DNA from: Fervidobacterium sp.
GTDB lineage: Bacteria > Thermotogota > Thermotogae > Thermotogales > Fervidobacteriaceae
Length of the DNA stretch: 55,732 bases
Assembly: GCA_026419195.1 (NCBI GenBank)
Contig: JANZZV010000012.1
Location: 1 to 55,732 of the forward strand
Direction: 5' to 3'
The notes under the pieces are model-generated. The model searched no databases and was not told the origin of the DNA. It was given only the letters and a program-made list of their open reading frames with translations. The first letter of the stretch is position 1, and the number at the start of each line of letters is the position of its first letter. This document shows, in pieces, positions 1 through 55,732 of the stretch. A program made the translations under genes and the position numbers.

Positions 1-43
1 CTTGCGAGAGTAGGTAGTGCCCAGGGTTATATTTAAAGCCTCA

Positions 44-72
44 CCCCCCTGAATAGATCAGGGGGGTTTTTT
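44..72 (+). terminator. Rho-independent terminator for a gene lying upstream of the window
   Basis: CCCCCC(44-49)-11 nt loop-GGGGGG(61-66) followed by TTTTTT(67-72). Confidence 0.55.
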
Positions 73-426
73 CTTTGTATGCCCAAAGCAAAAATCACTT
101 CTCACCAAACATTCCAGTGTCTCGTAAATTACCTCTAAACTTTGGTCAGGTAATATCTATCAAACTATACGATGTTGAATGAGTTTCGTATGGATTACCA
201 TCCAAGCAACCAACATAAATACTACCGTCCGGACCTACCGCTGGACTGGAGTATATTACGTTTCGAATTTCCATTTCAGTTTTCTATCCGGACTTTGGAA
301 TTGAAAATAATCAAAATTTGTGGAGGCAGGTATTATTAGGCTCAGAGTATGTGAGTTGAGGGATGAGGTTATACATGGCAAAGAATTAGCAGAGTGAGAC
401 GATGAAAAGCAAGAAGATAGATGAGG

Positions 427-456
427 TTGTAAACATGCAAGAATTTATTGTATAAT
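427..456 (+). promoter_or_regulatory. Candidate sigma70-type promoter for the photolyase gene
   Basis: TTGTAA(427-432)-18 nt-TATAAT(451-456), about 35 nt upstream of the AGGAG SD and ATG 492. Confidence 0.3.
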
Positions 457-491
457 ATAGAAGTGTATCAAGCTTAATAGGAGTTAAGATA

Positions 492-1925
492 ATGGGGAGT
501 ATAATTGTTTGGTTTGAGAATGACTTGCGAGTTTCTGATAATCCTGCTTTGTATTATGCAGCCAAAGATGGAAAAGTTGTGCCTTTATATATTTACACAA
601 AAGATAAAGAAAGGAAAAGTCTGGGCGGTGCAAAAAAGTGGTGGCTATATAAAGCACTTTTAAGTTTGAGTAAACAACTTGAGAGGTTCGGTTTGAAGTT
701 AATTATCCGTAAGGCGGATAATCCTTTTCTTGTACTTGAATCTCTTATTAAAAAAGTTGGAGCCGAAGCAGTTTATTGGAACAAGCGTTTTGACCCAAAT
801 TTGGAACGTAGAGATGAGAGCATAAGAATGCAACTAATTTCTTTAGGAGTGAAAGTTGAGTGTTTCGATGATTTTTTGCTGCATGATCCAAGGAATTTTC
901 TCATGGATAATGAAAAACCATTTGCCATTTTTACACCTTTTTGGAGGAAATTTGAACGAGAGGTTGTTGTATCAAAACCACTTCCTGTTCCTGAAAGTTT
1001 GCTTGGTGTAAAGATGGCTGTTGCGTCAGAACGATTAGATGATTTAGGATTGTTGCCAAAAGTTAATTGGTACACAGACATGGATAAATTTTGGGATGTT
1101 AGTGAGGAAGGTGCTCAAAATCGTATAGATTGGTTTTTGTGCAATGCTGTAGAAAGTTATGAAGAAGATCGAGATAGACCGGACGTAGATGGTACGTCTT
1201 TGATGTCTCCTTATCTTTCGGTTGGTTTGATTTCTCCAAGACAGATTTGGTACAAAGTTGTTAATGGTGGTGAGTTTGGAACTTTTACGAAGGGTAAGAA
1301 ATCGTTTTTAAGACAACTTGTTTGGCGTGAATTTTCTTATCATGTTCTTTACCACAATCCGGATATGGTTAGTAAGAATTTGAAGAGAAAATTCGATATG
1401 TTTCCTTGGAGATGGGATAGAACAGATGATTATTTCAGATGGACAAAGGGGTTGACTGGGATTCCGATAATTGATGCTGGAATGCGTCAACTTTGGAAGA
1501 TAGGTTGGATGCATAACAGAGTACGTATGATTGTTGCATCTTGGTTGACGAAGAATCTTTTAATTCACTGGAAGTTGGGAGAAGAGTGGTTTTGGGATAC
1601 ACTTGTTGATGCGGATGTCGCAAATAATGTGCAAGGTTGGCAGTGGGTTGCTGGTTGTGGTGCTGATGCGGTACCGTATTTTAGAATATTCAATCCTGTG
1701 CTTCAATCGAAGAAATTTGATCCGAACGGTGAGTATATTAAAAAGTGGGTCCCAGAACTTGAAAAGCTTCCTGTTGAATATATACATGAACCATGGAACA
1801 CACCTAAGCACATACTTAAGAAAATAGAATTAGAACTTGGAAAGGACTATCCTTTACCTATGGCATCTATTAATGAAACAAGGCAAAAGGCTTTGGAAGC
1901 TTTCAGAAGGTTAAAAGATTGTTGA
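492..1925 (+). CDS. phrB: Deoxyribodipyrimidine photolyase / cryptochrome-family FAD protein
   Basis: 477-aa ORF; N-terminal photolyase alpha/beta domain and C-terminal FAD-binding motifs (WREF, GWMHNRVRMIVASWL, DADxAxNxxxWQW); AGGAG SD 6 nt before the ATG. Confidence 0.85.
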   Translation: MGSIIVWFENDLRVSDNPALYYAAKDGKVVPLYIYTKDKERKSLGGAKKWWLYKALLSLSKQLERFGLKLIIRKADNPFLVLESLIKKVGAEAVYWNKRFDPNLERRDESIRMQLISLGVKVECFDDFLLHDPRNFLMDNEKPFAIFTPFWRKFEREVVVSKPLPVPESLLGVKMAVASERLDDLGLLPKVNWYTDMDKFWDVSEEGAQNRIDWFLCNAVESYEEDRDRPDVDGTSLMSPYLSVGLISPRQIWYKVVNGGEFGTFTKGKKSFLRQLVWREFSYHVLYHNPDMVSKNLKRKFDMFPWRWDRTDDYFRWTKGLTGIPIIDAGMRQLWKIGWMHNRVRMIVASWLTKNLLIHWKLGEEWFWDTLVDADVANNVQGWQWVAGCGADAVPYFRIFNPVLQSKKFDPNGEYIKKWVPELEKLPVEYIHEPWNTPKHILKKIELELGKDYPLPMASINETRQKALEAFRRLKDC

Positions 1926-1930
1926 AGGAT

Positions 1931-1958
1931 AAAAAATCCCCCTTTGGGGGGATTTTCG
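1931..1958. terminator. Bidirectional intrinsic terminator between convergent phrB and infB
   Basis: AAAATCCCCC-ttt-GGGGGGATTTT hairpin flanked by A-run and T-run on both sides. Confidence 0.6.
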
Positions 1959-1964
1959 TATCGC

Positions 1965-4019
1965 TTATTGTTCAACTTTGGTCTCTTGCTCTGTAACAGT
2001 AGTAAGTTTTCTTGGAATTTTTTTGATTATATAAAATTCAAGTTCGTCTTGTTCTTTTATATCATCGAAGTTCAAGAACTTGATTCCACATTCTTGCGGT
2101 GCACTGACTTTGTTTACATCCTGTTGATAATGTTTGAGAGATTCGATTTTTCCTTCGAAAACCAATGTACCATTTCTGTATATTCTTACAAATCCAGATT
2201 TTTCCACGTAACCTTCGTACATTTGCACACCGGCAATGTTTCCAACTTTATGAATTTTGAAGACTTTCTTTATTTCTCCACTACCAGTTTTTTCTTCAAC
2301 TTCTTCAGGTTCAAGCATTCCCTCGATCGCTGCTTTGAGTTCTTCTAGAAGTTTGTAAATAATCGTGTAGGTTTTTATTTGAACACCTTCTGTTTCTGCT
2401 ATTTTGGAAGCTTGATTGTCTGCTTTTACTCTAAAGCCAAGTATAACAGCTTCTGAAGCACTTGCAAGCATCACATCACTTGAGTTTATCGCCCCAACTG
2501 CGGAATGGACAACGTCGATTCCTATTTCGTTTGTTTTCAATTTTGCAATTGCATTTTGGAGTGCCTGCAAAGATCCAACTGTGTCCGCCTTTAGGATCAA
2601 TTTAATTTCTTTTCTTTCTGTTTCTTGCATTTTCTTGAGAATTTCTTCAAGTTTTATCTGTCGTTTTTTCCTTAATTCCCTTGCTTCTATTTCTTTCACT
2701 TTTTCAACTATTTCTAAAGCTTTCTCTTTTGATTCGACCACATAAATTATGCTGTGTGGATCTGGTAGTTCTTCAAATCCTACAATCATTACAGGTGTAG
2801 ACGGTTCTGCCTCTTTTAATCTTCTACCCTTGTCATCTATTAATGCTTTGACTTTACCAAATACCTTTCCAGCCACTATAAAATCCCCGACTTTTAAGAG
2901 TCCATCTTTTACAATTGCGTTTGCCACAGGACCATAACCCTTATCAAGCCTAGTTTCAATTGTAACTGCTCTAACAGGGCTATCAGGTATACAGCGTATA
3001 TCTTGCATTTCTGCTACTAAGAGTATCATTTCAAGTAGTGTGTCGATATTGATACCATTTCTTGCAGATATAGGAACAACTATCGTATCGCCGCCCCAAT
3101 CTTCTGGAATAAGGTTAAGTTTTGTGACAAGGTCTTGTTTTGTGAGATCTACGTTTGCGTTTGGTTTGTCTATTTTATTGATTGCCACAATTATTGGTAC
3201 ATTTGCTGACTTTGCATGGTTGTAGGCTTCTATTGTTTGAGGCATTACACCATCGTCTGCAGCAACAACCAAAACGACTATGTCTGTTGCTTGAGCGCCC
3301 CTTGCACGCATTTCAGTGAAGACTTCGTGACCAGGAGTGTCGATAAAAGTGATTTTTTTCCCATTAACTATAACTTGATATGCACCGATGCTTTGAGTAA
3401 TTCCACCTTCTTCTTTTTCGGCTATACGTGTCTTTCTTATGTAATCAAGTAGTGTTGTCTTTCCATGATCTACGTGACCCATTACTGTGACTACTGGTGG
3501 TCTGTTAATCAATTTGTCTTTATTGTTGTTGTATATTTCTTCAAATTCTTGTTTGAGTTCATCAAGTGGATTTTCAAGTTTTACAGCTTCTTTTGTTGTT
3601 GCATCCTCCTCAAATGTTAACCTAACATCGTACATTTTGGCAATTTTTTTTGCCAAGGATAAAGAAATTGCTTGACCAGGACGCAAAATTTCACCTTTCA
3701 AGAAAAAGTCTTGGATTATTCTATTTTGTGGTATCTTTATTTTTTCAGCGAATTTATCAAGCTTCAAATCTGACTCGGTAATATGAACAGGTGGCTTTTT
3801 GGATTCTACTTTCTCTTTTACAGGTTCGCGTGACTTTACTAACTCTTCCTCTTCATCAAGAGTTTCTCTGTATATCTCAAGAAGGATATTTACAGTTTCC
3901 TCGTCTATATAGCTCATATGACTTTTTACTTCGATACCCAGTTCTTCTAATTCATGAAGTAGCTCTTTTGTATCCATGTCAAGCTGTTTTGCTAGTTCAT
4001 AAACTCTTAAACGTCCCAA
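1965..4019 (-). CDS. infB: Translation initiation factor IF-2
   Basis: G-domain motifs [21 protein letters not shown]. The ORF tracker starts at GTG 4028, which directly abuts the AAGGAGG SD; TTG at 4019 has 9-nt spacing and is the likelier start. Confidence 0.9.
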
Positions 4020-4049
4020 TAAGTCCACCTCCTTAATTTTTCAAATGAT

Positions 4050-4088
4050 ATTATAGCACATAATATTATCCCTGTTCAATCTGTTCAA
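4050..4088 (-). promoter_or_regulatory. Candidate promoter for infB
   Basis: Minus strand: TTGAAC(4088-4083)-18 nt-TATAAT(4055-4050). A tandem TTGAAC repeat lies upstream, and TTCAAccaaTTGAA is an inverted repeat. Confidence 0.35.
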
Positions 4089-4105
4089 CCAATTGAAAAA
4101 AACGT

Positions 4106-5146
4106 TTATCTATTCTTAAATTTGGAATCTACGGTGCCATGTTTTTGCAGAAATGTATCTTCAGAAAGCCACTTGAAGAAGTCTTCTACAGATTTTTCAA
4201 ATTTTCTTGGATGGTACTCGATGGTCTCTTTTAGTTTATCTGAAGAGTAAGTGTAATTTAAATTAATAGTGTGAAGAGCATAAGGAACAAATTCTGTGCT
4301 TACACCAAAAATCAGCTGGGCTAAAAGCGATAAATAACTTACCAAATAGGCTGTATAATCACTACAAACTACATATTTTTTCATTCCACAAACCAATGGA
4401 AGGAGTTCGAAACGTACCTTGTTTGCCGAGACTAAGTATCGCTGATGATTTATTACGTAATGTTTCAAGGTAAATAAGTGGTGTAAGTTCAGCAAAGCAT
4501 ACACTACATCCCTTACGTCTACAAAATCAAAACCTCCAATAACTGCAATCTTTAATTTGTTGTATTTGTATTTTATGAGTACTCTTGAAAAATATGATAG
4601 TCTATAGTCAAAAGGTCCACATATGCCAGTCGGGAATATTATGTAACCATTTAATCCTTCCTTAAAGGCCTCCATCACTTTTTTGGTTGCTATTGCCTTC
4701 GATTTTGCATAGTGACCTCTTACTTTTTCTTCATCTACCGGTATGTCTTCATTTATCGTTGAACCCTTGGGTACTTCCGCTATTGCATGTACGCTACTTA
4801 CATATATTAACGGAATTTTGTACTTTTTACAAAGATTTATTACATTAATAGTACCATCAACGTTTGTTTTGTAAATTTGCTTTCTTTTGCCAGGAGTAAT
4901 CGAGATCAAAGAAGCTAAGTGAAAGACACTTTCCACACCTTTTAAGCCGTGTGAGAAATCATCATTTATATCACCATACAAGATTTCTATAGGCAATAAT
5001 TGCAAAGGTATAAGATCATCTTTTGGATGTACCAAGACTCTCACATGATAACCTTTTTTGATTAACTCCCTCACAAGCACATTACCAAGATGTCCAGTTG
5101 CTCCCGTTACAAGTATCATGATTTCTCCCCCCTTGATTTTTGTCAT
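4106..5146 (-). CDS. NAD(P)-dependent epimerase/dehydratase (SDR-family) protein
   Basis: N-terminal Rossmann motif VTGATGHLGNVLV. Its start overlaps the marR stop (ATGA), implying co-transcription with the MarR gene. Confidence 0.7.
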   Translation of the reverse strand: MTKIKGGEIMILVTGATGHLGNVLVRELIKKGYHVRVLVHPKDDLIPLQLLPIEILYGDINDDFSHGLKGVESVFHLASLISITPGKRKQIYKTNVDGTINVINLCKKYKIPLIYVSSVHAIAEVPKGSTINEDIPVDEEKVRGHYAKSKAIATKKVMEAFKEGLNGYIIFPTGICGPFDYRLSYFSRVLIKYKYNKLKIAVIGGFDFVDVRDVVYALLNLHHLFTLKHYVINHQRYLVSANKVRFELLPLVCGMKKYVVCSDYTAYLVSYLSLLAQLIFGVSTEFVPYALHTINLNYTYSSDKLKETIEYHPRKFEKSVEDFFKWLSEDTFLQKHGTVDSKFKNR

Positions 5147-5610
5147 CTTGACTTAAAAATTAATTGCGAGAATCTGCTTATTAACTCAAAGCTGCTGGTT
5201 AATTTTTCAAAGTCTTCATAGCTGAGCTTTGATGTTACATTTAACATTATACTTTCGAAAGCTTTTAGAAATTTTTCGAAGACATCTTTTCCTTTTTTTG
5301 AAAGATAAATATGTACATATCTTCTGTCATTTTCATCTTCAGTCACCTCGATAAGCTGTTTTTTTAACAACTTTTTCAAAATCATACTTACTGAACTTCT
5401 TCTTAATCCTAAGTTTAAAGCGATTTGGCTGCTATAAGAATCTTTTCTTGTTGCAATGTACATGAAAACATAAAATTCTGTGGTGTTCATATTTTCAAAT
5501 TCAGCAATACGAGGAAGAATACTTACAAAATATGCCACTGTGTCCAAAATTTTTTCCAAAATTTGCTCAACTTCTACGTTGCTAATTGCATACTCTAACT
5601 CTTTTGACAT
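5143..5610 (-). CDS. MarR-family transcriptional regulator
   Basis: 155 aa with a winged-helix MarR-like core (LNLGLRRSSVSMILKKLLKKQLIE). Confidence 0.7.
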   Translation of the reverse strand: MSKELEYAISNVEVEQILEKILDTVAYFVSILPRIAEFENMNTTEFYVFMYIATRKDSYSSQIALNLGLRRSSVSMILKKLLKKQLIEVTEDENDRRYVHIYLSKKGKDVFEKFLKAFESIMLNVTSKLSYEDFEKLTSSFELISRFSQLIFKSR

Positions 5611-5655
5611 TTCAGATCACCTACCTCCAATTGTTTAGACAGTTCATTTGTTTAA

Positions 5656-5674
5656 TAGTTCAAAATATGAACTA
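5656..5674. promoter_or_regulatory. Perfect 7-5-7 palindrome TAGTTCAaaataTGAACTA, putative MarR operator
   Basis: Seen in sequence 46 nt upstream of the marR start. A third AGTTCA half-site lies at 5641-5646, and the site sits in the divergent marR/pckA intergenic region. Confidence 0.4.
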
Positions 5675-5857
5675 CCAATTTCTTTATTCTTTACTTATTA
5701 AGCGCGAAATACTTGATAAGAAAATGGGTTTTTGGACTATGTAAATCCTTTCACAACGATGTATAAGTATGCTTGTTTATGCTCCTGTTAACCAATCGTT
5801 TGCAAAGTTATAAAATAAGATATGTATTGTTAATATCAATTAAAGGGGGAAACGAAG

Positions 5858-7489
5858 ATGGCTACAAAGGGAAGGTGGCAGTGGTCGGAGGTCAACAAAA
5901 GCAACTTTTCAAAGCTAAGAACGACTATTGAAAGTGCTTTTTACGGAAACAATGTGGAAGTAGTAACTTCAAGGAAGGAAGCTTATAAGAAAGCTGTGAA
6001 TGCTCAAGGAACTATAGTAACTGACTTGTTTGTTTACAAGCCGGAACTTCTAAACCTGGATGAAGGTACAAAAATTTTAATATTTAACGATGGGGCCACT
6101 GTTGGAAGATTTGCTGGAGCACGGAAGATAATAGGGATTCCTGGCGTAAGCGAAGATTACTTTGCTGAAGTCGTTAGAGAGGCAATTTATGGTACTAGGT
6201 ATAAAAAGTTGTATCATGCAATTAGTTATACAGGACTTCACCCGGATTTCATGGTGAAAAACCATATTTTGATACCTGAGGGTTTTGAAAATACTGTGTA
6301 TAATTGGTTGTTGAACTTTCAGGACTTAACACCTGAATATTCTCTGATGTACGAAAATTCCAAGATGCTCGGCGAACCAGATATATATATCTTTACAGAC
6401 CCAGATTGGCAACATCCCGAATTCCCTGGTGGTCTTGCATTGTTTGATCCAAGGAACAACTGCGCAGCATTACTTGGATTGAGATATTTTGGAGAATTTA
6501 AGAAAGGAACACTCACACTTGGTTGGTCCATAGGAAACAGACAAGGTTTTGTTGCATGTCATGGTGGATTAAAGAAGTACGAATTCGATAACAGCGTTTT
6601 TGTAGCTGCTTTCTTTGGATTATCAGGTTCTGGGAAATCGACGTTAACTCACGCAAAGCACAAGGAAAGGTACAAAATAACTGTACTGCACGATGATGCA
6701 CTTGTTATAAGTTTAGAAGATCTTTCATCAATAGCTTTAGAGCCTTCTTATTTTGACAAGACTTCTGACTATCCGCTAACCAGTGAAGATAACAAGTATT
6801 TGCTTACAATTCAAAATTGCGGTGCTACATTGGATGAAGTAGGAAGAATAATTCCAGTGATGGAAGATATTCGAAATGGAAATGGTAGAGCAATTAAGTC
6901 GAGGCTTTGGTCACCAAACAGAGTAGATAAAATTGATGAACCTGTCAACGCAATCTTTTGGATAATGAAAGATCCTGTTTTACCACCTATTGTGAAAATA
7001 GAAGATCCTATCCTTGCATCCACAATGGGAGCTACACTCGCAACAAAAAGAACCTCAGCTGAAAAATTACTTCCAGGTGTAGATCCTGAGGCTCTTGTTT
7101 TTGAACCTTACGCTAATCCGTTTAGAACGTATCCACTGGCAGAGGACTATGAGAAGTTTAAAAAGTTATTTGAAAAGGGCGTTGAATGTTACATAGTTAA
7201 CACAGGATTTTATTTGAACAAAAAGGTACCGAAAGAACTCACCCTGGAGATCATAGAAAAAATTGTCGAAAAAAGTGCGAAATTCGTTGATTGGTTTGGT
7301 GGATTAAAGATAATAGATATTCCAGGGTTCGAAACAAAAATCTCTGAATACGAGTACAGAGAATTGGTTAAAATTTCTCTCGAAAAACGTGTCGAGTTTA
7401 TAAAAACAAAAGAAACCGAAAATCAAGGATATGATAAGCTTCCGATTGAATGCATAAACTCTATAAACGATTTAATAGCACTTCTCTAG
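5858..7489 (+). CDS. pckA: Phosphoenolpyruvate carboxykinase (ATP)-like
   Basis: 543 aa; P-loop FFGLSGSGKSTLT followed by LHDDA...FDKT resembles the ATP-PEPCK kinase-1a/adenine-binding region. SD AAAGGGGGAAAC lies before the ATG. Confidence 0.55.
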   Translation: MATKGRWQWSEVNKSNFSKLRTTIESAFYGNNVEVVTSRKEAYKKAVNAQGTIVTDLFVYKPELLNLDEGTKILIFNDGATVGRFAGARKIIGIPGVSEDYFAEVVREAIYGTRYKKLYHAISYTGLHPDFMVKNHILIPEGFENTVYNWLLNFQDLTPEYSLMYENSKMLGEPDIYIFTDPDWQHPEFPGGLALFDPRNNCAALLGLRYFGEFKKGTLTLGWSIGNRQGFVACHGGLKKYEFDNSVFVAAFFGLSGSGKSTLTHAKHKERYKITVLHDDALVISLEDLSSIALEPSYFDKTSDYPLTSEDNKYLLTIQNCGATLDEVGRIIPVMEDIRNGNGRAIKSRLWSPNRVDKIDEPVNAIFWIMKDPVLPPIVKIEDPILASTMGATLATKRTSAEKLLPGVDPEALVFEPYANPFRTYPLAEDYEKFKKLFEKGVECYIVNTGFYLNKKVPKELTLEIIEKIVEKSAKFVDWFGGLKIIDIPGFETKISEYEYRELVKISLEKRVEFIKTKETENQGYDKLPIECINSINDLIALL

Positions 7490-7601
7490 TTATATAAATT
7501 CTGTGTTAATGTAATAGTTACTTTGTTGTTATTGTAATTAGTTAGATTTAGTATAAAATAAGAGTGTATCTAAAATATATCTTATTACAGGAGGGATGTA
7601 T

Positions 7602-8240
7602 ATGGGTTTACCGCTTATAGGGGATAAGGTACCAGAATTTAGTGCAAAGACTACTCAAGGTGTTATAAACTTTCCTAAGGATTACGAAGGTAAGTGGGTT
7701 GTACTTTTCAGCCATCCGGCAGACTTCACACCGGTGTGTACGACGGAATTTGTTGCATTTCAAAAGAGATATGATGAGTTCAAGACTTTAAACACAGAGT
7801 TGATAGGGCTCAGTATAGATCAAGTTTTTTCGCATATTAAGTGGGTTGAATGGATTAAAGAGAAGCTCGGTATTGAGATTAAGTTCCCCATTATCGCTGA
7901 TGACAGGGGTCAAATAGCGGATTTGTTTGGCATGATTCATCAAGGGAAAGGAACGAACACAGTTAGAGCAGTTTTTATAATAGATCCGAAAGGAATTCTA
8001 AGAGCATCACTTTATTATCCGCAAGAACTTGGAAGAAACATGGATGAAATTCTAAGAATGGTCAAGGGATTGCAAGTAAATGATCAGTATCATGTTGCGT
8101 TACCGGCGAATTGGCCCAATAACGAGTTGCTTGGAGACGAAGTGATTATTCCACCAGCAAGTGACTGCGCAACTGCTCAGAAAAGATTACAAGAGTACGA
8201 ATGCTATGATTGGTGGTTCTGTCATAAGAAGCTAAAATAA
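7602..8240 (+). CDS. Peroxiredoxin (AhpC/TSA family, 1-Cys/2-Cys Prx)
   Basis: Motif FTPVCTTE. The ORF tracker starts at ATG 7596, but AGGAGGG (7589-7595) abuts it; the second ATG at 7602 has 6-nt spacing and is the likelier start. Confidence 0.85.
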
Positions 8241-8257
8241 GCTCCACAAAGTTTTAC

Positions 8258-8291
8258 AAAAAACCGTGAGGAAGAATCCTCACGGTTTTTT
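8258..8291. terminator. Bidirectional terminator between the peroxiredoxin gene and glgP
   Basis: AAAAAA-CCGTGAGG-aagaat-CCTCACGG-TTTTTT; the glgP stop overlaps the T-run. Confidence 0.65.
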
Positions 8292-10761
8292 ATTCTACTA
8301 CCTTTTTGGTTTTCCATATATCTTTTATATATTCTTCTATTGTTCTATCACTTGAGAACTTTCCACTTCTTGCAATGTTTAGTAATGACTTTTTATTCCA
8401 CTCAACTTGGTCCAAGTAGGTTTCATCTATCTTCTTGTGAGCTTTTTCGTAAGATTCAAAATCAGCAAGTAAGAAGTATTGGTCGGGCATAGGAGCGTAT
8501 TTTCCGTAAAGTAGGTTCTCGTATATGTCTACGAATAAATCTGGTTGTTCTTGAGAAAAGTAACCATTCCTGATCATATCGAGCACTTTTCTAATTTTTT
8601 CGTTTTCTAGATATATTCCAAATGGATTATAAATACCTTTTCTCCTTGCCTCTTCAATTTCCTCTGCTTTAAGACCAAATATGAATATGTTTTCTTCACC
8701 AACTTCTTGAAGTATTTCAATATTTGCTCCGTCCAAGGTACCAATTGTTAAAGCACCGTTTATCATGAACTTCATATTACCAGTGCCAGATGCTTCAGTA
8801 CCAGCTGTTGAGATTTGTTCGCTAATATTTGCCGCTGGAATGATTATCTGAGCAGCTGATACATTGTAATTTGGTATGAAAACAACTTTTAATTGTTCGC
8901 TTACTATTGGATCAGCGTTTATTACGTCGGCAACGCTGTTGATGAGCTTGATAATTAGCTTCGCCATTCTGTACCCTGGGGCAGACTTGCCTGCAAATAT
9001 GAATGTTCTAGGTACGTTTAAGTTATTTCCGTTTTTTATTTCGTTGTATAAATGAACAATATGCAATACATTTAGAAGTTGTCGTTTGTATTCGTGGATT
9101 CTTTTTACCTGTATATCAAATAATGTCTTAGGATCGATTGAGATGTCCAATTTTTCTTTTACATATTTCGCTAATCTTTCTTTGTTCCACATTTTTGCTT
9201 GAGCAAGCTTTTCGAGGAATCCTTTATCTTCAACAAAATTTTCTAATTTTCTCAACTCGTAAAGGTTTGTTATCCAACCATCTCCGATTCCTTCGGTTAT
9301 GAGTTTGGCAAGTGGTGGATTACACTCCAAGAGCCATCTTCTTTGTGTAACTCCGTTTGTTTTGTTGTTAAATTTTTCCGGATACGTTTCGTAGAAATCT
9401 TTCAGAACACTTTTTTTAAGTATTTCTGTGTGTAATTCAGACACGCCGTTTATTGAAAATGAAGCTATCGATGAAAGATTTGCCATTCTGACTTTCTTTA
9501 TATTTCCTTCTTCGAAAATTGACATATCAATGATCTTTTTTAGGTCGTTGTTGAATTTTTGACCAACTTCTTTCAAAAATCTGGCATTTATTTCCTCAAT
9601 TATTTGATAGTGTCTGGGAAGCATATTTTGAAGTAATGGCGCTTCCCACTTTTCAAGTGCTTCCGGCATGACTGTGTGGTTGGTATAAGCTATTGTGTTG
9701 CTTACTATTTTCCATGCTTCATCCCAGCCGTATCCTTCTTCGTCAAGTAATATTCTCATGAGTTCGGGAATTGCAAGCGCAGGATGGGTATCGTTAAGTT
9801 GTATGACCTCACTTTCGTGAAGGTTATCTAAGTTGTTACCGTACCTTCTTTTGTGTCTTCTGATTATGTCTTGCAAAGCAGCACTCACAAAAAAGTATTC
9901 TTGTTTTAGTCTTAATTCTCTACCCTGATAGAACGCATCGTTTGGATATAGCACTTTACAAAGTGTTTCTGCAAGGTTTTTTTCATGAACAGCTTTTTCG
10001 TAATTACCTTTCTCAAACTCGTTGAAATTAAACTCATTAACGGCTTTAGGATGCCACAGTCTGAGTACAGAGACTATTTCGCTGTTGTAACCAGTTATAT
10101 AAATATCATATGGGACCGCTAAAACTTCGTAGGTATCAATCCATCTAAATTTTAGTTTCCCTTCCGCGTCGAAATACGGTTCACTTTTACCAAAGAATTT
10201 GACTTTTACTGTTTCATGTGGTTTAGGAAATTCCCATGGATAACCATTTTTCAACCAATCGTCGGGAAGTTCTTTCTGAAAACCATTTTCGATTTCTTGT
10301 TTAAATAATCCGTATTGGTAACGTATTGTATAACCGTAAGAAAGATAGCCAAGAGTAGCTAAGGAATCAAGAAAACATGCAGCAAGTCTACCAAGGCCAC
10401 CGTTACCAAGCGCTGCATCTTCTTCTAATAAAGCAATTTCATCAAGTGTAATGTTGTATTTTTCCAAAAGTTTTTTGACTTCATCCTCAACCTTCAGATT
10501 GAGTATGTTATTGTATAAAAGTCTACCTATCAGGAATTCCATCGATAAATAGTTAACTATTCTTAGATCTTTCCTCTTATAAATTATATCCTCAGTGTTG
10601 AGCCATTTTTCCGCAATAATGTCTCTGATAGAGTAAGATAATGCAAAGAATTTTTGGATTGTTGTAGCGTAATCAACTTTCTCACCTAAGGAGTGATGCA
10701 TGTGATACTTGAATTGTGTCGCTAAATCACACTTCTTTCCATTCCTTGTCACTATCTGCAC
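8290..10761 (-). CDS. glgP: Alpha-glucan (glycogen/maltodextrin) phosphorylase
   Basis: Pyridoxal-phosphate site EASGTGNMKFMINGALTIGTLDGANIE. Alternative GTG start at 10752 (SD AAGGGGTG, 8-nt spacer). Confidence 0.9.
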   Translation of the reverse strand: MQIVTRNGKKCDLATQFKYHMHHSLGEKVDYATTIQKFFALSYSIRDIIAEKWLNTEDIIYKRKDLRIVNYLSMEFLIGRLLYNNILNLKVEDEVKKLLEKYNITLDEIALLEEDAALGNGGLGRLAACFLDSLATLGYLSYGYTIRYQYGLFKQEIENGFQKELPDDWLKNGYPWEFPKPHETVKVKFFGKSEPYFDAEGKLKFRWIDTYEVLAVPYDIYITGYNSEIVSVLRLWHPKAVNEFNFNEFEKGNYEKAVHEKNLAETLCKVLYPNDAFYQGRELRLKQEYFFVSAALQDIIRRHKRRYGNNLDNLHESEVIQLNDTHPALAIPELMRILLDEEGYGWDEAWKIVSNTIAYTNHTVMPEALEKWEAPLLQNMLPRHYQIIEEINARFLKEVGQKFNNDLKKIIDMSIFEEGNIKKVRMANLSSIASFSINGVSELHTEILKKSVLKDFYETYPEKFNNKTNGVTQRRWLLECNPPLAKLITEGIGDGWITNLYELRKLENFVEDKGFLEKLAQAKMWNKERLAKYVKEKLDISIDPKTLFDIQVKRIHEYKRQLLNVLHIVHLYNEIKNGNNLNVPRTFIFAGKSAPGYRMAKLIIKLINSVADVINADPIVSEQLKVVFIPNYNVSAAQIIIPAANISEQISTAGTEASGTGNMKFMINGALTIGTLDGANIEILQEVGEENIFIFGLKAEEIEEARRKGIYNPFGIYLENEKIRKVLDMIRNGYFSQEQPDLFVDIYENLLYGKYAPMPDQYFLLADFESYEKAHKKIDETYLDQVEWNKKSLLNIARSGKFSSDRTIEEYIKDIWKTKKVVE

Positions 10762-10807
10762 CCCTTTTCAAAGCATCAGAACCGTTTCCAATAGAAATCC
10801 AAATTAA

Positions 10808-10836
10808 AGTTTACACTATGTTTTGAAAAATGTCAA
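10808..10836 (-). promoter_or_regulatory. Candidate promoter for glgP
   Basis: Minus strand: TTGACA(10836-10831)-17 nt-TAAACT(10813-10808). Confidence 0.3.
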
Positions 10837-10896
10837 ATACATTATAAAGAAAGGAAAAATGCCACATAGTTTCAGATTCATACTCGAAAAGTCTTA

Positions 10897-11547
10897 TTAT
10901 CGCAACTTAGAACCTTTCCGTCTTGCGACTAACTCTGATATTATTTCATGCCACCCGACTTCCTTTTCTGACAATAAGACCGTTAAATGGTAAATTAAAT
11001 CTGCCAATTCGGACACAAGGTGTCTTTTATCATTTCCCATAGCAGCTAAAACGACTTCAATGCTTTCTTCCCCAAATTTCTTGGCTATTTTCTCTATTCC
11101 TTCGTTAAAGAGACGGGTTGTATAAGAACCTTCTGGTAGTTCCTTCTTTCGTTCATCGATTAGTTGTTTTAACTCGATTAAGAATTCCAAGTTCACAATT
11201 TCGTCGTTGTCCTCCTTACTTGAGTCGTGTAAGACTTTGAAAAAGCAAGTTCTTTTGTTTGTATGACATGCTACTTTGTCTGCCGGAAATTTTACTAAGT
11301 ACAATATTGCGTCCTCATCGCAGTCTTTCAATATTTTAACAACTTTCATAGTGTTTCCTGATTCCTCACCTTTTTTCCAAATTCTACCTTTCGAGCGTGA
11401 ATAAAAGTGTGCATAGCCAGTTTGTTTGGTCAATTCAAGTGCTTTTTGATCTGCGTATGCTAACATTAAAACTTCTTTTGTATTTATTTCCTGTACAATT
11501 ACTGGTATTAATAATTCATCATTTTGCATAATTACATCCTCCTTCAA
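10897..11547 (-). CDS. hisI: Bifunctional phosphoribosyl-AMP cyclohydrolase / phosphoribosyl-ATP pyrophosphatase
   Basis: 216 aa; cyclohydrolase motif (CHTNKRTCFF) in the N-terminal half, HisE-like C-terminal half; last gene of the his operon. Confidence 0.85.
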   Translation of the reverse strand: MKEDVIMQNDELLIPVIVQEINTKEVLMLAYADQKALELTKQTGYAHFYSRSKGRIWKKGEESGNTMKVVKILKDCDEDAILYLVKFPADKVACHTNKRTCFFKVLHDSSKEDNDEIVNLEFLIELKQLIDERKKELPEGSYTTRLFNEGIEKIAKKFGEESIEVVLAAMGNDKRHLVSELADLIYHLTVLLSEKEVGWHEIISELVARRKGSKLR

Positions 11548-11557
11548 TTTTTTGAAT

Positions 11558-12316
11558 TCAGTAGTTAATCCTAACTTTTATTCCATTATTTTGTAGAAAT
11601 TCCTTCAACTTTTGCAAATTAATCTTTTCAAAGTGCAATACAGATGCCATAAGTGCTGCGTCTGCACCTGCTGTGAGTATTTCCAATACGTGCTCCATTT
11701 TACCAGCACCACCAGATGCTATAACCGGAAGCTTTGTTAATGATTTGGCAAGACGTACTGTTTCTACATCGTAACCGTCTTGTGTACCATCTTTATCGAT
11801 GCTTGTGATAAGTAATTCACCTGCACCACGTTTTTCTACTTCGACGAGATAATCTTCGTACCTTATACCCGTTCTCTTGCGTCCAGATACTGTGAATACT
11901 TCATAACCAATGTCGGTTTTTTTCACATCCACAGCTACAACAACAGCTTGTAACCCAAAACGATCTGCGATCTGTGTTATCAACTTTGGATTTTCAACGG
12001 CTGCAGTGTTTATACTCACTTTATCGGCACCTTTGTATATCAGCTCAGAAGCGAGTTCCAAGGAGTTTATACCACCACCTACTGTAAAAGGTATATTTAT
12101 TTGCTCAGCTACTTTCTCAACAAGCTGGATCAAGGTTTTCCTTTTCTCATACGTGGCGCTTATGTCAAGGAATACTAATTCGTCGATGCCTATCTGTGCA
12201 TATCTTTTTGCAAGTTCTACAGGATCACCACCGTAAATTAAATTCTCAAATTGTTTACCTTTAACAACTACGTTATCTTTAACATCGAGGCAAGCTATGA
12301 GTCTCTTAGTCAGCAT
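11558..12316 (-). CDS. hisF: Imidazole glycerol phosphate synthase, cyclase subunit
   Basis: [14 protein letters not shown]... (beta/alpha)8 HisF signature, [12 protein letters not shown]. Confidence 0.9.
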
Positions 12317-13046
12317 AAAGGCTCATCTCCCTTAGTGTTATTCTTCCTTCATAGTACGCCCTACCAATTATTAGGCCTGTTACGTTGCTGTATTCTTTGC
12401 AGTAAGACTTGACATTCTCTAAGTCATAAACAGAACTTATCCCACCTGCTACAATGATTTTTAATTTAGTTTGATTTGCTAAGTTCTTTGTAATTTTTAG
12501 ATCTCTTCCTTTCAGTGTTCCATCAGCTTCTACGTCTGTGTGAATTAATTGTTCTATACCAAGTGCTTCAAGTTTTGTAAGTAATTTTTCAAAAGTTATT
12601 TTTTTACTAATCTTCCAGCCGTTTGTTTTTATGTTACCCTCGGAGTCAGTATCCAGCGAAAAGATCACTTCTATTCCATTTTCAATGAGCTTACTTACAA
12701 TCTCTTCGTTTTTAAGTACCAAACTTGTCAACACCTGCCTTTTGAAACCAAGATTGTAGAGCTTAATTGAATATTCAAATGTTCGGATACCTCCGCCAAG
12801 TTGTATGAATTGTGAAAGACCACAGCGTGATATTTCAGTGATTATTTCATAATTCTTATCACTACCATCTATGGCTTTTGACAAGTCGACAATATGAACT
12901 AAATTCAGTCCGTTCTCCAAGAAACGTTCGATTTTTCTCAATATTTTCTCTTTTCCTGTTTCATAGACTATAGCTTGTTCTTTTTTTCCATTTATCATAC
13001 GTACGATGTTACCATTGTATATATCTATAGCCGGTATGACTAACAT
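12306..13046 (-). CDS. hisA: ProFAR isomerase
   Basis: [16 protein letters not shown] start, typical of HisA; overlaps hisF by 11 nt. Confidence 0.85.
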
Positions 13047-13657
13047 TTTATCACCTCACTAAGTAGTGATAGACCATCTGTATGACTTTTTTCTGGGTGA
13101 AACTGTATTCCAACTATGTTTTTATACTTAATGATTGCTGGGATTTTCTCTCCATCGTACTCGGTTTCTGCTATGGTTAATTCTTTGTCACAGACTACTT
13201 TGTAACTGTGGACGAAGTAAAAATAATGGTTGTTAAACTTCGAGATTCCACAATTTGTTTCTTGCAAAAATGTAATTTGGTTCCAACCAATGTGCGGTAA
13301 AATTTTTGATTTTAGTTTGATGACATTTCCCTTTATCAACTTAAGTCCTTCGGATTCTCTGTCAGTGCTGTTAAATTTTACCTCTTCACTTTTTTCAAAT
13401 AGAAGTTGCATTCCAAGACAGATACCCAAAAGTTTTCCTCCACTTTCAACGTGAATTTTTATATACTCATCGAAGTTTAGTCTCTTGAGAGATTCCATAG
13501 CATCTTGGAAGTGACCAACACCAGGAAGAATTAATACTTCGTAGAATTTCTTTGTGCTTTGTTGTATAATTTCAACCGACTCGATACCTACTTTCAGCAG
13601 AGCCCTATAAACATTCATAACATTACCAGGGACGATGCCTACAAGCCCGACTTTCAC
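13040..13657 (-). CDS. hisH: Imidazole glycerol phosphate synthase, glutaminase subunit
   Basis: Class-I GATase (GICLGMQ, HPE). The tracker start at 13717 would overlap hisB by 64 nt. A GTG at 13657-13655 overlaps the hisB TGA (GTGA) and is preceded by AGGGGG (13664-13659), giving the canonical VKVGLVGIVPGN N-terminus. Confidence 0.8.
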   Translation of the reverse strand: MKVGLVGIVPGNVMNVYRALLKVGIESVEIIQQSTKKFYEVLILPGVGHFQDAMESLKRLNFDEYIKIHVESGGKLLGICLGMQLLFEKSEEVKFNSTDRESEGLKLIKGNVIKLKSKILPHIGWNQITFLQETNCGISKFNNHYFYFVHSYKVVCDKELTIAETEYDGEKIPAIIKYKNIVGIQFHPEKSHTDGLSLLSEVIKC

Positions 13658-14256
13658 ATAATTACCCCCTTCGTTGAGAGCGTTGTATTCGAAGGTTTTA
13701 ACGCCATGTTTAAGCATAAACCGAATGATTTAAAAACACATTCAGCAACATGATGGTTGTTCTTTCCATTCAGTTTTCTTATGTGAAGCGTTGTAGCGGA
13801 ACTATTCACAAATGCTTTAAAAAATTCCTCCAACAATTCCGTTGCAAAGTTTCCTATGTTCGATACTGTAAAATCTACGTTAAATTCCAAATACTGCCTT
13901 CCAGATAGATCAATCGCACTCATAATTAATGCATCATCCATGGGTACAATGCAATAACCAAATCTTGCAGTTAAGTTGTAATCAAACAAGTTCTTTATTG
14001 CCGTGCCAATTACTATCGCTGTGTCTTCAACTGCGTGATGTAAATCTACATGTGTATCAGCATGAAACTCAGTTATCTCGATTGACAGGCCACAATATTT
14101 TGAAAGAGTTTCCAAAAGATGATCAAAAAAGCCGATTCCTGTGCTACCTGTAAATACAGACTTTTGTGCAGTACAGGATAATCTCAAGATTATAGATGTT
14201 TCTTTAGTGGTCCTCTTAACAGTACAGCTATTCTCGAAAACATCTATCTCGACCAT
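13654..14256 (-). CDS. hisB: Imidazoleglycerol-phosphate dehydratase
   Basis: IGPD motifs (HHxxE, metal-binding repeats); its start overlaps the hisC stop. Confidence 0.9.
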   Translation of the reverse strand: MVEIDVFENSCTVKRTTKETSIILRLSCTAQKSVFTGSTGIGFFDHLLETLSKYCGLSIEITEFHADTHVDLHHAVEDTAIVIGTAIKNLFDYNLTARFGYCIVPMDDALIMSAIDLSGRQYLEFNVDFTVSNIGNFATELLEEFFKAFVNSSATTLHIRKLNGKNNHHVAECVFKSFGLCLNMALKPSNTTLSTKGVIM

Positions 14257-15299
14257 TACGATCCCCCCTTGTTTGATTTGATTGTTCTTATTAGAATGTC
14301 TTTTACTAAATCGTTTTCTTGTGATTTCCCGATGGAAATTCTGACTCCTTCCTTGAATTTTCTTACGGTGACTTTCTGGTTTTTTAATTTTTCGAAGATC
14401 ATCTCTATTTGACTGTTATTTGCTAAGATAAATATAAAATTTGCTACCGAGTCAGTTAAATGAAAGCCATTTTCTAAAAACGTCTTTTTCATTCTCTCGC
14501 GTTCTTGATTTATCCATGTTATCTTTTCTTTAAAATATCCTAAGTTTTCGAGCGAAGCTAAAGCTAAAAGCTGCGACAGGTAAGAAACGTTGTAAGGTAA
14601 TCTGATTGAATTGTAGTAATCAATCAGTTCCTCATTTGCCAAAATATAGCCAATACGTTGAGCGGCTAAGCAGAAAGCTTTTGAGAAGGTGCGTATGATT
14701 ATCAAATTTTTAAATTTGTCCAACAACTCTACACACGAGTCACCTGCAAACTCGTAATATGCCTCATCAACAACTATTATTGCTCCAGTTGATAGAAGAT
14801 ACTCGATTTCACTTTTATCAAACAAATGTCCAGTCGGGTTATTTGGATTCGGTAAGAACAAAACACTTTTATGGTCTAACTTCTTTGTAAGCTCATCAAT
14901 GTCCAGCTTGTCGTACTTTTCACCCAACAGAGGTACAGTGGACAGATTCACTCCCGTTGCACAAGCAAATATAGAATAACAGCTGTAAGTAGGTGGACAG
15001 ATATAAAAGCTGAAAGTTTTGAACATGAGAAATATGTAGTAGATAATTTCATCTGCTCCATTTCCTATACTTATTCTTTCCTTAGGTTGAGATGTGTATT
15101 GCGATAAAGCTTGCAATAGCTTTTCGCACGGGGAATCATAGTAAATTTTGAGTGCACTAAGGTCAAGCTTTTTATACGCGTAGTCTAAAATCTCTTTAGG
15201 GAAATCGAACGGATTCTCGTTCAGGGCAAGATATATCTCTGTACGTTTCTCTGGCTGATACTTTGGTAGCATTTTGATTTTCATTCTGGCTGATTCCAT
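14256..15299 (-). CDS. hisC: Histidinol-phosphate aminotransferase
   Basis: Class-II aminotransferase fold; PLP lysine context (TFSKAF). Confidence 0.85.
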   Translation of the reverse strand: MESARMKIKMLPKYQPEKRTEIYLALNENPFDFPKEILDYAYKKLDLSALKIYYDSPCEKLLQALSQYTSQPKERISIGNGADEIIYYIFLMFKTFSFYICPPTYSCYSIFACATGVNLSTVPLLGEKYDKLDIDELTKKLDHKSVLFLPNPNNPTGHLFDKSEIEYLLSTGAIIVVDEAYYEFAGDSCVELLDKFKNLIIIRTFSKAFCLAAQRIGYILANEELIDYYNSIRLPYNVSYLSQLLALASLENLGYFKEKITWINQERERMKKTFLENGFHLTDSVANFIFILANNSQIEMIFEKLKNQKVTVRKFKEGVRISIGKSQENDLVKDILIRTIKSNKGGS

Positions 15300-16588
15300 A
15301 TTCCCAACTCCTCAAGTCGAATTTGGACAGCCATAGCATGAGCTTCAAATCCTTCAAGTCTTGCAAGCTTGACGTACTCACTTCCAGTTTTCAAAATTTC
15401 TTCGCTACTTACTTGTGTTATAAATATTTTTTTGAGAAAATCATTCACAGTTAAGCCAGAAGTAAATCGTGCAGTTGAGAATGTTGGTAACACATGGTTT
15501 GGTCCTATGCCATAATCTCCTATCGGCTCACTTGAAAAGTTACCCAAAAATACTGAGCCTGCGTTTTTGATAAGTTTTAATAATTGATATGGTTCTTGGG
15601 TGACTATTTCAAGATGTTCCGGGGCAATATTGTTAGATATTTCTACAGCCTGGAGAAGATTTTCAACAAGAATTATGTAACCATTTGTTTCCAGAGATTT
15701 TATTGCCCGTTCTTTGTTTGGATTGTTTAGTTTTTGAATATAGTACTGAATATTTTCCTGAACCGATGTTGCCAACTTCTCAGAAGTGGTGACAAGCACG
15801 CACATAGCATCTTCATCGTGTTCAGCCTGAGATAACATATCACAAGCTATGAAACGTGGATTTGCTGTCTCATCGGAAATGATTAGTACCTCACTTGGAC
15901 CGGCTATACTATCGATTCCGCAATCTTGGATTATTAGTTTTTTGGCTAAAGCAACGTATTTGTTCCCAGGACCAACGATCTTGTCAACCTTATAAACTGT
16001 TTTTGTTCCATACGCGAGTGCTGCAATCGCATGTGCTCCTCCCATCTTGTAGATTTCGCTTATCCCTATTCTTTTAGCTATGTAAGTTATAAACTTTGGT
16101 ATCTTACCCCTTTCATCAGGTGGTGTTGCTATCACTATACGATTAACACCAGCAATTTTGGCAGGAACCGCACACATCAATAGGGTAGAGAAGTAGACTC
16201 CTTTCCCAGATGGTACGTATATTCCGATACTGTCAATTGGTACGTTCATATACCCTAAGAATGAACCATTTTCGGTAAGTTGCCATTTGTTTTTTTCTAT
16301 TTGCAAAATATGGTATCTTTCTAACCTTGATATGAAGTTATCGACTATGCTCTCAAATTCAGGTTCAACTGTAACTTCTTCAATTTCAGTATCTGAAACT
16401 CTCAGCATGTCTAAGGTCAACTTGCATTTTTCGTATCTGTTAATATACTCAATCAACGCATCATCACCATTTGTTTGTATATTTTTTATTACAGATTTGA
16501 CGAATTCTTCAATATCTGAAACGTTTCTTCTTCTGCTTTCAATAATTTGAAAGATCTGGCTTGGTGAAGGAAACCTTATCACGTTCAT
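15281..16588 (-). CDS. hisD: Histidinol dehydrogenase
   Basis: 435 aa; HisD signature region (IAGPSEVLII, QAEHD). Confidence 0.9.
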   Translation of the reverse strand: MNVIRFPSPSQIFQIIESRRRNVSDIEEFVKSVIKNIQTNGDDALIEYINRYEKCKLTLDMLRVSDTEIEEVTVEPEFESIVDNFISRLERYHILQIEKNKWQLTENGSFLGYMNVPIDSIGIYVPSGKGVYFSTLLMCAVPAKIAGVNRIVIATPPDERGKIPKFITYIAKRIGISEIYKMGGAHAIAALAYGTKTVYKVDKIVGPGNKYVALAKKLIIQDCGIDSIAGPSEVLIISDETANPRFIACDMLSQAEHDEDAMCVLVTTSEKLATSVQENIQYYIQKLNNPNKERAIKSLETNGYIILVENLLQAVEISNNIAPEHLEIVTQEPYQLLKLIKNAGSVFLGNFSSEPIGDYGIGPNHVLPTFSTARFTSGLTVNDFLKKIFITQVSSEEILKTGSEYVKLARLEGFEAHAMAVQIRLEELGIWNQPE

Positions 16589-16610
16589 ATCACAACCTCC
16601 TTTGTCTTTA

Positions 16611-17234
16611 TCAACTGACTTGATTATTCAAACCATTCCAAAGCCTGTCAAAAAGTGCTTGCAAGTCAATGCGTTTTGTTCTATAAGCAACATCATTTAC
16701 GCAAACCATCGCGGATATTCTGTAAATTTGTTCTATTATCACTAATCCATGTTCTCTTAATGTCTTACCGGTTTGAACTATATCGATAATTGCGTCCGCA
16801 AGTCCAACAACAGGTGCAAGCTCCACAGAACCGTTCAATTTTATAAGCTCAGCATCAACATTTCTTGATTCAAGATATTTCTTAGCGCTCACCGGAAATT
16901 TAGAAGCGATTTTAACACGTCGACCGTTGAATCTGAAACCTTGAAAACTTGCAAGAACCATGCTACACAAACCAAAAGGTAATTTCATTGGTTGAATCAG
17001 AGCCAACTGTGATTCAACTATCGAATCAGTGCCACAAATCCCAACATCAGCTATTCCCCAATGTACGTATATCGGTACATCAAGTGGTTTTACAGAGAGC
17101 AATTCGATTCTCTCATCGCAATCTCTTAAAACCAGTTTTCGTTCCAACTTTTCTTCAAACTTGTACCCACATTTTTCAAGGTATGCGATACTTTCGTTTT
17201 CAAGTCTTCCTTTAGCCAAAGCTATTCTGAGCAC
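16611..17234 (-). CDS. hisG: ATP phosphoribosyltransferase, short form
   Basis: The tracker's 241-aa ORF has 34 extra N-terminal residues. A GTG at 17234-17232 preceded by GGAGGTGG (17244-17237) gives the canonical MLRIALAKGRL start and a 207-aa HisG-S, which needs HisZ. Confidence 0.85.
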   Translation of the reverse strand: MLRIALAKGRLENESIAYLEKCGYKFEEKLERKLVLRDCDERIELLSVKPLDVPIYVHWGIADVGICGTDSIVESQLALIQPMKLPFGLCSMVLASFQGFRFNGRRVKIASKFPVSAKKYLESRNVDAELIKLNGSVELAPVVGLADAIIDIVQTGKTLREHGLVIIEQIYRISAMVCVNDVAYRTKRIDLQALFDRLWNGLNNQVS

Positions 17235-17253
17235 ATTACCACCTCCGATAGAT

Positions 17254-18093
17254 TTAGTATCGAATTTCTGAAAGAAAGATCGTTCCACCCACACCATGCA
17301 AGAATTCATTAACTTTATATTCACCGCCAGCTGCAACTAGTTTAGAACTTTTAGTATCAAAGAGTGCGAACGTTAATCCACAATATTCTTCTGTTGTTCT
17401 GGCGAGTGAAAAGTCAACCTCAACAACTACGTTCTCAAACCCCTCTAAACTTCTTATTACCGTTTCCAATTCTTTTCTGTAAGGTTCTTTAATGGGAAAA
17501 TCTTGCCAATCTTCAAGTCTACGTTTTGAAAAGCTGTTTTTAACTACTTCAACAAGTTTTGATACGTCTATTTTTCTCACACTACCAAGTACTTCGAGCT
17601 CTGAGAAGTCTTTTTTATCAAGCATCTCCAATATTTCAGTCTTTATGTCTTCAGAAACATCTTTGATGAGATCTTCTAGCACTCTCGCATCGCTGAGTTC
17701 CAAGATAAGGTCTGAATTTGAATATTCTGTATATGTACCTACTATGATCTTGATACACTCTAATAGCTCATAAATCCCACCAGGGATAATCTCAAGTCCA
17801 ATTTCATACCGAGATTTCAAATTTCCAAAATTATCAAAAAAGTAAACATGTCCGTCATACCAGAATCTATGTGGCTGTCTTTGATTTTCAACATTTTCAA
17901 GTGCTTTGACGTGCTCACAAATAAACTTTGTAAAATCCTTCCTCAATTTAAAAATCTCACCAGATTTCACCATGAATGTTACACCTGACACTAATTCTTT
18001 TAAATCTTTTACTCGTTTAATATCCGGCTGTGTAAACTTTTCAAAATTTTCGCTTACCCGTTTGTAAAATGCTCGAAAAATAGTATCGATCAT
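17254..18093 (-). CDS. hisZ: ATP phosphoribosyltransferase regulatory subunit (HisRS paralogue)
   Basis: HisRS-like catalytic core without an anticodon-binding domain, directly upstream of short-form hisG. ATG 18093 is 8 nt from GGAGG (18107-18103); the tracker's GTG 18102 abuts the SD. Confidence 0.75.
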   Translation of the reverse strand: MIDTIFRAFYKRVSENFEKFTQPDIKRVKDLKELVSGVTFMVKSGEIFKLRKDFTKFICEHVKALENVENQRQPHRFWYDGHVYFFDNFGNLKSRYEIGLEIIPGGIYELLECIKIIVGTYTEYSNSDLILELSDARVLEDLIKDVSEDIKTEILEMLDKKDFSELEVLGSVRKIDVSKLVEVVKNSFSKRRLEDWQDFPIKEPYRKELETVIRSLEGFENVVVEVDFSLARTTEEYCGLTFALFDTKSSKLVAAGGEYKVNEFLHGVGGTIFLSEIRY

Positions 18094-18111
18094 ATTTTTC
18101 ACCTCCGGACA

Positions 18112-18150
18112 ATTTAAAAATAAAAGGGGCTCATCGTATCGATGAGCCCC
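18112..18150 (-). terminator. Intrinsic terminator of the his leader (attenuator terminator)
   Basis: Minus strand: GGGGCTCATCG-ata-CGATGAGCCCC (18150-18126) followed by TTTTATTTTT (18125-18112); it ends 5 nt before the hisZ SD. Confidence 0.7.
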
Positions 18151-18175
18151 TTGTGTTTACTCCACCATTAAACCA

Positions 18176-18277
18176 TCAAAAAAGCCCAGGTGGAGTAACA
18201 CCCGGGGCATTTTGATGGTGATGCAGATTTATTATTGAATTATTTTGTAAATCAATTTGTGCACAAAGGCAATCCAT
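18176..18277 (-). CDS. his operon leader peptide (33 aa, MDCLCAQIDLQNNSIINLHHHQNAPGVTPPGLF)
   Basis: ATG 18277 preceded by AGAGGTG (18289-18283); three consecutive His codons CAT-CAC-CAT at 18223-18215; TGA at 18178-18176. It lies between the promoter and the terminator hairpin. Confidence 0.55.
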   Translation of the reverse strand: MDCLCAQIDLQNNSIINLHHHQNAPGVTPPGLF

Positions 18278-18304
18278 ATTTACACCTCTAAGCATTTTTT
18301 AAAT

Positions 18305-18332
18305 ATTGTATCATAATTTCAACTTTTTGCAA
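18305..18332 (-). promoter_or_regulatory. sigma70-type promoter of the his leader/operon
   Basis: Minus strand: TTGCAA(18332-18327)-16 nt-TACAAT(18310-18305). Confidence 0.5.
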
Positions 18333-18348
18333 CATACAGAATCATGAA

Positions 18349-18615
18349 TTAAATAATGAACTTTCGGACCGAAGTATTTAGTTTTTCGGCTATCATTGCT
18401 AAATTTTGAGCTGATGTATTGACATGTTTAGCGTTTGTACTCTGCTCTTTAAAATCTTTACTTATTTTTTCGATTGAATTAGCTATGACCATAATTGAAT
18501 TGGTTGCGTTAGCCATGGCAGAACTCATTTGTTCGGTTGCTGCACTCTGTTCTTGGGCACTTGAGGCTAAACTTTCTATCATTGAACTAATGCTTTCAAC
18601 TTCTTTAAGTATTTT
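18349..18615 (-). pseudogene. Detached 3' end (C-terminal ~90 aa) of a methyl-accepting chemotaxis protein gene
   Basis: The frame is open from 18705. ...ILKEVESISSMIESLASSAQEQSAATEQMSS...LNTSVRKFII matches the conserved MCP C-terminal coiled coil that is missing from the truncated MCP at 24488-26245. There is no SD or start of its own. Confidence 0.7.
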
Positions 18616-18627
18616 GTAAAGTATTCT

Positions 18628-19074
18628 TTGACAACAATATCTTCTAATAATCCACTTGTTATTGATTTTGTTCTGCGAATTACGGAGTCGGTTGTTAAAA
18701 AAAGATTAAAGAAGAATCTGTGTTCGGCAGGTGTGGAAGATTTTGCTGTTGATGTAGAAGGAAACATATACCCTTGTTTTGTCTTTATAGGACGGTCAGA
18801 AGATTTAATTATGGGAAATGTAAATGATAATATTGAAGAAAAAACTCAGAATTTTAGGCAAAAGATACTTGAATTTAAAGAAATTACATATGAGAGAATT
18901 AATTCTTGTGCAAATTGTATAGCAAAAGGAATTTGTTCCCAATGCATAGCAGCAAGTTATTTAAAGTTTAAGAATTTCGATTGTGTTGATAATAATTTAT
19001 GTTCTATCAATAAGAAAATAATTGAAAGGATAGGGTTGTTCCTAGTGGACAACTATCTGGTGAATAAAATTTAG
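18628..19074 (+). pseudogene. Detached C-terminal SPASM-domain portion of a radical-SAM/SPASM peptide-maturase gene
   Basis: Cys pattern CSAG...YPC...CANCIAKGICSQC...CVDNNLC is typical of SPASM auxiliary clusters. There is no SD; the tracker 'start' is a TTG. It is the missing continuation of the rSAM fragment at 23633-24538. Confidence 0.65.
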
Positions 19075-19130
19075 AACTTATAAGGAAAAAAGTTTTTTAT
19101 CTTTTCTTGGTGTCAGGGGAGGGCTAATAA

Positions 19131-20321
19131 TTGGTTTCTGACAATTTTAAACCCATTGCTTATCCAGATATTGAGAAGTATGAGTTGTTTAAAAAGAAAG
19201 GCAATATAATGTATTGTATTGGAACCATTGAAAATGACTCGTTTATAATTGTTCCAAATGAGCAGGTGAGTCTTATCTTAAGACTTTTGAAGTTAATGAA
19301 TGGAAAATTAAGTGTCAGTGATATTCAAAAATTTGCTAAAGAGAATAATATGTCAATAGATATAAAAAGTTTAATAACTAAACTTGGAAGGGCAGGTTTA
19401 ATAAAAAATTTCAATGAACATTACAAATTCAGTGAACTACAACTTTTTTCGTTTAGTATGCTTTCGATAGACATTTCTTTGTTTTGTAATTATATTAAAA
19501 AAAGAGGCATGTTTCTAACTATTATTTTAATTTTAATGTTAATTGTTACAATTCTATACGTTACAATATTTTTACCATCGAGAATAAGTTTTAATTTCAA
19601 TAATATTATTAAATATGACAATTCCTACTTGAAAAATATAATTTTAAGTTTAATATTTACAATACCATGCTTTTTAGTACATGAACTTGGGCATATTATT
19701 TTTGCCACGAGATATGGTCTGACTTCTAATAAATTAAATATAGGGTTATATTATTTCGTAATCCCTATAGTTTATGTAAAGATTCAAGGTTTATATGCTC
19801 TTCCTCCTTTCAAAAGAGTGAGAGTATTAATAGCTGGAATTGTGTTTAACTTTATTTTTGGCTTGAGTTGTCTATTTATGTGGTATATTTTTGAGATAGA
19901 AATATTTAAAACTTTGTTTTTTGTAAATATTCAAATAGCATTCCTAAATTTAACACCTTTCACATTTAGCGATGGATACTTTATATTTTCTATAGTCATT
20001 GGAGAACCAAATTTGCGATATCAGTACTACAAATTTTTGGCTGGAATAGTTAATAAAAAATTTCGTTACAAACTAACATTTAAGCAATTGATATATATTA
20101 TTTGTAGTATTGTGATAACTATACTTTACATTATTGTTCAAGTTAAAGTACTTGACAATGTTTTATATGAAACTTTACAGAAATATGGATTTGGATTTAG
20201 CCAAGAAAGGAGATTTTTTATTTACACTGCAATGAATATACTTATTGTTTCTGCTTTATATCTATTCATTTACAAAAGAAGCATTAAGTATTTAAATGCA
20301 ACTTTGGCTAAAGATTTTTAG
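19131..20321 (+). CDS. Polytopic membrane metalloprotease of the site-2-protease (M50)-like type, with a ~100-aa N-terminal soluble domain
   Basis: TTG start with GGGGAGGG SD at 7 nt. HELGH within a TM helix plus a downstream NLTPFTFSDGYF segment (S2P LDG-like motif); many hydrophobic helices. Confidence 0.55.
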   Translation: MVSDNFKPIAYPDIEKYELFKKKGNIMYCIGTIENDSFIIVPNEQVSLILRLLKLMNGKLSVSDIQKFAKENNMSIDIKSLITKLGRAGLIKNFNEHYKFSELQLFSFSMLSIDISLFCNYIKKRGMFLTIILILMLIVTILYVTIFLPSRISFNFNNIIKYDNSYLKNIILSLIFTIPCFLVHELGHIIFATRYGLTSNKLNIGLYYFVIPIVYVKIQGLYALPPFKRVRVLIAGIVFNFIFGLSCLFMWYIFEIEIFKTLFFVNIQIAFLNLTPFTFSDGYFIFSIVIGEPNLRYQYYKFLAGIVNKKFRYKLTFKQLIYIICSIVITILYIIVQVKVLDNVLYETLQKYGFGFSQERRFFIYTAMNILIVSALYLFIYKRSIKYLNATLAKDF

Positions 20322-20361
20322 ATGATTGAATAAAAAGTATTTCTAACTTTTAAACTTGTAA

Positions 20362-20436
20362 ATGTCCGATTTATGTATCAACTGTAACTTTAAATGTGGG
20401 AATTTAAGTACATCGTGCAGCATACAACAATTCTAG
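20362..20436 (+). other. 24-codon Cys-rich small ORF (MSDLCINCNFKCGNLSTSCSIQQF), speculative RiPP precursor
   Basis: Four Cys in 24 aa, 40 nt downstream of the protease gene. No SD, so it is weak. Confidence 0.12.
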
Positions 20437-20596
20437 AAATAAATGAAATATATAAATCGGTGGTATAAAAGCAAAGAAATTAGATTGATTTCATTAATAG
20501 TATACTTTCACAGAAAAGTAATTTAATATATTAGAATAAATCCTGTTTTTAAACAACAAATAATTTTCTAAAAGTTATCTGTGTTTTTTTATTTTT

Positions 20597-20697
20597 CTTG
20601 ACTTTATCAGTTCAGAGGTATTTATAGACTAACAAAAAATAACAATCTCTGGACTTTGTCAGTTAGGAGGGGTTTTTGAGCTAACAAAAAATTACGG
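20597..20697. repeat. Two tandem ~50-bp degenerate copies of the IS left-terminal sequence
   Basis: Unit 1 is 20597-20646 and unit 2 is 20647-20697; each contains GACTTT(a/g)TCAGTT..GAGG...CTAACAAAAAAT. A third copy is the IS left inverted repeat itself. Unit 1 carries a promoter-like TTGACT-17-TTTATA. Confidence 0.45.
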
Positions 20698-22176
20698 CTC
20701 TTTGTCAAGAGATGGGGTGGGTATTCTGAATGCCCACCTTTTCAGTTTTATCAACCAAACATTTAATGTAATATATACCTCTTACAGGTAAATAATTTTA
20801 AAAACCCAATATTGTCTTTCCCCGCTACTTTTGCGGGTTTTAAATATTCTCTTTCTAACTCCTAACTACCACAACTGTATAAAATCCTCTTTCTAAATCT
20901 CTCAAAATTTCTATATCCAAATGCATTTCTCTTTAAAACTTTTATCTTGTTGTTAAAACCTTCTGTTGCACTATTTGTATACGGAACATCAAAAGAATTT
21001 ACTATCTCTGAAAACCAGTTCCTAAAAACCTTTATACATCTGCAAAATTCAGAAAGGCCACTTCTCTCTGCTGCCTCTATCCACTTTTTTAATTCAACTC
21101 TCGCTTCTGCTGAATTACTGCTTTCCAAAACTTTTCTAAATTCTTCCTTGAGTCTATGCGCTTTCCTTAAATCCTCACTATACCAAAACATCACTTCTAA
21201 CTCTTCTCTCTGCTCTGCTGTAAGTTCTTCATAAGACTTTAACAACAATTTCCTGCTCCTCTTGAAATATTTTCTCAAATTATCTTCTAATTCTTTCTGC
21301 ACTCTTTTCCTTACTCCTTCTGTCGCCCAATAAACATACCTTGTAAAATGAAATTTGTCTATCACTATCTTCGCATTTTTAAAATATATCTTTGCTATCT
21401 CCACAAATTGTCTCCACATATCACATATGAAATACTTTACTTTATCCCTTCCTTTTAACCCTTTAAAATATTCAATCAAAACATCTTGTCTTCTGTCTTT
21501 TAAAATTTCTACTATCTGCTTTTTCACAGGGTCCACAATTATACACTGATATTTAGCTCCACCTGCATTTCCTTTGAATTCATCTATGCATATCGCCTCA
21601 GAAGAAAAATCCTCTATTTTCTTGGTAGGACTTACCTTATCAAATAACCTCATAACTGTTGTAACTGATACATTTGTCTGTCTTGCTACCTCTTTCATAC
21701 TGCTCAAACTACTAAGCTGACTTATAATGTATGCTGCTAGTCTATTTGTCATTCTTTGACGCTTGCCCAAAAAATTTATGTGTTCAAAAAACTTCTTTCC
21801 ACATTTTTTGCAAACATATCTTCGCTTTCTTAAAACTAAATATGTTTCCTTACCCATTATTGGTACGTCCTTTACTCTTTGGACACGATAATCATGTATC
21901 TTGCTTGTGATACTACCACATTTAGGACACTCGTGAGGTTTTTGCATCTGACTTATGTGGAGTTCTACTTCCTTTTCGTTTTCTACTACTTGGTGGAGAA
22001 TGATATCTTTTGATTTCAAAAGTTCAGTGATATAATTATGATTGAGCACTTATTCTGGATGCCTCCTTTCTTTTGTGTGTTTTTTTATCCCTAAAAACAA
22101 TTTTAATTATAGCAGGCATTCAGAATAAGTGCTATATTTTTTCTTTTCTTACCACCCCAATATTTATTATAGAGCC
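20696..22176 (-). mobile_element. ISL3-family insertion sequence (1481 bp)
   Basis: IRL GGCTCTttgtcaagagaTGGGGTGGgTATTCTGAATGCC (20696-20734). IRR (reverse complement from 22176) GGCTCTataataaatatTGGGGTGG...TATTCTGAATGCC. GCAT(C/T)CAGAATAAGTGCT is repeated at the right end. No target-site duplication is visible (aaaattac vs gattttgc). Confidence 0.65.
20862..22049 (-). CDS. ISL3-family transposase
   Basis: 395 aa; N-terminal zinc-ribbon (CPKCGS...CKKCGKKF) and DDE transposase core typical of the IS204/IS1001/IS1165 group. GTG start with AAGGAGG upstream. Confidence 0.8.
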
Positions 22177-22366
22177 GATTTTGCTTGCTGATGAACCGAC
22201 AGGAAATTTAGATGAAGCTAATGAAGAGCAGATATTATCTATCTTTGAGAATATCAATAAAGAACTTCAAACCACAATAGTTGTGGTTACACATAATGAA
22301 AAGGTGGCAAAGAGAGCACAGAAAGTAATTACTATATCAAACAAAAAAATAGTTCAGGTGAGATAA
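22177..22366 (+). pseudogene. 3' fragment of an ABC-transporter ATPase (Walker B onward) truncated by the IS
   Basis: [12 protein letters not shown]...VVTHN begins exactly at the IS right end. The tracker ORF 22073-22366 starts inside the IS; the N-terminal two-thirds of the ATPase are absent. Confidence 0.7.
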
Positions 22367-22384
22367 GGAGGAAAGCAACAATCT

Positions 22385-23611
22385 ATGAGTTCAATAGTTG
22401 AGTACATAAAGTTTTCTCTGTCGAGCATAAAGAACAACAAAATAAGATTTGTACTGAGCATGTTTAACATAACCTTGGGAGTATTTTTGGTCACGGTTAT
22501 AATTATTATGGCAGGAAGTTTCAAGGATAAAATGTATACAGAAATGAAGGTTTCTGATGAAAAAGTCATAAGCATAGTGCAAGGCAGGCCTGAAAGCCGA
22601 GCAAGTTATTATTATAGTTATCCTATTTTTGATGATTCTCATATAGACATGATAAAAAAAATCTCAAGTTTGAAAAATGTTGTCGGGGTAAAAGTGTGGT
22701 CGCCTGATAGCATTACGGCTGTAAATAGTAAAGGTCAGAGAAAAAGCGTCTTTACTCGTATTATAGGAACGAAAAAACTCTTTTTAGACAATTTAGGTGC
22801 AATTATAGAGCATGGACGAATTTTTAAAAAAGGCAACGAAGTGGTTATAGGTGCAAAGATAGCAGAAATAGGGAGTATTCAAGTTGGCGATAAGATTGAA
22901 ATTGAAGACAGCAACAGAAAGTATATATTTACAGTATGTGGTATTCTCAAACTGCAAAAGCCACAGATGTTTTCAGATACCCCTGATTTGATCAATTTTA
23001 TGATAGCAGCACCTGTTGATATAGATGCATTTAGCAATAAAAAGTATGGGATGATAAGTGCAAAAGTCAATAGTATCAATTTTCTAGAAAGTACATGTAA
23101 AGAAATAGAAAGAATACTGAATAGCGACAATTTAATAAAGAGTGAGTTAAAAGGATGGGGTTTGAGTGTTATTGCAGTGTCAAGAATGGACGTTCTCAAA
23201 GCAATTAATAACTGGTTTAGGTATATATATTTCTTTATACTAGTTGTAATTATAATGGTATCTTTAATTTCTGTAGCTAACATTACAAACACAATGATTA
23301 CAACAGTATATGAAAGGTATCAAGAAATAGGAATTATGAAAGTTGTCGGTGCATCAAATTTACAAATAGCTGCATTTTATATTTTTGAATGTGCCATTAT
23401 TGGAATTTTAGGAACATTTATAGGGTTAATTCCAGGAATCTTGCTGTCAAGATTACTAGTTTATATAATTAAGTGGAATTATATTACTGACAATACGCTG
23501 CTATTTATAACCTGTACTGTGATGGGACTAATTTCCCCACTGTTAGCAGGCTATTTAGCTTCGCGAAAAGCAGTGAAATTGCAGCTAATAAATGCTTTGT
23601 ACAAAGAATAA
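22385..23611 (+). CDS. ABC-transporter permease, MacB/FtsX family
   Basis: 408 aa; N-terminal TM helix, large periplasmic domain and C-terminal FtsX-like 3-TM bundle. AAGGAGGAAAG SD. Confidence 0.8.
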   Translation: MSSIVEYIKFSLSSIKNNKIRFVLSMFNITLGVFLVTVIIIMAGSFKDKMYTEMKVSDEKVISIVQGRPESRASYYYSYPIFDDSHIDMIKKISSLKNVVGVKVWSPDSITAVNSKGQRKSVFTRIIGTKKLFLDNLGAIIEHGRIFKKGNEVVIGAKIAEIGSIQVGDKIEIEDSNRKYIFTVCGILKLQKPQMFSDTPDLINFMIAAPVDIDAFSNKKYGMISAKVNSINFLESTCKEIERILNSDNLIKSELKGWGLSVIAVSRMDVLKAINNWFRYIYFFILVVIIMVSLISVANITNTMITTVYERYQEIGIMKVVGASNLQIAAFYIFECAIIGILGTFIGLIPGILLSRLLVYIIKWNYITDNTLLFITCTVMGLISPLLAGYLASRKAVKLQLINALYKE

Positions 23612-23632
23612 GCACAGGGAGGACAGAAGTTT

Positions 23633-24538
23633 ATGAGTGTTCATATTTATAACCTAGACGATAAGTATATTTTGTTTAATCATGAACAGTTAAAATACTT
23701 TTTGCTTCCACCAAAGCTTGGAGAGCAGTTGTTAAAGCTTGACGAGAATGAGAAAGAGAGATTGATAAGCAGTTTAAAAGAAAATTTTTACTTCAATGGG
23801 AGTAATGAAATTACTCAGGAAGAAAAAGAAGATGATGTTTGTTCTAGGTTAATATTAGTGATATCGCAAGCATGTAATCTTAGTTGTTCTTATTGTTACG
23901 CTCACGGAGGTTCATACGGCAAACAGAGTGGAAACTTTTTTATGGATTTTGAAACAGCAAAAAATTCAGTTGTTTTCTTTACAAAAACTTTTGCCAAGGG
24001 TATAAAGTCAATTCAGTTTTTTGGTGGAGAGCCACTACTTAATTTAGATTTAATTGAAAGATTGTGTTATTGGGTCAACGAATACTATTCATCTATTGGA
24101 TTAAATACACCAAAATTTTCTATTTCGACAAATGGAACATTAATAAATGAAAAAGCAATAGAACTTTTTAACAGTTATAATATAGGGGTAACAGTAAGTC
24201 TTGATGGAGATAAAGGTATCAATGATGAGCATAGAAAATACAAAAATGTTAAAAGAAGTGTTCATGAAGACGTTGTAAAAATAATTAACCTTATGAACAA
24301 GATAAGAAATTTTAAATTAGGCATAGAAATGACAGTTACAAATAAGCATATAGAAAACTTTAAAGATAATCCAGATTTTGCATTGGGGTTGGTAAAACAT
24401 TTTCACAATTTAAAAATTGATTTTATACATTTTGCTCCGATAATTGGTGAATGGAATTCTAATTTAACGATTGTAGATGAAAAATCATTAGCAAATTTTT
24501 TTGATGATATTGATAAGACTGTTTTTAGCTTCTTCTGA
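23633..24538 (+). pseudogene. N-terminal ~300 aa of a radical-SAM/SPASM peptide maturase (radical SAM core only)
   Basis: CNLSCSYC (CxxxCxxC) with a ~70-aa N-terminal extension (possible RiPP-recognition element). AGGGAGGA SD. The ORF runs out in sequence antisense to the MCP gene; the SPASM continuation is at 18628-19074. Confidence 0.65.
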
Positions 24539-26245
24539 TTGTCTTGCTGCTTGTTCTATGACTTCTACGCTTTCGTTTGTAGCTATACTTGCTTTTTCAG
24601 AACCTTGTTGTATCTCCCTAAGTATTTCTCCTATCTTGTTAGTTGAATTCTTACTTTCTTCGGCTAACTTTCTTATCTCATCGGCAACAACTGCAAAACC
24701 ACGACCTGCTTCACCAGCTCTTGCGGCTTCAATGGCTGCGTTGAGTGCAAGTAGGTTCGTTTGTTCAGCTATAGAATTTATGGTATCAACTATTTCTTGA
24801 ATGTTTCTTGCTTTGTTACTTAATTCACTAACTACCTGGGCAGTTATTATCGATTTTTCTTTCGTTTTCAATATTGTTTGCGAAATAGCGTTTATCTTGT
24901 CTTCCCCATCCTTAGCAGCCATGTTTACCTGCGTTGATTTTTTGGAGAGCTCTTGTGCCGATTTAGCGACATGTTGGGCACTTGCGGTAATTTCCTCTAT
25001 ACCGCTGTTAACTTCTTCGACAGAAGCAGATGAGTTTTGCAGCGATGAGTTTATCTCTTCTATTTCTCTTGATAAATCAGCGATGGTTTTGTCTAAACTT
25101 TGGGAGATCTTTTGCAAGTCTTTTGATGAAGAATTTACTAAGTTTGAGTCTTGAAGAATTTCGGAAAGTATTATTTTTAAGTTAACTTTCATATTCTCCA
25201 GAGAATTTGCCATTTTCGCTATCTCATCTTTACCTTTAACTGAAAATTCAACATTCAGATTTCCTGTGCCAAATAATTCTATCTTTTCTGCAAGAACTTT
25301 CACAGGTTTTACTATCAAGCTGCTGACAAAGAGGATAAGGATAGCGATGGAAACTATTACAATACCGAAGATTGTTACTATCAACACTATAGAAGTTCGA
25401 ACGCGGGCTAAGTAGATATCTTCTGGTACAGAAATCAGCACTGACCAGTCACTTTCACCTTTTAAAGGCGAGTAAAAAACGTAAGCGTTTTTTCCATCTG
25501 GTGTTTTAACTATGCTTTTTCCTTGTTTTTTTTGCTTAATATCCTGCCATATCTTTTCAAAACCTTTGCCTCTTACATTGCTGATGTTTAAGTTCATTAC
25601 ATAATCTTTATTCTTATGGTATATAACCTTTCCAACACGATCGATTACAATGATTTCCCCAATTTCCAATTTCAGCTGATCGACTAATTTGTTCAGATAT
25701 TCAAGGTCAAGACCTAGACCGAACAATCCTACGATTTTGTTTTCCATATTCTTGACAGCACACGTCACAACGAAAATGTTTTTTCCCGTACTTTTAGATA
25801 CGAGTCCTTCGCTTACGAATACTTCCTTACCTTCTATCATAATTGCTTTGAAATAATCTCTGTCGGAAACATTCGATACAGCACCTGTAGTGTTTGGGGC
25901 TTTACCATCTGGATAAGCTAACAAATACATAAGAAGTTCTTCTCTTTTCTCAGCCCGTGGCTTCAATTCTAAATTGACAATTTCTTGATATTCCCCGGAT
26001 TCCAAAGCCTGAATAATCGATTTTTCTTCGGCAAAAGCTTTTGCTTCCTTTATTTCACTGGTAATCCATTTTTCAAGTATTGCAGCTGAAGAAGTTGCTA
26101 CTTGAGAGAGTGTCTGTTCTTGCCATGAATTTGTCGATATTTGGAGTCTAATGTAAACCAGTATGGCAAAGACAATAAGTAATATAACAATTGGCAAAAG
26201 GATGGTAACTAAAAGCTTTTGCCTAAGACTTTTGAAACCTTCCAT
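24488..26245 (-). CDS. Methyl-accepting chemotaxis protein lacking its last ~90 aa
   Basis: Likely start ATG 26245 (AAGGGGG SD, 8 nt); the tracker start is 26287. Has TM1, a Cache-like sensor, TM2, HAMP and the signalling domain ([34 protein letters not shown]). It ends ~45 aa after this motif where ~140 aa are expected. Confidence 0.8.
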
Positions 26246-26373
26246 TTTAACTACCCCCTTTACACAGGATTTAAATAAAAATAACAAGACTTTTTTGAAA
26301 TAATTATATCATAAATCAAATGGAAACAAAATTTTTATAAAATGTCTTTCTAAGAAGATTTATAAAATGCACA

Positions 26374-26402
26374 TTGACAAATTTCTTGTTTTTTGATAAT
26401 AT
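26374..26402 (+). promoter_or_regulatory. Near-consensus sigma70 promoter of the aromatic supraoperon leader
   Basis: TTGACA(26374-26379)-17 nt-TAATAT(26397-26402) with an extended -10 TGa. Confidence 0.6.
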
Positions 26403-26445
26403 AACTAAAAATAGGCTATTGTAAGGAACTGTTGGAGGGTTAGCT

Positions 26446-26580
26446 TTGGAAAATGGTACTTTACTTTGTGTTGTGACGTTTATTGGAAATATTTGTGAGA
26501 ACAACTCAATATCTGTTAATTACTGGTGGTTTTATTACTATGCAGGAGTGCACCTACGGCCTCCTGCGGTTTTGTCGTAG
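26446..26580 (+). CDS. Aromatic supraoperon leader peptide (44 aa, MENGTLLCVVTFIGNICENNSISVNYWWFYYYAGVHLRPPAVLS)
   Basis: TTG start 6 nt after GGAGGG (26434-26439). Codons 26-32 are TAC TGG TGG TTT TAT TAC TAT (26521-26541), i.e. seven consecutive Tyr/Trp/Phe codons. TAG at 26578. Confidence 0.65.
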   Translation: MENGTLLCVVTFIGNICENNSISVNYWWFYYYAGVHLRPPAVLS

Positions 26581-26609
26581 ACAAAACCACCAGGAGAAAG
26601 GTAAAAAAA

Positions 26610-26650
26610 CCGTGGGTGCACGATACTAAGAGTGCACCCACGGTTTTTTT
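26610..26650 (+). terminator. Intrinsic terminator of the aro leader (attenuator)
   Basis: CCGTGGGTGCAC-gatactaaga-GTGCACCCACGG + TTTTTTT, 35 nt before the aroF start. Confidence 0.75.
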
Positions 26651-26684
26651 ATAAACTTGACATAATTTTGTGGAGGTGTGGTGT

Positions 26685-27554
26685 ATGACGGGGTTAAAGT
26701 ATGCGCTTAAAATTGACAGTAACCACAAAACCATAGTTGATGTTTCAAACGTACGATTTGGAGAAGACTTTGTTATCATAGCCGGTCCGTGTGCTGTTGA
26801 AAGTGAGGAGCAGACAATTAAGACCGCTATTGCCGTCAAAGACGCAGGTGCCAATATGTTGAGAGGGGGTATTTTTAAGCCGCGCACATCACCTTATTCT
26901 TTTCAAGGACTGGGACTGAAAGGATTGAAAATACTGAAAAAGGCTTCAGAAATTACAGGATTACCCATCGTAACGGAAGTACTTGATCCGAGAGATGTAT
27001 ATTGGGTGGCAGAATACGCCGATATGATTCAGATAGGTGCAAGAAACATGCAGAATTTTTCTCTTCTAAAAGAGGTTGGAAAAGCAGGTAAACCAGTACT
27101 TCTGAAAAGGGGGATGCATTCAACGCTTAGTGATCTGTTGAATAGTGCAGAGTATATACTCTCTGAGGGAAACGATAAAGTTGTTTTGTGTGAGAGAGGA
27201 ATAAGAACTTTTGAAAACTACACAAGAAACACACTTGACATCAGTGCTGTTCCCGCTTTAAGAGAACTAACACATCTTCCTGTGATTGTTGATCCCTCTC
27301 ATGCCGCTGGGAAGTCTTCTTTAGTTACTCCCCTTGCACAAGCTGCAGCTGCAGTTGGAGCCGATGGATTGATTGTTGAAGTGCATATTTGTCCTGAAAA
27401 GGCTCTATCTGATAAAGAGCAGGCACTTACCCCCAAAGAATTCAAAAGCCTTGTACAAAGAGTTTTGAGTATCAAAAGCACGTTAGAGGTCTTTGAGGAT
27501 GATCTTGTTCAAAGCGAACTTTCATCGATAACAAGGATTGATGTTGATGGATGA
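26685..27554 (+). CDS. aroF: 3-deoxy-7-phosphoheptulonate (DAHP) synthase, type I-beta (KDO8PS-like), no N-terminal regulatory domain
   Basis: Motif [17 protein letters not shown] 26685 preceded by GGAGGTG; the tracker's GTG 26670 start is unlikely. Confidence 0.85.
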
Positions 27555-28608
27555 GGTTTTGAGATTATTCGATTCTTCTATTATCTTTTTTGAGAATAAG
27601 GTTTCTATCACCAGTTTTATAAAAAACGTATCAAGTAAGCTTTGCGTAATTGCGGATAAGACCGTCATGGAATTTTACGGTGATTTCATAAACTCTTTAG
27701 AAGCTGATTGCTTGATAGCTTTGAAAGGTGAAGATAGTAAGAATTTGGAAAGGATCTTACCTATTTACGAAAATTTGATTGCGCATTGTGTAGACAAAAC
27801 ATGGTTTGTATTAGGTGTTGGTGGCGGAATGGTGTGTGATGTTACGGGTTTTGTTGCTTCAACTTATATGAGGGGATTACACTTTGGATTTGTGCCAACC
27901 ACTCTTTTAAGTATGGTAGATGCCGCAATTGGTGGTAAGAATGGTTTAAACTTAAAGGTTTACAAAAACATAATCGGTACCATAAATTTGCCTGATTTCG
28001 TTTGTGTGTGTCCAGAGTTTTTAACTACATTACCACCTGATGAATTTCGAAATGGTATGGCCGAGGTTATAAAAGCTGGAGCTATTAAGGATAGGTTCTT
28101 ATTTGAAATACTCGAAAGTGAAGAAAATATACATAATAAATTGCCGGAGATCGTTAAGTTATCGATACAGATGAAAATAGAAGTTGTTAGGAACGATCTC
28201 AAGGATAGTAACATAAGAAAAGTTTTGAATTTTGGACATACAGTAGGTCACGCTATTGAATTAACACTCAATTTAAAACATGGATTTGCAGTGAGTATCG
28301 GTATGGTTTTGGAAACTATTGTTGGCATTTTATTGTTTGGTGTTGAAGAATGTGTTGCTTTACGTATAGTAGGTTTGTTGAGAAAGTTTGGCTTGCCCAC
28401 TTGTGTGGATCTGGATGGTTTCGAGGAAGAAATCTTCAAAGTAATTTTACACGATAAGAAAAGCCAAGATGAGAATATAGAACTGGTTTGTGTGAGGGAG
28501 ATTGGAAGTTCCGAATTGATAAGCGTTGAAAAATCAAAGCTTTTGGAGGGCTTAAGATGGGCATTCAAAAGGCAAGTGGATTTAAAGAAGTTATCTGCGC
28601 AAGTGTAG
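27541..28608 (+). CDS. aroB: 3-dehydroquinate synthase
   Basis: Motif [15 protein letters not shown]...GGKNG, the DHQS NAD-binding and active-site signatures. Confidence 0.85.
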
Positions 28609-29282
28609 GTTATTGCCGTTATGACATATTGTATGAAATTGACCAGCGATTTCCATTTTACGAAATAAGAGTTGACTTAATCGATTTCGAAACAACGGAT
28701 GTTGAATTAATAATAACTAAATTGAAAGATTTTCTGAAATTCAAGAAAAACAAATGCGTGGTTACATGTCGAGAGGGGAGTTTGAGTTCCGAGGAATGTT
28801 TCAAGATCTTGAAATCAGCAATTGAAAATGGTGCTGATTTCATAGATGTAGATTTGGGCTTCCAGTTTGACTTAAACTCTGAGCTGAGAAAACTTGCAAG
28901 ACGTTCTTCTGTAAAGTACATTAGTTCTTTTCACAATTACAAAGGTACAGATGAATTGGAGTTTTTGAAAAAGAAAGTAAACGAAGCTTTTGAAATTTTT
29001 GATCCTGATTTTGTGAAGATAGCTACTTTCGTAACGAGTAAAGAGGAGATGTTTACTCTTCTTCAACTGTGCGAACCTAAGATTATCATCGTAGGAATGG
29101 GAGAGATTGGTAGACTTGTCCGCCTTTTCTCCATTATTTTTGGTAGTCCTTTTACCTATTCAGCTGCATTGCAGCCTACGGCTCCGTATCAACCATCTTA
29201 CGATGAATTGTTAAAACTTTTAGAGGATATTGAGAATTATTCACTTGGAGCATTAAAAAATCACAGTGTACAAGTTAGTTGA
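28557..29282 (+). CDS. aroD: 3-dehydroquinate dehydratase, type I
   Basis: 241-aa TIM-barrel protein; operon position between aroB and aroE. GGAGGG SD 6 nt before the ATG; overlaps the aroB 3' end by 52 nt. Confidence 0.6.
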   Translation: MGIQKASGFKEVICASVGYCRYDILYEIDQRFPFYEIRVDLIDFETTDVELIITKLKDFLKFKKNKCVVTCREGSLSSEECFKILKSAIENGADFIDVDLGFQFDLNSELRKLARRSSVKYISSFHNYKGTDELEFLKKKVNEAFEIFDPDFVKIATFVTSKEEMFTLLQLCEPKIIIVGMGEIGRLVRLFSIIFGSPFTYSAALQPTAPYQPSYDELLKLLEDIENYSLGALKNHSVQVS

Positions 29283-29324
29283 TGTTTGAAACATATATTT
29301 TGAATTACCTGGGGGTGGGGTTTT

Positions 29325-30692
29325 TTGAAAAAATGTTTTGTTGTAGGTAAGCCCGTTTATCACAGTAAAAGTCCGCAGATTTTTGGTGAATTATTTGAAA
29401 AATGTGGTATCGAAGGTACTTACTCAAGGTTAAATCTCAACGAGTTTGACGAGATTTTTCACATTGCTTCTCAAGTTGGTATTGATTTTGCGAATATTAC
29501 AGCACCGTTTAAGAATCGAGCGTTTCAGCTATGTACTGAAAAAGGATGCAACATTTTACACGAGGCTCTTTTGAGCGAAGCTGTCAATAGCATATTTTTT
29601 GAAAATGGTCAAATGTCCATTTGCACAAACACTGACGTAAGTGCTTTGTTATCTATTTTTGGTTCTGTTTTTGAAGGTTTTGCAAAAGGTGAACTCAGCA
29701 TTGCCATACTTGGTGCGGGTGGAGCTGCTCGTGCAGCTTTGAGTGCTTTGAAAATCTTATCCGAGCGTAAAAACCTCAATTTAGTGGTCAGCATATTCAA
29801 CCGAACATATCAGAAAGCACAATCTTTGTGCGAGAAGTTCACTACTTCACAATTTCAGCCGCAAGCAGAAAGTCTGGAGATGTTTGTTTATAAATATAAA
29901 TCATTTGATACTGTTGTGAATTGTTTGACAGAGTATCCCAATGCGTTCAAAAACTTAGAATTTGAAGAAAGACAGGTATTTATAGATGCAAATTATAAGT
30001 CACCTGTGAACGTAAAAATAGCTAAGTATTTACCGGGTGAAGTTTGGTTAGTCAAGCAAGCGTTAGATTCGTTCCTCTTTCTCACAAAGAAAGATATAAA
30101 GGAGTGTATACTAAATTCTTTATACTATTCACTTTTAGAAAAGATAACAGACAATCGAAACTCTACCCCAAAAAGGAAAATCATATACCTTGTTGGCATG
30201 CCTGGTAGTGGAAAATCTACAATTGGTAGATTATTAGCTCGTGAGCTTGGATTCACATTCATTGATACGGATGAACTAATACAGGAACGTGCTAAAATGA
30301 GTATTTCTGATATATTTTCAACTTATTCGGAAGATTATTTTAGGACAGTAGAAACCTCTATTTTGAAAGATGTATCAAAGCTTGAAAATTGCGTAATAGC
30401 AACTGGAGGTGGAATTGTTTTGAAAAATGAGAATGTCAATCTAATTAAACAAGGGCACGTTGTCTGGTTGTTAAGTAGTATAGATGAATGTGCAAGAAGA
30501 TTGGATGATAAGAACGATAGACCTTTACTAAGATCTGACTCTAGAGAGGATTTACTGCAAAAGTTTTTCTCATTGTTTTCGACTCGGGTTGATCTTTATT
30601 TTAGGGTAGCAGATTTAATATTCCCAGTGGATAGATCGGAAATCTACCAAGTAGTTGATGAATTAAAGAAGGAGTTGAGTTTTTATGTTTGA
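29325..30692 (+). CDS. aroE: Fused shikimate 5-dehydrogenase / shikimate kinase
   Basis: N-terminal AroE (VVGKPVYHSKSPQIF, NAD-binding GAGGAARA). C-terminal shikimate kinase P-loop (GMPGSGKSTIGRLLARELGFTFIDTDE). TTG start after GGGGGTGGGG. Confidence 0.8.
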   Translation: MKKCFVVGKPVYHSKSPQIFGELFEKCGIEGTYSRLNLNEFDEIFHIASQVGIDFANITAPFKNRAFQLCTEKGCNILHEALLSEAVNSIFFENGQMSICTNTDVSALLSIFGSVFEGFAKGELSIAILGAGGAARAALSALKILSERKNLNLVVSIFNRTYQKAQSLCEKFTTSQFQPQAESLEMFVYKYKSFDTVVNCLTEYPNAFKNLEFEERQVFIDANYKSPVNVKIAKYLPGEVWLVKQALDSFLFLTKKDIKECILNSLYYSLLEKITDNRNSTPKRKIIYLVGMPGSGKSTIGRLLARELGFTFIDTDELIQERAKMSISDIFSTYSEDYFRTVETSILKDVSKLENCVIATGGGIVLKNENVNLIKQGHVVWLLSSIDECARRLDDKNDRPLLRSDSREDLLQKFFSLFSTRVDLYFRVADLIFPVDRSEIYQVVDELKKELSFYV

Positions 30693-32019
30693 GTACAATA
30701 TTCAAAATGACATTGTCAAAATCCACATTAATTCAAACACTGGTCTGACAAAAAAACCAGTTATTCTTGTTGCTCCTCCATCCAAGAGTGTTTCGATCAG
30801 AGCGGTGTTTGGTGGGTTACTGAGTTCAGAAGGGATAATCTTAAGAAAGCTTTCAACTTGCAGTGATGTTTTATCAACTTTGAATGTTGTTAACACACTT
30901 GGCAATAATGTGGATCTACTTTCTAAGGAAGACGAAAGTATAGATATACAAATAACAAAAGTTAGCAGAAAACAGGACGTTAACATAGTAAATTGTGGAG
31001 AATCTGGTTTGTGTGCTCGAATGATCGTCCCCGTCTTAGGTCTAATTGGACAACCTCAAAAAGCCAAGACAGTCACAGGAGAAGGTTCGTTGTTAAATAG
31101 ACCTTTTGATATGCTTGGGCAACTGAGACAGTTTGGATTAGCTGTGAATACAACTAACGGGAAATTACCTGTCATTGTACAAGGAGAACTAAAGTCAAAC
31201 AAGGGATACATTGACACAAGTATAACAAGCCAGGTACTTTCTGGTTTGCTTATGACTTTACCTTTAGTATCGGGTAATTCGGAGATAAGTGTCGAGAATC
31301 CATTAAGCAAGCCATATATTTTGTTAACACTTGATGTTATGAGCAGATTCGGTGTGCATGTCTTGCATGATGAAGCCTTGAAACATTTTGAAATTCCGGG
31401 AGAACAATCTTATGTGTTATCCGAATTTCAAATAGAAGGCGATTGGTCGGCAGGGGCGTTTTTGCTTGTATTGGCCATCTTGCTAAAAAAGGAAGGAATT
31501 AACGTATCTGTTTCAAATTTATCTATAAACTCTGTGCAGGCAGATAAAGCCATTTTAGATGTTCTTAAGGATGTAGGGGTGCTAGTGAATTACTCACACC
31601 TTGGTTTTACAGTTGATAGTATTGATGAGCTTAAGCCATTTGAATTTAATGCAGAAGATTGCCCGGACCTAGTACCACCATTGGTATGTTTAGCAACGTT
31701 TTGCGAAGGAGAAAGCAAAATCTACGGTGTAGGACGTTTACAATACAAAGAAAGTAACAGACTAGAGGCACTTGGAAAGCTTTTGAATGATTTTGGTATC
31801 AAATGCTGTATAGAAAATAATGTATTTATTGTAGTTGGTTCAACTACACGCTTTACAACAGATAGTGTGTTAGTGGATTCTTACAAAGACCACAGAATTG
31901 CGATGGCAGGTAGCATTCTAGCGTTTGGAAAGAAGATACGTACAATCATAAAAGATGGATCATGTGTATCAAAATCCTTTCCGGGTTTTTACAAGCAGTT
32001 GATGAACATCGTGAGGTGA
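30685..32019 (+). CDS. aroA: 3-phosphoshikimate 1-carboxyvinyltransferase (EPSP synthase)
   Basis: 444 aa; KESNRLEA and DHRIAMA motifs. Confidence 0.85.
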   Translation: MFEYNIQNDIVKIHINSNTGLTKKPVILVAPPSKSVSIRAVFGGLLSSEGIILRKLSTCSDVLSTLNVVNTLGNNVDLLSKEDESIDIQITKVSRKQDVNIVNCGESGLCARMIVPVLGLIGQPQKAKTVTGEGSLLNRPFDMLGQLRQFGLAVNTTNGKLPVIVQGELKSNKGYIDTSITSQVLSGLLMTLPLVSGNSEISVENPLSKPYILLTLDVMSRFGVHVLHDEALKHFEIPGEQSYVLSEFQIEGDWSAGAFLLVLAILLKKEGINVSVSNLSINSVQADKAILDVLKDVGVLVNYSHLGFTVDSIDELKPFEFNAEDCPDLVPPLVCLATFCEGESKIYGVGRLQYKESNRLEALGKLLNDFGIKCCIENNVFIVVGSTTRFTTDSVLVDSYKDHRIAMAGSILAFGKKIRTIIKDGSCVSKSFPGFYKQLMNIVR

Positions 32020-32023
32020 TTAC

Positions 32024-33049
32024 GTGACCACGATCGGTAGAATATTTCGAGTTAGTATGTTTGGTGAATCACACGGCGCATCTGTAGGTGTGTTAGTTGA
32101 TGGTGTACCAGCAGGGATGCCATTGTCAGTTCATGATTTCAGAAAAGACCTGCTTAGAAGAAAAGGAGGAAAGTTTGGTACAACAAAGCGAATTGAGGAT
32201 GATATACCAATAATAGAATCCGGGGTATTTGAGGGGCATACAACAGGTACACCTATACTGATAAGATTCCCAAACAAAGACACAATATCAAAGGACTATG
32301 AAGAAATACGTTACATACCAAGACCAGGTCATGCGGATTTCACAGCGTACGTTAAATACAAGGGGTTTAACGACTATAGAGGTGGTGGTCATTTCTCAGG
32401 TAGACTTACCACAGGTATCGTCGCCGCAGGTGTAATAGCAAAGAAATTGATCTTTCCAATGAAAGTTCATGCTTACGTAGAGCAAATAGGTGGTAGACGG
32501 AATGATTTTTATAATTTACTCAAAAAAGCTTACGAGTTAGGTGATTCCTTAGGTGGAATCGTAGTTTGCAAAGTCTGTAATGTACCTATAGGATTGGGTG
32601 AACCATTCTTTGATTCTATTGAAAGCACCATTTCACATGCTGTATTTTCCATTCCTGGTGTCAAAGGCATTGAATTTGGCGTAGGTTTTCAATCTGCATG
32701 TATGAAAGGATCTGAATACAACGATCAATTCGTTGATACTTCGGGTAGAACACTCACAAACAACTCCGGAGGTATAAACGGAGGAATAACGAATGGAAAT
32801 GAACTCGTTTTTAGGATTGCGGTAAGACCTACTGCTAGCATATCAATACCGCAACAAAGTTTCGATATTAGGACAAAAGAAAAGAAAGAAATAAAGATTA
32901 GCGGAAGACACGATGTTTGTTTTGCACTTAGAGTTCCGCCGATAGTAGAGGCAGTCACGGCAATTACATTAGCGGATCTGAAACTCATTAGTCAGTCTTA
33001 CAATTCGTCATTTGTTGAAACAGTCAGAAAATGGGAGGTAGGTTTATAA
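32024..33049 (+). CDS. aroC: Chorismate synthase
   Basis: GTG start after GTGAGGTGA; motifs FGESHG and GRHD. Confidence 0.85.
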   Translation: MTTIGRIFRVSMFGESHGASVGVLVDGVPAGMPLSVHDFRKDLLRRKGGKFGTTKRIEDDIPIIESGVFEGHTTGTPILIRFPNKDTISKDYEEIRYIPRPGHADFTAYVKYKGFNDYRGGGHFSGRLTTGIVAAGVIAKKLIFPMKVHAYVEQIGGRRNDFYNLLKKAYELGDSLGGIVVCKVCNVPIGLGEPFFDSIESTISHAVFSIPGVKGIEFGVGFQSACMKGSEYNDQFVDTSGRTLTNNSGGINGGITNGNELVFRIAVRPTASISIPQQSFDIRTKEKKEIKISGRHDVCFALRVPPIVEAVTAITLADLKLISQSYNSSFVETVRKWEVGL

Positions 33050-34150
33050 ATGGAAAAAAGGATACAAATCGAAAAACTCAGAGAAGTCATAGACTCTATT
33101 GATAGTAAACTAATCCATCTTTTGAATCAGCGATTAGAATTAGCAATCAAAATCGGTAGATTAAAAGACAATATCTACGACGAAAAACGAGAACAAGAAG
33201 TTTTGAATCACGTAAAAAATTTATGTAGCAATTTGTTAGTTGGCGAGGAATTTTGTGTCCAATTGTATGAAAAAATTATGGAAAAAAGTAAGCAATTACA
33301 AGAAAGTAATGTGAAATTAATAGGTTTTCAAGGCGAACATGGTGCTTACAGCGAAATCTCTGGCGTGAAATTTGGTGAGAAGATATTCTCAGATCGCGCA
33401 AAATTCGCAACGATCCCTCTAAAAAGTTTTGAAGAGGTTATACAAAATGTAGAACATGACATTATAGATTATGGCGTACTACCTATTCAAAATTCTCTTG
33501 AAGGTCCAATAAATACCGCCACATATGCTTTACTGGAAAGTAACTTAAACGTTGTAGCTGAGGTTATTTTGCCGATAAACCATTGCCTGTTGATTTTGCC
33601 AGACGTTGACCCAAAAGAAATAAAATTTGTATACTCACATCCGCAGGCACTTGCTCAATGCCGTAATTTTTTAAAACGTTTATCACTTCAGCCTTTGGAA
33701 TTTTTTGATACGGCTGGGGCTGCAAAAAAGCTTGCAGATGAAAGAAATTCAAATGCAGCCGTCATTGCAAGTAAACTTGCAGCAAAGATATACGGTCTTG
33801 AAGTTTTGAAAGATAACATCCAAGATTATCCTTACAACAAAACTTCTTTCTGGATACTCTCTAAGGTCATGAATAACCATGGTTCAAAGTGTGCAATCAC
33901 ATTCTTACTTGAGGATAAACCAGGTGCGTTACTAAGCGTGTTGGAACTCTTCAAGCTTAGAAATATCAATTTAACCAGGATAGTATCTTTACCTTCAAGA
34001 AACGAAGTAAACGAGTATAGATTCTTTGTAGACTTTGAAACTCAAAATGTTGACGATCTTGAAAAATTCTTAAAGACCTTAGCAGAAAAAACGAAACAAT
34101 TAAGAGTCTTTGGGTTGTACGATTCTTTTGAAATAAACGATAAATTATAG
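33050..34150 (+). CDS. pheA: Bifunctional chorismate mutase / prephenate dehydratase (P-protein) with C-terminal ACT domain
   Basis: N-terminal AroQ chorismate-mutase helix (SIDSKLIHLLNQRLELAIKIGRLK), a PDT domain and a C-terminal ACT domain. GGGAGGTAGG SD. Confidence 0.8.
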   Translation: MEKRIQIEKLREVIDSIDSKLIHLLNQRLELAIKIGRLKDNIYDEKREQEVLNHVKNLCSNLLVGEEFCVQLYEKIMEKSKQLQESNVKLIGFQGEHGAYSEISGVKFGEKIFSDRAKFATIPLKSFEEVIQNVEHDIIDYGVLPIQNSLEGPINTATYALLESNLNVVAEVILPINHCLLILPDVDPKEIKFVYSHPQALAQCRNFLKRLSLQPLEFFDTAGAAKKLADERNSNAAVIASKLAAKIYGLEVLKDNIQDYPYNKTSFWILSKVMNNHGSKCAITFLLEDKPGALLSVLELFKLRNINLTRIVSLPSRNEVNEYRFFVDFETQNVDDLEKFLKTLAEKTKQLRVFGLYDSFEINDKL

Positions 34151-34957
34151 GTGGTGAGGAAGTTGGATGAAAAAATTTTATTTGTGCTTGGTCTTGGGAA
34201 GATGGGAAGTTGGTTTAAAGAAAGTCTTGAAAAATTCGTATTACAAAACCCTACTTACAAGGGTTGGAAGGTCTTAGGTTACGATAAAAACATGAATATT
34301 CCATTGGAAAATGTGCTAACTGCCGCACCTTCAATAGTTTTGAATTGTGTATCACTTGACAATGTTGTAGACGCCTTTAAAAGTGTTGAAAGTTTTATTG
34401 ATCAGCAGACTGTTCTATGCGATATCGCTTCCGTCAAAACTAATTTGGCGCAGTTTTACACGAACTCTCAACACAAGTTTTGTTCATTCCATCCCATGTT
34501 TGGTCCAACATTTGCGAAAATGGACAGAATAAAAGGTGAGAATGTAATATTCATAAAAGGTTCTGATGAAGAAACCACGACATTTTTCGAAGAATTTTTC
34601 TTTCCGTATTCTATGAAATTTTTTTACATGACGTTTGAAGAACATGACGAGATGATGGCATATTCACTTAGTGTCCCATTTATCGCTTCATTTGTATTTG
34701 GTAGTCGTGTTGATAACACGGTTGTCCCAGGGACTACATTTAAAAAGCATATAGATATTCTACTTGGATTGTTAAGTGAGGATGACAAACTAATATCTGA
34801 GATACTTTTCAACAAACATTCAGTGAAAGAAATTGAAAAAATATCCTCAAATCTTGAATATCTAAAACATATAGTTATGGACAAAGATCAGGAAGAACTG
34901 AGTAAATTCTTGAAAAAACTTAGAGTTCGTTTTAGCGATGTCTTGTATCGTTTCTGA
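34151..34957 (+). CDS. tyrA: Prephenate dehydrogenase
   Basis: NAD-binding motif VLGLGKMGSWF. The exact start is ambiguous (GTG 34151, GTG 34154 or TTG 34163 within AGGTGGTGAGGAAG). Confidence 0.7.
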   Translation: MVRKLDEKILFVLGLGKMGSWFKESLEKFVLQNPTYKGWKVLGYDKNMNIPLENVLTAAPSIVLNCVSLDNVVDAFKSVESFIDQQTVLCDIASVKTNLAQFYTNSQHKFCSFHPMFGPTFAKMDRIKGENVIFIKGSDEETTTFFEEFFFPYSMKFFYMTFEEHDEMMAYSLSVPFIASFVFGSRVDNTVVPGTTFKKHIDILLGLLSEDDKLISEILFNKHSVKEIEKISSNLEYLKHIVMDKDQEELSKFLKKLRVRFSDVLYRF

Positions 34958-34979
34958 TTTTCCGAAGGGGGAATCTTTG

Positions 34980-36440
34980 ATGAATGAACTTGGAAATCTC
35001 TTTTCTGATTTAAAATTGAACTTACATGCAGTAAAAAGATTAGCTGATTTTGAGACTCCTTTGTCTTTGTACGTAAAACTTAGCTATGCATATTCTGATA
35101 GTCCTATGTTTTTGTTGGAAAGCGTAGAACAACACGAAATGCTTGGACGGTTCTCTTTTATTGGAGTTAACCCATTTCTCACGATTAAGGTCTCAGATAA
35201 CAACATCGAAATTGAGGGAATTCATCATGTTCATCTGAGGTTGCAGAACTTGGCTGAAACTTTTGAAACAGTAAAACATATAGTTGAGAAAATTAGAAAT
35301 TCTATAGAGGTTGAGAACCATGAATCCACGAAAATAGACACTTCAATTATCCCTATGGCTTTAGTTATCTTAAATTATGAAAGCGTTAAGTATTTTGAAG
35401 AAATTACATTCGATAAGGCAAAAGTATTCGACACTCCGGATATCTTGATAATCTTTCCAAGTATTGTAATTGTCTTTGATAATTACAAAAGACTAATGTG
35501 GAACGTTATGACTTACCAGCCTTCCCAAGCACAAAGCGAAGTTGAAAGAGAACTGCTTTCGATAGAAAAATATCCGGTAGTTCTTAAACACCCTTTTGAC
35601 AAACAAGACATAACTAGCAAAATCCAGTCTCATACGTCGAAAAAGGCGTTCTGTGAGAAGATCCAAACAGCAAAGGATTACATATACCAAGGAGACATTT
35701 TTCAGGTCGTCTTATCTCAAAGATTTTCTATCAATACGACACAGAATGATTTACATTTATACAGAAAGTTAAGGTTAACCAATCCTTCACCGTACATGTT
35801 TTTAGTGCAAACAAAAGATTTCTCACTTTTCGGAAGTTCTCCCGAAACGCTTGTGAAATTTATTAATAAAAAAGTAATTATACATCCAATAGCAGGTACC
35901 AGAAAACGCGGTATGAATGCTCAAGAGGATGAAGAAATCGAAAAAGAATTACTAACGAACGAAAAAGAATTAGCAGAACACTCCATGCTTGTTGATTTGG
36001 CAAGGAACGATATTGGACGTGTTGCGATACCTGGTACTGTGAAAGTTCCGAGACTTATGTATATTGAAAAATACTCACATGTAATGCATATAGTTTCAGA
36101 AGTAGTTGGGGTGGCAGAGGAGAGATTTAACGCATTCGATGTAATACGTAGTGTATTTCCTGCTGGGACGGTCACAGGTGCACCAAAGCTCAGAGCGATG
36201 GAGATAATAGAACAATTAGAAGACACTTCTCGTGAATTTTACGCGGGTAGCGTTGGCTACATCTCTTGGTCTGGAGATGCTGATTTTGCAATAACTATCC
36301 GAAGTGCTGTGTTAAAAGACGAAGTATTGTATACGCAATCAGGTGCTGGTATTGTATACGATTCGATTCCTGAAAACGAATACGAAGAGACTATGAACAA
36401 AGCTAAAGCGATATTTTCTATCTTAGCTATGAAAACTTAG
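34980..36440 (+). CDS. trpE: Anthranilate synthase component I
   Basis: Chorismate-binding domain (LLESVEQHEMLGRFSF, GAGIVYDS). ATG 34980 follows AAGGGGGAA at 6 nt; the tracker start 34938 overlaps tyrA and lacks an SD. Confidence 0.85.
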   Translation: MNELGNLFSDLKLNLHAVKRLADFETPLSLYVKLSYAYSDSPMFLLESVEQHEMLGRFSFIGVNPFLTIKVSDNNIEIEGIHHVHLRLQNLAETFETVKHIVEKIRNSIEVENHESTKIDTSIIPMALVILNYESVKYFEEITFDKAKVFDTPDILIIFPSIVIVFDNYKRLMWNVMTYQPSQAQSEVERELLSIEKYPVVLKHPFDKQDITSKIQSHTSKKAFCEKIQTAKDYIYQGDIFQVVLSQRFSINTTQNDLHLYRKLRLTNPSPYMFLVQTKDFSLFGSSPETLVKFINKKVIIHPIAGTRKRGMNAQEDEEIEKELLTNEKELAEHSMLVDLARNDIGRVAIPGTVKVPRLMYIEKYSHVMHIVSEVVGVAEERFNAFDVIRSVFPAGTVTGAPKLRAMEIIEQLEDTSREFYAGSVGYISWSGDADFAITIRSAVLKDEVLYTQSGAGIVYDSIPENEYEETMNKAKAIFSILAMKT

Positions 36441-36469
36441 CAACTTCAACTAACGTGAGGTGATCATAT

Positions 36470-37087
36470 ATGTTTCTTGTCATAGACAACTACGACTCAT
36501 TTACATATAACCTTGTGCAGTATGTTATGGAAATAGTTGGTGCAGAGAATGTTTTAGTGTTCAGAAACAGAGAGATTGATACTGAAAAGATATACAAAAT
36601 AGAAAAAGAAAAACCGATAGAAGGGATAATTATATCACCCGGTCCTGGGCATCCAAAAGATATACCAAACGTTTTGAAAATTATAAAAAAATTTGGAGAA
36701 AACATACCTATCCTTGGTGTTTGTTTAGGACATCAAGCCATTGGATATGCCTTTGGATGTTCTGTGGTAAATGCGAGAGAGGTTGTACATGGAAAACTTA
36801 GACAGTGTCTACACGATGGGAAAGGCATATTCCAGGGTATACCACAACCGATAAGAGTTATGCGCTACCATTCACTTGTTGTAAGAAAAGAAGACCTAGC
36901 TAACTCACCGCTTATAGTAACGGCTTCAACAATTGACGGTGAGGTTATGGGCATAAGACACAAAAAATACCCAGTAGAAGGCGTTCAATTTCATCCAGAA
37001 TCTATTTTCACAGAACACGGTTTTGATATAGTTAAAAATTTCATACATCAAGCAACACTGTTTATAAAACAACTGAATAAATTTTAA
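36470..37087 (+). CDS. trpG: Anthranilate synthase component II (glutamine amidotransferase)
   Basis: Class-I GATase triad context (GVCLGHQ, HPE). Confidence 0.8.
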   Translation: MFLVIDNYDSFTYNLVQYVMEIVGAENVLVFRNREIDTEKIYKIEKEKPIEGIIISPGPGHPKDIPNVLKIIKKFGENIPILGVCLGHQAIGYAFGCSVVNAREVVHGKLRQCLHDGKGIFQGIPQPIRVMRYHSLVVRKEDLANSPLIVTASTIDGEVMGIRHKKYPVEGVQFHPESIFTEHGFDIVKNFIHQATLFIKQLNKF

Positions 37088-37098
37088 GGGGGGAAATT

Positions 37099-38151
37099 AT
37101 GAGCGAATACTACTTAATTGACGAATCGATAAAAAAGATATCCTCCGGTTTGCACTTAACCTTGTCAGAAAGTACGGAATTGTTCAAAAACATGCTAAAC
37201 TTAAATGACAATGAGTCAGACTTAGAACTAAAATATAAAATCACCGGCTTCTTAACTGCTTTAACCATGAAAGGAATACATGAAGAAGAACTTCTTGGAT
37301 TGCTTAACGTAATGTTAGAAAAAAGTGTTCCTGTTTCTCGTCCAACTTACCCTATCATTGACATTGTAGGGACAGGAGGGGACGGTAAACAGACTATTAA
37401 CATATCAACAACTGTCTCATTTATACTTGCTGCCGCTGGTGTCAAAGTTGCTAAGCACGGTAACAAAGCTGCTTCAAGCAAATGCGGAAGTGCTGATGTA
37501 CTTCAATCACTTGGTATAAACATAAACCTCTCACCAGAACGCTCTGTCAAAATGCTTGAGGAAACAAACTTCTGCTTCCTTTTTGCTCCGAATTACCATC
37601 CTTATTTGAAAAATATAATGTCAATTCGTAAGGCATTACCTGTAAAAACCATATTTAATTTTGTTGGACCAATCGCAAACCCATTTTCACCTGAATACAT
37701 CTTCTTAGGTTGCTCTGAGAAAAAACTTTTAAAATTGTACGTAAAAGTACTTCAAAACCGAAACGTCAGAAGGGCAATAATCTTTTCAGGTGATGATGGT
37801 ATGGATGAAATAACACTGTCCACAACGACTACCGCTTACTTAATCGCCAAGGGAAAAATAAAGAAATTAAAAATAAATCCCGTAGACCATGGCTTTAAAT
37901 TGGCATCAGAAGAAAGCGTAAAAGGAGCAGATCCAAATTACAATGCACAGATTATAGAAAAACTTTTTAAAGGGCAAGTAGACGGACCTATAAAAGAAAT
38001 TGTCTTACTAAACTCAGCGTATGCATTGTATACATACGAAAAAGTAAAAACTCCGGATGAAGGTTTGCAAGTAGCAAAGCACATCATTGAATCTGGACAA
38101 GCTTACGATAAACTACAGCAGATAAAAGAATTTTCACAAAAATCTGAATAG
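37099..38151 (+). CDS. trpD: Anthranilate phosphoribosyltransferase
   Basis: Motifs DIVGTGGDG and KHGNKA. Confidence 0.85.
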   Translation: MSEYYLIDESIKKISSGLHLTLSESTELFKNMLNLNDNESDLELKYKITGFLTALTMKGIHEEELLGLLNVMLEKSVPVSRPTYPIIDIVGTGGDGKQTINISTTVSFILAAAGVKVAKHGNKAASSKCGSADVLQSLGININLSPERSVKMLEETNFCFLFAPNYHPYLKNIMSIRKALPVKTIFNFVGPIANPFSPEYIFLGCSEKKLLKLYVKVLQNRNVRRAIIFSGDDGMDEITLSTTTTAYLIAKGKIKKLKINPVDHGFKLASEESVKGADPNYNAQIIEKLFKGQVDGPIKEIVLLNSAYALYTYEKVKTPDEGLQVAKHIIESGQAYDKLQQIKEFSQKSE

Positions 38152-38153
38152 AG

Positions 38154-38903
38154 GTGAAAAATATGTTATCCTTCAAACAAATTAGACAAGAAAAAATAAA
38201 CAAGTACAAAAAAGATAATCCTCACAAATTTTACAACATTTTCAAAGATAGGGGCAAAGGAAGAATAATTGCAGAGTTCAAAAGACAATCTCCTTCAAAA
38301 GGAAAACTTTTGCAACAAGAAAACCTGCAAGACATCCTGAACGATTACGAACAAGCAGGGGTGGCTGCTATCTCTATCCTGACAGATGAACAATATTTTC
38401 AGGGTTCTATAACTGATTTAGAAACTGCCAGAAAGATAACAAAACTTCCGATACTTAGAAAAGACTTCATATGCTTAACAAAACAAATTTGCGAAAGTGC
38501 TATCTACGGAGCAGATTGTGTACTTTTAATAAGCGAGTTGCTAAGTATTAAAGAACTTCAAAAGCTTTCCACAATTGCAACCGATCTTGAATTAGACTTG
38601 TTGATTGAGATTCACTACCTTGAATCGTACGAAAAAGTAAAAAAACTTAAAGTTCCGTACATTCTCGGTGTAAACTCCAGGAACTTAAAAACATTGCAAG
38701 TATCTCATAAGCACGCATTAGAAGTTGTAAAAAACCTACCAAGTGATATTCCACTTGTAATAGAAAGTGGAATCGAAGATGAAAAGGATATTGAAATCTA
38801 CAAACCATACAAACCAAGTGGATTTCTAATAGGTACAAGTCTGTTAAAAGCTATAAACAGGGTAGAAAAATTATCGAGAATAATAAAAACTGCTAAAAAC
38901 TAA
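38154..38903 (+). CDS. trpC: Indole-3-glycerol phosphate synthase
   Basis: 249-aa TIM barrel; operon position; motif RKDFI. Confidence 0.8.
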   Translation: MKNMLSFKQIRQEKINKYKKDNPHKFYNIFKDRGKGRIIAEFKRQSPSKGKLLQQENLQDILNDYEQAGVAAISILTDEQYFQGSITDLETARKITKLPILRKDFICLTKQICESAIYGADCVLLISELLSIKELQKLSTIATDLELDLLIEIHYLESYEKVKKLKVPYILGVNSRNLKTLQVSHKHALEVVKNLPSDIPLVIESGIEDEKDIEIYKPYKPSGFLIGTSLLKAINRVEKLSRIIKTAKN

Positions 38904-38914
38904 CGCGAGGTAAG

Positions 38915-39535
38915 GTGATAATTTTGCTTAGAGTGAAAATATGCGGTATCACAAATTTAGAAGATGCTATTTCTTGTGCTGACTTGGGAGTCGATGCTAT
39001 CGGATTTGTCTTTTACAAAGACAGTCCGAGATACATCAGTTACGAAAAAGCGTGGCAAATAATTCAAAAATTACCACCATTCATCTGTACAGTAGGTGTA
39101 TTTGTCAACGAATCACCATCTTTTCTAGTTGAAATCAAAAAAGAACTTAGCCTTTCATACGTACAGCCTTATTTTGATGATGAGAAACTTTACGGTGTTC
39201 TTGCAAAATTTATAGACCCTAGGGCGATTATAAGACCTTATAGAATAACGGACAATTTCCAAATGAATAAAATAAATTCATCTGAATATTTTCCACTTTT
39301 GGAAGGTTTCAGTGAAAAGTACGGTGGTGTTGGTGCAAAATTTAACTGGGAAAAATTAACAGAAATTTCTGTACCATTCATATTAGCTGGTGGAATAAAC
39401 CTAGAGAATGTTGAAAATGTTTTAAAATACAAACCATATGCGATAGATATATCAAGTGGTGTAGAAGCTTACCCAGGTAAAAAAGACGAACAAAAAATAA
39501 AAGCTATCCTTAGGAGGATTGGTCGAAATGTTTGA
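38915..39535 (+). CDS. trpF: Phosphoribosylanthranilate isomerase
   Basis: Motif VKICGIT. Confidence 0.8.
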
Positions 39536-40712
39536 AACAATTGAAAAGAGGTATTATGGAAATTACGGTGGAATTTTCGCGGCTGAAACTTTAATTCCTG
39601 CGTTATCTGAGCTTGAATACGGACTGCTACACATAGTACCAAAAAAAGAATTCCAAGAGGAATACAATTACTACTTAAAACACTACGTTGGACGTCCAAC
39701 CCCTTTGTATTATGCAAAAAGACTATCAGAATTCATAGGCGCAAATATCTTTCTAAAAAGAGAAGATCTAAACCACACAGGAGCACATAAGATTTTAAAT
39801 GCTTTGGGACAAACTTTGCTAGCAAAGCGACTGGGAAAAACAAGAATAATTGCTGAAACAGGTGCTGGACAACACGGAGTTGCTACTGCAACATGCTGTG
39901 CCTTACTCGGTTTGAAATGTGTCATATACATGGGGTACGATGATGTTCAACGTCAAAGAGTTAATGTTGAAAGAATGAAGATGTTGAACGCTGAGGTAAT
40001 ACCAGTGAAAACAGGCACGCAAACACTCAAAGATGCCATAAACGAAGCCTTGAGAGATTGGATAACAAATGTTCAAAACACGCATTACGTTATAGGTACA
40101 GTGTATGGTCCGTATCCATTTCCTCAATTAGTTCGTACGTTTGTATCAACTATTGGAAAAGAGGTAAAAGAACAATTTGTAAACCAATACGGCAAGCTTC
40201 CAGACACTGTAGTTGCGTGTGTTGGAGGTGGTAGCAACGCAATAGGTATATTTTCAGCATTCTTAAATGACAATGTCGAACTAATAGGTGTTGAAGCAGG
40301 AGGATTAGGGATCGAAACAGGAAAACATGCGGCGCGATTTCAAACAGGAAGACCAGGAGTTTTTCAAGGTACAAAAAGTTATTTATTACAAGATGAAATA
40401 GGAAACGTACTTGATACATATTCTGTGGCACCAGGACTTGATTACCCTGCAGTTGGACCTGAACATGCTAACCTGTATGAAACAAAGCGTGTTACATACA
40501 CATACATAACAGACGAAGTAGCTATAAATGCTTACAGAACTCTCACACGTTTAGAAGGAATAATACCGGCACTTGAAAGCAGCCACGCAATTGGTTACAT
40601 ATTACAAAACAGGGACAAACATCTTGGAAAAGACGTACTAATAAACCTATCTGGACGTGGTGACAAAGATTTAGAAACAGTAAAAAGATTTACAGATCAA
40701 GGGGGTGAATAG
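39528..40712 (+). CDS. trpB: Tryptophan synthase beta chain
   Basis: PLP-dependent fold, [16 protein letters not shown] 39528 is 8 nt after TAGGAGGAT; the tracker uses TTG 39519. Confidence 0.9.
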
Positions 40713-40717
40713 GACAT

Positions 40718-41500
40718 ATGACAAAGAATAAAATAAACGAACTTTTCAACCAAAAAGAAAAACTTCTCATACCCTACATAACAGCAGGTGATCCGACATT
40801 TAAATCATCTCTACAACTTTTGAACTTTCTTGCTTCAAACAAAGCTAAAGCGATAGAAATTGGTATTCCTTTTTCAGACCCAATGGCTGACGGAGAAATC
40901 ATTCAAAGAGCAATGAACAGAGCCCTTGGATTTTCTATTTCAAAAACATTTGAACTAATCGAAAAATTTAGGACAAAACACAACACACCAATAATACTTA
41001 TGGGTTACTTTAACACATTCTATAATTATGGAATCAAAAAGCTGGCAGAAAAGATGAATGAACTTGACATTGAAGCAATTATAATAGTTGACTTACCATT
41101 GGAAGAAGTGGATATCATTTTTGAAATTTTCAGAAAACACAACATACACCTTATTCCACTTATATCTCCAATAACTCCAATTGAGAGATTAGAGAAAATG
41201 AAAACATTCTTCAGTGGTTTTGCTTACTTAATTTCAATAACAGGTACAACTGGAATAAGAAATACACTCCCGCAAAACATAAAACTAAGAGCAAAGATTG
41301 TGAAAGAAAAAACAGGATTACCCACGCTTTTAGGATTTGGTGTTAGTAACCCACAGATAATCGAAGAATTCAAAGATGAAGTTGATGGATTCATAATAGG
41401 AAGTGCCCTTATAAAAAGTTGGGAAGAAGACAATTTTTCGATTGGAGAGAACCTAAAAAAATTTTGGCAATCGATGATTTCTAAGGTACATACTTACTGA
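40718..41500 (+). CDS. trpA: Tryptophan synthase alpha chain
   Basis: TIM-barrel TrpA (IPFSDPMADG, GFGVS). Confidence 0.85.
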   Translation: MTKNKINELFNQKEKLLIPYITAGDPTFKSSLQLLNFLASNKAKAIEIGIPFSDPMADGEIIQRAMNRALGFSISKTFELIEKFRTKHNTPIILMGYFNTFYNYGIKKLAEKMNELDIEAIIIVDLPLEEVDIIFEIFRKHNIHLIPLISPITPIERLEKMKTFFSGFAYLISITGTTGIRNTLPQNIKLRAKIVKEKTGLPTLLGFGVSNPQIIEEFKDEVDGFIIGSALIKSWEEDNFSIGENLKKFWQSMISKVHTY

Positions 41501-41502
41501 TC

Positions 41503-42186
41503 TTATAAATAAACTTTGGGAAAGAAAATCCTCATAGGGATTCCGTATTCATCGAATTCTTTATGTTCAGGAACAACATTCAATTCAAAGAATTGAGAAA
41601 GTGCGAGAACCGTTGCATCAATAAGATCATGGATAGGTACTTTTATCTTATAACTAATCTCCAAAATTTTACTATCAGCCTTCGGTACGTATTTTTTCAA
41701 AAAGCTTAATCTTAAAGTAATTCCTTCACGAGTATGCTTAGATGGTAAAGGATATCCAGACAACATCATAAAACATAACTCGGGATGAGACTCTCTAACA
41801 ACATCATAAAGATTAGCGTTACTTCTCAAAGCCGAATCCACCTGTATTACCTTTTCACGAATATTCCAAAACTGTTTAGAAAAGCCCTTTCCCTGGGCTT
41901 TTCTATTAATTGTTAAAGCATTCTTGTAAGAATCACTATACACAGCTGCTCGAACAGGAACTGTAAAAACACTGCAGGCTCTTTTTGAAAGTAGCTTTTT
42001 TGCTAAAACATCGCATGTTCTCACACTTCTACTTGGCAAACCTATAGGTATATCAACAAAGACCTTCTCAGTTATAATGCCGCTTAACTCGAAGTGTTTT
42101 GAACATTTAAAACTGAAACTTTTCATATCTTCTGAAAGAAAACAATATACCCATCCACCTTTTGTTCCGTCTATACCAATAAACAC
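41503..42186 (-). CDS. DUF429-family protein (predicted RNase H-fold nuclease)
   Basis: N-terminus MFIGIDGTKGGW, typical of DUF429/COG2410; convergent with trpA, with stop codons 2 nt apart. Confidence 0.5.
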   Translation of the reverse strand: MFIGIDGTKGGWVYCFLSEDMKSFSFKCSKHFELSGIITEKVFVDIPIGLPSRSVRTCDVLAKKLLSKRACSVFTVPVRAAVYSDSYKNALTINRKAQGKGFSKQFWNIREKVIQVDSALRSNANLYDVVRESHPELCFMMLSGYPLPSKHTREGITLRLSFLKKYVPKADSKILEISYKIKVPIHDLIDATVLALSQFFELNVVPEHKEFDEYGIPMRIFFPKVYL

Positions 42187-43067
42187 AACTTACACCCAAC
42201 CTCATAAATTTTTGCCTATTCATCCAACCTTAGCATAACCTTCCCATTGTATGCGGCTGTCGGTTCATTGTTTCCTTAAAAAAGCCTTATATGATTGTGT
42301 ATTCTTATATCTTTGAAAAAGAAGTACATTCCTAGCTTACGACAAAATAAACAAAGACATCTTCGCAGCTTATAAATCTTTATTTCTATCGAGAAAAATC
42401 CATCTCGCCCGTCTTTCAAGGTCCATTTTTTATTTAGTTTCCATCTCTTTCAGAGAGAAGTACCTTCCTGACTCTTGGCTTCCAGAATGCTCTTAAATTC
42501 TTGCTTTTTAGACTGCGTTTTTCCACACCCCTTATTTTAGCTTGCATTAAGTGTGTTTTCTTATGACTTACTCTTTACCTACTTGCTTTTGGATTCTTGA
42601 CTCCGGACCTGTTTTTTGATTTGTTACAACTTCAGCGCCGTTCATTATTTTCTGTGTTCACAATCATAATATTGTTGTTATAATAGGTACGGAAATGGTT
42701 TTTAAAACAGGGTGATTTTCAAATTTTGTTGAATTTATGCCATTTGTTGAACAAATTGTTTTTCCGATTATCAGTGCCGGGCCTATTTATTAGGGGTTTT
42801 GATTGTTGTTGTGAAATGCTTGAGATGGTTCAATCAATTTAAGTAGCTATAAACACTTGTTATATGAATTATTTTGTGTGAAAATAATCACACATATTAG
42901 GTTGTTTGGATTTTAGATTTTTTGTACTGACGTATTTTACTATTTTTGAATAGCTTTTGTCAAGTAGGTTATATTTGTTAGTAGTTTTTTTGTTAGGTAA
43001 GGTTGGCTTTTATCAGTTCTACATTGATTGTGGATAGTTTTATTAGTTTTTTGTATAGGTTATTTTG

Positions 43068-43076
43068 TGATATAAT
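43068..43076 (+). promoter_or_regulatory. Extended -10 element (TGaTATAAT) upstream of the EAL gene
   Basis: No good -35; the transcript would start about 43083, 68 nt before ATG 43151 (SD GGGGGGA). Confidence 0.3.
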
Positions 43077-43150
43077 AGGAGTGTCAGGAATAAATTTCTT
43101 CAGCTTTTCTTGAAGATTCAAGTTAGATAAGTTTATTTGGGGGGATAGAA

Positions 43151-44221
43151 ATGAATGATATTTGTAAACGATGCCAGCTTTTACCTGTCGTGGAATCTGC
43201 ACCAAAAGTTGTACATTTTGTTTTTCCGATTGATTTGTTGAGAGATAAGGTAAAGGATATTTTAAGAAAAACAAATTTCGAGTTCTTTGAGAATAATGAA
43301 TTACTTACTGTTTTTGCACAAGATTTTAGGTCCTTTTTAACAGACTTACGCATGCAGTCAGGGTTTTCAACTCCTGAGTTAAACGATATTATGTGTATCA
43401 CTTTAAATGAAGGAGAAGACTTGTCGTTTACTAATTTTTCAAAGTTGAAACCTCTTTCTTATTGGTTTTCACTAATTGATGCCCAGGATTATTTCGATAT
43501 ATTAAAGGAACAGAGATTGATAGTATATTTCCAACCAGTTTTGGAAAGTAAAAATTTATCGATAATTGGGTACGAAGCCCTAATAAGAGGAATATCTAAA
43601 GATGGTTCGCTTGTGAGTCCTAAATTTTTGTTTGATACCGCGGAAAAAACGAATACTTTGTTTTATCTTGACAGATTTTGCAGAGAAACAGTGCTGAGAA
43701 CAGCTGCGGAAAAGGATATGAGAAGTTGTAAGATATTTGTGAACTTTATTCCAACATCTATATACGATCCAAATGTGTGTTTACAATCAACAATCCGTTT
43801 CGCAAAGGAGGTTGATTTTGAACCAAGTAATATAGTGTTTGAGGTAGTTGAAAGTTACAAAGTAACTGATATCGATCTTCTTTCAAATATTCTAAATTTC
43901 TACAGAACAAATGGTTTTCTGGTTGCACTTGATGATGTTGGTTCTGGTTACTCGAACTTGAATATGCTTGTGCACCTTAGACCGGATATTGTTAAAATAG
44001 ACACAGAAATAATCCGAAACATACAAAATGATGAGTTAAAAAGGTCAATATTCAAAGCAGTTGTTTCACTTTGTAAAGAAGCAAATATATTTGTACTTGC
44101 AGAAGGTGTTGAAACAGTTGATGAATACAACTATGTGAAAGAACATGTAGATTTCGTTCAAGGATTTCTTTTCGCAAAGCCGGCTCCTGAACCTTTAAGG
44201 GAAATTAAACTTCAAGTTTGA
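43151..44221 (+). CDS. EAL-domain c-di-GMP phosphodiesterase with an uncharacterised ~130-aa N-terminal domain
   Basis: Motifs QPVLE...GYEALIRG and DDVGSGYSNL; no GGDEF domain. Confidence 0.75.
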   Translation: MNDICKRCQLLPVVESAPKVVHFVFPIDLLRDKVKDILRKTNFEFFENNELLTVFAQDFRSFLTDLRMQSGFSTPELNDIMCITLNEGEDLSFTNFSKLKPLSYWFSLIDAQDYFDILKEQRLIVYFQPVLESKNLSIIGYEALIRGISKDGSLVSPKFLFDTAEKTNTLFYLDRFCRETVLRTAAEKDMRSCKIFVNFIPTSIYDPNVCLQSTIRFAKEVDFEPSNIVFEVVESYKVTDIDLLSNILNFYRTNGFLVALDDVGSGYSNLNMLVHLRPDIVKIDTEIIRNIQNDELKRSIFKAVVSLCKEANIFVLAEGVETVDEYNYVKEHVDFVQGFLFAKPAPEPLREIKLQV

Positions 44222-45692
44222 TTTCTTCAGTTTTTTCAAAAAAGCCAAGATCTTCTTGGCTGAAAATTTTGACTTTTTCGTTGAAAATGTTGACAACTTT
44301 TTGGATGTTTATTAGTACCTCGTCAATGTTGTTGGCAATGTCATTCATCTGGTTCTTGACGTTTGAAACTTGTAAGTTACTTTCGACAATTTCTTGTGCA
44401 AGTATTGAAGTCATTGTAGATATCACGTCAGATGTGTTTTTGATTACTTCAAGTAAGTTTGCCTGCTCTAAGGTTTGTGAAGTTACTTCGCTGACTATTT
44501 GATGTGTTTCTTGCATGCTTTCCTCAACCTTTTTGAAATCTAAGGAAAGATTTTCTGATTGTGCTACAAGTCTTAACACATTAGTGTTTACCAAGTTCAT
44601 TGAATCTGTTATTTTGACAATTCCGTCTTTTATATTTTTAATTTTGTTTTTTATCATGTTGCAAGCCTCTTGGGTGGTGACTAAAAGTTTCTGTATTTCA
44701 TCTGCTACTACAGCAAATCCTTTACCCGCTTCCCCGGCTCTTGCGGCTTCTATAGCGGCATTTAATGAAAGTAGGTTTATTTTCTTGCTTATGTTGTCTA
44801 TTGTGTTGAGTATCATATCAATATTTAATGATTCTTCGTATAATTTTTTTGATATATTGCTTGCTTCCGCTGATGTCGTGTTTACGTTGCCGACTTCGTT
44901 TGTCAGTATTTGTAAAAACTTGTGAGTTTTGAGGGTTACGTCGAGTGTTTTGTCTGCTATGTTGATAAGTTTTTCAGATTTTTCTGTAACTTCTGTTGTA
45001 CCAATATATATGTTTGTTATTGTCTCATCTATTTGCTGGACTGCAGCAGAGACTTGTTGAGTTTTTTCTGACCAGGCTTTGAAGTTATTTAAGAATTCAC
45101 TTAATAGATTGTCGAACGAAGAGTAGTGTTCTTTTAGTTCGTCGAGTTTTCCTTTTGATTCTATCATGTTTGAGTATATATTAAAAGAACTCATTCTGAC
45201 TGTTTCAACAAGATTTGAGATTTTCTCAGCTATTATACCAAATTCACCAGAATGATCTGTGTTTATTGTTTTTGTGTAATCGTTGTTATCTGAAATGTGC
45301 TGAACTTGCTGTGCAATGCTATTAACATGTTTTGTGAGATTAATACCAATTCTTGTTGTGAATAATGCGGCAAAGATTACTAAGGCAGTCATCAATATGC
45401 ATACCATGAATGTGGTGAGAAAGACAGATCTTACAAACTTTGAAATGTCAACTTTTGAGAATATGACTGCAAATGGTTTGTTTTGATTATCGTTTAGCAA
45501 GCTTCCAACGATTAGGTATTTTCCGTGTGGTTTCCATATGAGTTGATCTTTTATAATTTTTTTTAACTGTTCTTGATTTGAAAAACCAAATATTTTCTCA
45601 ATGTCTTTTTGAGTAAAGTTTTGACTCTTTTCTACATATTTTTTGTTAATTAGATCAACAAAGATAGTTTCTTCTTCTATTGATTTGATCAA
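44205..45692 (-). CDS. Methyl-accepting chemotaxis protein, downstream portion (sensor C-part, TM2, HAMP, signalling domain)
   Basis: Motif [30 protein letters not shown]. The tracker start is a TTG. It is in frame with the upstream 167-aa ORF, separated only by one TGA. Confidence 0.8.
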
Positions 45693-45731
45693 TCTTTCCA
45701 GTATAGGACCAGAGAGTTTTGTAACAAATTC

Positions 45732-46235
45732 TCAGACACCAACGAAAACACCATCTAGAATTAGTGGTTTATAATGTCTTAATGCTAATCCCTGGGAATC
45801 GTGTTCAATTAATTTTATTTCTTTTTGTTGTTTTATTACATCCTCAACAGCCGTACTTTGTGATTTCTTTTTAGCAAGTCCGATTGTGGCATAGTACTTT
45901 CCATCTTTTGTGTAAAAATTGATTCCATTTACATAGCTATTTGTTCTGTATCTTTCGAAAGCTGATTGTGCATTATCAATTAGACCGTTGTAATCTTTAA
46001 GTGATAATGACCAAAGTGTAGCAAAATCTGAAGTGAAGTTTCTTGAAAATTCATTACTCAAATCTTGTAAGTCTAAAACTTTTTGATAGATATTCTTAGC
46101 TTTAAAAATGGCAAGTTCCTCATACATGTATCTGTTCAAATTGTTCATACCTATTAATGAGAGAAGTAAAGTAATCACAAAAGTGATAACTATTATCAAA
46201 GGTACTCCAGCTTTTAAAAATGTGGAAAGTTTCAT
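45732..46235 (-). CDS. MCP N-terminal portion (TM1 plus the N-part of a Cache-like sensor), ending at an in-frame TGA
   Basis: Begins with a signal-anchor helix; sensor-domain sequence continues seamlessly into the 44205-45692 ORF across TGA 45734-45732. Confidence 0.6.
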   Translation of the reverse strand: MKLSTFLKAGVPLIIVITFVITLLLSLIGMNNLNRYMYEELAIFKAKNIYQKVLDLQDLSNEFSRNFTSDFATLWSLSLKDYNGLIDNAQSAFERYRTNSYVNGINFYTKDGKYYATIGLAKKKSQSTAVEDVIKQQKEIKLIEHDSQGLALRHYKPLILDGVFVGV

Positions 46236-46330
46236 TTTTGGACCTCCTTCTTTTTCAGTTTTTATTGATTAATACACGGGATAGTTCGCATTAAGTACTT
46301 AAAGAAAGTTATAAGTTTTGTTAGAAAATA

Positions 46331-46360
46331 AAAAGGTAGGTCAGATAAGACCTACCTTTT
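46331..46360. terminator. Bidirectional hairpin terminator
   Basis: AAAAGGTAGGTC-agataa-GACCTACCTTTT with T-runs on both sides. Confidence 0.5.
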
Positions 46361-46787
46361 TGTTTTATTTACAAAAATTTATCAAATAATAAACTATCAT
46401 CTGTCCGGAAAGAAAAAAACTGCTGTTTCATCACCCTGACTTGCTACTGAAGCTGTATCCACACTAGTAAAGACCTATTTTTTGCAGTCGTAAATTCGTG
46501 TGTCCCCCATCCTACTGATTCCTTTTAGTCCATGATGGTCTTAGATAAATTGTGCAAAGAGTCTTTTCTTGAATTTCTTACGTGTTCACGTTCCTTTGGA
46601 AGTCTGTTTCCTGTTTTCTCACAGTCTTAATGGCCTTTTCTTTCTTGACAATTGTCTGTGCGAACTTCTTAATCCATTTTCAGCTTTAAACAGATATTTT
46701 GGGTATTCAATTTTTTATCTTCAGTAAATAAAAACGCTTTTTATCGAAATCCGCCATAAGTGTTTTAGGGTTTCTGCTGCGTACGTG

Positions 46788-48797
46788 TTAAATTTCTTGG
46801 TTAACAAGTATTATCATGAATTCACCAGCTGGTAATTCAAATGGTATTATATTTGACGTTATAGGTACTTTTTTTGCTCCGTTTTTGTTTATGAAAAATA
46901 CCGTTTTTACCTCAATGTCTCTACCAACTGTTTCGTTAACAAAAACTTCAACGTATCTGTCTTGAACAAGGTTTAAATTTCCCAAAACAATCAGTCCTTT
47001 GTCTTGTTTCCAATAACTGTAGTTTGCAGTTAAACCGTCTTGATAATTTAAATATACGTATCTAAACTCACCCTCAAAGAAATCCGAGAGTTTATCTCTT
47101 ATTGCAAGCAGCTTTTTAAGATAATTATACATGTTAAAATCTGCTTTATCCCAGTGAAGTGCGTAATAGTCAAAGAATGCCAGTTTTCCATAAAATTGAT
47201 CGTCTGGTGACAAAACTGTCTTTCCAAATATTGTATTGTCAAGTCCAAGGTTCATGGGTTGAATTTCCTCAATCTCTTGTCCTGTGTTTACATAAGGTAT
47301 AGCATTAGGTGAGAAATATAATAAAGCAGGCGCGAGGTATTTAAGCTTATCTCCATTTTCCCTTATCACAATCCTTGGTGTATCAGGTGTTTCACATGAT
47401 GCAATAAATGGAATTCTTAAATATGGTATTATTTCTTCAACAAATTTGTAAAGTTCTCTTGGCCTTGCAACCGCGTACCAACTGTTGCCAAGTATACAAT
47501 CGTATCCTTCATTCATAGCCTTTTCGTCGTTCTTCATTTCAAGTTCTTCAGCTATGAAAGCAAAAGCTGGATCAATTTCCTTTGCTTTGGAGATTATCAT
47601 ATCTTGAAGTTTAGAAGGTAGTGCATGCCCCATATCGATTCTTGCACCATCTATTCCAAAGCGTTTTTGATACGAAGGTATTATATTTGCCAGATAGTCC
47701 CAAAGCTCTTTGTTTGGTTCATTTCCTGGAAACTTACTGGCTTTTACTACGTCAAACAGTACATAAGGTGGCTGGTCTTTTGGTAGGTATTTCTGACTCT
47801 CAGCTGGATGGTCAAGATACAATCTTAGGAATGTTACATCATCCCAAGTTGGTTGAGGATCATTTATCCAATCAGAAAATCCAGGAGGTGTGATTATTCC
47901 AAATTCTTTAGCAATGTTTGATAGAATGTCACCTTTCATTTTCTTTACCTTTTGCCATTTTTTTGAATCAATTTTATCCGGTGATAATGTAAATTTGCTA
48001 AGATGAGTTTTAACTTCTTGATTTGAATAAACTATTTCTAAATCTTCTGGATCAGGGATTTTAAATGGAAGTCCCGGTATATGAGGGGGTTTGTAACTTG
48101 CAACTTCTTCAATTTTAATCCAATAAAACCAATCTGGATGTTCAGTAATTAGGTCACTATCTCGTGCTGCTGTTCTTGGTATAAAGTCAAGAATCACACG
48201 TATACCAAGCACGTGAGCCGCTTGAACCAATGCTTTGAATTGTTCATCCACTGATATACCATTTAGAAGAGGATCGTGATAAGAACTGTCAAGTTCCACA
48301 GGATTTTTTACAGCATATGGTGAACCAATTTCACCTTTCTTAAATACATCGCTCATTTTTGATATCGGGAGCATGTAAAGTACGTTTATTCCCATGTTTT
48401 TAAGGTATGGTAGAAATCCAATCATTTTCAAGAACGTACCAGATTCTTTGTAGCCAAATATATCTTCTGGTTCAAAGCTGCCAAATCCCTTATGATTATA
48501 CGCAACAGTTGTTCTTGGAAGAGAACCATACATTTTAGATTTCCTTAACCAACTTGTATCCTTCTCTCCATTAAGTTGTGCTAGGGATTTGGAATAATCT
48601 AAACTTTTGTCGTTTTCAAGTATGCTGTCAATTACAAAGCTATAATATTCGTAAGGATCAACAAAGTAGTGCCCATCCTTTATGGAAACCTTTCCAGTAT
48701 AATTTGAAATAAACCAATGTTTTGGTAAAGCGTACAGAGTTTTTCCTGTAATCTTACTTTTTAAGTAGTCTTTCAAGTTCCTTAATTCGGTCATCAT
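46788..48797 (-). CDS. GH13-family alpha-glucan-active enzyme (maltosyltransferase / amylase-like)
   Basis: 669-aa TIM-barrel glycosidase signature (GIRVILDFIPRTAARD, GFRIDMGHALP-like catalytic Asp context). Functionally linked to glgP in the window. Confidence 0.6.
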   Translation of the reverse strand: MMTELRNLKDYLKSKITGKTLYALPKHWFISNYTGKVSIKDGHYFVDPYEYYSFVIDSILENDKSLDYSKSLAQLNGEKDTSWLRKSKMYGSLPRTTVAYNHKGFGSFEPEDIFGYKESGTFLKMIGFLPYLKNMGINVLYMLPISKMSDVFKKGEIGSPYAVKNPVELDSSYHDPLLNGISVDEQFKALVQAAHVLGIRVILDFIPRTAARDSDLITEHPDWFYWIKIEEVASYKPPHIPGLPFKIPDPEDLEIVYSNQEVKTHLSKFTLSPDKIDSKKWQKVKKMKGDILSNIAKEFGIITPPGFSDWINDPQPTWDDVTFLRLYLDHPAESQKYLPKDQPPYVLFDVVKASKFPGNEPNKELWDYLANIIPSYQKRFGIDGARIDMGHALPSKLQDMIISKAKEIDPAFAFIAEELEMKNDEKAMNEGYDCILGNSWYAVARPRELYKFVEEIIPYLRIPFIASCETPDTPRIVIRENGDKLKYLAPALLYFSPNAIPYVNTGQEIEEIQPMNLGLDNTIFGKTVLSPDDQFYGKLAFFDYYALHWDKADFNMYNYLKKLLAIRDKLSDFFEGEFRYVYLNYQDGLTANYSYWKQDKGLIVLGNLNLVQDRYVEVFVNETVGRDIEVKTVFFINKNGAKKVPITSNIIPFELPAGEFMIILVNQEI

Positions 48798-48884
48798 ATT
48801 CCTCCTTTCAATTTACAGCTACTTTGGTAATTATATCATAAAACAAGAAATTCGCTATGCAAAATCACATAATGTATTACTCTC

Positions 48885-48913
48885 TTGACTAAAAATTGTA
48901 TTGGTTGTATAAT
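48885..48913 (+). promoter_or_regulatory. Promoter of the tRNA-Ser gene
   Basis: TTGACT(48885-48890)-17 nt-TATAAT(48908-48913), 14 nt before the tRNA 5' end. Confidence 0.55.
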
Positions 48914-48927
48914 CATTTCTGCTGGAC

Positions 48928-49017
48928 GGAGGCGTGTCCGAACTGGCTAAGGAGCCGGTCTTGAAAATCGGTGGTGGTCAAACCACCGTGTGGGTTCGAG
49001 TCCCACCGCCTCCGCCA
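48928..49017 (+). tRNA. tRNA-Ser (anticodon TGA), CCA encoded
   Basis: Acceptor GGAGGCG/CGCCTCC; anticodon stem CCGGT/ATCGG with loop CTTGAAA (anticodon UGA); long variable arm TGGTGGTCAAACCACCG; T-arm GTGGG-TTCGAGT-CCCAC; 3' GCCA. Confidence 0.85.
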
Positions 49018-49029
49018 TTTTTTCGAAAC

Positions 49030-49060
49030 AAAGGCACGTTAAACGTGCCTTTTATTTTAT
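49030..49060 (+). terminator. Terminator after the tRNA-Ser gene
   Basis: GGCACGT-taa-ACGTGCC followed by TTTTATTTTATT. Confidence 0.55.
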
Positions 49061-50355
49061 TGTACAGATTTTTGGGCAAGCTCGCGCATCTTCTTATTTA
49101 AGTCTTCTACTTCTTGTTCAAAGTACCACGATGTAAGCATTAAGAGAAATCCACATACAAACCAAAAGTATGCGCTAATTTCAAGTGCCGAACCAAGTGT
49201 ACCGAGTGAAACAGCTAAAGCACCACCTACAAAACGTCCAACCCCGCTACCTACTGAATCTGTAAGGTTGAATATAGAAAATATTCTTCCTCTGTCCTTC
49301 GGTTCATTTACATTTAAGAGCATCATCTTTACATTTGGTCCTGTGTAAGAATCCATTGTTGCAGCTAAAAAGCCAATAACCAAAAAAATTAAAAATGAAG
49401 AAAACTGACCAGGAATATACGGGTACCTGAATACCCAAACTGTGAAAAATACACCAAGAATAGTTGTCGCAGCAGAAACTAACGGAACTAACCGCTTTGA
49501 AATTTTGTATATTTGTTCACCGACAAATCCACCTATCAGGTTGCCTACTATACTACCTGCAGCAAACACTAAAAAAACGGTTGTAGCGGCATTTAAACTC
49601 ATCTGCTTTTCTCTTTTGAAAAATTCTATCATGAAATACGGTATTGCACCCCAAGGTATGGTTCCAGCTATACCCTGGAAAAAGAGTAACAGGTTTGTCT
49701 TTATTTTTACAAGCTTAGCGTAATCGGAAATTTTGATGCTAAATACGTATTCAGTTTCAAATTCAGAAAATCCTTCTTCCGCACTTCCTCTTTTTGGTTC
49801 TTCTAACAAGTTTGCTATCAATGGGATTATTATTAAATTAGGCGCAGAAACGAGTATAAATGGTATTCTCCAACCAAATATGCCAGCCGTGTAACCTGCT
49901 ATCAGCATACCAAGAATACCACCTACTGTAGTTGCAAGCCCAAGTATGGAAACTACCTTTCCCCTCTCTTTGTGACCAAACATATCACCAACAAGCGAAT
50001 AAGATATTGGAAAAGATGCTCCTATGCCTATTCCTGTTAAGACTCTCCAAAGAAATAGTTCACCAAAGGAATTTGATATTGAAGTAAGTAAGCAAGGGAT
50101 CTCCCCGACTAGGATTGAAGAAATCAACAACTTTTTCCGATTGTATTTATCTGATAAGTAACCCCAAACAAGACTCACAAGTGCACCAACAATGCTAAAG
50201 ACACCCCCAACTAAGCCAATGTCCGAATCTGTAACGTTGAACTCTCTTTCAATCATACCAATGACAGGGCTCATTACCATTTGGTCAGCATTCAGTATCA
50301 CTAAAAGCAAGAATAAAAAAAAGACTGTTTTCTTTCTGTTAGTAATATTAATCAT
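49057..50355 (-). CDS. MFS-family transporter
   Basis: 432 aa, 12 predicted TM helices, MFS motif region (GYLSDKYNRKK). Confidence 0.75.
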   Translation of the reverse strand: MINITNRKKTVFFLFLLLVILNADQMVMSPVIGMIEREFNVTDSDIGLVGGVFSIVGALVSLVWGYLSDKYNRKKLLISSILVGEIPCLLTSISNSFGELFLWRVLTGIGIGASFPISYSLVGDMFGHKERGKVVSILGLATTVGGILGMLIAGYTAGIFGWRIPFILVSAPNLIIIPLIANLLEEPKRGSAEEGFSEFETEYVFSIKISDYAKLVKIKTNLLLFFQGIAGTIPWGAIPYFMIEFFKREKQMSLNAATTVFLVFAAGSIVGNLIGGFVGEQIYKISKRLVPLVSAATTILGVFFTVWVFRYPYIPGQFSSFLIFLVIGFLAATMDSYTGPNVKMMLLNVNEPKDRGRIFSIFNLTDSVGSGVGRFVGGALAVSLGTLGSALEISAYFWFVCGFLLMLTSWYFEQEVEDLNKKMRELAQKSVQ

Positions 50356-50496
50356 ATAAGTTCCCCCTTATTTTTTTATTTTGACAAGCTCCGTACTATA
50401 AAAATTAACAAGCAACAAAGGTATTAATAGGTCTTGCAAATCAATTATAGCACAAAATTTGCTTGTCATTTTAAAATCAAAAATTCCAAATAAAAT

Positions 50497-50524
50497 ATAG
50501 CCTCTGGCTGAAGCCAGAGGCTAT
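50497..50524. terminator. Strong bidirectional terminator ending the encapsulin operon
   Basis: ATAGCCTCTGGC-tgaa-GCCAGAGGCTAT (12-bp stem) flanked by A/T runs. Confidence 0.65.
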
Positions 50525-50539
50525 TTTCAAGAGAATTTA

Positions 50540-51334
50540 TCAGAATTTCAATCCAACAGCCCCGAGAGGATTTACTATACAAAATGTAAGTGTTTCGGTT
50601 ATAAAGAGTTTTACTTCAGTGTCGGTATTTCCTTCATATCCAACTGAAAAATCCTGACCTATAAACAGTTTGAAATGGTTACCTTGAGCAATAACTATAG
50701 CTTCATCTATCCTTGGAGTTGGCACAACTCTTCCACCTTCTAACAAATTTAAAAGTACTCTATTTGCTTGGTAAAAGTATTGGTCAGAAATCATTTCTTT
50801 CCACACATTAGCTGAGATCAACAAGTTGTATGGGCCAGAGACACCATCTTCTTTTAAAATCTGTATCGCTCTTTGAACACTTGAAGGAAATTTCACATCA
50901 TCTTTAACTGCTGATAAATTTCTCTCTTTGATTATTTCAACTATTCCTTTTATTCCATATTCTGGACAACCAAAAAACACGAGCTCATCTTCAAATTTTG
51001 CTACTTGTCTTGCAGCGTCTTCTAAAGCTGATAAATCAGGTGCTTGAGCTCCACGTTCAATGTTGTCCAAATCCCAAATTTTAAGTTTGAAAGAAGCTCG
51101 TAATTCAACAACAGGTAATATCTTTCTTATTCCCCATTGAACTTTATCAGTATCATCAGATTTTACTTCAACTTCCCCGAGTGGCAATGCAGAAAACTGC
51201 CATCCAAGTGGCCCGTGTATATCTACTACTCTTCTTGCATACAAGTTATTTTTTAAGATTTCTTTGGTTCTCTCGTCTATCTCTTTCCAACTTTTTGTAG
51301 TTATAGGAGCAAACGTCCTTTTTAGAAATTCCAT
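50540..51334 (-). CDS. Family-1 encapsulin shell protein (linocin M18-like)
   Basis: MEFLKRTFAPITTKSWKEIDERTKE... and ...FITETLTFCIVNP closely parallel the T. maritima encapsulin N- and C-termini. Confidence 0.85.
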   Translation of the reverse strand: MEFLKRTFAPITTKSWKEIDERTKEILKNNLYARRVVDIHGPLGWQFSALPLGEVEVKSDDTDKVQWGIRKILPVVELRASFKLKIWDLDNIERGAQAPDLSALEDAARQVAKFEDELVFFGCPEYGIKGIVEIIKERNLSAVKDDVKFPSSVQRAIQILKEDGVSGPYNLLISANVWKEMISDQYFYQANRVLLNLLEGGRVVPTPRIDEAIVIAQGNHFKLFIGQDFSVGYEGNTDTEVKLFITETLTFCIVNPLGAVGLKF

Positions 51335-51362
51335 AGATTCACACCTCCTGAGATCATAAGAC

Positions 51363-51701
51363 TTATGGCCTTATAAGTCCTTTGTCTAAATTGTTTTCTG
51401 CTTCATGTTCTACAGTGGATTTTTCTACCTCAGTTACAGGTGATTCTGTAAAAAGATATGTTCTCAAGGCCTTGTCAAATTCAGGAATTCTTCTTCTCAA
51501 AACCTCTAAAACCATGGCTGCGTGTTCCATCTCTTCGTCGCGATTGTGCTTTACAACAGCTTTTACTTCTGGATCTTTTGACACAGACATTCTTTGGTTG
51601 TACCAATCAATTGCTTCAAGTTCTTCTATAAGGCTTCTAATAAGTCTTGTTAAATCTCTATCAAAATCTTGGAGTTCTTCGTATGGTTCGTGATAACTCA
51701 T
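51363..51701 (-). CDS. Encapsulated ferritin-like cargo protein (EncFtn)
   Basis: 112 aa with ExxH ferroxidase motifs (EELEAIDWY..., EEMEHAAM) and a short C-terminal tail (cargo-loading peptide region), directly upstream of the encapsulin. Confidence 0.75.
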   Translation of the reverse strand: MSYHEPYEELQDFDRDLTRLIRSLIEELEAIDWYNQRMSVSKDPEVKAVVKHNRDEEMEHAAMVLEVLRRRIPEFDKALRTYLFTESPVTEVEKSTVEHEAENNLDKGLIRP

Positions 51702-51719
51702 TCAAGTTCCCCCCTTTTT

Positions 51720-52673
51720 TTAAATCTTTTTAGATTCCATTTCTATTATAACATTCCTAATAGTGCTTTTTGATTTTTCAAACAGAATATTTTCTTCATG
51801 TGTCAGATTAAGTCTTAGTACTTTCTCCACACCTTTGCGACCTAAAACAGCCGGGTAACCAATGTACACATCATCAATTAAGACAGAAGGTGTCCACACC
51901 TTTTTTTCGTCTTTGATCATACTTTCTATAATTGAACCTACGACAGAGCCTATTGCTAAATATGTTGCTCCCTTCTTCTGGATAATCTTGTATGCTGCAT
52001 TTTTTACTTCTTCAACTAATATTTCTAAATTAGGACACTTTCCAGCCACATAATTTTTGCACTGAATACAATAATCTACAAGTTTTAATCCACCAATGGT
52101 AGCTATTGAAAATGGTACAAATTCACTGTCACCATGTTCACCGATGACGTATGCATGTATACTGCTTGGTGCGATATCACAGATACTTGACAACAAAGTT
52201 CTCAGCCTTGCAGTATCAAGTGTTGTGCCAGTACCTATTACCTTGTTACTGCTAAATCCAGTATATTTCCAAAGAAAATAAGTTAGGACATCAACAGGGT
52301 TTGTAACGTTTATTATTATGCTATCTTGAGCATATATTCTTAGTTCATGTGCAATTTGTTTTATAATCTTCAAGTTTTTTTCCACAAGATCTAATCTTGT
52401 CTCGCCTGGTTTTTGACTATAGCCTGCTGTTATAACAACAAAATCGCTGTCAAATATATTTTCGTGTGATCCCGCTTTAACATTGCATTTCTTAAACATT
52501 GCAGAACTGTGTAATAAATCAAGAGCTTCACCCTCAGCCTTCTCTGTATCTATATCTACAAGTACAATTTCATCAATTAATGCTCTGTGAATCAGTGAAA
52601 ATGCGACACTAACCCCTACTCTACCTGCGCCGTAAATACTCACCTTCATGCAAACCACCTCGGAAAAGCTCAT
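51720..52673 (-). CDS. ldh: L-lactate (or malate) dehydrogenase, LDH/MDH family
   Basis: N-terminal GAGRVG NAD fold; the GEHGDSE motif favours L-LDH. Confidence 0.7.
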   Translation of the reverse strand: MSFSEVVCMKVSIYGAGRVGVSVAFSLIHRALIDEIVLVDIDTEKAEGEALDLLHSSAMFKKCNVKAGSHENIFDSDFVVITAGYSQKPGETRLDLVEKNLKIIKQIAHELRIYAQDSIIINVTNPVDVLTYFLWKYTGFSSNKVIGTGTTLDTARLRTLLSSICDIAPSSIHAYVIGEHGDSEFVPFSIATIGGLKLVDYCIQCKNYVAGKCPNLEILVEEVKNAAYKIIQKKGATYLAIGSVVGSIIESMIKDEKKVWTPSVLIDDVYIGYPAVLGRKGVEKVLRLNLTHEENILFEKSKSTIRNVIIEMESKKI

Positions 52674-52691
52674 ATTTTAAAAATATGGTAT

Positions 52692-53321
52692 TTACAAGAT
52701 CAAAGGTTGTTTACCACTTTTAACCATTAAATATCGCCTCTCGACTTCATTCCAATCAACGACATTCCAGAAATTATCAATATATTCGCTCCTTTTGTTT
52801 TGATATTTCAAGTAATATGCATGTTCCCATACATCCAAACCCAGAAATGGCAATCTTCTTTCCATAATTGGGTTATCTTGATTTGGTGTGGAATAAAGAA
52901 TTATCTTCCCATGCTCGTAAATTGCCCATGCCCAGCCGCTGCCAAATCTATTAAGCGCCACTTTCTTAAACTCTGCTTTAAAATTCTCAAAGTCGCCAAA
53001 CTGATTGACTAAGTCTTTAAAAAGTTCTCCTTCGGAATTAAAACTTGCTGCTTTTTTTAACTGTGACCACCAGAAAGTATGATTATAGTGACCTCCTCCG
53101 TTGTTGCGAACAACGATCTTGATGTCCTCGGGTAAGCTTTCCAAATCTAAGAGTAATTCTATGAGTAATTTATCTTTCAGATAGGGATATTTTTCAATCG
53201 CCGAGTTCAAATTGTTTACGTAAGCACTATGATGACCATTGTAGTGAATATTCATTGTTTTTGCATCAATATACGGCTCTAACGCATCAAAACCGTAAGA
53301 TAATTCCGGTAGTCTAAACAT
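52692..53321 (-). CDS. sod: Fe/Mn superoxide dismutase
   Basis: Motifs HYNGHH..YVNNLN and DVWEHAYY. Confidence 0.85.
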   Translation of the reverse strand: MFRLPELSYGFDALEPYIDAKTMNIHYNGHHSAYVNNLNSAIEKYPYLKDKLLIELLLDLESLPEDIKIVVRNNGGGHYNHTFWWSQLKKAASFNSEGELFKDLVNQFGDFENFKAEFKKVALNRFGSGWAWAIYEHGKIILYSTPNQDNPIMERRLPFLGLDVWEHAYYLKYQNKRSEYIDNFWNVVDWNEVERRYLMVKSGKQPLIL

Positions 53322-53388
53322 AACAACACCTCCTCATCAAAAGCTTTTCTTGTAAAATTTTATACTTAGTCTAAGCTAAGTCAGACTT

Positions 53389-53417
53389 ATTATAATACAA
53401 CATATAATGTTTGTCAA
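53389..53417 (-). promoter_or_regulatory. Consensus sigma70 promoter for sod (and probably sod-ldh-EncFtn-encapsulin)
   Basis: Minus strand: TTGACA(53417-53412)-17 nt-TATAAT(53394-53389). The -10 sits inside the 12-bp palindrome TTATTATAATAA; two further palindromes (TAAGTCtGACTTA, CTTAGaCTAAG) lie just downstream. Confidence 0.6.
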
Positions 53418-53467
53418 CTAAAAACTTGAAACGTGAGGAGGTGGACTTGATAAAACATAGGTGATTG

Positions 53468-53920
53468 TTAAAATTTTTTGATAATCTCTTTCACAAATTC
53501 TCTTGCTTTTTCCAAGTCCACTTTGTTGGGTCTATCAATGTTTATATTTTTCTTTCCGAAAAACCAGCCAGTGTAAGCGCCTGGGCAGTTGAATTCTCCA
53601 ATAATTGCGAAACCCTTCTTTTCGAGAAATTTTTTCATACTTTTGTGGTATTTTATTCCATTTAAATCCCCGGAAGTTGAAAAGAGAAATACTTTTTTAC
53701 CTTTTGGTTGGCTAACTTTTTTGAAGAGTTTTTTTAATTTTCTGTCCATTCCAAAGGCATAAATTCCTGAGCCAATTCCAATAAGTTCATAATTATCCAG
53801 TTCTGATGAGTTGACATCTTCGACGGTCTTTGCTTCACATTTAAGTTCATCCGCCATTTCGAGTGCAACCTTTTTTGTGTTCCCTTTGTGCTTTGAAATG
53901 TAAACAATCAAGCATTTCAT
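53468..53920 (-). CDS. Flavodoxin-like fold protein
   Basis: 150 aa; MKCLIVYISKHKGNTKKVA N-terminus typical of a flavodoxin/FMN-binding domain. Confidence 0.5.
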   Translation of the reverse strand: MKCLIVYISKHKGNTKKVALEMADELKCEAKTVEDVNSSELDNYELIGIGSGIYAFGMDRKLKKLFKKVSQPKGKKVFLFSTSGDLNGIKYHKSMKKFLEKKGFAIIGEFNCPGAYTGWFFGKKNINIDRPNKVDLEKAREFVKEIIKKF

Positions 53921-53965
53921 CGATATCCCCCCTTATCTTTTTTACGAAAATATTTTACCATATAA

Positions 53966-53997
53966 AATACAACAAGGTCACTCGACCTTGTTGTATT
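53966..53997 (-). terminator. Terminator of the Fe-ADH gene
   Basis: AATACAACAAGGTC-actc-GACCTTGTTGTATT (14-bp perfect stem) followed on the minus strand by TTTTAT. Confidence 0.6.
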
Positions 53998-54038
53998 CGT
54001 TTCTTTTTATGAGTTCTAACAATATTGAAGGTGCTTAA

Positions 54039-55250
54039 TTATTTCATTCTCCACATAGAATTTCTGTATATTCTTTCAATTATTTGCTTAGTTGCTTCGA
54101 TGGGTGCCATGCTTAAAAGTAATCCGAGTGATGGAGTTTCCAGAGCAAGGTTTGTTAATTTTTCAATATCCGTTTCTTTGAATCCTTCATCGCTCAACTT
54201 TTGAGTTATTCCAACACTGCATAACCACTGTTCAATACCATAAGCTATCTCTTCCGCTTCGGATGGAATTCCTTTTAGTCCAGATACAATCGGGCTATAA
54301 ATTTCTGATAGTATTTCTGCTGTTGCAGGATATATTTCTTTTACTACAGCAGGTAAGAGCATTGCAAGCCCCAGACCATGTGCTAAGTCAGGTTTAACCG
54401 CACTAAGTGGATGCTCAAGAGCATGTGTAAAGTGCAATAAACCATTATCAAAAGAAATCCCTGCTATTGCCGAAGCATATAATAGATAGTATCTTGCATT
54501 TAAATCGTTTGGATTACTCAATGCTTGTGGTAGGTAATTTGCTATTAATCTTACAACTTCTTTTGCCAAGAGTATCGAGTAAGGATTTCTTCCAAGCGTT
54601 GTAGCTGCTTCTGTAATGTGATTTAGTGCGTCTATAGTAGTGTATAATGTTTGTTTGTAAGGAAGTGTCACCATTAATTGTGGATCGTCAATGGCAAACG
54701 TTGGATATATACAATCATAAGCGATCGCGGGTTTATATTTTTTTTCAGTTATTGTGGCAACTGCAAACCTGTCAACTTCCGTACCTGTACCATGTGTGGT
54801 GTTGATAGCAATTATTGGTTTTGCTTTGCTCGGAATAAACTTTCCTTCATAAAGTTCTTCTGCACTCTTGTTTTTATATTCAAGTAAAATTGCTACGCTT
54901 TTTGCCGCGTCTATTGGGCTACCTCCACCTATACCTATGACTGCTTCCGCATTGAAATCCTTTCCTAGGTTTGTTGCTTCGTTTATCTGAGAAGTTGTCG
55001 GATTTGGAGAGACTTCGTCATAAACCAAGTATTTAATTTTTTTCGATTTTAGTGCCTTTTCAACTACATCCCATGCACCTGTTACCTTGTATGCCACTGG
55101 ATCTGTTACAACAATGACTTTCTTCTTCTTTTGATTTGAAAGCCATTCCGAAATGTCTTCTATCTTCTTAATTGCTCCAACACCAAAATAGCATGTTGTC
55201 TTGCATCTAAGTTCGAAAATGTTGTAGATATTCACCTTTCTTTCCCACAT
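54039..55250 (-). CDS. Iron-containing alcohol dehydrogenase
   Basis: Fe-ADH signatures GGGSPIDAAK and metal-binding His cluster (HALEH...H). Confidence 0.8.
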   Translation of the reverse strand: MWERKVNIYNIFELRCKTTCYFGVGAIKKIEDISEWLSNQKKKKVIVVTDPVAYKVTGAWDVVEKALKSKKIKYLVYDEVSPNPTTSQINEATNLGKDFNAEAVIGIGGGSPIDAAKSVAILLEYKNKSAEELYEGKFIPSKAKPIIAINTTHGTGTEVDRFAVATITEKKYKPAIAYDCIYPTFAIDDPQLMVTLPYKQTLYTTIDALNHITEAATTLGRNPYSILLAKEVVRLIANYLPQALSNPNDLNARYYLLYASAIAGISFDNGLLHFTHALEHPLSAVKPDLAHGLGLAMLLPAVVKEIYPATAEILSEIYSPIVSGLKGIPSEAEEIAYGIEQWLCSVGITQKLSDEGFKETDIEKLTNLALETPSLGLLLSMAPIEATKQIIERIYRNSMWRMK

Positions 55251-55515
55251 TTTTAATACCTCCTTGCTCTTCGAATGATAAGTGATTTATTTCACAATAA
55301 TTATAACCTTAAAATGCTACTTTTTGTTTCTATTTGTGAAAGAGTTCACAAAAAATATGTTTAAATAATGTAAGAATCGATTTTCATCTTCTTCGTTTCC
55401 TTGAGTTTGTACATATTATAAATTTTTAAGTGTTAAACAATTTTATAAAATCTATGATATAATTACTTTGATGGAAATATAATTGACTGAAAGGTTTATT
55501 CCTGAGGTGATATTA

Positions 55516-55732
55516 ATGATTAGGATAAGTATAAACAGATGCATAAACATAAGTTTAATTGCAGTAAGCTTGCTCATATTTTTTGTCTTTATCATAATTA
55601 GTTTCATCGCTTTTGAAAGCATAGTCCTCGAAAAACTTCACAAAACCCTGCGTGCTGAGTTTAAAAAAATCAACAACGTCGTTGCTGGTCGTGATAACTT
55701 TGATTCTTTAATACAAATTATGCAAAAATATA
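55516..55732 (+). CDS. 5' part of a membrane protein gene running off the window (likely a sensor: N-terminal TM helix)
   Basis: ATG 55516 after GAGGTGATA; the ORF is open to the window end; begins MIRISINRCINISLIAVSLLIFFVFII. Confidence 0.3.
   Translation, partial: MIRISINRCINISLIAVSLLIFFVFIIISFIAFESIVLEKLHKTLRAEFKKINNVVAGRDNFDSLIQIMQKY

Follow-up and report, generated by a model that had tools for sequence, protein, structure and literature searches.

The window, as we call the whole 55,732-nucleotide (55.7 kb) stretch of DNA that was analysed, a Fervidobacterium sp. MAG contig, encodes a complete hisZ-G-D-C-B-H-A-F-IE operon (18093 to 10897), recognised through Pfam and through HisZ and HisG homologues. 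Inspection of the sequence placed a set of candidate attenuator elements on the minus strand, from 18332 to 18116, directly before hisZGDCBHAF(IE). The features are listed here in the order of transcription.

18305-18332, minus strand: whole promoter
18332-18327, minus strand: promoter -35, TTGCAA, followed by a 16-nt spacer between -35 and -10
18313-18305, minus strand: extended -10, TGaTACAAT, made up of the -10 TACAAT at 18310-18305 and an upstream TG at 18313-18312
18283-18288, minus strand: SD of the leader ORF, GAGGUG, 5 nt 5' of the ATG
18176-18277, minus strand: leader ORF of 33 codons plus stop (ATG at 18277, TGA at 18178-18176), peptide MDCLCAQIDLQNNSIINLHHHQNAPGVTPPGLF
18215-18223, minus strand: putative regulatory His codons CAU CAC CAU, codons 19-21 of the leader ORF
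18210-18223, minus strand: 5' strand of helix P1 (putative anti-antiterminator), CAUCACCAUCAAAA, with the His codons, as paired in the minimum-energy fold
18163-18181, minus strand: 3' strand of P1, composed of UUUUGAUGGU (18181-18172, with the UGA stop) and GGUG (18166-18163)
18185-18206, minus strand: inner hairpin P2, 8 bp, CCCGGGUG-UUACUC-CACCUGGG, nested in P1
18189-18208, minus strand: 5' strand of the putative antiterminator, GCCCCGGGUGUUACUCCACC
18146-18166, minus strand: 3' strand of the putative antiterminator, GGUGGAGUAAACACAAGGGGC, whose last 5 nt are the first 5 nt of the terminator 5' arm
18116-18152, minus strand: intrinsic terminator, in the RNA (AA)GGGGCUCAUCG-AUA-CGAUGAGCCCC(UU) plus the U-run UUUUAUUUUU; in the DNA GGGGCTCATCG-ATA-CGATGAGCCCC at 18150-18126, then the U-run TTTTATTTTT at 18125-18116
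18106-18100, minus strand: SD of hisZ, GGAGGTG, with the hisZ ATG at 18093
10897-18106, minus strand: the operon that would be regulated, hisZ, hisG, hisD, hisC, hisB, hisH, hisA, hisF and hisIE

The initial annotation, made from the sequence alone, had proposed a TTGCAA-16-TACAAT promoter, a 33-codon ORF with an SD and the codons CAU CAC CAU at positions 19-21, and a terminator with an 11-bp GC-rich stem and a U-run that follows the stop after 25 nt. All of these were recovered in place on the minus strand; the promoter additionally has an extended -10, and the stem reaches 13 bp with its AA/UU extension. The terminator had been described as ending 5 nt before the hisZ SD, but the U-run actually ends 9 nt before it, and with only 9 nt there no promoter is possible between the terminator and the hisZ SD.

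The leader had a minimum free energy of -67.3 kcal/mol, compared with -41.6 +/- 4.2 kcal/mol for shuffled sequences (z = -6.1; none of 200 shuffles was as good). In the minimum-energy fold, P1 is formed by CAUC+ACCAUCAAAA pairing with UUUUGAUGGU+GGUG, and the three His codons and the stop codon all lie inside this helix. A pairing of CCAUCAAAA with UUUUGAUGG, covering the third His codon, had been proposed earlier; it exists as part of P1, but its extent was drawn too short, as the helix has 14 bp and covers all three His codons. The competing 18-bp helix between 18208-18189 and 18166-18146, with its last 5 bp in the terminator 5' arm, was found as originally drawn. This putative antiterminator is built of 5 + 5 + 8 bp with a 2x2 internal loop and one bulged A, and recruits the P2 5' arm, the loop and half of the P2 3' arm, the 5' arm and loop of P2 thereby doubling as its 5' strand. 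Its last five base pairs, GCCCC:GGGGC, occupy the base of the terminator 5' arm and give an overlap of 5 nt between the two structures. The 8-bp hairpin P2 (18206-18185), which arises from the antiterminator 5' strand, was absent from the initial annotation. It was also flagged as terminator-like by the terminator scan, with a single occurrence in the window.

The comparative analysis was based on 11 distinct leaders upstream of hisZ, which fall into four groups: Fervidobacterium (F. thailandense and close metagenomic relatives, L001 and L004-L008; HisZ 71%), a Pseudothermotoga type (three contigs, L009, L010/L011 and L012; HisG 55-60%), the Thermotoga maritima group (L020-L023; HisZ 92% identical to the chain of 1USY, the T. 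maritima HisZ crystal structure) and AT-rich Thermotogaceae MAGs (four lineages, L013/14, L015, L016 and L018/19). Contig searches with HisZ returned only two loci from genomes and one from metagenomes, because HisZ diverges quickly, and the useful leader diversity came via HisG homologues and the 1USY HisZ sequence. The contigs of a relative with 48% HisZ identity (L002/L003) stop within the leader and were left out for P1 and the antiterminator.

In all retrieved hisZ-led Thermotogota operons the element follows an extended -10 promoter and precedes hisZ by about 70 nt. Each of the 11 leaders contains an inner hairpin with an invariant CCCGG/CCGGG core, a helix that links the 5' arm and loop of this hairpin to the segment adjoining the terminator, and a GC-rich terminator with a U-run, which in L021 lies at about 1985-1992. 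A comparison of Thermotogota his upstream regions had been set as a refutation test in the initial annotation; the His-run ORF and the helices turned out to be conserved, with compensatory changes. The equivalent promoter 5' of the leader in other lineages reads TTGCAA/TTGACA-17-TGnTAnnAT. The gene upstream of the leader varies by lineage, being trpA, a chemoreceptor-like tail or divergently transcribed genes, and since this neighbour differs, the element travels with the his operon and not with the preceding gene. These observations bear on the idea that the hairpin acts constitutively as an insulator, terminating transcription that arrives from upstream, with hisZ expressed from elsewhere and the alternative pairings coincidental. 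Such an insulator would fit a strong terminator that is nearly always formed at equilibrium in the window's sequence, but it would have to operate where too little space is left for a promoter before hisZ, where a conserved promoter stands upstream of the leader, where the upstream genes vary and are often on the opposite strand, and where the antiterminator covaries (see below). We thus consider it extremely unlikely.

All 11 distinct leaders have an SD followed by an ORF of 29-36 codons. The SD region TTAGAGGTGTA is kept in all Fervidobacterium-type leaders, and SD-like motifs are equally spaced in the other lineages. The N-terminal 13-18 codons of the ORF are unrelated between lineages, the frame being open and the start lying behind the SD. 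When the N-terminal segments were shuffled, the frame remained open with a probability of 0.12-0.50, depending on the lineage; multiplied over nine lineages this gives ~2e-6, a value that over-estimates their independence and is still small. The His codons are always in frame, three in ten leaders and four in the Thermotoga group, whose leader peptide is MKIQNEIMKMFFDEHHHHCYGPAVSPPGV. Within contiguous His runs the codon variation is synonymous only (C/U; CAU/CAC). In L018 the middle His is gone (HYH) and another has appeared three codons downstream (HYHRYH), so the count stays three. In L013 and L016 the His codons are kept though they are outside any strong helix, which indicates that pairing alone is insufficient to explain them.

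A conserved small ORF could also encode a functional micropeptide, with the hairpins being its leaky terminator and allowing co-transcription of the his genes. In its favour, the reading frame is kept and several assemblies list it as a gene, and its C-terminal half (..HHH..P.G..PPG..) is alike across lineages; the conserved C-terminal residues, however, coincide exactly with the P1 and P2 arms and are conserved at synonymous sites, which points to constraint on the RNA and not on the peptide. The N-terminal 13-18 residues, unrelated between lineages, likewise speak against a functional peptide, and a covarying antiterminator that overlaps the terminator would be left unexplained. We regard a micropeptide as highly improbable.

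Two layouts were distinguished by the position of the stop codon. The first, found in the Fervidobacterium, Pseudothermotoga-type and Thermotoga leaders, has the UGA stop within the complement of the His codons (P1). In Fervidobacterium, P1 pairs CACCAUCA-AAA with UUU-UGAUGGUG, and in the Pseudothermotoga type CACCAUCA-CGU with ACG-UGAUGGUG, which is compensatory relative to the AAA/UUU of Fervidobacterium. The corresponding strands in Thermotoga are CCACCAUCAC and GUGAUGGUGG, and in both the Pseudothermotoga and Thermotoga types CACCAUCACG(UG) pairs with (CA)CGUGAUGGUG in P1. These P1 differences were obtained by direct comparison; P1 and P2 are out of register in the MAFFT alignment because of indels and a one-codon register shift. 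P2 is essentially invariant across lineages. In the second layout, that of the AT-rich Thermotogaceae, the stop codon lies in a separate local hairpin and P1 is not clear. The stop hairpin shows compensatory differences among leaders (UUUUGCU/AGCAAAA, GGUUUUGCC/GGUGAAACC, GUUUCACC/GGUGAAAC and AUUCGCU/AGCGAAU), and the overlap between antiterminator and terminator is 2-3 nt only.

Covariation was evaluated in a MAFFT alignment (A2) of ten of the 11 known leaders, representing about three independent groups (four with Thermotoga). For the antiterminator, 85% of cells across the ten sequences were paired, compared with 28-54% when the partner strand was slid, and four pairs had changed on both sides. 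Three of its column pairs (29-99, 35-93 and 36-92) have a different Watson-Crick pair in each of three groups. The terminator was paired in 94.5% of cells, as opposed to 37-59% with a slid partner strand, and both sides had changed in three of its pairs. As the leaders form only three or four groups, this covariation rests on few independent events.

A covariance model (R1) built from the eight non-Fervidobacterium leaders matched the window at 18118-18232 on the minus strand (60 bits, E 2e-14). In each related locus it found a single copy, always placed before hisZ, and in the 55.7 kb window it found no second copy except for a reverse-strand read of the palindromic terminator; a search of the window for the core 22-mer with up to 3 mismatches also gave no second copy. 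A permissive Rfam 15 scan of 17800-18700 on both strands (E <= 10) listed 12 matches, none of which was a T-box, His_leader (RF00514) or a riboswitch. The listed matches were chance-level hits to unrelated sRNAs and miRNAs and were rejected as known RNA families. The conserved ORF, the covariation, the R1 match and the lack of T-box or His_leader among the Rfam matches together support the his attenuator interpretation of the initial annotation.

The same data can be read as a conserved switch that is operated not by a stalling ribosome but by a trans-acting factor, such as an RNA-binding protein, uncharged tRNA-His (in a non-canonical T-box-like manner) or a small ligand, the ORF being incidental. 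Fervidobacterium species whose HisZ proteins are only 48-71% identical have nearly the same nucleotide sequence between the His codons and the terminator, which exceeds the needs of simple helices, and the GGUGG motif beside the stop codon faintly recalls a T-box. No UGGG able to pair with the 3' end of tRNA-His at C73, the discriminator of bacterial tRNA-His, was visible when the motif was read by eye, and neither a T-box nor a riboswitch was among the listed Rfam matches at E <= 10. Nor is there an equivalent of Stem I: upstream of the His codons the sequence is not conserved, although an open frame and an SD are present there in all lineages. An incidental ORF would also not account for His codons that are retained with synonymous variation only in contiguous runs, even without a strong helix (L013 and L016). 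The short overlap of antiterminator and terminator does resemble protein-operated systems, being 0-5 nt in those that use TRAP (PMC3064811). On balance we consider a trans-acting factor unlikely.

We return to a ribosome-operated switch and its energetics. The predicted free energies of the window's structures at 37 C and 70 C were as follows.

P1+P2: -27.2 kcal/mol at 37 C, -11.9 at 70 C
Antiterminator: -32.5 kcal/mol at 37 C, -14.1 at 70 C
Terminator: -20.6 kcal/mol at 37 C, -9.9 at 70 C
P1+P2+terminator: -47.8 kcal/mol at 37 C, -21.7 at 70 C
Partial antiterminator + terminator: -39.3 kcal/mol at 37 C, -16.1 at 70 C

In a transcript without the terminator 3' arm, the antiterminator was the best fold whenever its 5' strand was free. 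Once the full terminator was present, terminator-containing folds won: the partial antiterminator with the terminator was ahead of the full antiterminator by ~7 kcal/mol at 37 C and ~2 kcal/mol at 70 C, and the window's full-length leader retained the terminator at equilibrium, with only a weak switch. Since terminator-containing folds win at equilibrium, it must be assumed that antitermination is a kinetic trap, as in other attenuators.

Ribosome positions were scanned in silico, either with a 28-nt mask or with folding of only the RNA 3' of the ribosome. The probability of the terminator base was lowered only by A-site positions from ~3 codons before the first His codon (His1) to the second (His2). 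The effect of the stall mask was strong in L009, L011 and L012 (to ~0.2 or below), weak in the window (P(terminator base) ~0.7-0.8) and absent in L013. Access to the antiterminator 5' strand, scanned with a mask that permits base pairs across the ribosome, fell between His2 and His3 in the A-site in eight of ten lineages. Counted from the first His nucleotide, the antiterminator 5' strand starts after 15 nt in leaders of the Fervidobacterium and Pseudothermotoga types, and after 17-20 nt in those of the remaining lineages. With a ribosome at the UGA, the P2 3' arm is covered. In most leaders of the first layout the antiterminator 3' strand starts 4 nt past the U of UGA, and its first bases are covered as well. 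The distance is 12 nt in the window, because of a 7-8-nt insertion. The spacing of the elements is compatible with a ribosome footprint.

Taken together, these features indicate that the element is probably a ribosome-mediated (leader-peptide) transcription attenuator of hisZGDCBHAF(IE), and that the operon is most likely switched on at histidine shortage. We infer that the fold is selected by translation and by ribosome stalling, in a kinetic choice with histidine as the signal. Transcription would start ~7 nt after the extended -10, near 18298, and give a leader RNA carrying the translated 33-codon ORF. With plentiful histidine, when no ribosome is on the leader or the ribosome has reached the stop, P1 and P2 would form; the 11-bp terminator would then fold and the transcript would end at the U-run (~18125-18116), before hisZ. 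When charged tRNA-His is short, a ribosome would stall with the first or second His codon in the A-site and cover the P1 5' strand, leaving free the segment from 15 nt past the first His codon. This segment (the P2 5' arm, the loop and part of the 3' arm) could then pair with 18166-18146 to form the 18-bp antiterminator, which would sequester five nucleotides at the base of the terminator 5' arm and let RNA polymerase proceed into hisZ. Some observations count against such an attenuator. The 5-nt overlap is short and the terminator strong, and in the AT-rich Thermotogaceae, with their still shorter overlap of 2-3 nt, the modelled switch is weak or absent (L013).

Like the element here, the enterobacterial hisL leader combines a short ORF near the promoter, carrying a run of His codons, with three mutually exclusive structures, namely an anti-antiterminator with the regulatory codons, an antiterminator and a terminator before the first his gene; a stalled ribosome leads to readthrough, a logic that would also apply here. 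The two differ in several ways. There is no sequence or covariance-model similarity (RF00514 was not among the listed matches at E <= 10), and the first gene here is hisZ and not hisG. The UGA stop here lies within the strand complementary to the His codons, and an extra hairpin, P2, is nested in P1. There are three His codons here and four in Thermotoga, whereas hisL has seven consecutive ones. Antiterminator and terminator overlap by 6-11 nt, mostly 9 or more, in enterobacterial leader-peptide attenuators (PMC3064811), and the 5 nt found here are shorter than that. A precedent for such an overlap is the Bacillus subtilis trp leader, in which 3 nt still give mutually exclusive structures (PMC3064811). 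That leader is protein-operated (TRAP), binds through (G/U)AG repeats and has a weak terminator and no leader peptide, unlike the element here; no (G/U)AG repeats were visible in the window's leader when read by eye.

Histidine T-box leaders (Lactococcus, Corynebacterium and others) share with the element a choice between terminator and antiterminator on his operons, and respond to tRNA-His charging, the same amino-acid signal as proposed here. T-box leaders bind uncharged tRNA via Stem I and the T-box bulge and are untranslated, in contrast to the conserved translated ORF of the Thermotogota leaders. His attenuators have also been predicted in Firmicutes, a different phylum from Thermotogota. 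Those of the Bacillus cereus group, Peptostreptococcaceae (including C. difficile) and Erysipelotrichales have 3-5 consecutive His codons and hisZ-led operons, all being comparative genomics predictions (PMC9413887, PMC2965389, PMC4833913). In published architecture, which is the basis of our comparison, they resemble the element here in having few His codons, hisZ-led operons and terminator and antiterminator hairpins. The initial annotation had called three His codons a minimal version; the number is not unusual and has precedent, because the predicted attenuators in Firmicutes have 3-5 (PMC9413887).

Thermotogota were absent from the his-attenuator lists in these three papers (PMC9413887, PMC2965389, PMC4833913), and a his leader was not mentioned in the T. 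maritima transcriptome paper (PMC3636130), the source of TSS and RNA-seq data for that organism; the annotation CP004077 has entries for 'leader sequences'. We found no published his regulation or his attenuator for Thermotogota in the full texts that were searched. The abstract of Vitreschak et al. 2004 (FEMS Microbiol Lett 234:357) is said to name candidate attenuators in 'Thermotogales', so an earlier prediction for T. maritima is possible. As judged from sequence, the element appears to be a textbook mechanism in a conserved Thermotogota-wide family with no Rfam family and no description that we found, and the conceptual gain is modest because the mechanism is textbook.

We tentatively propose, at somewhat less than an even chance, that the leaders constitute an undescribed phylum-wide Thermotogota his-leader family (Thermotoga, Pseudothermotoga, Fervidobacterium and other Thermotogaceae), absent from Rfam 15, with a compact design and kinetic switching at 65-80 C. 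The hosts of these leaders grow at about 65-80 C, temperatures at which the stability of RNA structures and transcription-translation coupling are less certain. If the proposal is true, a stop codon embedded in the His-codon complement (CACCAUCA pairing with UGAUGGUG), 3-4 regulatory codons and a terminator overlap of 2-5 nt would suffice for the switch, and ribosome-RNA polymerase coupling and kinetic RNA switching would operate at 65-80 C in Thermotogota. The two layouts, with the His codons pairing with the stop region or the stop having its own hairpin, would record attenuator remodelling. As an attenuator, the element provides a concrete way in which histidine biosynthesis would be regulated in Thermotogota, with T. 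maritima, a model organism, among them, and a well-supported example of leader-peptide attenuation beyond Proteobacteria, Firmicutes and Actinobacteria, and in thermophiles.

The 11 leaders, together with their alignment and the covariance model, could serve as the seed of an Rfam family and help annotation. The leader ORF is annotated as a gene in L004, L009, L011, L012 and L013; gene callers treat this small ORF inconsistently, as a hypothetical protein.

P2, the 8-bp hairpin nested inside P1 (the helix that pairs the His codons with the UGA-containing segment), contributes its 5' arm and loop to the antiterminator 5' strand, and its 3' arm is also read in frame by the leader ORF.

18185-18206 (-), P2 inner hairpin, arms CCCGGGUG/CACCUGGG, followed by C and UUUUUU
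18185-18193 (-), Pro-Pro-Gly codons CCA CCN GGN, the P2 3' arm read in frame

Pro-Pro-Gly is encoded in the leader peptides of 9 of the 11 lineages, being found, besides the window, in F. thailandense (L001) and its relative L004, the Pseudothermotoga-type L009, L011 and L012, the Thermotogaceae MAGs L015 and L016, and L021 of the Thermotoga maritima group. Pro-Pro-Gly is a strong EF-P-dependent stalling motif, and a ribosome paused there would sit on the antiterminator 5' strand. It is just as possible that the motif simply follows from the sequence the hairpin requires.

In the window, P2 was flagged as terminator-like by the terminator scan. The presence of a U-run behind it is explained by P1, in which these U residues pair with CAAAA; in the Pseudothermotoga and Thermotoga leaders no U-run follows P2. 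Together, the hairpin and U-run could make RNA polymerase pause, or terminate weakly, and so keep it in step with the ribosome.

Compared with F. thailandense and relatives, the window leader carries a 7-8-nt insertion or duplication at 18163-18175 (-), reading GAUGG-UUUAAUGG-UGGAG where the others have GAUGGUGGAG, and the antiterminator 3' strand is thereby shifted from 4 to 12 nt past the stop codon.

A second in-frame ATG (18295-18293, -) lies 18 nt 5' of the SD-led start and would open a 39-codon ORF (MLRGVNMDCLC...). As only a few nt separate it from the predicted transcription start, and the relatives' leaders lack it, it is probably not used as the leader start. Among the Thermotogaceae MAGs, the nearly identical contigs L018 and L019 differ at the leader start codon (about 1985-1990), which is ATG in L018 but ACG in L019, with an in-frame TTG four codons 3' of this position.

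The two contigs of the relative with a 48%-identical HisZ (L002 and L003) both stop at the same base, position 1, within the leader hairpin (CTCCACC...), probably because the assembly broke off at this inverted repeat. What remains, with the P1 3' strand and the terminator, is conserved and matched R1, the covariance model built without Fervidobacterium leaders, at 30.5 bits.

The region 5' of the window leader (18349-22049) looks rearranged.

18349-18582 (-), 77-aa ORF, its end resembling the C-terminal tail encoded by the gene that precedes the leader in the F. thailandense relatives L006 and L008
18628-19074 (+), SPASM-domain fragment
19131-20321 (+), M50-like peptidase
20862-22049 (-), ISL3-family transposase

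In F. thailandense, by contrast, trp genes (PRAI, trpB, trpA; L001 1-2598) lie directly 5' of the his leader and operon; here, as in the window, a separate promoter serves the leader.

Within the operon, the hisG ORF from the mechanical listing takes as its start a TTG that lies inside hisZ.

16611-17336 (-), hisG ORF as listed, 241 aa

Since its homologues have only 204-211 aa, the true start, judged by this length comparison, is probably near 17225-17234 (-).

Follow-up and report, generated by a model that had tools for sequence, protein, structure and literature searches.

In the 55,732-nt stretch of Fervidobacterium DNA analysed here (the window), a chemoreceptor (MCP) gene is interrupted by 5,896 bp that are foreign to the host phylum. 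We consider it probable that this insert is the scar of a recent inter-phylum transfer, in which an IS-generated circle of Caldicellulosiruptor DNA integrated into the Fervidobacterium chromosome by one illegitimate crossover. The insertion is known from one MAG contig, and all readings given here rest on that assembly.

Two genes cut at one dinucleotide

An earlier, sequence-only reading had located two fragments each of an MCP gene and an rSAM/SPASM gene around this segment, and ORF and profile matches bear out all four. With everything that lies between them they are arranged as follows:

18349-18612, minus strand: 3′ fragment of the MCP gene, 87 codons (ILKEVESISS...VRKFII) plus stop, adjoining the his operon leader
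18611-18612: left copy of the dinucleotide AT, common to the chromosome and circle sites; the crossover point
18613-19074, plus strand: 3′ part of the rSAM/SPASM maturase gene, codons 293-445 plus stop (153 codons), SPASM; 100% identical to the native contigs L008 and L030
19131-20321, plus strand: M50-like intramembrane metalloprotease gene, 396 aa, intact, with weak resemblance to daptide/YydH-type RiPP HExxH proteases
20322-20695: native Caldicellulosiruptor spacer downstream of the M50 gene, matching L008 and L030 in all but its final 8 nt
20696-22176, minus strand: ISL3-family IS, 1,481 bp, with its transposase gene at 20862-22049 (minus strand)
22177-22366, plus strand: 3′ remnant of an ABC ATPase gene, the last 62 codons from Walker B onward, abutting the IS end (MCX7654717.1, 61 aa)
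22385-23611, plus strand: FtsX/MacB-type ABC permease gene, 408 aa, intact, identical to C. morganii WP_045169447.1
23633-24508, plus strand: 5′ part of the rSAM/SPASM maturase gene, codons 1-292, CxxxCxxC core
24507-24508: right copy of the shared dinucleotide AT
24509-26245, minus strand: 5′ part of the MCP gene, 579 codons, dCache-HAMP-MCPsignal (P0001 = MCX7654720.1)

Excision of positions 18613-24508 in silico yields a 666-aa MCP and a 445-aa rSAM/SPASM protein; the earlier expectation that excision restores both genes thus holds, with its sizes of ~680 and ~460 aa revised. Both joints are exact, with neither loss nor gain of a nucleotide. The only identity common to both outer junctions is the AT, which stands in GATG[AT]TTTG in the native rSAM gene and in AAGT[AT]ATTG in the restored MCP site. 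The bases flanking it match at 15 of 28 positions against a null mean of 7.8 (P~0.004), a similarity that is patchy. With conservative joints that share AT alone, one crossover explains both broken genes, as had been proposed. The opposite-strand ORF overlaps seen earlier at the junctions are real as well, and are simply read-through of the cut ORFs into foreign DNA: the 5′ ORF of the MCP continues for six codons into rSAM antisense to a stop at 24488, and that of the rSAM gene for nine further codons in MCP antisense, to 24538.

The pieces of each gene are contiguous on single homologues. In the MCP, the 5′ part matches positions 13-137 of the 172-position MCPsignal Pfam profile and the 3′ fragment positions 132-169; the restored protein, in which ...KNSLIN is followed directly by ILKEVESISS..., aligns with its orthologues P0002 and P0003 (KNSLINILKEVEGISS) gaplessly across the joint. 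The restored rSAM protein is 100% identical to the native P0139. What the host is left with is a Fervidobacterium MCP that lacks its last 87 residues.

The locus lies between the his and aro operons, with core genes in the flanks (IF-2, glycogen phosphorylase, his, aro), and the left flank is 99.35% identical to the Fervidobacterium-like contig L010. Relatives with an intact MCP next to his had been predicted and were found, the 669-aa orthologues standing directly upstream of hisZ-hisG-hisD in L011-L013; the empty site of a near-identical strain was not recovered, as the close relative L010 ends at window position 18292, 57 nt short of the MCP, and contig L029 is too short to cover the site. 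Genome contigs scanned with the restored MCP gave distant MCPs only (27-37% identity), JGI metagenomes contain no exact match to a 29-mer from the MCP side of the joint, and the 143 aa that span the junction, used as a protein query, hit one unrelated fragment. Exact-protein look-ups with hisD, the 301-aa rSAM fusion ORF, P0001 and an aro gene led to no other contig. The junction ORFs (MCX7654714, -17, -19 and -20) occur in no other assembly of the collection, and the insertion accounts for the annotation of these four MAG genes as 'partial'.

A fragment of a Caldicellulosiruptor RiPP cluster

The insert has a GC content of 0.30 against 0.36 in the flanks, and its ORFs comprise the rSAM, M50, ISL3 transposase, ABC remnant and FtsX genes and nothing else. 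Their source is a chromosomal ranthipeptide-like RiPP cluster of the C. morganii type, whose native order is BtrH_N, a 44-aa precursor (MIEKNF...TPASGCGCGGLCR), ABC, FtsX, rSAM (445 aa) and M50 in L003, L004, L008 and L030, and partly in the C. morganii genomes L001 and L002. Protein records attribute the cluster proteins to C. morganii and those of the window to a Fervidobacterium sp. MAG. Apart from the IS, the insert runs colinear with L008, window positions 22177-24508 followed by 18613-20695 corresponding to L008 2386-6794 with one mismatch in 4,409 bp. The gene order is circularly permuted, as the sequence-only reading had claimed for the two split genes; because the native contigs show the unpermuted order, this permutation is proven rather than inferred.

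The gene content that had been assigned to the circle is borne out, except that the ABC ATPase gene is not whole. Window position 22177 equals L008 2386, within the 228-aa ABC gene (L008 1889-2575), and the 5′ 497 bp of that gene are missing. Nothing upstream of L008 2386 is present, so the window holds no Cys-rich precursor with the maturase, no BtrH_N and none of the 5′ two-thirds of the ABC gene. Among the NCBIfam equivalogs the maturase scores best with PapB (192 bits, cutoff 340) and then with the SCIFF maturase (157, cutoff 425); by these profile scores it is akin to the PapB and SCIFF families but a member of no named equivalog. Since the rSAM gene is split, and since the insert arrived with no precursor, no BtrH_N and only a minor part of the ABC ATPase, the incomplete cargo is best read as non-functional, with both the rSAM gene and the MCP dead.

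The insert is also not a working mobile element. No integrase or recombinase gene lies in it or adjoins it, and no replication or transfer genes are found among its ORFs. The junctions show no att site, and AT alone takes the place of a shared att core or a homologous segment duplicated at both insert ends, in agreement with what had been noted from the sequence. Neither inverted repeats nor an 8-bp target duplication are present at the insert ends. Plasmid and phage databases gave no match to the insert, and an origin from either was rejected on this ground; Rfam and tRNA scans of the locus were empty, so it is not a tRNA-targeted island. Of the small circular element suggested earlier, the circle stands, and in place of a plasmid or dedicated mobile element we find a Caldicellulosiruptor chromosomal fragment closed at the end of an ISL3 element.

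Closure of the circle and entry into the chromosome

The IS ends are set by five identical 1,481-bp copies in L014-L018, where the element assembles as stand-alone contigs of ~1.48 kb (a collapsed repeat). Its terminal inverted repeats are GGCTCTTTGTCAAGAGATGGGGTGG and GGCTCTATAATAAATATTGGGGTGG. The 8-bp flanks are unlike (AAAATTAC and GATTTTGC) and there is no target duplication; as the flanks differ, the IS is not a simple insertion. One end lies 375 bp downstream of the M50 gene and within 2 nt of its position in the native contigs L008 and L030, which terminate inside the same IS on the M50 side; the flank on this side differs from the native one at three positions within 8 nt (AAAAAATTAC vs AAAATAAC). 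In the adjacent spacer a 48-nt imperfect direct repeat occurs twice, at 20596-20643 and at 20648-20695, the second copy reaching precisely to the IS. The opposite end of the IS borders directly on mid-gene ABC sequence, and the 29-mer of this joint is absent from JGI metagenomes and was not found in any Caldicellulosiruptor data. The left ends of the native contigs L004 and L008 were considered as a second IS copy and rejected, as they run on into the C. morganii chromosome.

This anatomy suggests a course of three steps. In Caldicellulosiruptor (Bacillota), the ISL3 element 375 bp downstream of the RiPP cluster would have been linked at its second end to a point midway along the cluster's ABC ATPase gene, either through homologous recombination with a second, directly oriented copy within that gene or through an intramolecular or aberrant transposase reaction. 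Either route would loop out a circle of at least 5,896 bp with the 3′ end of the ABC gene, FtsX, rSAM/SPASM, M50, the spacer and the IS. This circle, carrying no replication or integration genes, would then have reached Fervidobacterium (Thermotogota) by transformation, vesicles or other means. For the third step the junctions themselves speak: they display a single conservative, reciprocal crossover between a site in the rSAM gene and one in the chemoreceptor gene, which on present sequence evidence is best read as microhomology-guided illegitimate recombination, neither site-specific nor transposase-mediated. With only 2 bp of identity at the insert ends, excision by homology is not expected and an excised circle is unlikely in this host.

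Rather unlikely, in our judgement, is a larger molecule of the same topology, in which the assembler merged two ISL3 copies around extra DNA, such as a plasmid or a longer Caldicellulosiruptor segment, into one. The stand-alone IS contigs and the breaks of the native contigs inside the IS are what such collapse would produce, but the deposited contig is continuous, its simplest closure already makes a self-consistent circle, and the window contains no other foreign DNA.

We regard as improbable that Fervidobacterium and Caldicellulosiruptor reads were fused into a chimeric contig and that the insertion exists in no cell. Its occurrence in a single MAG with unique junction ORFs, the ~100% identity of the insert to the DNA of a genus recorded in this type of habitat, and the passage of the contig through a multicopy IS would fit such an artefact. 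Against it, no k-mer graph could join sequences across 2 bp of junction identity, and both flanks belong to one Fervidobacterium locus according to the orthologous MCP-his synteny. The two reciprocal junctions, moreover, fall at exactly the same nucleotide of both genes without loss or gain, a conservative pair that random chimeric reads would not yield.

A site-specific recombinase acting in trans, for instance a serine recombinase with a 2-bp crossover dinucleotide, would account for a fully conservative exchange with a 2-bp overlap and for the above-chance similarity around the core. It seems very improbable all the same, as no recombinase gene lies in or beside the insert, dyad symmetry was not noticed at either site (on informal inspection only), and both sites are inside unrelated coding sequences, with no second instance of the site known. 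Finally, insertion of the segment by the ISL3 transposase, as a composite transposon or translocatable unit, has next to no probability despite the intact ISL3 within the segment and the non-native flank at one IS end, because the outer junctions fall within the rSAM gene at a distance of 2.1-2.3 kb from the IS ends, without terminal inverted repeats or an 8-bp duplication at the insert ends and with one IS copy in the window. The junction sequences refute transposase-mediated integration, and a role of the transposase is possible for circle formation alone.

Implications and relation to known systems

As a rule, transfers between Bacillota and Thermotogota are deduced from genes that are old and ameliorated. 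In the present case donor sequence, recipient site and the two joints are all kept to the base, so that the physical route can be read directly: a circle closed by an IS, integrated through one 2-bp illegitimate crossover. The favoured reading offers a concrete and testable model for the passage of non-mobile chromosomal genes from one phylum to another within thermophilic communities, and illustrates that such arrivals can be dead on arrival, with the cargo incomplete and a host chemoreceptor destroyed. It is a long shot that IS-excised circles serve as a general shuttle of chromosomal genes between phyla in hot springs, captured by conservative 2-bp exchange at patchily similar sites through an unrecognised host activity. 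Candidates for that activity would be a trans-acting serine-type recombinase or strand exchange by topoisomerase or reverse gyrase. If so, the event described here would be one instance of a recurrent pathway and not a one-off accident.

The outcome resembles Campbell-type integration of phages, plasmids or suicide vectors in that a single reciprocal crossover leaves a permuted insert between the halves of the target gene. Unlike in those cases, no att site, integrase or homologous segment is involved, and because identity amounts to 2 bp amid patchy similarity the event is illegitimate and effectively irreversible. Homology-facilitated illegitimate recombination, the microhomology-dependent joining that occurs during uptake of foreign DNA, likewise places joints at very short identities amid patchy similarity; it differs from the present event, which had no homologous anchor, a circular substrate and a reciprocal product.

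IS26 translocatable units are IS-generated circles that carry adjacent DNA. Circular intermediates are known for ISL3-family elements, too, as are circles that carry cargo, the fosB3 circle being an ISL3-associated example (PMC3812183). The reconstructed circle shares with such molecules a single IS copy next to a chromosomal segment, one IS end whose flank is nearly native, and a second that meets a distant site with no target duplication. It departs from the IS26 units in its IS family, and from IS-generated circles in general in that integration took place neither through the IS nor beside an IS copy, but 2 kb away within a cargo gene by a 2-bp crossover. Since the circle integrated away from the IS, through a cargo gene, only one IS copy is present.

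Closest in its participants is the work of Cuecas et al. (2017; PMC5398504), who found the ISL3 transposases of F. nodosum to be closest to those of Caldicellulosiruptor; donor genus, recipient genus and IS family are all shared with the insert described here. Whereas old IS transfers were inferred there, at 91-93% amino-acid similarity, the present case comprises 4.4 kb of non-IS cargo at 99.98% identity, with both recombination joints preserved.

Two genes divided between the ends of one segment

The sequence-only reading had proposed that a chemoreceptor (MCP) gene and a radical-SAM/SPASM (rSAM/SPASM) gene are each divided between the two ends of one segment, and combining an ORF map with a Pfam scan we recovered all four fragments.

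Fragments of the split genes (ORF map and Pfam scan)
premature end at 24488, (-): MCP with dCache, HAMP and MCPsignal domains
18349-18612, (-): MCP C-terminus, 87 codons
23633-24538, (+): radical-SAM core
18628-19074, (+): SPASM domain ORF

The first MCP piece covers positions 13-137 of the MCPsignal profile and the second positions 132-169. In-silico removal of 5,896 bp (18613-24508) restores a 666-aa MCP with the empty-site sequence CAACTTCTTTAAGTATATTGATAAGACTG, and circularisation of the excised segment restores a 445-aa rSAM/SPASM protein that is 100% identical to its native Caldicellulosiruptor counterpart P0139, so the proposed excision does repair both genes. As it stands, the host MCP is short of its 87 C-terminal residues. 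The earlier reading had allowed that the MCP pieces might not be contiguous on single homologues; the restored protein aligns without gaps over the joint (KNSLIN/ILKEVE) to the 669-aa orthologues P0002 and P0003, and likewise to more distant Thermotogota MCPs. Moreover, an intact orthologue beside the his genes, expected in relatives, is found directly upstream of hisZ-hisG-hisD in three database contigs (L011-L013), matching the synteny of the window. A second MCP in the window (44205-45692(-), 495 aa, with an MCPsignal domain) is shorter than the disrupted one, whose loss may be tolerable through chemoreceptor redundancy.

Origin of the insert

Searched as an exact protein, the FtsX permease (22385-23611) matched seven contigs. 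Their cluster runs from a BtrH_N protein (346 aa) and a 44-aa peptide through an ABC ATPase (228), FtsX (408) and rSAM/SPASM (445) to an M50-like protease (396). By BLAST, positions 2386-4724 of L008, a contig with the native cluster, correspond to window 22177-24516 and positions 4716-6826 to window 18611-20723, so that both segment ends converge on a single position within the native rSAM gene. In native form this position reads GATGAT/TTTGTAAAG; the window has GATGAT/ATTGATAAG at the right joint and AAGTAT/TTTGTAAAG at the left. Without its insertion sequence (IS), the permuted insert is colinear with L008 across 4,409 bp with one mismatch, which bears out the suggested circular permutation.

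The FtsX, ABC, BtrH_N and 44-aa proteins are named Caldicellulosiruptor morganii in their sources (WAM34897-34900, WAM34984). Two of the database contigs (L001, L002) are C. morganii chromosomes, and the metagenomic native contigs run on leftwards into C. morganii chromosomal sequence. The truncated MCP (P0001, MCX7654720.1) and the his and aro proteins are labelled 'MAG: Fervidobacterium sp.', and the rest of the window holds the core genes for IF-2, glycogen phosphorylase and another MCP. GC content is 0.30 in the insert versus 0.36 in either flank. From protein names, chromosomal context and GC contrast it follows that the insert is Bacillota DNA, with essentially no divergence, lying within a Thermotogota chromosome. 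An earlier study had already inferred that ISL3 and other transposases moved between Caldicellulosiruptor and Fervidobacterium (PMC5398504).

A contig from another sample, L010 (Logan SRR7039830), shows 99.35% identity to window 5286-18292; its position 1 equals window 18292, 13 kb are matched, and it breaks off 57 nt before reaching the MCP stop codon. On the aro side, too, the sample is fragmented (L029, 3.9 kb). The junction ORFs are all unique to this one MAG, and L010, L029, the genome contigs, JGI metagenomes and a protein search yielded no near-identical strain with an empty site. That the arrangement is purely an assembly chimera is unlikely, because two base pairs are insufficient to join a k-mer graph and both joints are reciprocal and conservative. 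Since the contig path crosses a multicopy IS, 5.9 kb is a minimum insert size.

Proposed circle closure and integration

20696-22176: ISL3 element, 1,481 bp; inverted repeats start GGCTCT; transposase with Zn-ribbon, HTH and DDE_Tnp_ISL3

The ends of this element are fixed by identical copies with different flanks in five other contigs. Its own 8-bp flanks are unequal (AAAATTAC versus GATTTTGC), which rules out a simple insertion. On the side of the M50-like protease gene, two independent native contigs (L008, L030) stop 27-53 nt within the same IS, placing it ~375 bp downstream of that gene in the native population. The exact flank there is shifted in the window by 2 nt relative to the native one and carries a substitution. 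Counted over 8 nt, the differences number 3, versus one in the other 4,409 shared bases; the 8-10 nt beside the IS (20686-20695) read AAAAAATTAC in the window and AAAATAAC in the L008/L030 tails. A preference for AAAAT-type targets is hinted at by similar flanks at other IS copies (AAATTAAC, AAAATAAC). Window 20596-20695 further contains a pair of 48-nt direct repeats, imperfect at 77% identity, which stop precisely at the IS boundary and are shared with L008 and L030. Within each, a stretch (CTTTGTCAG.. / CTTTATCAG..) is similar to the terminal repeat of the IS, GGCTCTTTGTCAAG. The pair could represent a favoured ISL3 target or what is left of former IS ends.

At its other end the IS meets the ABC ATPase gene midway, at native position L008 2386 (TATTATAGAGCC/GATTTTGCTTGC). 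Upstream of that position nothing of the cluster is present in the window: 497 bp of the ABC gene, BtrH_N and the precursor MIEKNFLEELKEVLETQDLDLSEIETLEEIVTPASGCGCGGLCR are all missing. The IS-to-ABC joint could have formed if two directly oriented IS copies recombined homologously, or by an intramolecular or aberrant transposase reaction. For ISL3-family elements circular intermediates are reported, as are circles bearing cargo (PMC3812183).

The outer joints lie 2.1-2.3 kb away from the IS ends. ORF map, Pfam scan and junction comparison found neither inverted repeats nor an 8-bp duplication at them, nor an integrase close by; the joints have only AT in common, in keeping with the original observation that integrase and att-type repeats are missing. 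That a recombinase supplied in trans, using a 2-bp overlap, carried out the integration is highly improbable, as nothing else speaks for it. Around the AT, the restored MCP site and the native rSAM site are identical at 15/28 positions versus a mean of 7.8 for AT-anchored random site pairs, although P~0.004 is suggestive only, the flank size having been picked after seeing the data. The joints are best read as a single conservative illegitimate crossover between circle and chromosome, which patchy microhomology would have guided and which, as first proposed, would account for both broken genes. Because terminal identity is only 2 bp, the insert should not excise.

The cluster and known systems

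In its gene content the native cluster resembles a radical-SAM/SPASM RiPP system. PapB and SCIFF are the maturases most similar to its own, which falls below every curated cutoff. A BtrH-like protein, an ABC exporter and a HExxH protease of the intramembrane kind are encoded in the cluster as well. The copy in the window is non-functional, as its rSAM gene is split and precursor and ATPase are missing. In both sequenced C. morganii chromosomes (L001 12037-13758, L002 12037-13759) a different IS (DDE_Tnp_1_6) cuts the same rSAM gene elsewhere (equivalent to window 24422), and no SPASM or M50 part remains; the RiPP cluster is a recurrent IS target, decaying within its own host. One metagenome has, upstream of the native cluster, an IS605 OrfB/TnpB-like gene (Cas12f-like TNB, L030 443-1723) next to a DUF6364-PIN pair, another sign of a mobile-element-rich donor locus.

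Circles generated by an IS and Campbell-type topology each have precedents. The novelty lies in a natural case, resolved to the nucleotide, that unites the two between phyla.

What the first reader, a model, noticed from the sequence alone, without database searches (positions are those of the whole stretch)
18628..24538. RiPP-like cassette on the accessory segment: radical-SAM/SPASM maturase + S2P(M50)-like membrane protease + MacB/FtsX ABC exporter; precursor not identified
The gene set (rSAM with an N-terminal ~70-aa extension and SPASM domain, an HExxH...DG intramembrane metalloprotease with an N-terminal soluble domain, a MacB-type permease and ATPase) is the standard make-up of sactipeptide/ranthipeptide-type loci. 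All four are in one orientation and tightly spaced with strong SDs. No annotated precursor is present. It may have been lost with the 5' two-thirds of the ABC ATPase when the ISL3 element inserted, or it may be a very small ORF. Function and product are unknown. The locus looks partly inactivated (IS and split rSAM), so it may be a decaying cargo.
Basis: partly seen in the sequence, partly recalled or inferred. Interest (0 to 1): 0.6.

Follow-up and report, generated by a model that had tools for sequence, protein, structure and literature searches.

The report
Permuted, truncated foreign RiPP cassette
The region is a dead, circularly permuted 5.9-kb piece of a Caldicellulosiruptor peptide-antibiotic (RiPP) gene cluster plus an ISL3 insertion sequence. 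It sits exactly inside a chemoreceptor gene of a Fervidobacterium metagenome genome, and its missing 44-residue precursor gene can be read from intact copies elsewhere.

Summary
Window 18613-24508 (5,896 bp) is one insertion into a methyl-accepting chemotaxis (MCP) gene beside the his operon. The insert is circularly permuted. The SPASM half of the radical-SAM gene lies at its left end and the catalytic half at its right end. Joining 24508 to 18613 gives a 445-aa enzyme identical to intact copies, and removing the insert restores a gap-free MCP. The insert is about 99.9-100% identical to Caldicellulosiruptor morganii-type DNA. There the cluster reads BtrH_N/DUF4872 – 44-aa precursor (MIEKNFLEELKEVLETQDLDLSEIETLEEIVTPASGCGCGGLCR) – ABC ATPase – FtsX – rSAM/SPASM – M50 protease – ISL3. 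The window lacks BtrH, the precursor and ATPase residues 1-166, so it cannot make a product. The precursor belongs to a rare, unnamed family with an …EELEE(V/I)(I/V)(A/T)P leader and a short Gly/Cys core. That family travels with a CteB-like rSAM and an M50 partner. Best reading: an IS-bounded circle from a thermophilic Firmicute was cut or crossed once, inside the rSAM gene, and joined into a Thermotogota chromosome with no real homology. The main caveat is that this is a single MAG contig.

The parts
18349..18612 (-). 3' fragment of the interrupted methyl-accepting chemotaxis protein gene (last 87 codons plus stop)
   Evidence: Joined to 24509-26245 it gives a 666-aa MCP. This aligns without a gap across the junction (…NSLINI|LKEVES…) with intact 669-aa relatives P0122 and P0123. 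The DNA also aligns with L099.
18611..18612 (.). Left junction. The 'AT' dinucleotide is the only sequence shared by donor and target at the exchange point; its twin is at 24507-24508.
   Evidence: attL, attR, attP and predicted attB are compared. In register, 16 of 28 positions match and the longest exact run is 3 nt.
18613..19074 (+). 3' part of the rSAM/SPASM maturase gene (residues 293-445), holding all seven SPASM cysteines
   Evidence: SPASM PF13186 and TIGR04085. 23633-24508 + 18613-19074 translates to a protein identical to the intact 445-aa L001 protein.
19131..20321 (+). Intact M50-type HExxH intramembrane metalloprotease (396 aa) with a soluble N-terminal domain of about 100 aa
   Evidence: PF02163. 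Weak matches to the daptide HExxH and YydH/LiaK RiPP proteases. HExxH, DGYF and NLR are invariant in 10 homologues. The protein is identical in L001 and L002.
20322..20696 (.). Non-coding tail of the cassette. It holds two IR-like direct repeats (20596-20643 and 20648-20695) that abut the IS.
   Evidence: repeat family D1. The same sequence precedes the IS in L001, L003 and L089.
20697..22176 (-). Complete ISL3-family insertion sequence (1,480 bp; transposase 20862-22049). It is the Caldicellulosiruptor-type variant and has no target duplication.
   Evidence: NF033550 scores 349.6 bits against a cut-off of 180. The ends are fixed by five 100%-identical copies with different flanks. By my decoding of Table 3 of PMC5398504, the left-end sequence equals the C. 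kronotskiensis copy. Flanks are AAAATTAC and GATTTTGC.
22177..22366 (+). 3' stub of the MacB-type ABC ATPase gene (residues 167-228, from the Walker B motif onward)
   Evidence: Matches L001 from position 2386 on. The intact gene encodes 228 aa.
22385..23611 (+). Intact FtsX/MacB-type permease (408 aa)
   Evidence: PF02687 and PF12704. One amino-acid difference (M/I, nt 23002) from L001.
23633..24508 (+). 5' part of the rSAM/SPASM maturase gene (residues 1-292): N-terminal extension plus the CxxxCxxC core
   Evidence: PF04055 and PF13353. Zero mismatches to C. morganii over the part that genome retains. The ORF then reads on into antisense MCP sequence as far as 24538.
24509..26245 (-). 5' fragment of the interrupted MCP gene (dCache_1, HAMP and most of MCPsignal). 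Annotated as MCX7654720.1, Fervidobacterium sp. MAG.

Best explanation
Window 18613-24508 is a 5,896-bp insertion of Caldicellulosiruptor DNA in the chromosome of a Fervidobacterium-type Thermotogota MAG. It lies inside an MCP gene next to the his operon.

The donor locus is a RiPP cluster: BtrH_N/DUF4872 papain-like protein, 44-aa precursor, MacB-type ABC ATPase and FtsX permease, CteB-like rSAM/SPASM maturase, M50 intramembrane protease, then an ISL3 element.

Inferred pathway of the intact cluster:
- The maturase binds the acidic …EELEE(I/V)(V/I)(T/A)P leader.
- It installs thioether cross-link(s) from the core cysteines (ASGCGCGGLCR).
- The leader is removed by the membrane M50 protease and/or the papain-like protein.
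- The ABC pump exports the peptide.

Inferred origin of the insert:
- A circle made of the IS plus the 4,416 bp from ATPase codon 166 to the IS formed first. This could happen by recombination between two direct IS copies or by intramolecular transposition.
- The circle was opened once, within the rSAM gene, and joined to a single break in the MCP gene. No base was lost or gained, and only an 'AT' was shared.

Shown result:
- The rSAM gene is permuted and split.
- The MCP gene is split.
- There is no precursor, no BtrH-like gene and no ATPase N-terminus.
- The copy in the window therefore cannot make a product. Only the FtsX and M50 ORFs remain intact.
For: - Reconstruction: 23633-24508 + 18613-19074 gives a 445-aa protein identical to the intact rSAM of L001. 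The 4,416-bp circle minus the IS differs from L001/L003 by 2 SNPs and one 2-bp poly-A indel, with none at the junction.
- Target: the rejoined MCP aligns gap-free with P0122/P0123 (72% and 71% identity) across the junction. Three related contigs have an intact MCP directly next to hisZGDCBHAFIE.
- Donor: the identical precursor and cassette lie in the C. morganii chromosome between core genes. There are 0 mismatches over 2,246 nt. The IS follows the cassette at the same base in L001, L003 and L089.
- IS type: it is the Caldicellulosiruptor variant of an ISL3 already reported as shared between Caldicellulosiruptor and F. nodosum (PMC5398504).
- Composition: insert GC is 0.30 against 0.356 in the flanks.
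- RiPP identity: CteB 5WGG E=3e-64. The CxxxCxxC motif and seven SPASM cysteines are invariant.
- Precursor family: about 30 clusters share the leader motif and a Gly/Cys core. They lie next to rSAM–M50 pairs in L006, L008-L010 and L012-L014.
Against: - The window is one contig of a metagenome-assembled genome (MCX7654714-720). No second assembly carries the junctions, the empty site or the IS–ATPase junction.
- The insert carries essentially no private mutations, which is also what a chimera would show.
- This contig crosses an IS that breaks every other assembly.
- The circle itself, the direction of transfer at the moment of the event, and all the chemistry (cross-link type, cleavage site, role of the BtrH-like protein) are inferred.
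- No NCBIfam equivalog threshold is reached.
Confidence: 0.75

Rival explanations
1. Assembly chimera. Caldicellulosiruptor and Fervidobacterium co-occur in the sample, and the assembler wrongly threaded a cyclic path (cassette plus IS) into the Fervidobacterium MCP gene.
For: It is a single MAG contig. The insert is about 100% identical to Caldicellulosiruptor DNA. The contig traverses a multi-copy IS at which other assemblies stop. No independent copy of either junction was found.
Against: Graph misassemblies need a shared k-mer. Here donor and target share only 'AT', with a longest run of 3 nt. Two independent artefactual joins would have to fall at the same base in both genes so that both reconstruct perfectly. 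The window also has a private SNP at 20693, next to the IS, that no other contig has.
Confidence: 0.12
2. Same transfer, different order of events. A larger circle or fragment carrying the whole cluster, including BtrH and the precursor, integrated first. The ISL3 then made an adjacent deletion in the Fervidobacterium chromosome from its right end to ATPase codon 166.
For: The IS has no target duplication, as expected after an IS-adjacent deletion. The IS–ATPase junction was not found in JGI metagenomes that contain the donor type.
Against: It needs an extra, unobserved closure between DNA downstream of the IS and DNA upstream of BtrH. A circle bounded by the IS explains the same structure with fewer steps. 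The lack of a duplication is equally expected from IS–IS recombination.
Confidence: 0.2
3. The locus is still a working RiPP system that uses an unrecognised tiny precursor in the window, for example the ORF at 20362-20436 (MSDLCINCNFKCGNLSTSCSIQQF).
For: The ORF is Cys-rich and lies just after the protease gene.
Against: The rSAM is in two separated pieces, and the ATPase lacks Walker A. The ORF has no Shine-Dalgarno sequence, no leader and no match to the family profile. In intact cassettes the precursor is the 44-aa gene upstream of the ATPase.
Confidence: 0.02
4. The rSAM/SPASM enzyme is not a peptide maturase, for example an anaerobic sulfatase-maturase type.
For: Sulfatase-maturase models match weakly (98 bits against a cut-off of 349).
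Against: There is no sulfatase neighbour in any locus. Peptide-maturase models and CteB score far higher. A conserved precursor family is adjacent in 9 or more loci.
Confidence: 0.02

Closest known systems
CteB / SCIFF (thermocellin) and PapB (freyrasin) ranthipeptide systems
   Same: The maturase is an rSAM with an N-terminal leader-binding extension and a seven-Cys SPASM domain. CteB is the best solved relative (E=3e-64) and PapB is the best NCBIfam model. The precursor is small, with an acidic leader and a Cys-containing core.
   Different: Scores are below both equivalog cut-offs (192 against 340; 157 against 425). The core is 7-17 residues of mostly Gly and Cys, with no CX3D/E repeats and no six-Cys-in-45 pattern. 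The cluster always pairs the rSAM with an M50 protease. The cross-link chemistry is unknown.
YydFGHIJ epipeptide system (Bacillus subtilis) and daptide clusters
   Same: The parts list matches: short precursor, rSAM enzyme, HExxH intramembrane protease and ABC transporter. The M50 protein hits the YydH/LiaK and daptide HExxH models.
   Different: Those hits are far below cut-off (36 against 225; 59-118 against 300). The rSAM is a SPASM thioether-type relative, not shown to be an epimerase. A BtrH_N/DUF4872 protein is present in addition.
ISL3 element shared by Fervidobacterium nodosum and Caldicellulosiruptor (Cuecas et al. 2017, PMC5398504)
   Same: Same IS type with the same terminal sequences. 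That paper already inferred Caldicellulosiruptor–Fervidobacterium transfer from transposase similarity.
   Different: Here the IS arrives with 4.4 kb of cargo at about 100% identity. The insertion junctions lie in the cargo, not at the IS ends.
IS-generated circles (IS26-type translocatable units; circles from recombination between direct IS copies)
   Same: The inferred intermediate is one IS copy plus the adjacent DNA, in a closed circle.
   Different: Such units normally re-enter through the IS, by transposase or by homology. This one was joined through a point in the rSAM gene with 2 bp of identity and no target duplication, i.e. illegitimate end-joining or crossover.

Membership tests
Radical SAM/SPASM peptide maturase (sacti/ranthipeptide type) | CxxxCxxC radical-SAM cluster motif | tested here: met
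   C81, C85 and C88 are invariant in 11 homologues. PF04055 matches. The motif lies in the 23633-24508 piece.
Radical SAM/SPASM peptide maturase (sacti/ranthipeptide type) | SPASM domain with seven cysteines for two auxiliary clusters | tested here: met
   C329, C347, C391, C394, C400, C403 and C422 are invariant. PF13186 and TIGR04085 match. All seven lie in the 18613-19074 piece.
Radical SAM/SPASM peptide maturase (sacti/ranthipeptide type) | Intact, contiguous gene in this window | tested here: not met
   The two halves are 4.5 kb apart and in permuted order.
Radical SAM/SPASM peptide maturase (sacti/ranthipeptide type) | Adjacent Cys-containing precursor peptide gene | tested here: not met
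   Absent from the whole window. Present in intact copies (L001, L003, L087, L089) and in homologous loci.
Radical SAM/SPASM peptide maturase (sacti/ranthipeptide type) | Thioether (S–Cα/β/γ) cross-link in the product | not testable with these tools
   Needs mass spectrometry or NMR of the modified peptide.
PapB family / SCIFF maturase (NCBIfam equivalogs NF047865, TIGR03974) | Score at or above the curated cut-off | tested here: not met
   192.1 against 340 and 156.6 against 425 for the intact protein. Values are similar for L008-L010 homologues.
Peptidase M50 / RiPP HExxH intramembrane protease | HExxH in a transmembrane helix plus a downstream conserved Asp motif | tested here: met
   H184, E185, H188 and D281-G-Y-F are invariant. 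PF02163 scores 45.6 bits against a cut-off of 27.2.
Daptide HExxH / YydH-LiaK protease equivalogs | Score at or above the curated cut-off | tested here: not met
   59.4 against 300 and 36.5 against 225.
MacB-type ABC exporter | Complete ATPase (Walker A through H-loop) together with an FtsX permease | tested here: not met
   The permease is intact. The ATPase keeps only residues 167-228.
ISL3 insertion sequence | ISL3 DDE transposase, terminal inverted repeats and an 8-bp target duplication | tested here: inconclusive
   Transposase scores 349.6 bits against a cut-off of 180. Imperfect GGCTCT… inverted repeats and the 1,480-bp ends are confirmed. There is no duplication at this copy, as expected if it took part in recombination or deletion.
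Thiopeptide ('thiazolylpeptide-type bacteriocin', the UniRef auto-name of the precursor) | YcaO cyclodehydratase, Lan-type dehydratase and pyridine synthase in the cluster | tested here: not met
   None appears among the called genes and Pfam hits of L003, L087 or L088. No NCBIfam precursor model matches.

The most novel reading that the evidence does not exclude
Two linked readings survive.
1. The parent cluster defines an undescribed RiPP class. It would make very small Gly/Cys-rich peptides (…EELEEVIAP | xxGCGCGG(L/V/I)C…) using a CteB-like rSAM, always paired with an M50 protease that carries its own possible leader-recognition domain, and often with a BtrH-like papain-fold enzyme.
2. The window captures, at single-base resolution, a very recent Firmicutes-to-Thermotogota transfer. 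A non-replicating, IS-generated DNA circle would have been inserted by homology-independent joining rather than by transposition or site-specific recombination.
Probability: 0.45. Interest if true: 0.6.

Novelty: new member of a known kind. Interest (0 to 1): 0.45.

Why it matters
For natural-product mining, the window copy is a dead end. It did, however, lead to the intact cluster and to a rare, unnamed precursor family with a clear leader motif, found in thermophiles and gut anaerobes. That family is a defined target for heterologous expression.

For genome evolution, the case gives a base-exact picture of how cargo DNA can cross phyla in hot environments. Published work had only inferred Caldicellulosiruptor–Fervidobacterium exchange from transposase similarity. 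Here 4.4 kb of cargo travels with that IS, and the junctions show entry by illegitimate joining that destroyed a chemoreceptor gene.

For annotation, the two 'radical SAM' and 'SPASM' proteins and the two MCP fragments in this MAG are halves of single genes.

Tried and rejected
- My first junction guess, an 'AAG' microhomology giving …DDIDKYSL…, was wrong. The intact L001 protein reads …DDFVKYSL…, and the frame check moved the crossover to 'AT'.
- HisD, the 301-aa rSAM fragment and P0121 are not indexed for contig look-up. The source record was therefore identified only through cluster names.
- The genome-contig scan did not return the source MAG or any near-identical cassette. The best hit was 36% identical.
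- Exact searches of JGI metagenomes for the IS–ATPase junction and for the predicted empty site found nothing.
- The IS has no match in PLSDB plasmids.
- The single-sequence AlphaFold model of the M50 protein was too poor (pLDDT 43.6) for a fold search.
- The PDB profile search with the M50 N-terminal domain gave only insignificant winged-helix-type hits, and Pfam gave nothing. The 'RRE-like' idea therefore stays a lead.
- Literature searches for BtrH/RiPP, DarH, DUF4872, Caldicellulosiruptor+SPASM, and rSAM + intramembrane metalloprotease gave nothing useful.
- ISL3 pseudo-end transposition and IS200/IS605-type insertion were considered for the junctions. Both were rejected because both junctions lie at one point of the cargo, there is no target duplication, and there are no IS ends at the borders.


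Full report
**What is at the coordinates**

ORF listing and HMM scans give this order on the window:
- MCP C-terminal fragment, 18349-18582 (-).
- SPASM-domain fragment, 18628-19074 (+).
- M50/HExxH membrane protease, 19131-20321 (+).
- About 375 bp of non-coding DNA.
- ISL3 transposase, 20862-22049 (-).
- ABC-ATPase C-terminal stub ending at 22366 (+).
- FtsX/MacB permease, 22385-23611 (+).
- Radical-SAM N-terminal fragment, 23633-24538 (+).
- MCP N-terminal fragment, 24488-26287 (-).

The rSAM halves, however, are in the wrong order. Each abuts one half of a chemoreceptor gene on the opposite strand.

**The segment is an exact circular permutation inserted in the MCP gene**

An exact-protein look-up of the M50 protein returned contigs with the same cassette intact (L001; later L003, L004, L005, L089, L090).
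- BLAST shows L001 2386-4724 = window 22177-24516 and L001 4716-6826 = window 18611-20723, at about 99.9% identity.
- Translating window 23633-24508 + 18613-19074 gives a 445-aa protein identical to the intact L001 rSAM.
- The 4,416-bp reconstructed circle without the IS differs from L001/L003 only by one SNP (23002), a 2-bp poly-A indel (20686-7) and one SNP (20693). Nothing differs at the junction.
- Joining 18349-18612 to 24509-26245 gives a 666-aa MCP. It aligns without a gap across the join (…[10 protein letters not shown]|LKEVESISS…) with intact 669-aa relatives at 72% and 71% identity. The DNA is colinear with L099.
- In three related contigs the intact MCP sits directly beside hisZ-hisG-hisD-hisC…, the same neighbourhood as in the window.

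Donor and target share only the dinucleotide 'AT' at the exchange point (18611-12 and 24507-08). In register, 16 of 28 flanking positions match and the longest exact run is 3 nt. No base was gained or lost in either gene. That is the signature of one circular molecule opened once and joined to one break in the chromosome, or equivalently of a single reciprocal crossover.

**Origin of the insert**

The window is the whole 55,732-bp contig of an NCBI MAG labelled Fervidobacterium sp. Proteins MCX7654714, -719 and -720 are the SPASM, rSAM and MCP fragments. Its flanks are ordinary Thermotogota core genes (his operon, glycogen phosphorylase, aro genes).

The cassette belongs to Caldicellulosiruptor.
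- The identical 44-aa precursor is WP_268760838 of C. morganii.
- In two isolate chromosomes the cluster lies after pgk-tpi, gpmI, eno, uxaC and a DUF6364/PIN pair.
- The window matches C. morganii with 0 mismatches and 1 gap over 2,246 nt.
- GC is 0.30 in the insert against 0.356 in the flanks.

**The insertion sequence**

The IS is exactly 20697-22176. Five other contigs carry a 100% identical 1,480-bp copy with different flanks. Three Caldicellulosiruptor-type contigs stop 27-52 bp inside its left end at the same position after the cassette.

By my decoding of Table 3 in Cuecas et al. 2017 (PMC5398504), the window's left terminal sequence equals the C. kronotskiensis copy rather than the F. 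nodosum one. That paper reports this ISL3 type as shared between Caldicellulosiruptor and F. nodosum. The window copy has no 8-bp target duplication (flanks AAAATTAC and GATTTTGC).

**How the structure most likely arose (inferred)**

In the donor, the IS lies just downstream of the protease gene. A circle containing one IS plus the DNA from ATPase codon 166 to the IS can form in two ways. Two direct IS copies (a second one in the ATPase gene) could recombine, or intramolecular transposition could join the IS's right end to the ATPase gene. Either route explains the missing target duplication.

That 5,896-bp circle was then linearised or crossed within the rSAM gene and joined into the MCP gene. 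A variant has a larger circle integrating first, followed by an IS-adjacent deletion in situ. I cannot separate the two. The IS–ATPase junction was not found in JGI metagenomes.

**Is it an assembly artefact?**

Against a real event: it is a single MAG contig, the insert has almost no private changes, the contig crosses a repeat that breaks other assemblies, and no independent copy of the junctions or of the empty site exists in the collections.

Against an artefact: there is no shared k-mer at the joins. Two artefactual joins would have to fall at the same base of both genes. I put the artefact at about 0.12. Read mapping would settle it.

**What the cassette is**

The intact cluster is:
- BtrH_N/DUF4872 protein (346 aa; C39/papain-like; weak match to 'DarH' acyltransferase).
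- 44-aa peptide MIEKNFLEELKEVLETQDLDLSEIETLEEIVTPASGCGCGGLCR.
- ABC ATPase (228 aa).
- FtsX (408 aa).
- rSAM/SPASM (445 aa).
- M50 (396 aa).

A 47%-identical version (L006) keeps the order and has the precursor MKDEMLKELKATLVDQELNYAQLEELEEMVTPVSGCGCASGGLC.

Evidence on the maturase:
- A profile of the rSAM subfamily hits CteB (5WGG), the SCIFF/thermocellin maturase, at E=3e-64 over residues 33-423.
- CxxxCxxC and seven SPASM cysteines are invariant.
- No NCBIfam equivalog cut-off is reached.

Evidence on the wider family:
- In the GTDB scan, rSAM–M50 pairs recur in L006-L015, L022, L027, L035 and L040, often with ABC genes and, in L006-L009, a BtrH-like gene.
- Small ORFs matching the precursor lie just upstream, some in tandem copies.
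- A profile search found 33 peptides sharing …(I/V)EELEE(V/I/M)(I/V)(A/T)P followed by cores such as TCGCGCGGVCW, GYGFGCACS and AFGIICGGGCWGIGCAF.
- Invariant positions are L-E, P, G+3 and two Cys.

Working model, inferred from CteB/PapB, YydH and MacB precedents:
- The rSAM recognises the leader.
- It forms Cys thioether link(s) in a very small core.
- The M50 protease and/or the papain-like protein removes the leader near the conserved (A/T)P.
- The MacB-type pump exports the product.

The M50 N-terminal domain is conserved (G31, D36, D57-G58). A low-confidence model gives it a β-β-β-β-α-α-α order, which is compatible with a winged-helix leader-binding domain. Neither Pfam nor PDB searches support this significantly.

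**State of the copy in the window**

The copy has no precursor (profile search of all six frames, best E=1.4). It has no BtrH-like gene, and its ATPase lacks residues 1-166. The rSAM is in two separated pieces. Only FtsX and M50 are whole.

The Cys-rich 24-codon ORF at 20362-20436 has no leader motif and no ribosome-binding site. It is present unchanged in the intact copies, where the real precursor is elsewhere, so I reject it. The insertion also truncates the host MCP within its signalling domain.

**Comparison and verdict**

The cassette works like a sacti/ranthipeptide cluster and has the parts list of the YydFGHIJ and daptide systems. It is not a member of any curated equivalog.

The transfer route extends a published inference of Caldicellulosiruptor–Fervidobacterium exchange of this ISL3. 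It adds cargo and base-exact junctions that lie outside the IS.

I class it as a new member of known kinds. The remnant itself is of low interest. The precursor family and the permuted cross-phylum insertion it reveals are of moderate interest.

Noticed in passing
window 20596-20695: Two 48-nt direct repeats (77% alike) lie immediately outside the IS left end. They resemble the IS terminal repeat (…CTTTGTCA…GGAGGGG…). They are also present in the Caldicellulosiruptor-type contigs. They may be solo IS ends or a preferred ISL3 target.
   Followed up: partly
window 20362-20436: A 24-codon Cys-rich ORF (MSDLCINCNFKCGNLSTSCSIQQF) lies inside a 37-nt imperfect inverted repeat (20342-20378 / 20448-20484) downstream of the protease gene. 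It has no SD and no leader motif, and is probably not a gene.
   Followed up: yes
L087 and L088, 12218-14728 (C. morganii isolates): In both sequenced isolates the rSAM gene is cut at residue 265 by a different transposase (DDE_Tnp_1_6) and the M50 gene is missing. The cluster is therefore also broken in the cultured strains and is complete only in metagenome contigs.
   Followed up: partly
P0267 and P0272: These peptides have two or three tandem …EELEEVIAPG… leader-like repeats and cores without cysteine (e.g. ISRNHNDTA). They may be a multi-core or differently modified branch of the precursor family.
   Followed up: no
UniRef100_A0ABY7BRA3: UniRef auto-names the 44-aa precursor 'Thiazolylpeptide-type bacteriocin', although no thiopeptide enzymes are in the cluster. 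The name probably reflects leader similarity only.
   Followed up: partly
L003 443-1723 compared with L087 5117-6511: One metagenome version of the donor locus has a TnpB/IS605-OrfB gene where the isolates have uxaC. A 108-aa Peptidase_C39 fragment lies upstream of the BtrH-like gene. The donor locus is itself a rearrangement hotspot.
   Followed up: no
L006 1900-2864: In the 47%-identical cassette, IS110-type transposase remnants sit between the precursor gene and the ABC genes. Mobile elements repeatedly hit this cluster type.
   Followed up: no
window 26602-26651; 18118-18158; 18172-18219: A perfect 20-nt inverted repeat with flanking A/T runs lies between the MCP gene and the DAHP-synthase-like gene. 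Two GC-rich hairpins lie between hisZ and the MCP 3' end. These are likely terminators of the host genes.
   Followed up: no
window 19131-19445 (M50 residues 1-105): The soluble N-terminal domain of the M50 protease is conserved across 10 homologues and has a β-sheet-then-three-helix order in a low-confidence model. This suggests a leader-recognition (RRE-like) winged helix fused to the protease, but that is not demonstrated.
   Followed up: partly

Follow-up and report, generated by a model that had tools for sequence, protein, structure and literature searches.

How transcription of a complete aromatic amino acid pathway might be controlled from a single leader is the question raised by a contig of a metagenome-assembled genome (MAG) of Fervidobacterium (Thermotogota), of which the whole stretch analysed here (55.7 kb) is called the window. 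It carries an operon in the order aroF-aroB-aroD-aroE-aroK fusion-aroA-aroC-pheA-tyrA-trpE-trpG-trpD-trpC-trpF-trpB-trpA (NCBIfam matches), in which pheA is a chorismate mutase-prephenate dehydratase. The 17 enzyme activities are packed into 15 ORFs with intergenic gaps of at most 42 nt and several overlapping genes, and the gene order in F. thailandense is the same. A preliminary description, made from the sequence alone, had given 16 genes over 15 kb; the gene count is here reduced to 15, and the extent is 14.8 kb. The start of aroF is most likely the ATG at 26685, 7 nt past GGAGGTG, with GTG 26670 disfavoured. An exact search for its product had no match, and homology searching placed the source in a Fervidobacterium MAG. 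The alignment of this protein of 289 residues to a 338-position profile covers only positions 72-333; it appears to lack the N-terminal part carried by longer DAHP synthases, so that control at the level of the gene may weigh more than usual. The upstream neighbour is a divergent chemoreceptor gene (24488-26287, minus strand). Three other candidate features were set aside: a terminator-like site at 41877-41905 as the end of the operon, since it sits within a convergent ORF; TTGACA 26657-62, just 3' of the leader terminator, as an internal promoter, since it has no acceptable -10 and is absent from relatives; and a minus-strand ORF (26516-26887, 123 aa), judged spurious because it is antisense to the conserved leader and the aroF start.

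The features of the leader and the operon are collected in Table 1. Re-reading of the sequence bore out the near-consensus promoter, the Shine-Dalgarno (SD) sequence, the TTG-initiated ORF of 44 codons and the seven consecutive aromatic codons covering Tyr, Trp and Phe of the preliminary description. The promoter matches at 10 of 12 positions, with the -10 hexamer TAATAT at 26397-402 and the TG at 26394-95, and promoters of the form TTGACA-17-TAnAAT occur at the equivalent position in leader loci L001, L060, L061 and L064. As in known attenuators, a short ORF with its own ribosome-binding site lies between the promoter and the first gene, and it contains a cluster of codons for amino acids made by the operon that follows. 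None of the six frames of the window holds a longer aromatic run than these seven residues, and a run of seven was reached anywhere in only 2 of 200 whole-window shuffles.

Table 1. Positions in the window of the leader features, named by their predicted roles, and of the operon.
Feature	Position	Strand	Sequence or description
Sigma-70-type promoter	26374-26402	+	TTGACA 26374-79, 17-nt spacer, extended -10 TGaTAATAT 26394-402
Leader Shine-Dalgarno	26434-26439	+	GGAGGG, 6 nt 5' of TTG start (26446)
Leader ORF	26446-26580	+	44 sense codons + TAG; M(TTG)ENGTLLCVVTFIGNICENNSISVNYWWFYYYAGVHLRPPAVLS
Regulatory aromatic run	26521-26541	+	Codons 26-32: UAC UGG UGG UUU UAU UAC UAU (Tyr Trp Trp Phe Tyr Tyr Tyr)
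Segment A, 5' strand of outer anti-antiterminator stem	26523-26533	+	CUGGUGGUUUU, inside aromatic codons, pairs with G
Segment B, inner hairpin 5' strand	26542-26548	+	GCAGGAG, pairs with D
Segment C, antiterminator 5' strand	26548-26559	+	GUGCACCUACGG, copy of terminator 3' arm, pairs with I
Segment D	26561-26567	+	CUCCUGC; pairs with B (termination state) or, 26561-66, with H (read-through state)
E:F hairpin, apical antiterminator part	26568-26588	+	GGUUUUGUC-GUA-GACAAAACC; 26568-76 pairs with 26580-88
Segment G, outer stem 3' strand	26583-26593	+	AAAACCACCAG, pairs with A
Segment H, second copy of B	26591-26596	+	CAGGAG; pairs with D, middle part of antiterminator
Segment I, terminator 5' arm	26603-26621	+	A-run 26603-09 and GC core CCGUGGGUGCAC 26610-21
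Segment J, terminator 3' arm	26632-26650	+	GUGCACCCACGG 26632-43 and U7 26644-50
Regulated operon	26685-41500	+	15 ORFs with NCBIfam matches

The RNA can adopt three mutually exclusive folds. The first, the anti-antiterminator, overlaps the regulatory codons: its inner hairpin B:D begins at the nucleotide right after the run, and its outer stem A:G is formed by the run itself. Both pairings had been noted before and hold, the 7-bp inner hairpin as well as the 11-bp stem, in which CUGGUGGUUUU is the exact complement of AAAACCACCAG. The second, the antiterminator, uses the 5' arm of the terminator and thereby excludes the terminator. Its pairing of C (12 nt) with the GC core of I, including one G.U, is as proposed earlier, but the whole is larger than claimed, a three-part helix in which C:I is joined by D:H and by the E:F hairpin. 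Because F overlaps G, E:F and A:G are mutually exclusive. The stop codon of the leader ORF (UAG 26578-80) lies at the tip of E:F, and in L060, L061 and L064 the counterpart of this hairpin likewise carries the stop codon at its apex or beside it. The third fold is an intrinsic terminator located 5' of the first structural gene, in which I and J form a 12-bp GC core with A/U extensions and 7 U. The duplicated terminator arm was likewise found as described, GAGUGCACCUACGG (26546-59) being a 13/14 copy of GAGUGCACCCACGG (26630-43). With at most two mismatches this 14-mer has three copies in the window, all within the leader, against 0.09 expected, and three copies were reached in none of 100 shuffles.

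Orthologous leaders were recovered from other Fervidobacterium MAGs, F. thailandense, Marinitoga aeolica and relatives, and the L064/L065 lineage, giving 11 distinct leaders in three broad groups (Fervidobacterium, Marinitoga-like and L064/L065). In F. thailandense, which is in culture, the leader occupies positions 2736-2927 of L060. SD, start, open frame, an in-frame aromatic run beside the first hairpin, and terminator are retained in them. The preliminary description had held that orthologues without the aromatic-codon ORF or without the duplicated arm would count against it; every recovered leader keeps ORF and run, and in all of them the terminator 5' arm has a complementary segment upstream. 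In seven of seven leaders examined, a GGAGG-type motif precedes the start codon by 5-9 nt, and frame 0 is free of stops in seven of seven orthologous leaders, with one to four stops in each of the other two frames. The 5' part of the leader is only 44-65% identical across lineages, yet frame, start and length (38-44 codons) are retained.

The runs of the orthologues occupy the matching position, immediately before the inner hairpin, and read YWWFYY, FWWFYY, YCYYY, CYYY or CYFYYY. In Fervidobacterium, where the operons contain the trp genes, the run has Trp-Trp; the Marinitoga operon comprises only aroF-aroA-tyrA-aminotransferase, and its aromatic codons are for Tyr only (Tyr-Cys-Tyr-Tyr-Tyr or Cys-Tyr-Tyr-Tyr). 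Judged from these sequences, the codon content of the run tracks the gene content of the operon between genera.

Searches for further members returned little. The leader peptide had no match among 5.8 billion proteins in a single-sequence search, and a profile from a nine-row alignment (eight distinct peptides) recovered only two leader ORFs, both already known. A metagenome scan with a 32-nt degenerate pattern covering the run and the inner hairpin gave only three known variants and two GC-rich chance matches. Leader ORFs of this kind are seldom predicted by gene callers.

Comparative alignment, which had been suggested as a check, shows that the upstream segment changes together with the terminator 5' arm. 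B:D is a consensus helix in RNAalifold, with 89.6% of cells pairing (11 sequences). Over the lineages, C:I is paired in 94.4% of cells, one position showing CG:6/UA:5; the terminator I:J, which RNAalifold also supports, is paired in 94% of cells, and four of its pairs are changed on both sides. In arm I, column 109 is G in Fervidobacterium and A elsewhere, and its partners change with it in the terminator (GC:6/AU:5) and in the antiterminator (CG:6/UA:5); column 108 behaves likewise (terminator GC:8/AU:3, antiterminator UG:5/CG:3/UA:3), the co-variation as a whole representing about three independent lineages and few independent events, with a control (a) that ignores relatedness. Since both the 3' partner and the upstream copy change with the terminator 5' arm, the terminator/antiterminator alternative is supported. 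The middle part of the antiterminator is also maintained: segment H reads CAGGGG in F. thailandense, with a G.U kept, and in L064 a shifted CGCAGG pairs with CCUGCG in place of H:D. The outer 11-bp stem fared less well as a general feature, as it is present in the Fervidobacterium group, is confined to it, and is missing in Marinitoga and L064.

The whole leader folds at -85.4 kcal/mol (z = -5.5). The anti-antiterminator has -32.2 kcal/mol at 37 C and -15.9 at 65 C, the antiterminator -41.0 and -20.7, and the terminator -34.2 and -18.6. In the modelled growing transcript, B:D forms first, followed by A:G, then, if allowed, C:I, and finally I:J; the outer stem A:G is complete in the 65 C fold once 26594 has been transcribed. 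In transcripts that end short of the 3' arm, the probability of C:I pairing is 0.98-0.99 in four lineages, against a mean of 0.35-0.55 after shuffling of the upstream part, with none of 60 shuffles matching the observed value. A modelled ribosome footprint on the aromatic codons preserves C:I pairing, and one on the next 10-11 codons abolishes it. The estimated barrier for refolding from the termination-prone fold to the antiterminator is about 15 (37 C) or 13 (65 C) kcal/mol when no ribosome is present; with codons 29-32 occupied by a ribosome it is about 6 kcal/mol, and with codons 26-28 occupied 9-13 kcal/mol; these truncated-transcript and barrier estimates approximate the kinetics of the switch. 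In equilibrium folding of the full-length leader the terminator is invariably the outcome, even under the constraint of a stalled ribosome, so the switch must be kinetic; as attenuators act kinetically, this does not refute the model.

Together these data point to a leader that is probably a classical ribosome-mediated transcription attenuator for the whole aromatic pathway of a Fervidobacterium, a reading based on sequence and modelling to which we assign a probability of roughly 0.85. The earlier interpretation as a ribosome-stalling attenuator is thus supported, the contrary findings named in advance, in orthologues and as T-box or TRAP signatures, having come out negative. We infer that the ORF is translated, that ribosomes stall on it, in what kinetic order the RNA folds and how expression responds, as follows. 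Transcription would start at about 26409, and a ribosome would begin the 44-codon leader. With charged tRNA-Trp, -Phe and -Tyr plentiful, it would pass the seven aromatic codons, melt the RNA as far as the stop codon at the E:F tip and depart. The RNA would then adopt the first local fold available, B:D, clamped in Fervidobacterium by the outer stem A:G. This fold would bury C, so that I stays free until J appears; the terminator I:J would form, and RNA polymerase would halt in the U-run at 26644-50. If any one of the charged tRNAs were scarce, the ribosome would stall on the run with its footprint over A and B. D would then pair with H atop the E:F hairpin and C would remain single-stranded, able to pair with I once I is made; the three-part antiterminator would hold I away from J, and polymerase would read through into aroF...trpA. 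As a stall at any of the Trp, Phe or Tyr codons would suffice, the leader would act as an OR gate in which shortage of any one amino acid derepresses all 15 genes. Most likely, then, the upstream ORF and the terminator/hairpin switch would turn the operon on when any of the three amino acids is short.

The modelling also suggests two refinements. With a ribosome parked at the stop codon (assumed footprint), C is exposed and still able to reach I, so termination under sufficiency would need prompt ribosome release or steric exclusion. With a stall on codons 26-28 the inner hairpin stays intact, so the Trp codons may be weaker signals than those for Phe and Tyr.

TRAP, PyrR and T-box systems, too, deliver their output as a choice between terminator and antiterminator. 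The switch could therefore be real and yet be set by a trans-acting factor, a TRAP/PyrR-type protein or a T-box-like uncharged tRNA, with the ORF incidental, and the strongly conserved region 26542-26643 (54% G+C vs 32% just upstream) could be a binding surface. We regard this as very unlikely. Rfam was searched with the entire window at the gathering threshold and with 26250-26750 at E up to 10; apart from miRNA/sRNA matches at chance level and a single tRNA elsewhere nothing was returned, and there was no match to T-box (RF00230), Trp_leader (RF00513) or Phe_leader (RF01859). No T-box core motif was found, and the nine GAG/UAG triplets in 282 nt are scattered, with no run of three or more at 2-3 nt spacing. 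Signatures of the T-box or TRAP type, which the preliminary description had named as contrary evidence, are thus absent from these searches. Moreover, SD, start, frame and run persist at 44-65% identity, which is not expected of an untranslated spacer, and the amino acids encoded by the run depend on which genes the operon contains.

Arrest peptides such as TnaC and SecM often depend on Pro and Trp close to the stalling site. A ligand-dependent, TnaC-like arrest peptide that senses free aromatic amino acids instead of tRNA charging would have its arrest motif in the conserved tail G-x-H-x-(R/W)-(S/P)-P-A. Six residues are indeed invariant in the nine-row alignment (one of the eight distinct peptides being included at two lengths), among them the tail Gly, His, Pro and Ala, and Pro-Pro or Ser-Pro occurs in the tail shortly 5' of the stop. 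All conserved tail codons, however, fall in pairing segments (B, C or D), so that RNA constraints explain their conservation. Replacements in the tail (Val to Glu, Arg to Trp, Ala to Asn) are radical for the peptide and keep the base pairs, the first two following RNA pairing and not peptide conservation. Clustered codons for the end products of the pathway itself are the hallmark of starvation sensing, and induction by a free amino acid has the wrong sign for a biosynthetic operon. An arrest peptide is accordingly a highly improbable explanation. Scarcely credible is an unregulated element, that is, a leaky constitutive terminator or insulator between the chemoreceptor gene and the operon with alternative pairings as by-products of a GC-rich palindrome: the full-length leader does invariably fold into the terminator, which looks bidirectional because of its A-run on one side and U-run on the other, but it sits downstream of a consensus promoter and ahead of aroF, the chemoreceptor gene is transcribed away from it and so needs no terminator here, changes in the 5' arm between lineages are accompanied by changes in the copy of the 3' arm, and C-I pairing is far above that of shuffled controls.

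The ribosome-mediated attenuator proposed here is a new and well-conserved example of a classic mechanism, the mechanism itself not being new; the leader functions like Rfam attenuator families yet belongs to none of them. With trpL and pheL of Escherichia coli it shares a short promoter-proximal ORF with tandem end-product codons, three mutually exclusive folds (anti-antiterminator, 1:2; antiterminator, 2:3; terminator, 3:4), regulatory codons within the 5' strand of the first fold, and a terminator that is the most stable fold, which makes the decision kinetic. It differs in having no sequence or covariance-model similarity to them, a run that mixes three amino acids, an operon of the common pathway plus all three branches, a three-part antiterminator, and a thermophilic host of the phylum Thermotogota; its stop codon lies at the antiterminator apex, 19 nt 3' of C, whereas that of trpL is just upstream of segment 2. 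In E. coli ilvGMEDA (Leu/Val/Ile) and thr (Thr/Ile), one leader peptide with interspersed codons integrates several amino acids. The Fervidobacterium leader likewise reads multiple amino acid supplies; those pathways are branched or sequential, in contrast to a common trunk and three terminal branches in one operon. The aromatic supraoperon of Bacillus subtilis has its attenuator inside, before trpE, where TRAP binds 11 (G/U)AG triplets. It resembles the present case in uniting aro and trp genes and tyrA in one large unit and in a leader terminator/antiterminator decision; in Fervidobacterium the attenuator stands at the very start of the operon, there is no triplet array, and the translated leader is the likely sensor. 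A literature search found no description of such a leader in Thermotogota. Vitreschak and colleagues are said to have mentioned candidate attenuators in Thermotogales in 2004.

The closest published functional analogue is aroR of Corynebacterium glutamicum, a leader first noted in PMC4046766, with mixed aromatic codons before a DAHP synthase gene. According to the summary in PMC11802643, its peptide (Phe-Tyr-Phe) precedes aroF and control is by ribosome stalling (Neshat et al. 2014); only Phe limitation was effective there, and Tyr supply had no effect despite the Tyr codon (PMC11802643), so a codon in the leader is no proof that the corresponding amino acid is sensed. aroR has three regulatory codons, none for Trp, and a small aroF operon, with a separate trpL for trp, whereas the Fervidobacterium leader has seven codons including Trp-Trp and a single 15-gene unit in a different phylum; the likeness is functional, and homology is not expected. 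In Acholeplasma, uORFC-13-1 is a predicted uORF with promoter, RBS and start, found only before aroF and just 5' of an intrinsic terminator, for which attenuation was proposed (Brewer et al. 2021, PMC8632094). It has a U-run encoding at least one Phe and is restricted to Acholeplasma and environmental sequences (PMC8632094); compared by description only, it differs in that no mixed Trp/Tyr/Phe run or supraoperon is reported. To call a combined-aromatic attenuator unusual, as had been done for this locus, was therefore an overstatement, mixed aromatic leaders before aroF having been published for C. glutamicum (PMC11802643, PMC4046766) and predicted for Acholeplasma (PMC8632094).

Of 59 loci from many phyla, 20 have an aromatic-run uORF in front of an aroF homologue, and mixed aromatic leaders were seen in Thermotogota, Spirochaetota, Bacillota, Chloroflexota and Desulfobacterota-like lineages. 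In an automated antiterminator test, the aroF leaders of other phyla gave values close to those of shuffled controls, with terminator arms poorly delimited, and for these loci we claim only the uORF and the terminator. It is conceivable, at slightly less than even odds, that mixed aromatic-codon leaders before DAHP synthase genes form a large, uncurated cross-phylum class of attenuators without an Rfam family, of which the Thermotogota form is the most complete.

This study provides a clean, comparatively supported regulatory model for the aromatic pathway in a group of Thermotogota, in which a single leader can integrate three end products over 15 genes. If the model is true, one OR-gate leader would govern the entire Trp/Phe/Tyr pathway at 65-70 C, tight coupling of transcription and translation would be implied in a deep-branching thermophilic phylum, and changes in which genes the operon holds would be matched over evolution by changes in the codons of the run, one hint of this being the apparent decay of UGG to UGU where trp genes are absent. 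The uORFs found across phyla point to a widespread, little-catalogued class of attenuators that is open to modelling and annotation, and in strain engineering of thermophiles deletion of 26603-26650 would be an obvious route to derepress aromatic biosynthesis.

The leader upstream of the aroF operon is very probably a classical attenuator, a reading of sequence and folding models to which we assign a probability of about 85%. Re-reading of positions 26200-26900 recovered all elements listed in the preliminary description, which had proposed attenuation of an aro-phe-tyr-trp operon (see table). A scan of 18 kb for promoter-like sites placed this promoter among the best. The aromatic run is the longest in six frames of the whole 55.7-kb window, and 2 of 200 whole-window shuffles contained a run of seven anywhere. 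The 14-mer of the terminator 3' arm, whose complement is the 5' arm, recurs with one change at 26546-59; it has only three matches in the window, all of them these leader copies (0.09 expected), and the fold of the complete leader is much more stable than those of shuffled sequences (z = -5.5). A perfect TTGACA lies directly 3' of the terminator U-run; it is probably no promoter, having no acceptable -10 element at 16-18 nt and being unconserved in relatives. The GTG-started minus-strand frame of 123 codons, which runs opposite the leader and the first part of aroF, is most likely spurious.

Features of the leader, its surroundings and the compared loci (L numbers, fetched aroF loci; energies in kcal/mol at 37 C / 65 C)
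Feature	Position	Strand	Details
Promoter (sequence read)	26374-79; 26397-402	+	TTGACA, 17-nt spacer, TAATAT, TG preceding
GGAGGG	26434-39	+	six nt 5' of TTG
Leader ORF	TTG 26446; TAG 26578-80	+	44 codons
Aromatic run	leader codons 26-32	+	UAC UGG UGG UUU UAU UAC UAU
Terminator	26603-50	+	A7-CCGUGGGUGCAC, 10-nt loop, GUGCACCCACGG-U7
Anti-antiterminator	B:D 26542-48/26561-67; A:G 26523-33/26583-93		-32.2 / -15.9
Antiterminator	C:I 26548-59/26610-21; D:H 26561-66/26591-96; E:F 26568-76/26580-88		stacked; -41.0 / -20.7
Terminator fold	I:J		-34.2 / -18.6
TTGACA	26657-62		
Antisense ORF	26516-26887	-	
Operon	26685-41500		
AroF	26685-27554		289 residues
Radical SAM/SPASM ORF	23633-24538	+	
Chemotaxis protein gene	24488-26287	-	
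Convergent ORF	41503-42186	-	227 residues
Terminator-like hairpin	41877-41905	+	
tRNA	48928-49014	+	87 nt
UGU codons, Trp-less leaders	L061 2844-2846; L064 2866-2868; L066, L073		L066, L073: codon before YYY
uORFs, Treponema/Spirochaetales	L025, L027, L029-L031, L033		
uORFs, Aerococcus	L036, L038, L046-L048		
uORFs, Chloroflexota	L026, L028		
uORFs, Oscillospiraceae/Ruminococcus	L039, L043		
Further uORFs	L002, L006, L007, L008		

The operon comprises fifteen ORFs, one fewer than the sixteen genes counted initially, with gaps of at most 42 nt and several overlaps. NCBIfam models identify them as aroF, aroB, aroD, an aroE-aroK fusion, aroA, aroC, pheA (chorismate mutase plus prephenate dehydratase) and tyrA, followed by trpE, G, D, C, F, B and A; an internal attenuator would not fit 5' of trpE. 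The leader terminator serves no other gene, because the adjoining methyl-accepting chemotaxis protein (chemoreceptor) gene is transcribed away from it. A radical SAM/SPASM peptide-maturase-like ORF, whose best match (PapB family) falls well short of the cut-off, is convergent with the chemoreceptor gene, with an overlap of about 50 nt, and a RiPP precursor might lie upstream. At the other end, a convergent ORF lacking an NCBIfam match lies 2 nt from the end of trpA, a gap that leaves no terminator between them; this ORF contains the region's best terminator-like hairpin. A tRNA is the sole Rfam match in the window at gathering threshold.

Folding of sub-regions and growing transcripts yielded three mutually exclusive conformations: anti-antiterminator, antiterminator and terminator. 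The pairing of the terminator 5' arm (I) with C, the upstream copy of the 3' arm (J), was found as originally described, but the antiterminator is larger, with D:H and E:F added. Segment H duplicates B, and segments F and G share nucleotides; formation of the outer stem A:G and the inner hairpin B:D therefore precludes each of the three antiterminator layers, and vice versa. The leader stop codon lies at the E:F tip. An RNAalifold consensus of 11 leaders independently returned B:D plus the terminator.

At equilibrium, the full-length leader retained the terminator under every ribosome constraint, as classical attenuators likewise do, and the decision between folds must therefore be kinetic. 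Truncating transcripts immediately 5' of the terminator 3' arm gave an I-C pairing probability of 0.98-0.99 for the window, for F. thailandense, for Marinitoga and for the L064 lineage; with the upstream sequence shuffled, the mean was 0.35-0.55, and the observed value was reached in 0 of 60 shuffles. A modelled ribosome footprint (assumed to span -15 to +12 around the A site) left I-C pairing intact on the aromatic codons and removed it when placed on the ten or eleven codons that follow. Without a ribosome, growing transcripts form the anti-antiterminator first, and the barrier to the antiterminator is estimated at 13-15 kcal/mol; it falls to 9-13 kcal/mol with the footprint on codons 26-28 and to about 6 kcal/mol on codons 29-32, where D:H and E:F have already formed, all barriers being heuristic (findpath, assumed footprint, nearest-neighbour parameters extrapolated to 65 C). 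A weak point of the model is that C would stay exposed while a ribosome pauses at the stop codon; termination under amino acid sufficiency would presumably need prompt ribosome release or steric exclusion.

At the protein level, the window's AroF is 100% identical to one annotated in a Fervidobacterium MAG. Upstream DNA was fetched for relatives with 80-88% AroF identity: three more Fervidobacterium-type variants (L001/L076; L062/L063; L067-L070/L078/L080), F. thailandense (L060/L081, from the complete genome), Marinitoga aeolica (L061/L075), Marinitoga-like contigs L066 and L073, and the lineage L064/L065/L074. All have a consensus promoter, a GGAGG-type Shine-Dalgarno sequence, a start codon, an open frame of 38-44 codons and an in-frame aromatic run (YWWFYY, FWWFYY, YCYYY, CYYY or CYFYYY) directly 5' of the conserved hairpin, followed by a terminator. 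Between lineages, identity is 44-65% in the 5' part of the ORF and 68-92% from run to terminator; frame 0 contains no stops, the other frames one to four. This pattern is as would be expected of a peptide whose translation, not sequence, matters. In Marinitoga (L061 ~2603-2685; L066 1-25), the leader promoter directly follows a tRNA-like gene with its terminator; the anticodon loop, read by eye, looks like GUU (Asn). The peptide tail is conserved (G-x-H-x-R/W-S/P-P-A), as an arrest peptide might be, but such a reading is unlikely because the tail lies wholly within pairing segments and its replacements, radical for the peptide, are conservative for base pairs.

Judged from the sequences compared, leader codon content follows operon gene content. 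F. thailandense, with the run FWWFYY, shares the window's gene order aroF...tyrA-trpE-trpG-trpD. The M. aeolica unit (run Tyr-Cys-Tyr-Tyr-Tyr) comprises aroF, aroA, tyrA and an aminotransferase gene before convergent genes. L066 (Cys-Tyr-Tyr-Tyr) begins with the same genes, its contig being cut within the fourth, aminotransferase; L073, with the same run, shows aroF and one further gene only, and in the L064 lineage CYFYYY precedes aroF...aroC-pheA, where the contig ends. The UGU (Cys) codons of these Trp-less leaders stand beside the position of the Fervidobacterium UGG codons or replace them, and may be earlier Trp codons altered by one base once the trp genes had left the operon.

In an 11-sequence alignment, 94% of cells pair in the terminator, with four pairs changed on both sides, and 94% in C:I, compared with 36-56% for slid-partner controls; this covariation spans about three independent lineages, and the shuffle control ignores relatedness. 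At position 109, arm I carries G in the Fervidobacterium group but A in Marinitoga and L064, and the partner of this position changes from C to U in both the terminator (GC:6/AU:5) and the antiterminator (CG:6/UA:5); both partners of position 108 change likewise. Tracking of a shared arm's changes by both its partners is a hallmark of a switch rather than of a single hairpin. A constitutive terminator leaves the co-varying copy of the arm unexplained. The outer stem A:G is kept in the Fervidobacterium group only, the inner hairpin and a D:H-type helix in all lineages, with shifted register in L064. The comparison advocated in the preliminary description, of leaders in relatives and covarying arms, thus favours attenuation. 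T-box, TRAP-like or other known RNA families were not detectable in the leader.

The design is functionally that of trpL and pheL, and the ilv and thr leaders also integrate several amino acids; the aromatic supraoperon of B. subtilis is TRAP-controlled. The window leader matches no Rfam leader family. The closest published analogues are the Phe-Tyr-Phe leader aroR upstream of aroF in C. glutamicum (PMC11802643, PMC4046766) and uORFC-13-1, a motif predicted upstream of aroF in Acholeplasma (PMC8632094). A description of the window leader was not found in the literature on Thermotogota. Candidate attenuators in Thermotogales are reportedly mentioned in a comparative study of 2004.

A wider survey took in aroF loci of many phyla, 59 in all. 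In 20 of these, an upstream frame had five or more aromatic residues per seven (shuffles 1.6, reverse strand 2), and in 14 it had six or more (0.04 and 0, respectively); examples are Treponema FYYYYYW, Aerococcus FYFFFNFYFYFF, Chloroflexia NWYYFYF, Oscillospiraceae YFYNTYYFYF and Desulfatiglans YWWWRW. A strong hairpin with U-run separates uORF and aroF in 18 of 19 loci besides L001; antiterminators in these other phyla were not established by a crude automated test. The survey suggests a widespread class of aromatic leader peptides without an Rfam family. Because such uORFs and terminators recur before aroF across phyla, the window leader looks like one well-resolved family within a common, largely uncurated solution.

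The AroF DAHP synthase aligns to the NCBIfam profile NF006421 at positions 72-333 of 338 only and thus appears to be missing some 70 N-terminal residues present in longer relatives, which form the allosteric domain in the Thermotoga maritima enzyme. AroF may therefore be free of feedback inhibition, in which case the attenuator would carry more weight. The significance of the leader lies in the completeness of the pathway that it would regulate, in its putative three-amino-acid OR gate, in a thermophilic, deep-branching host, and in a pattern that crosses phyla.
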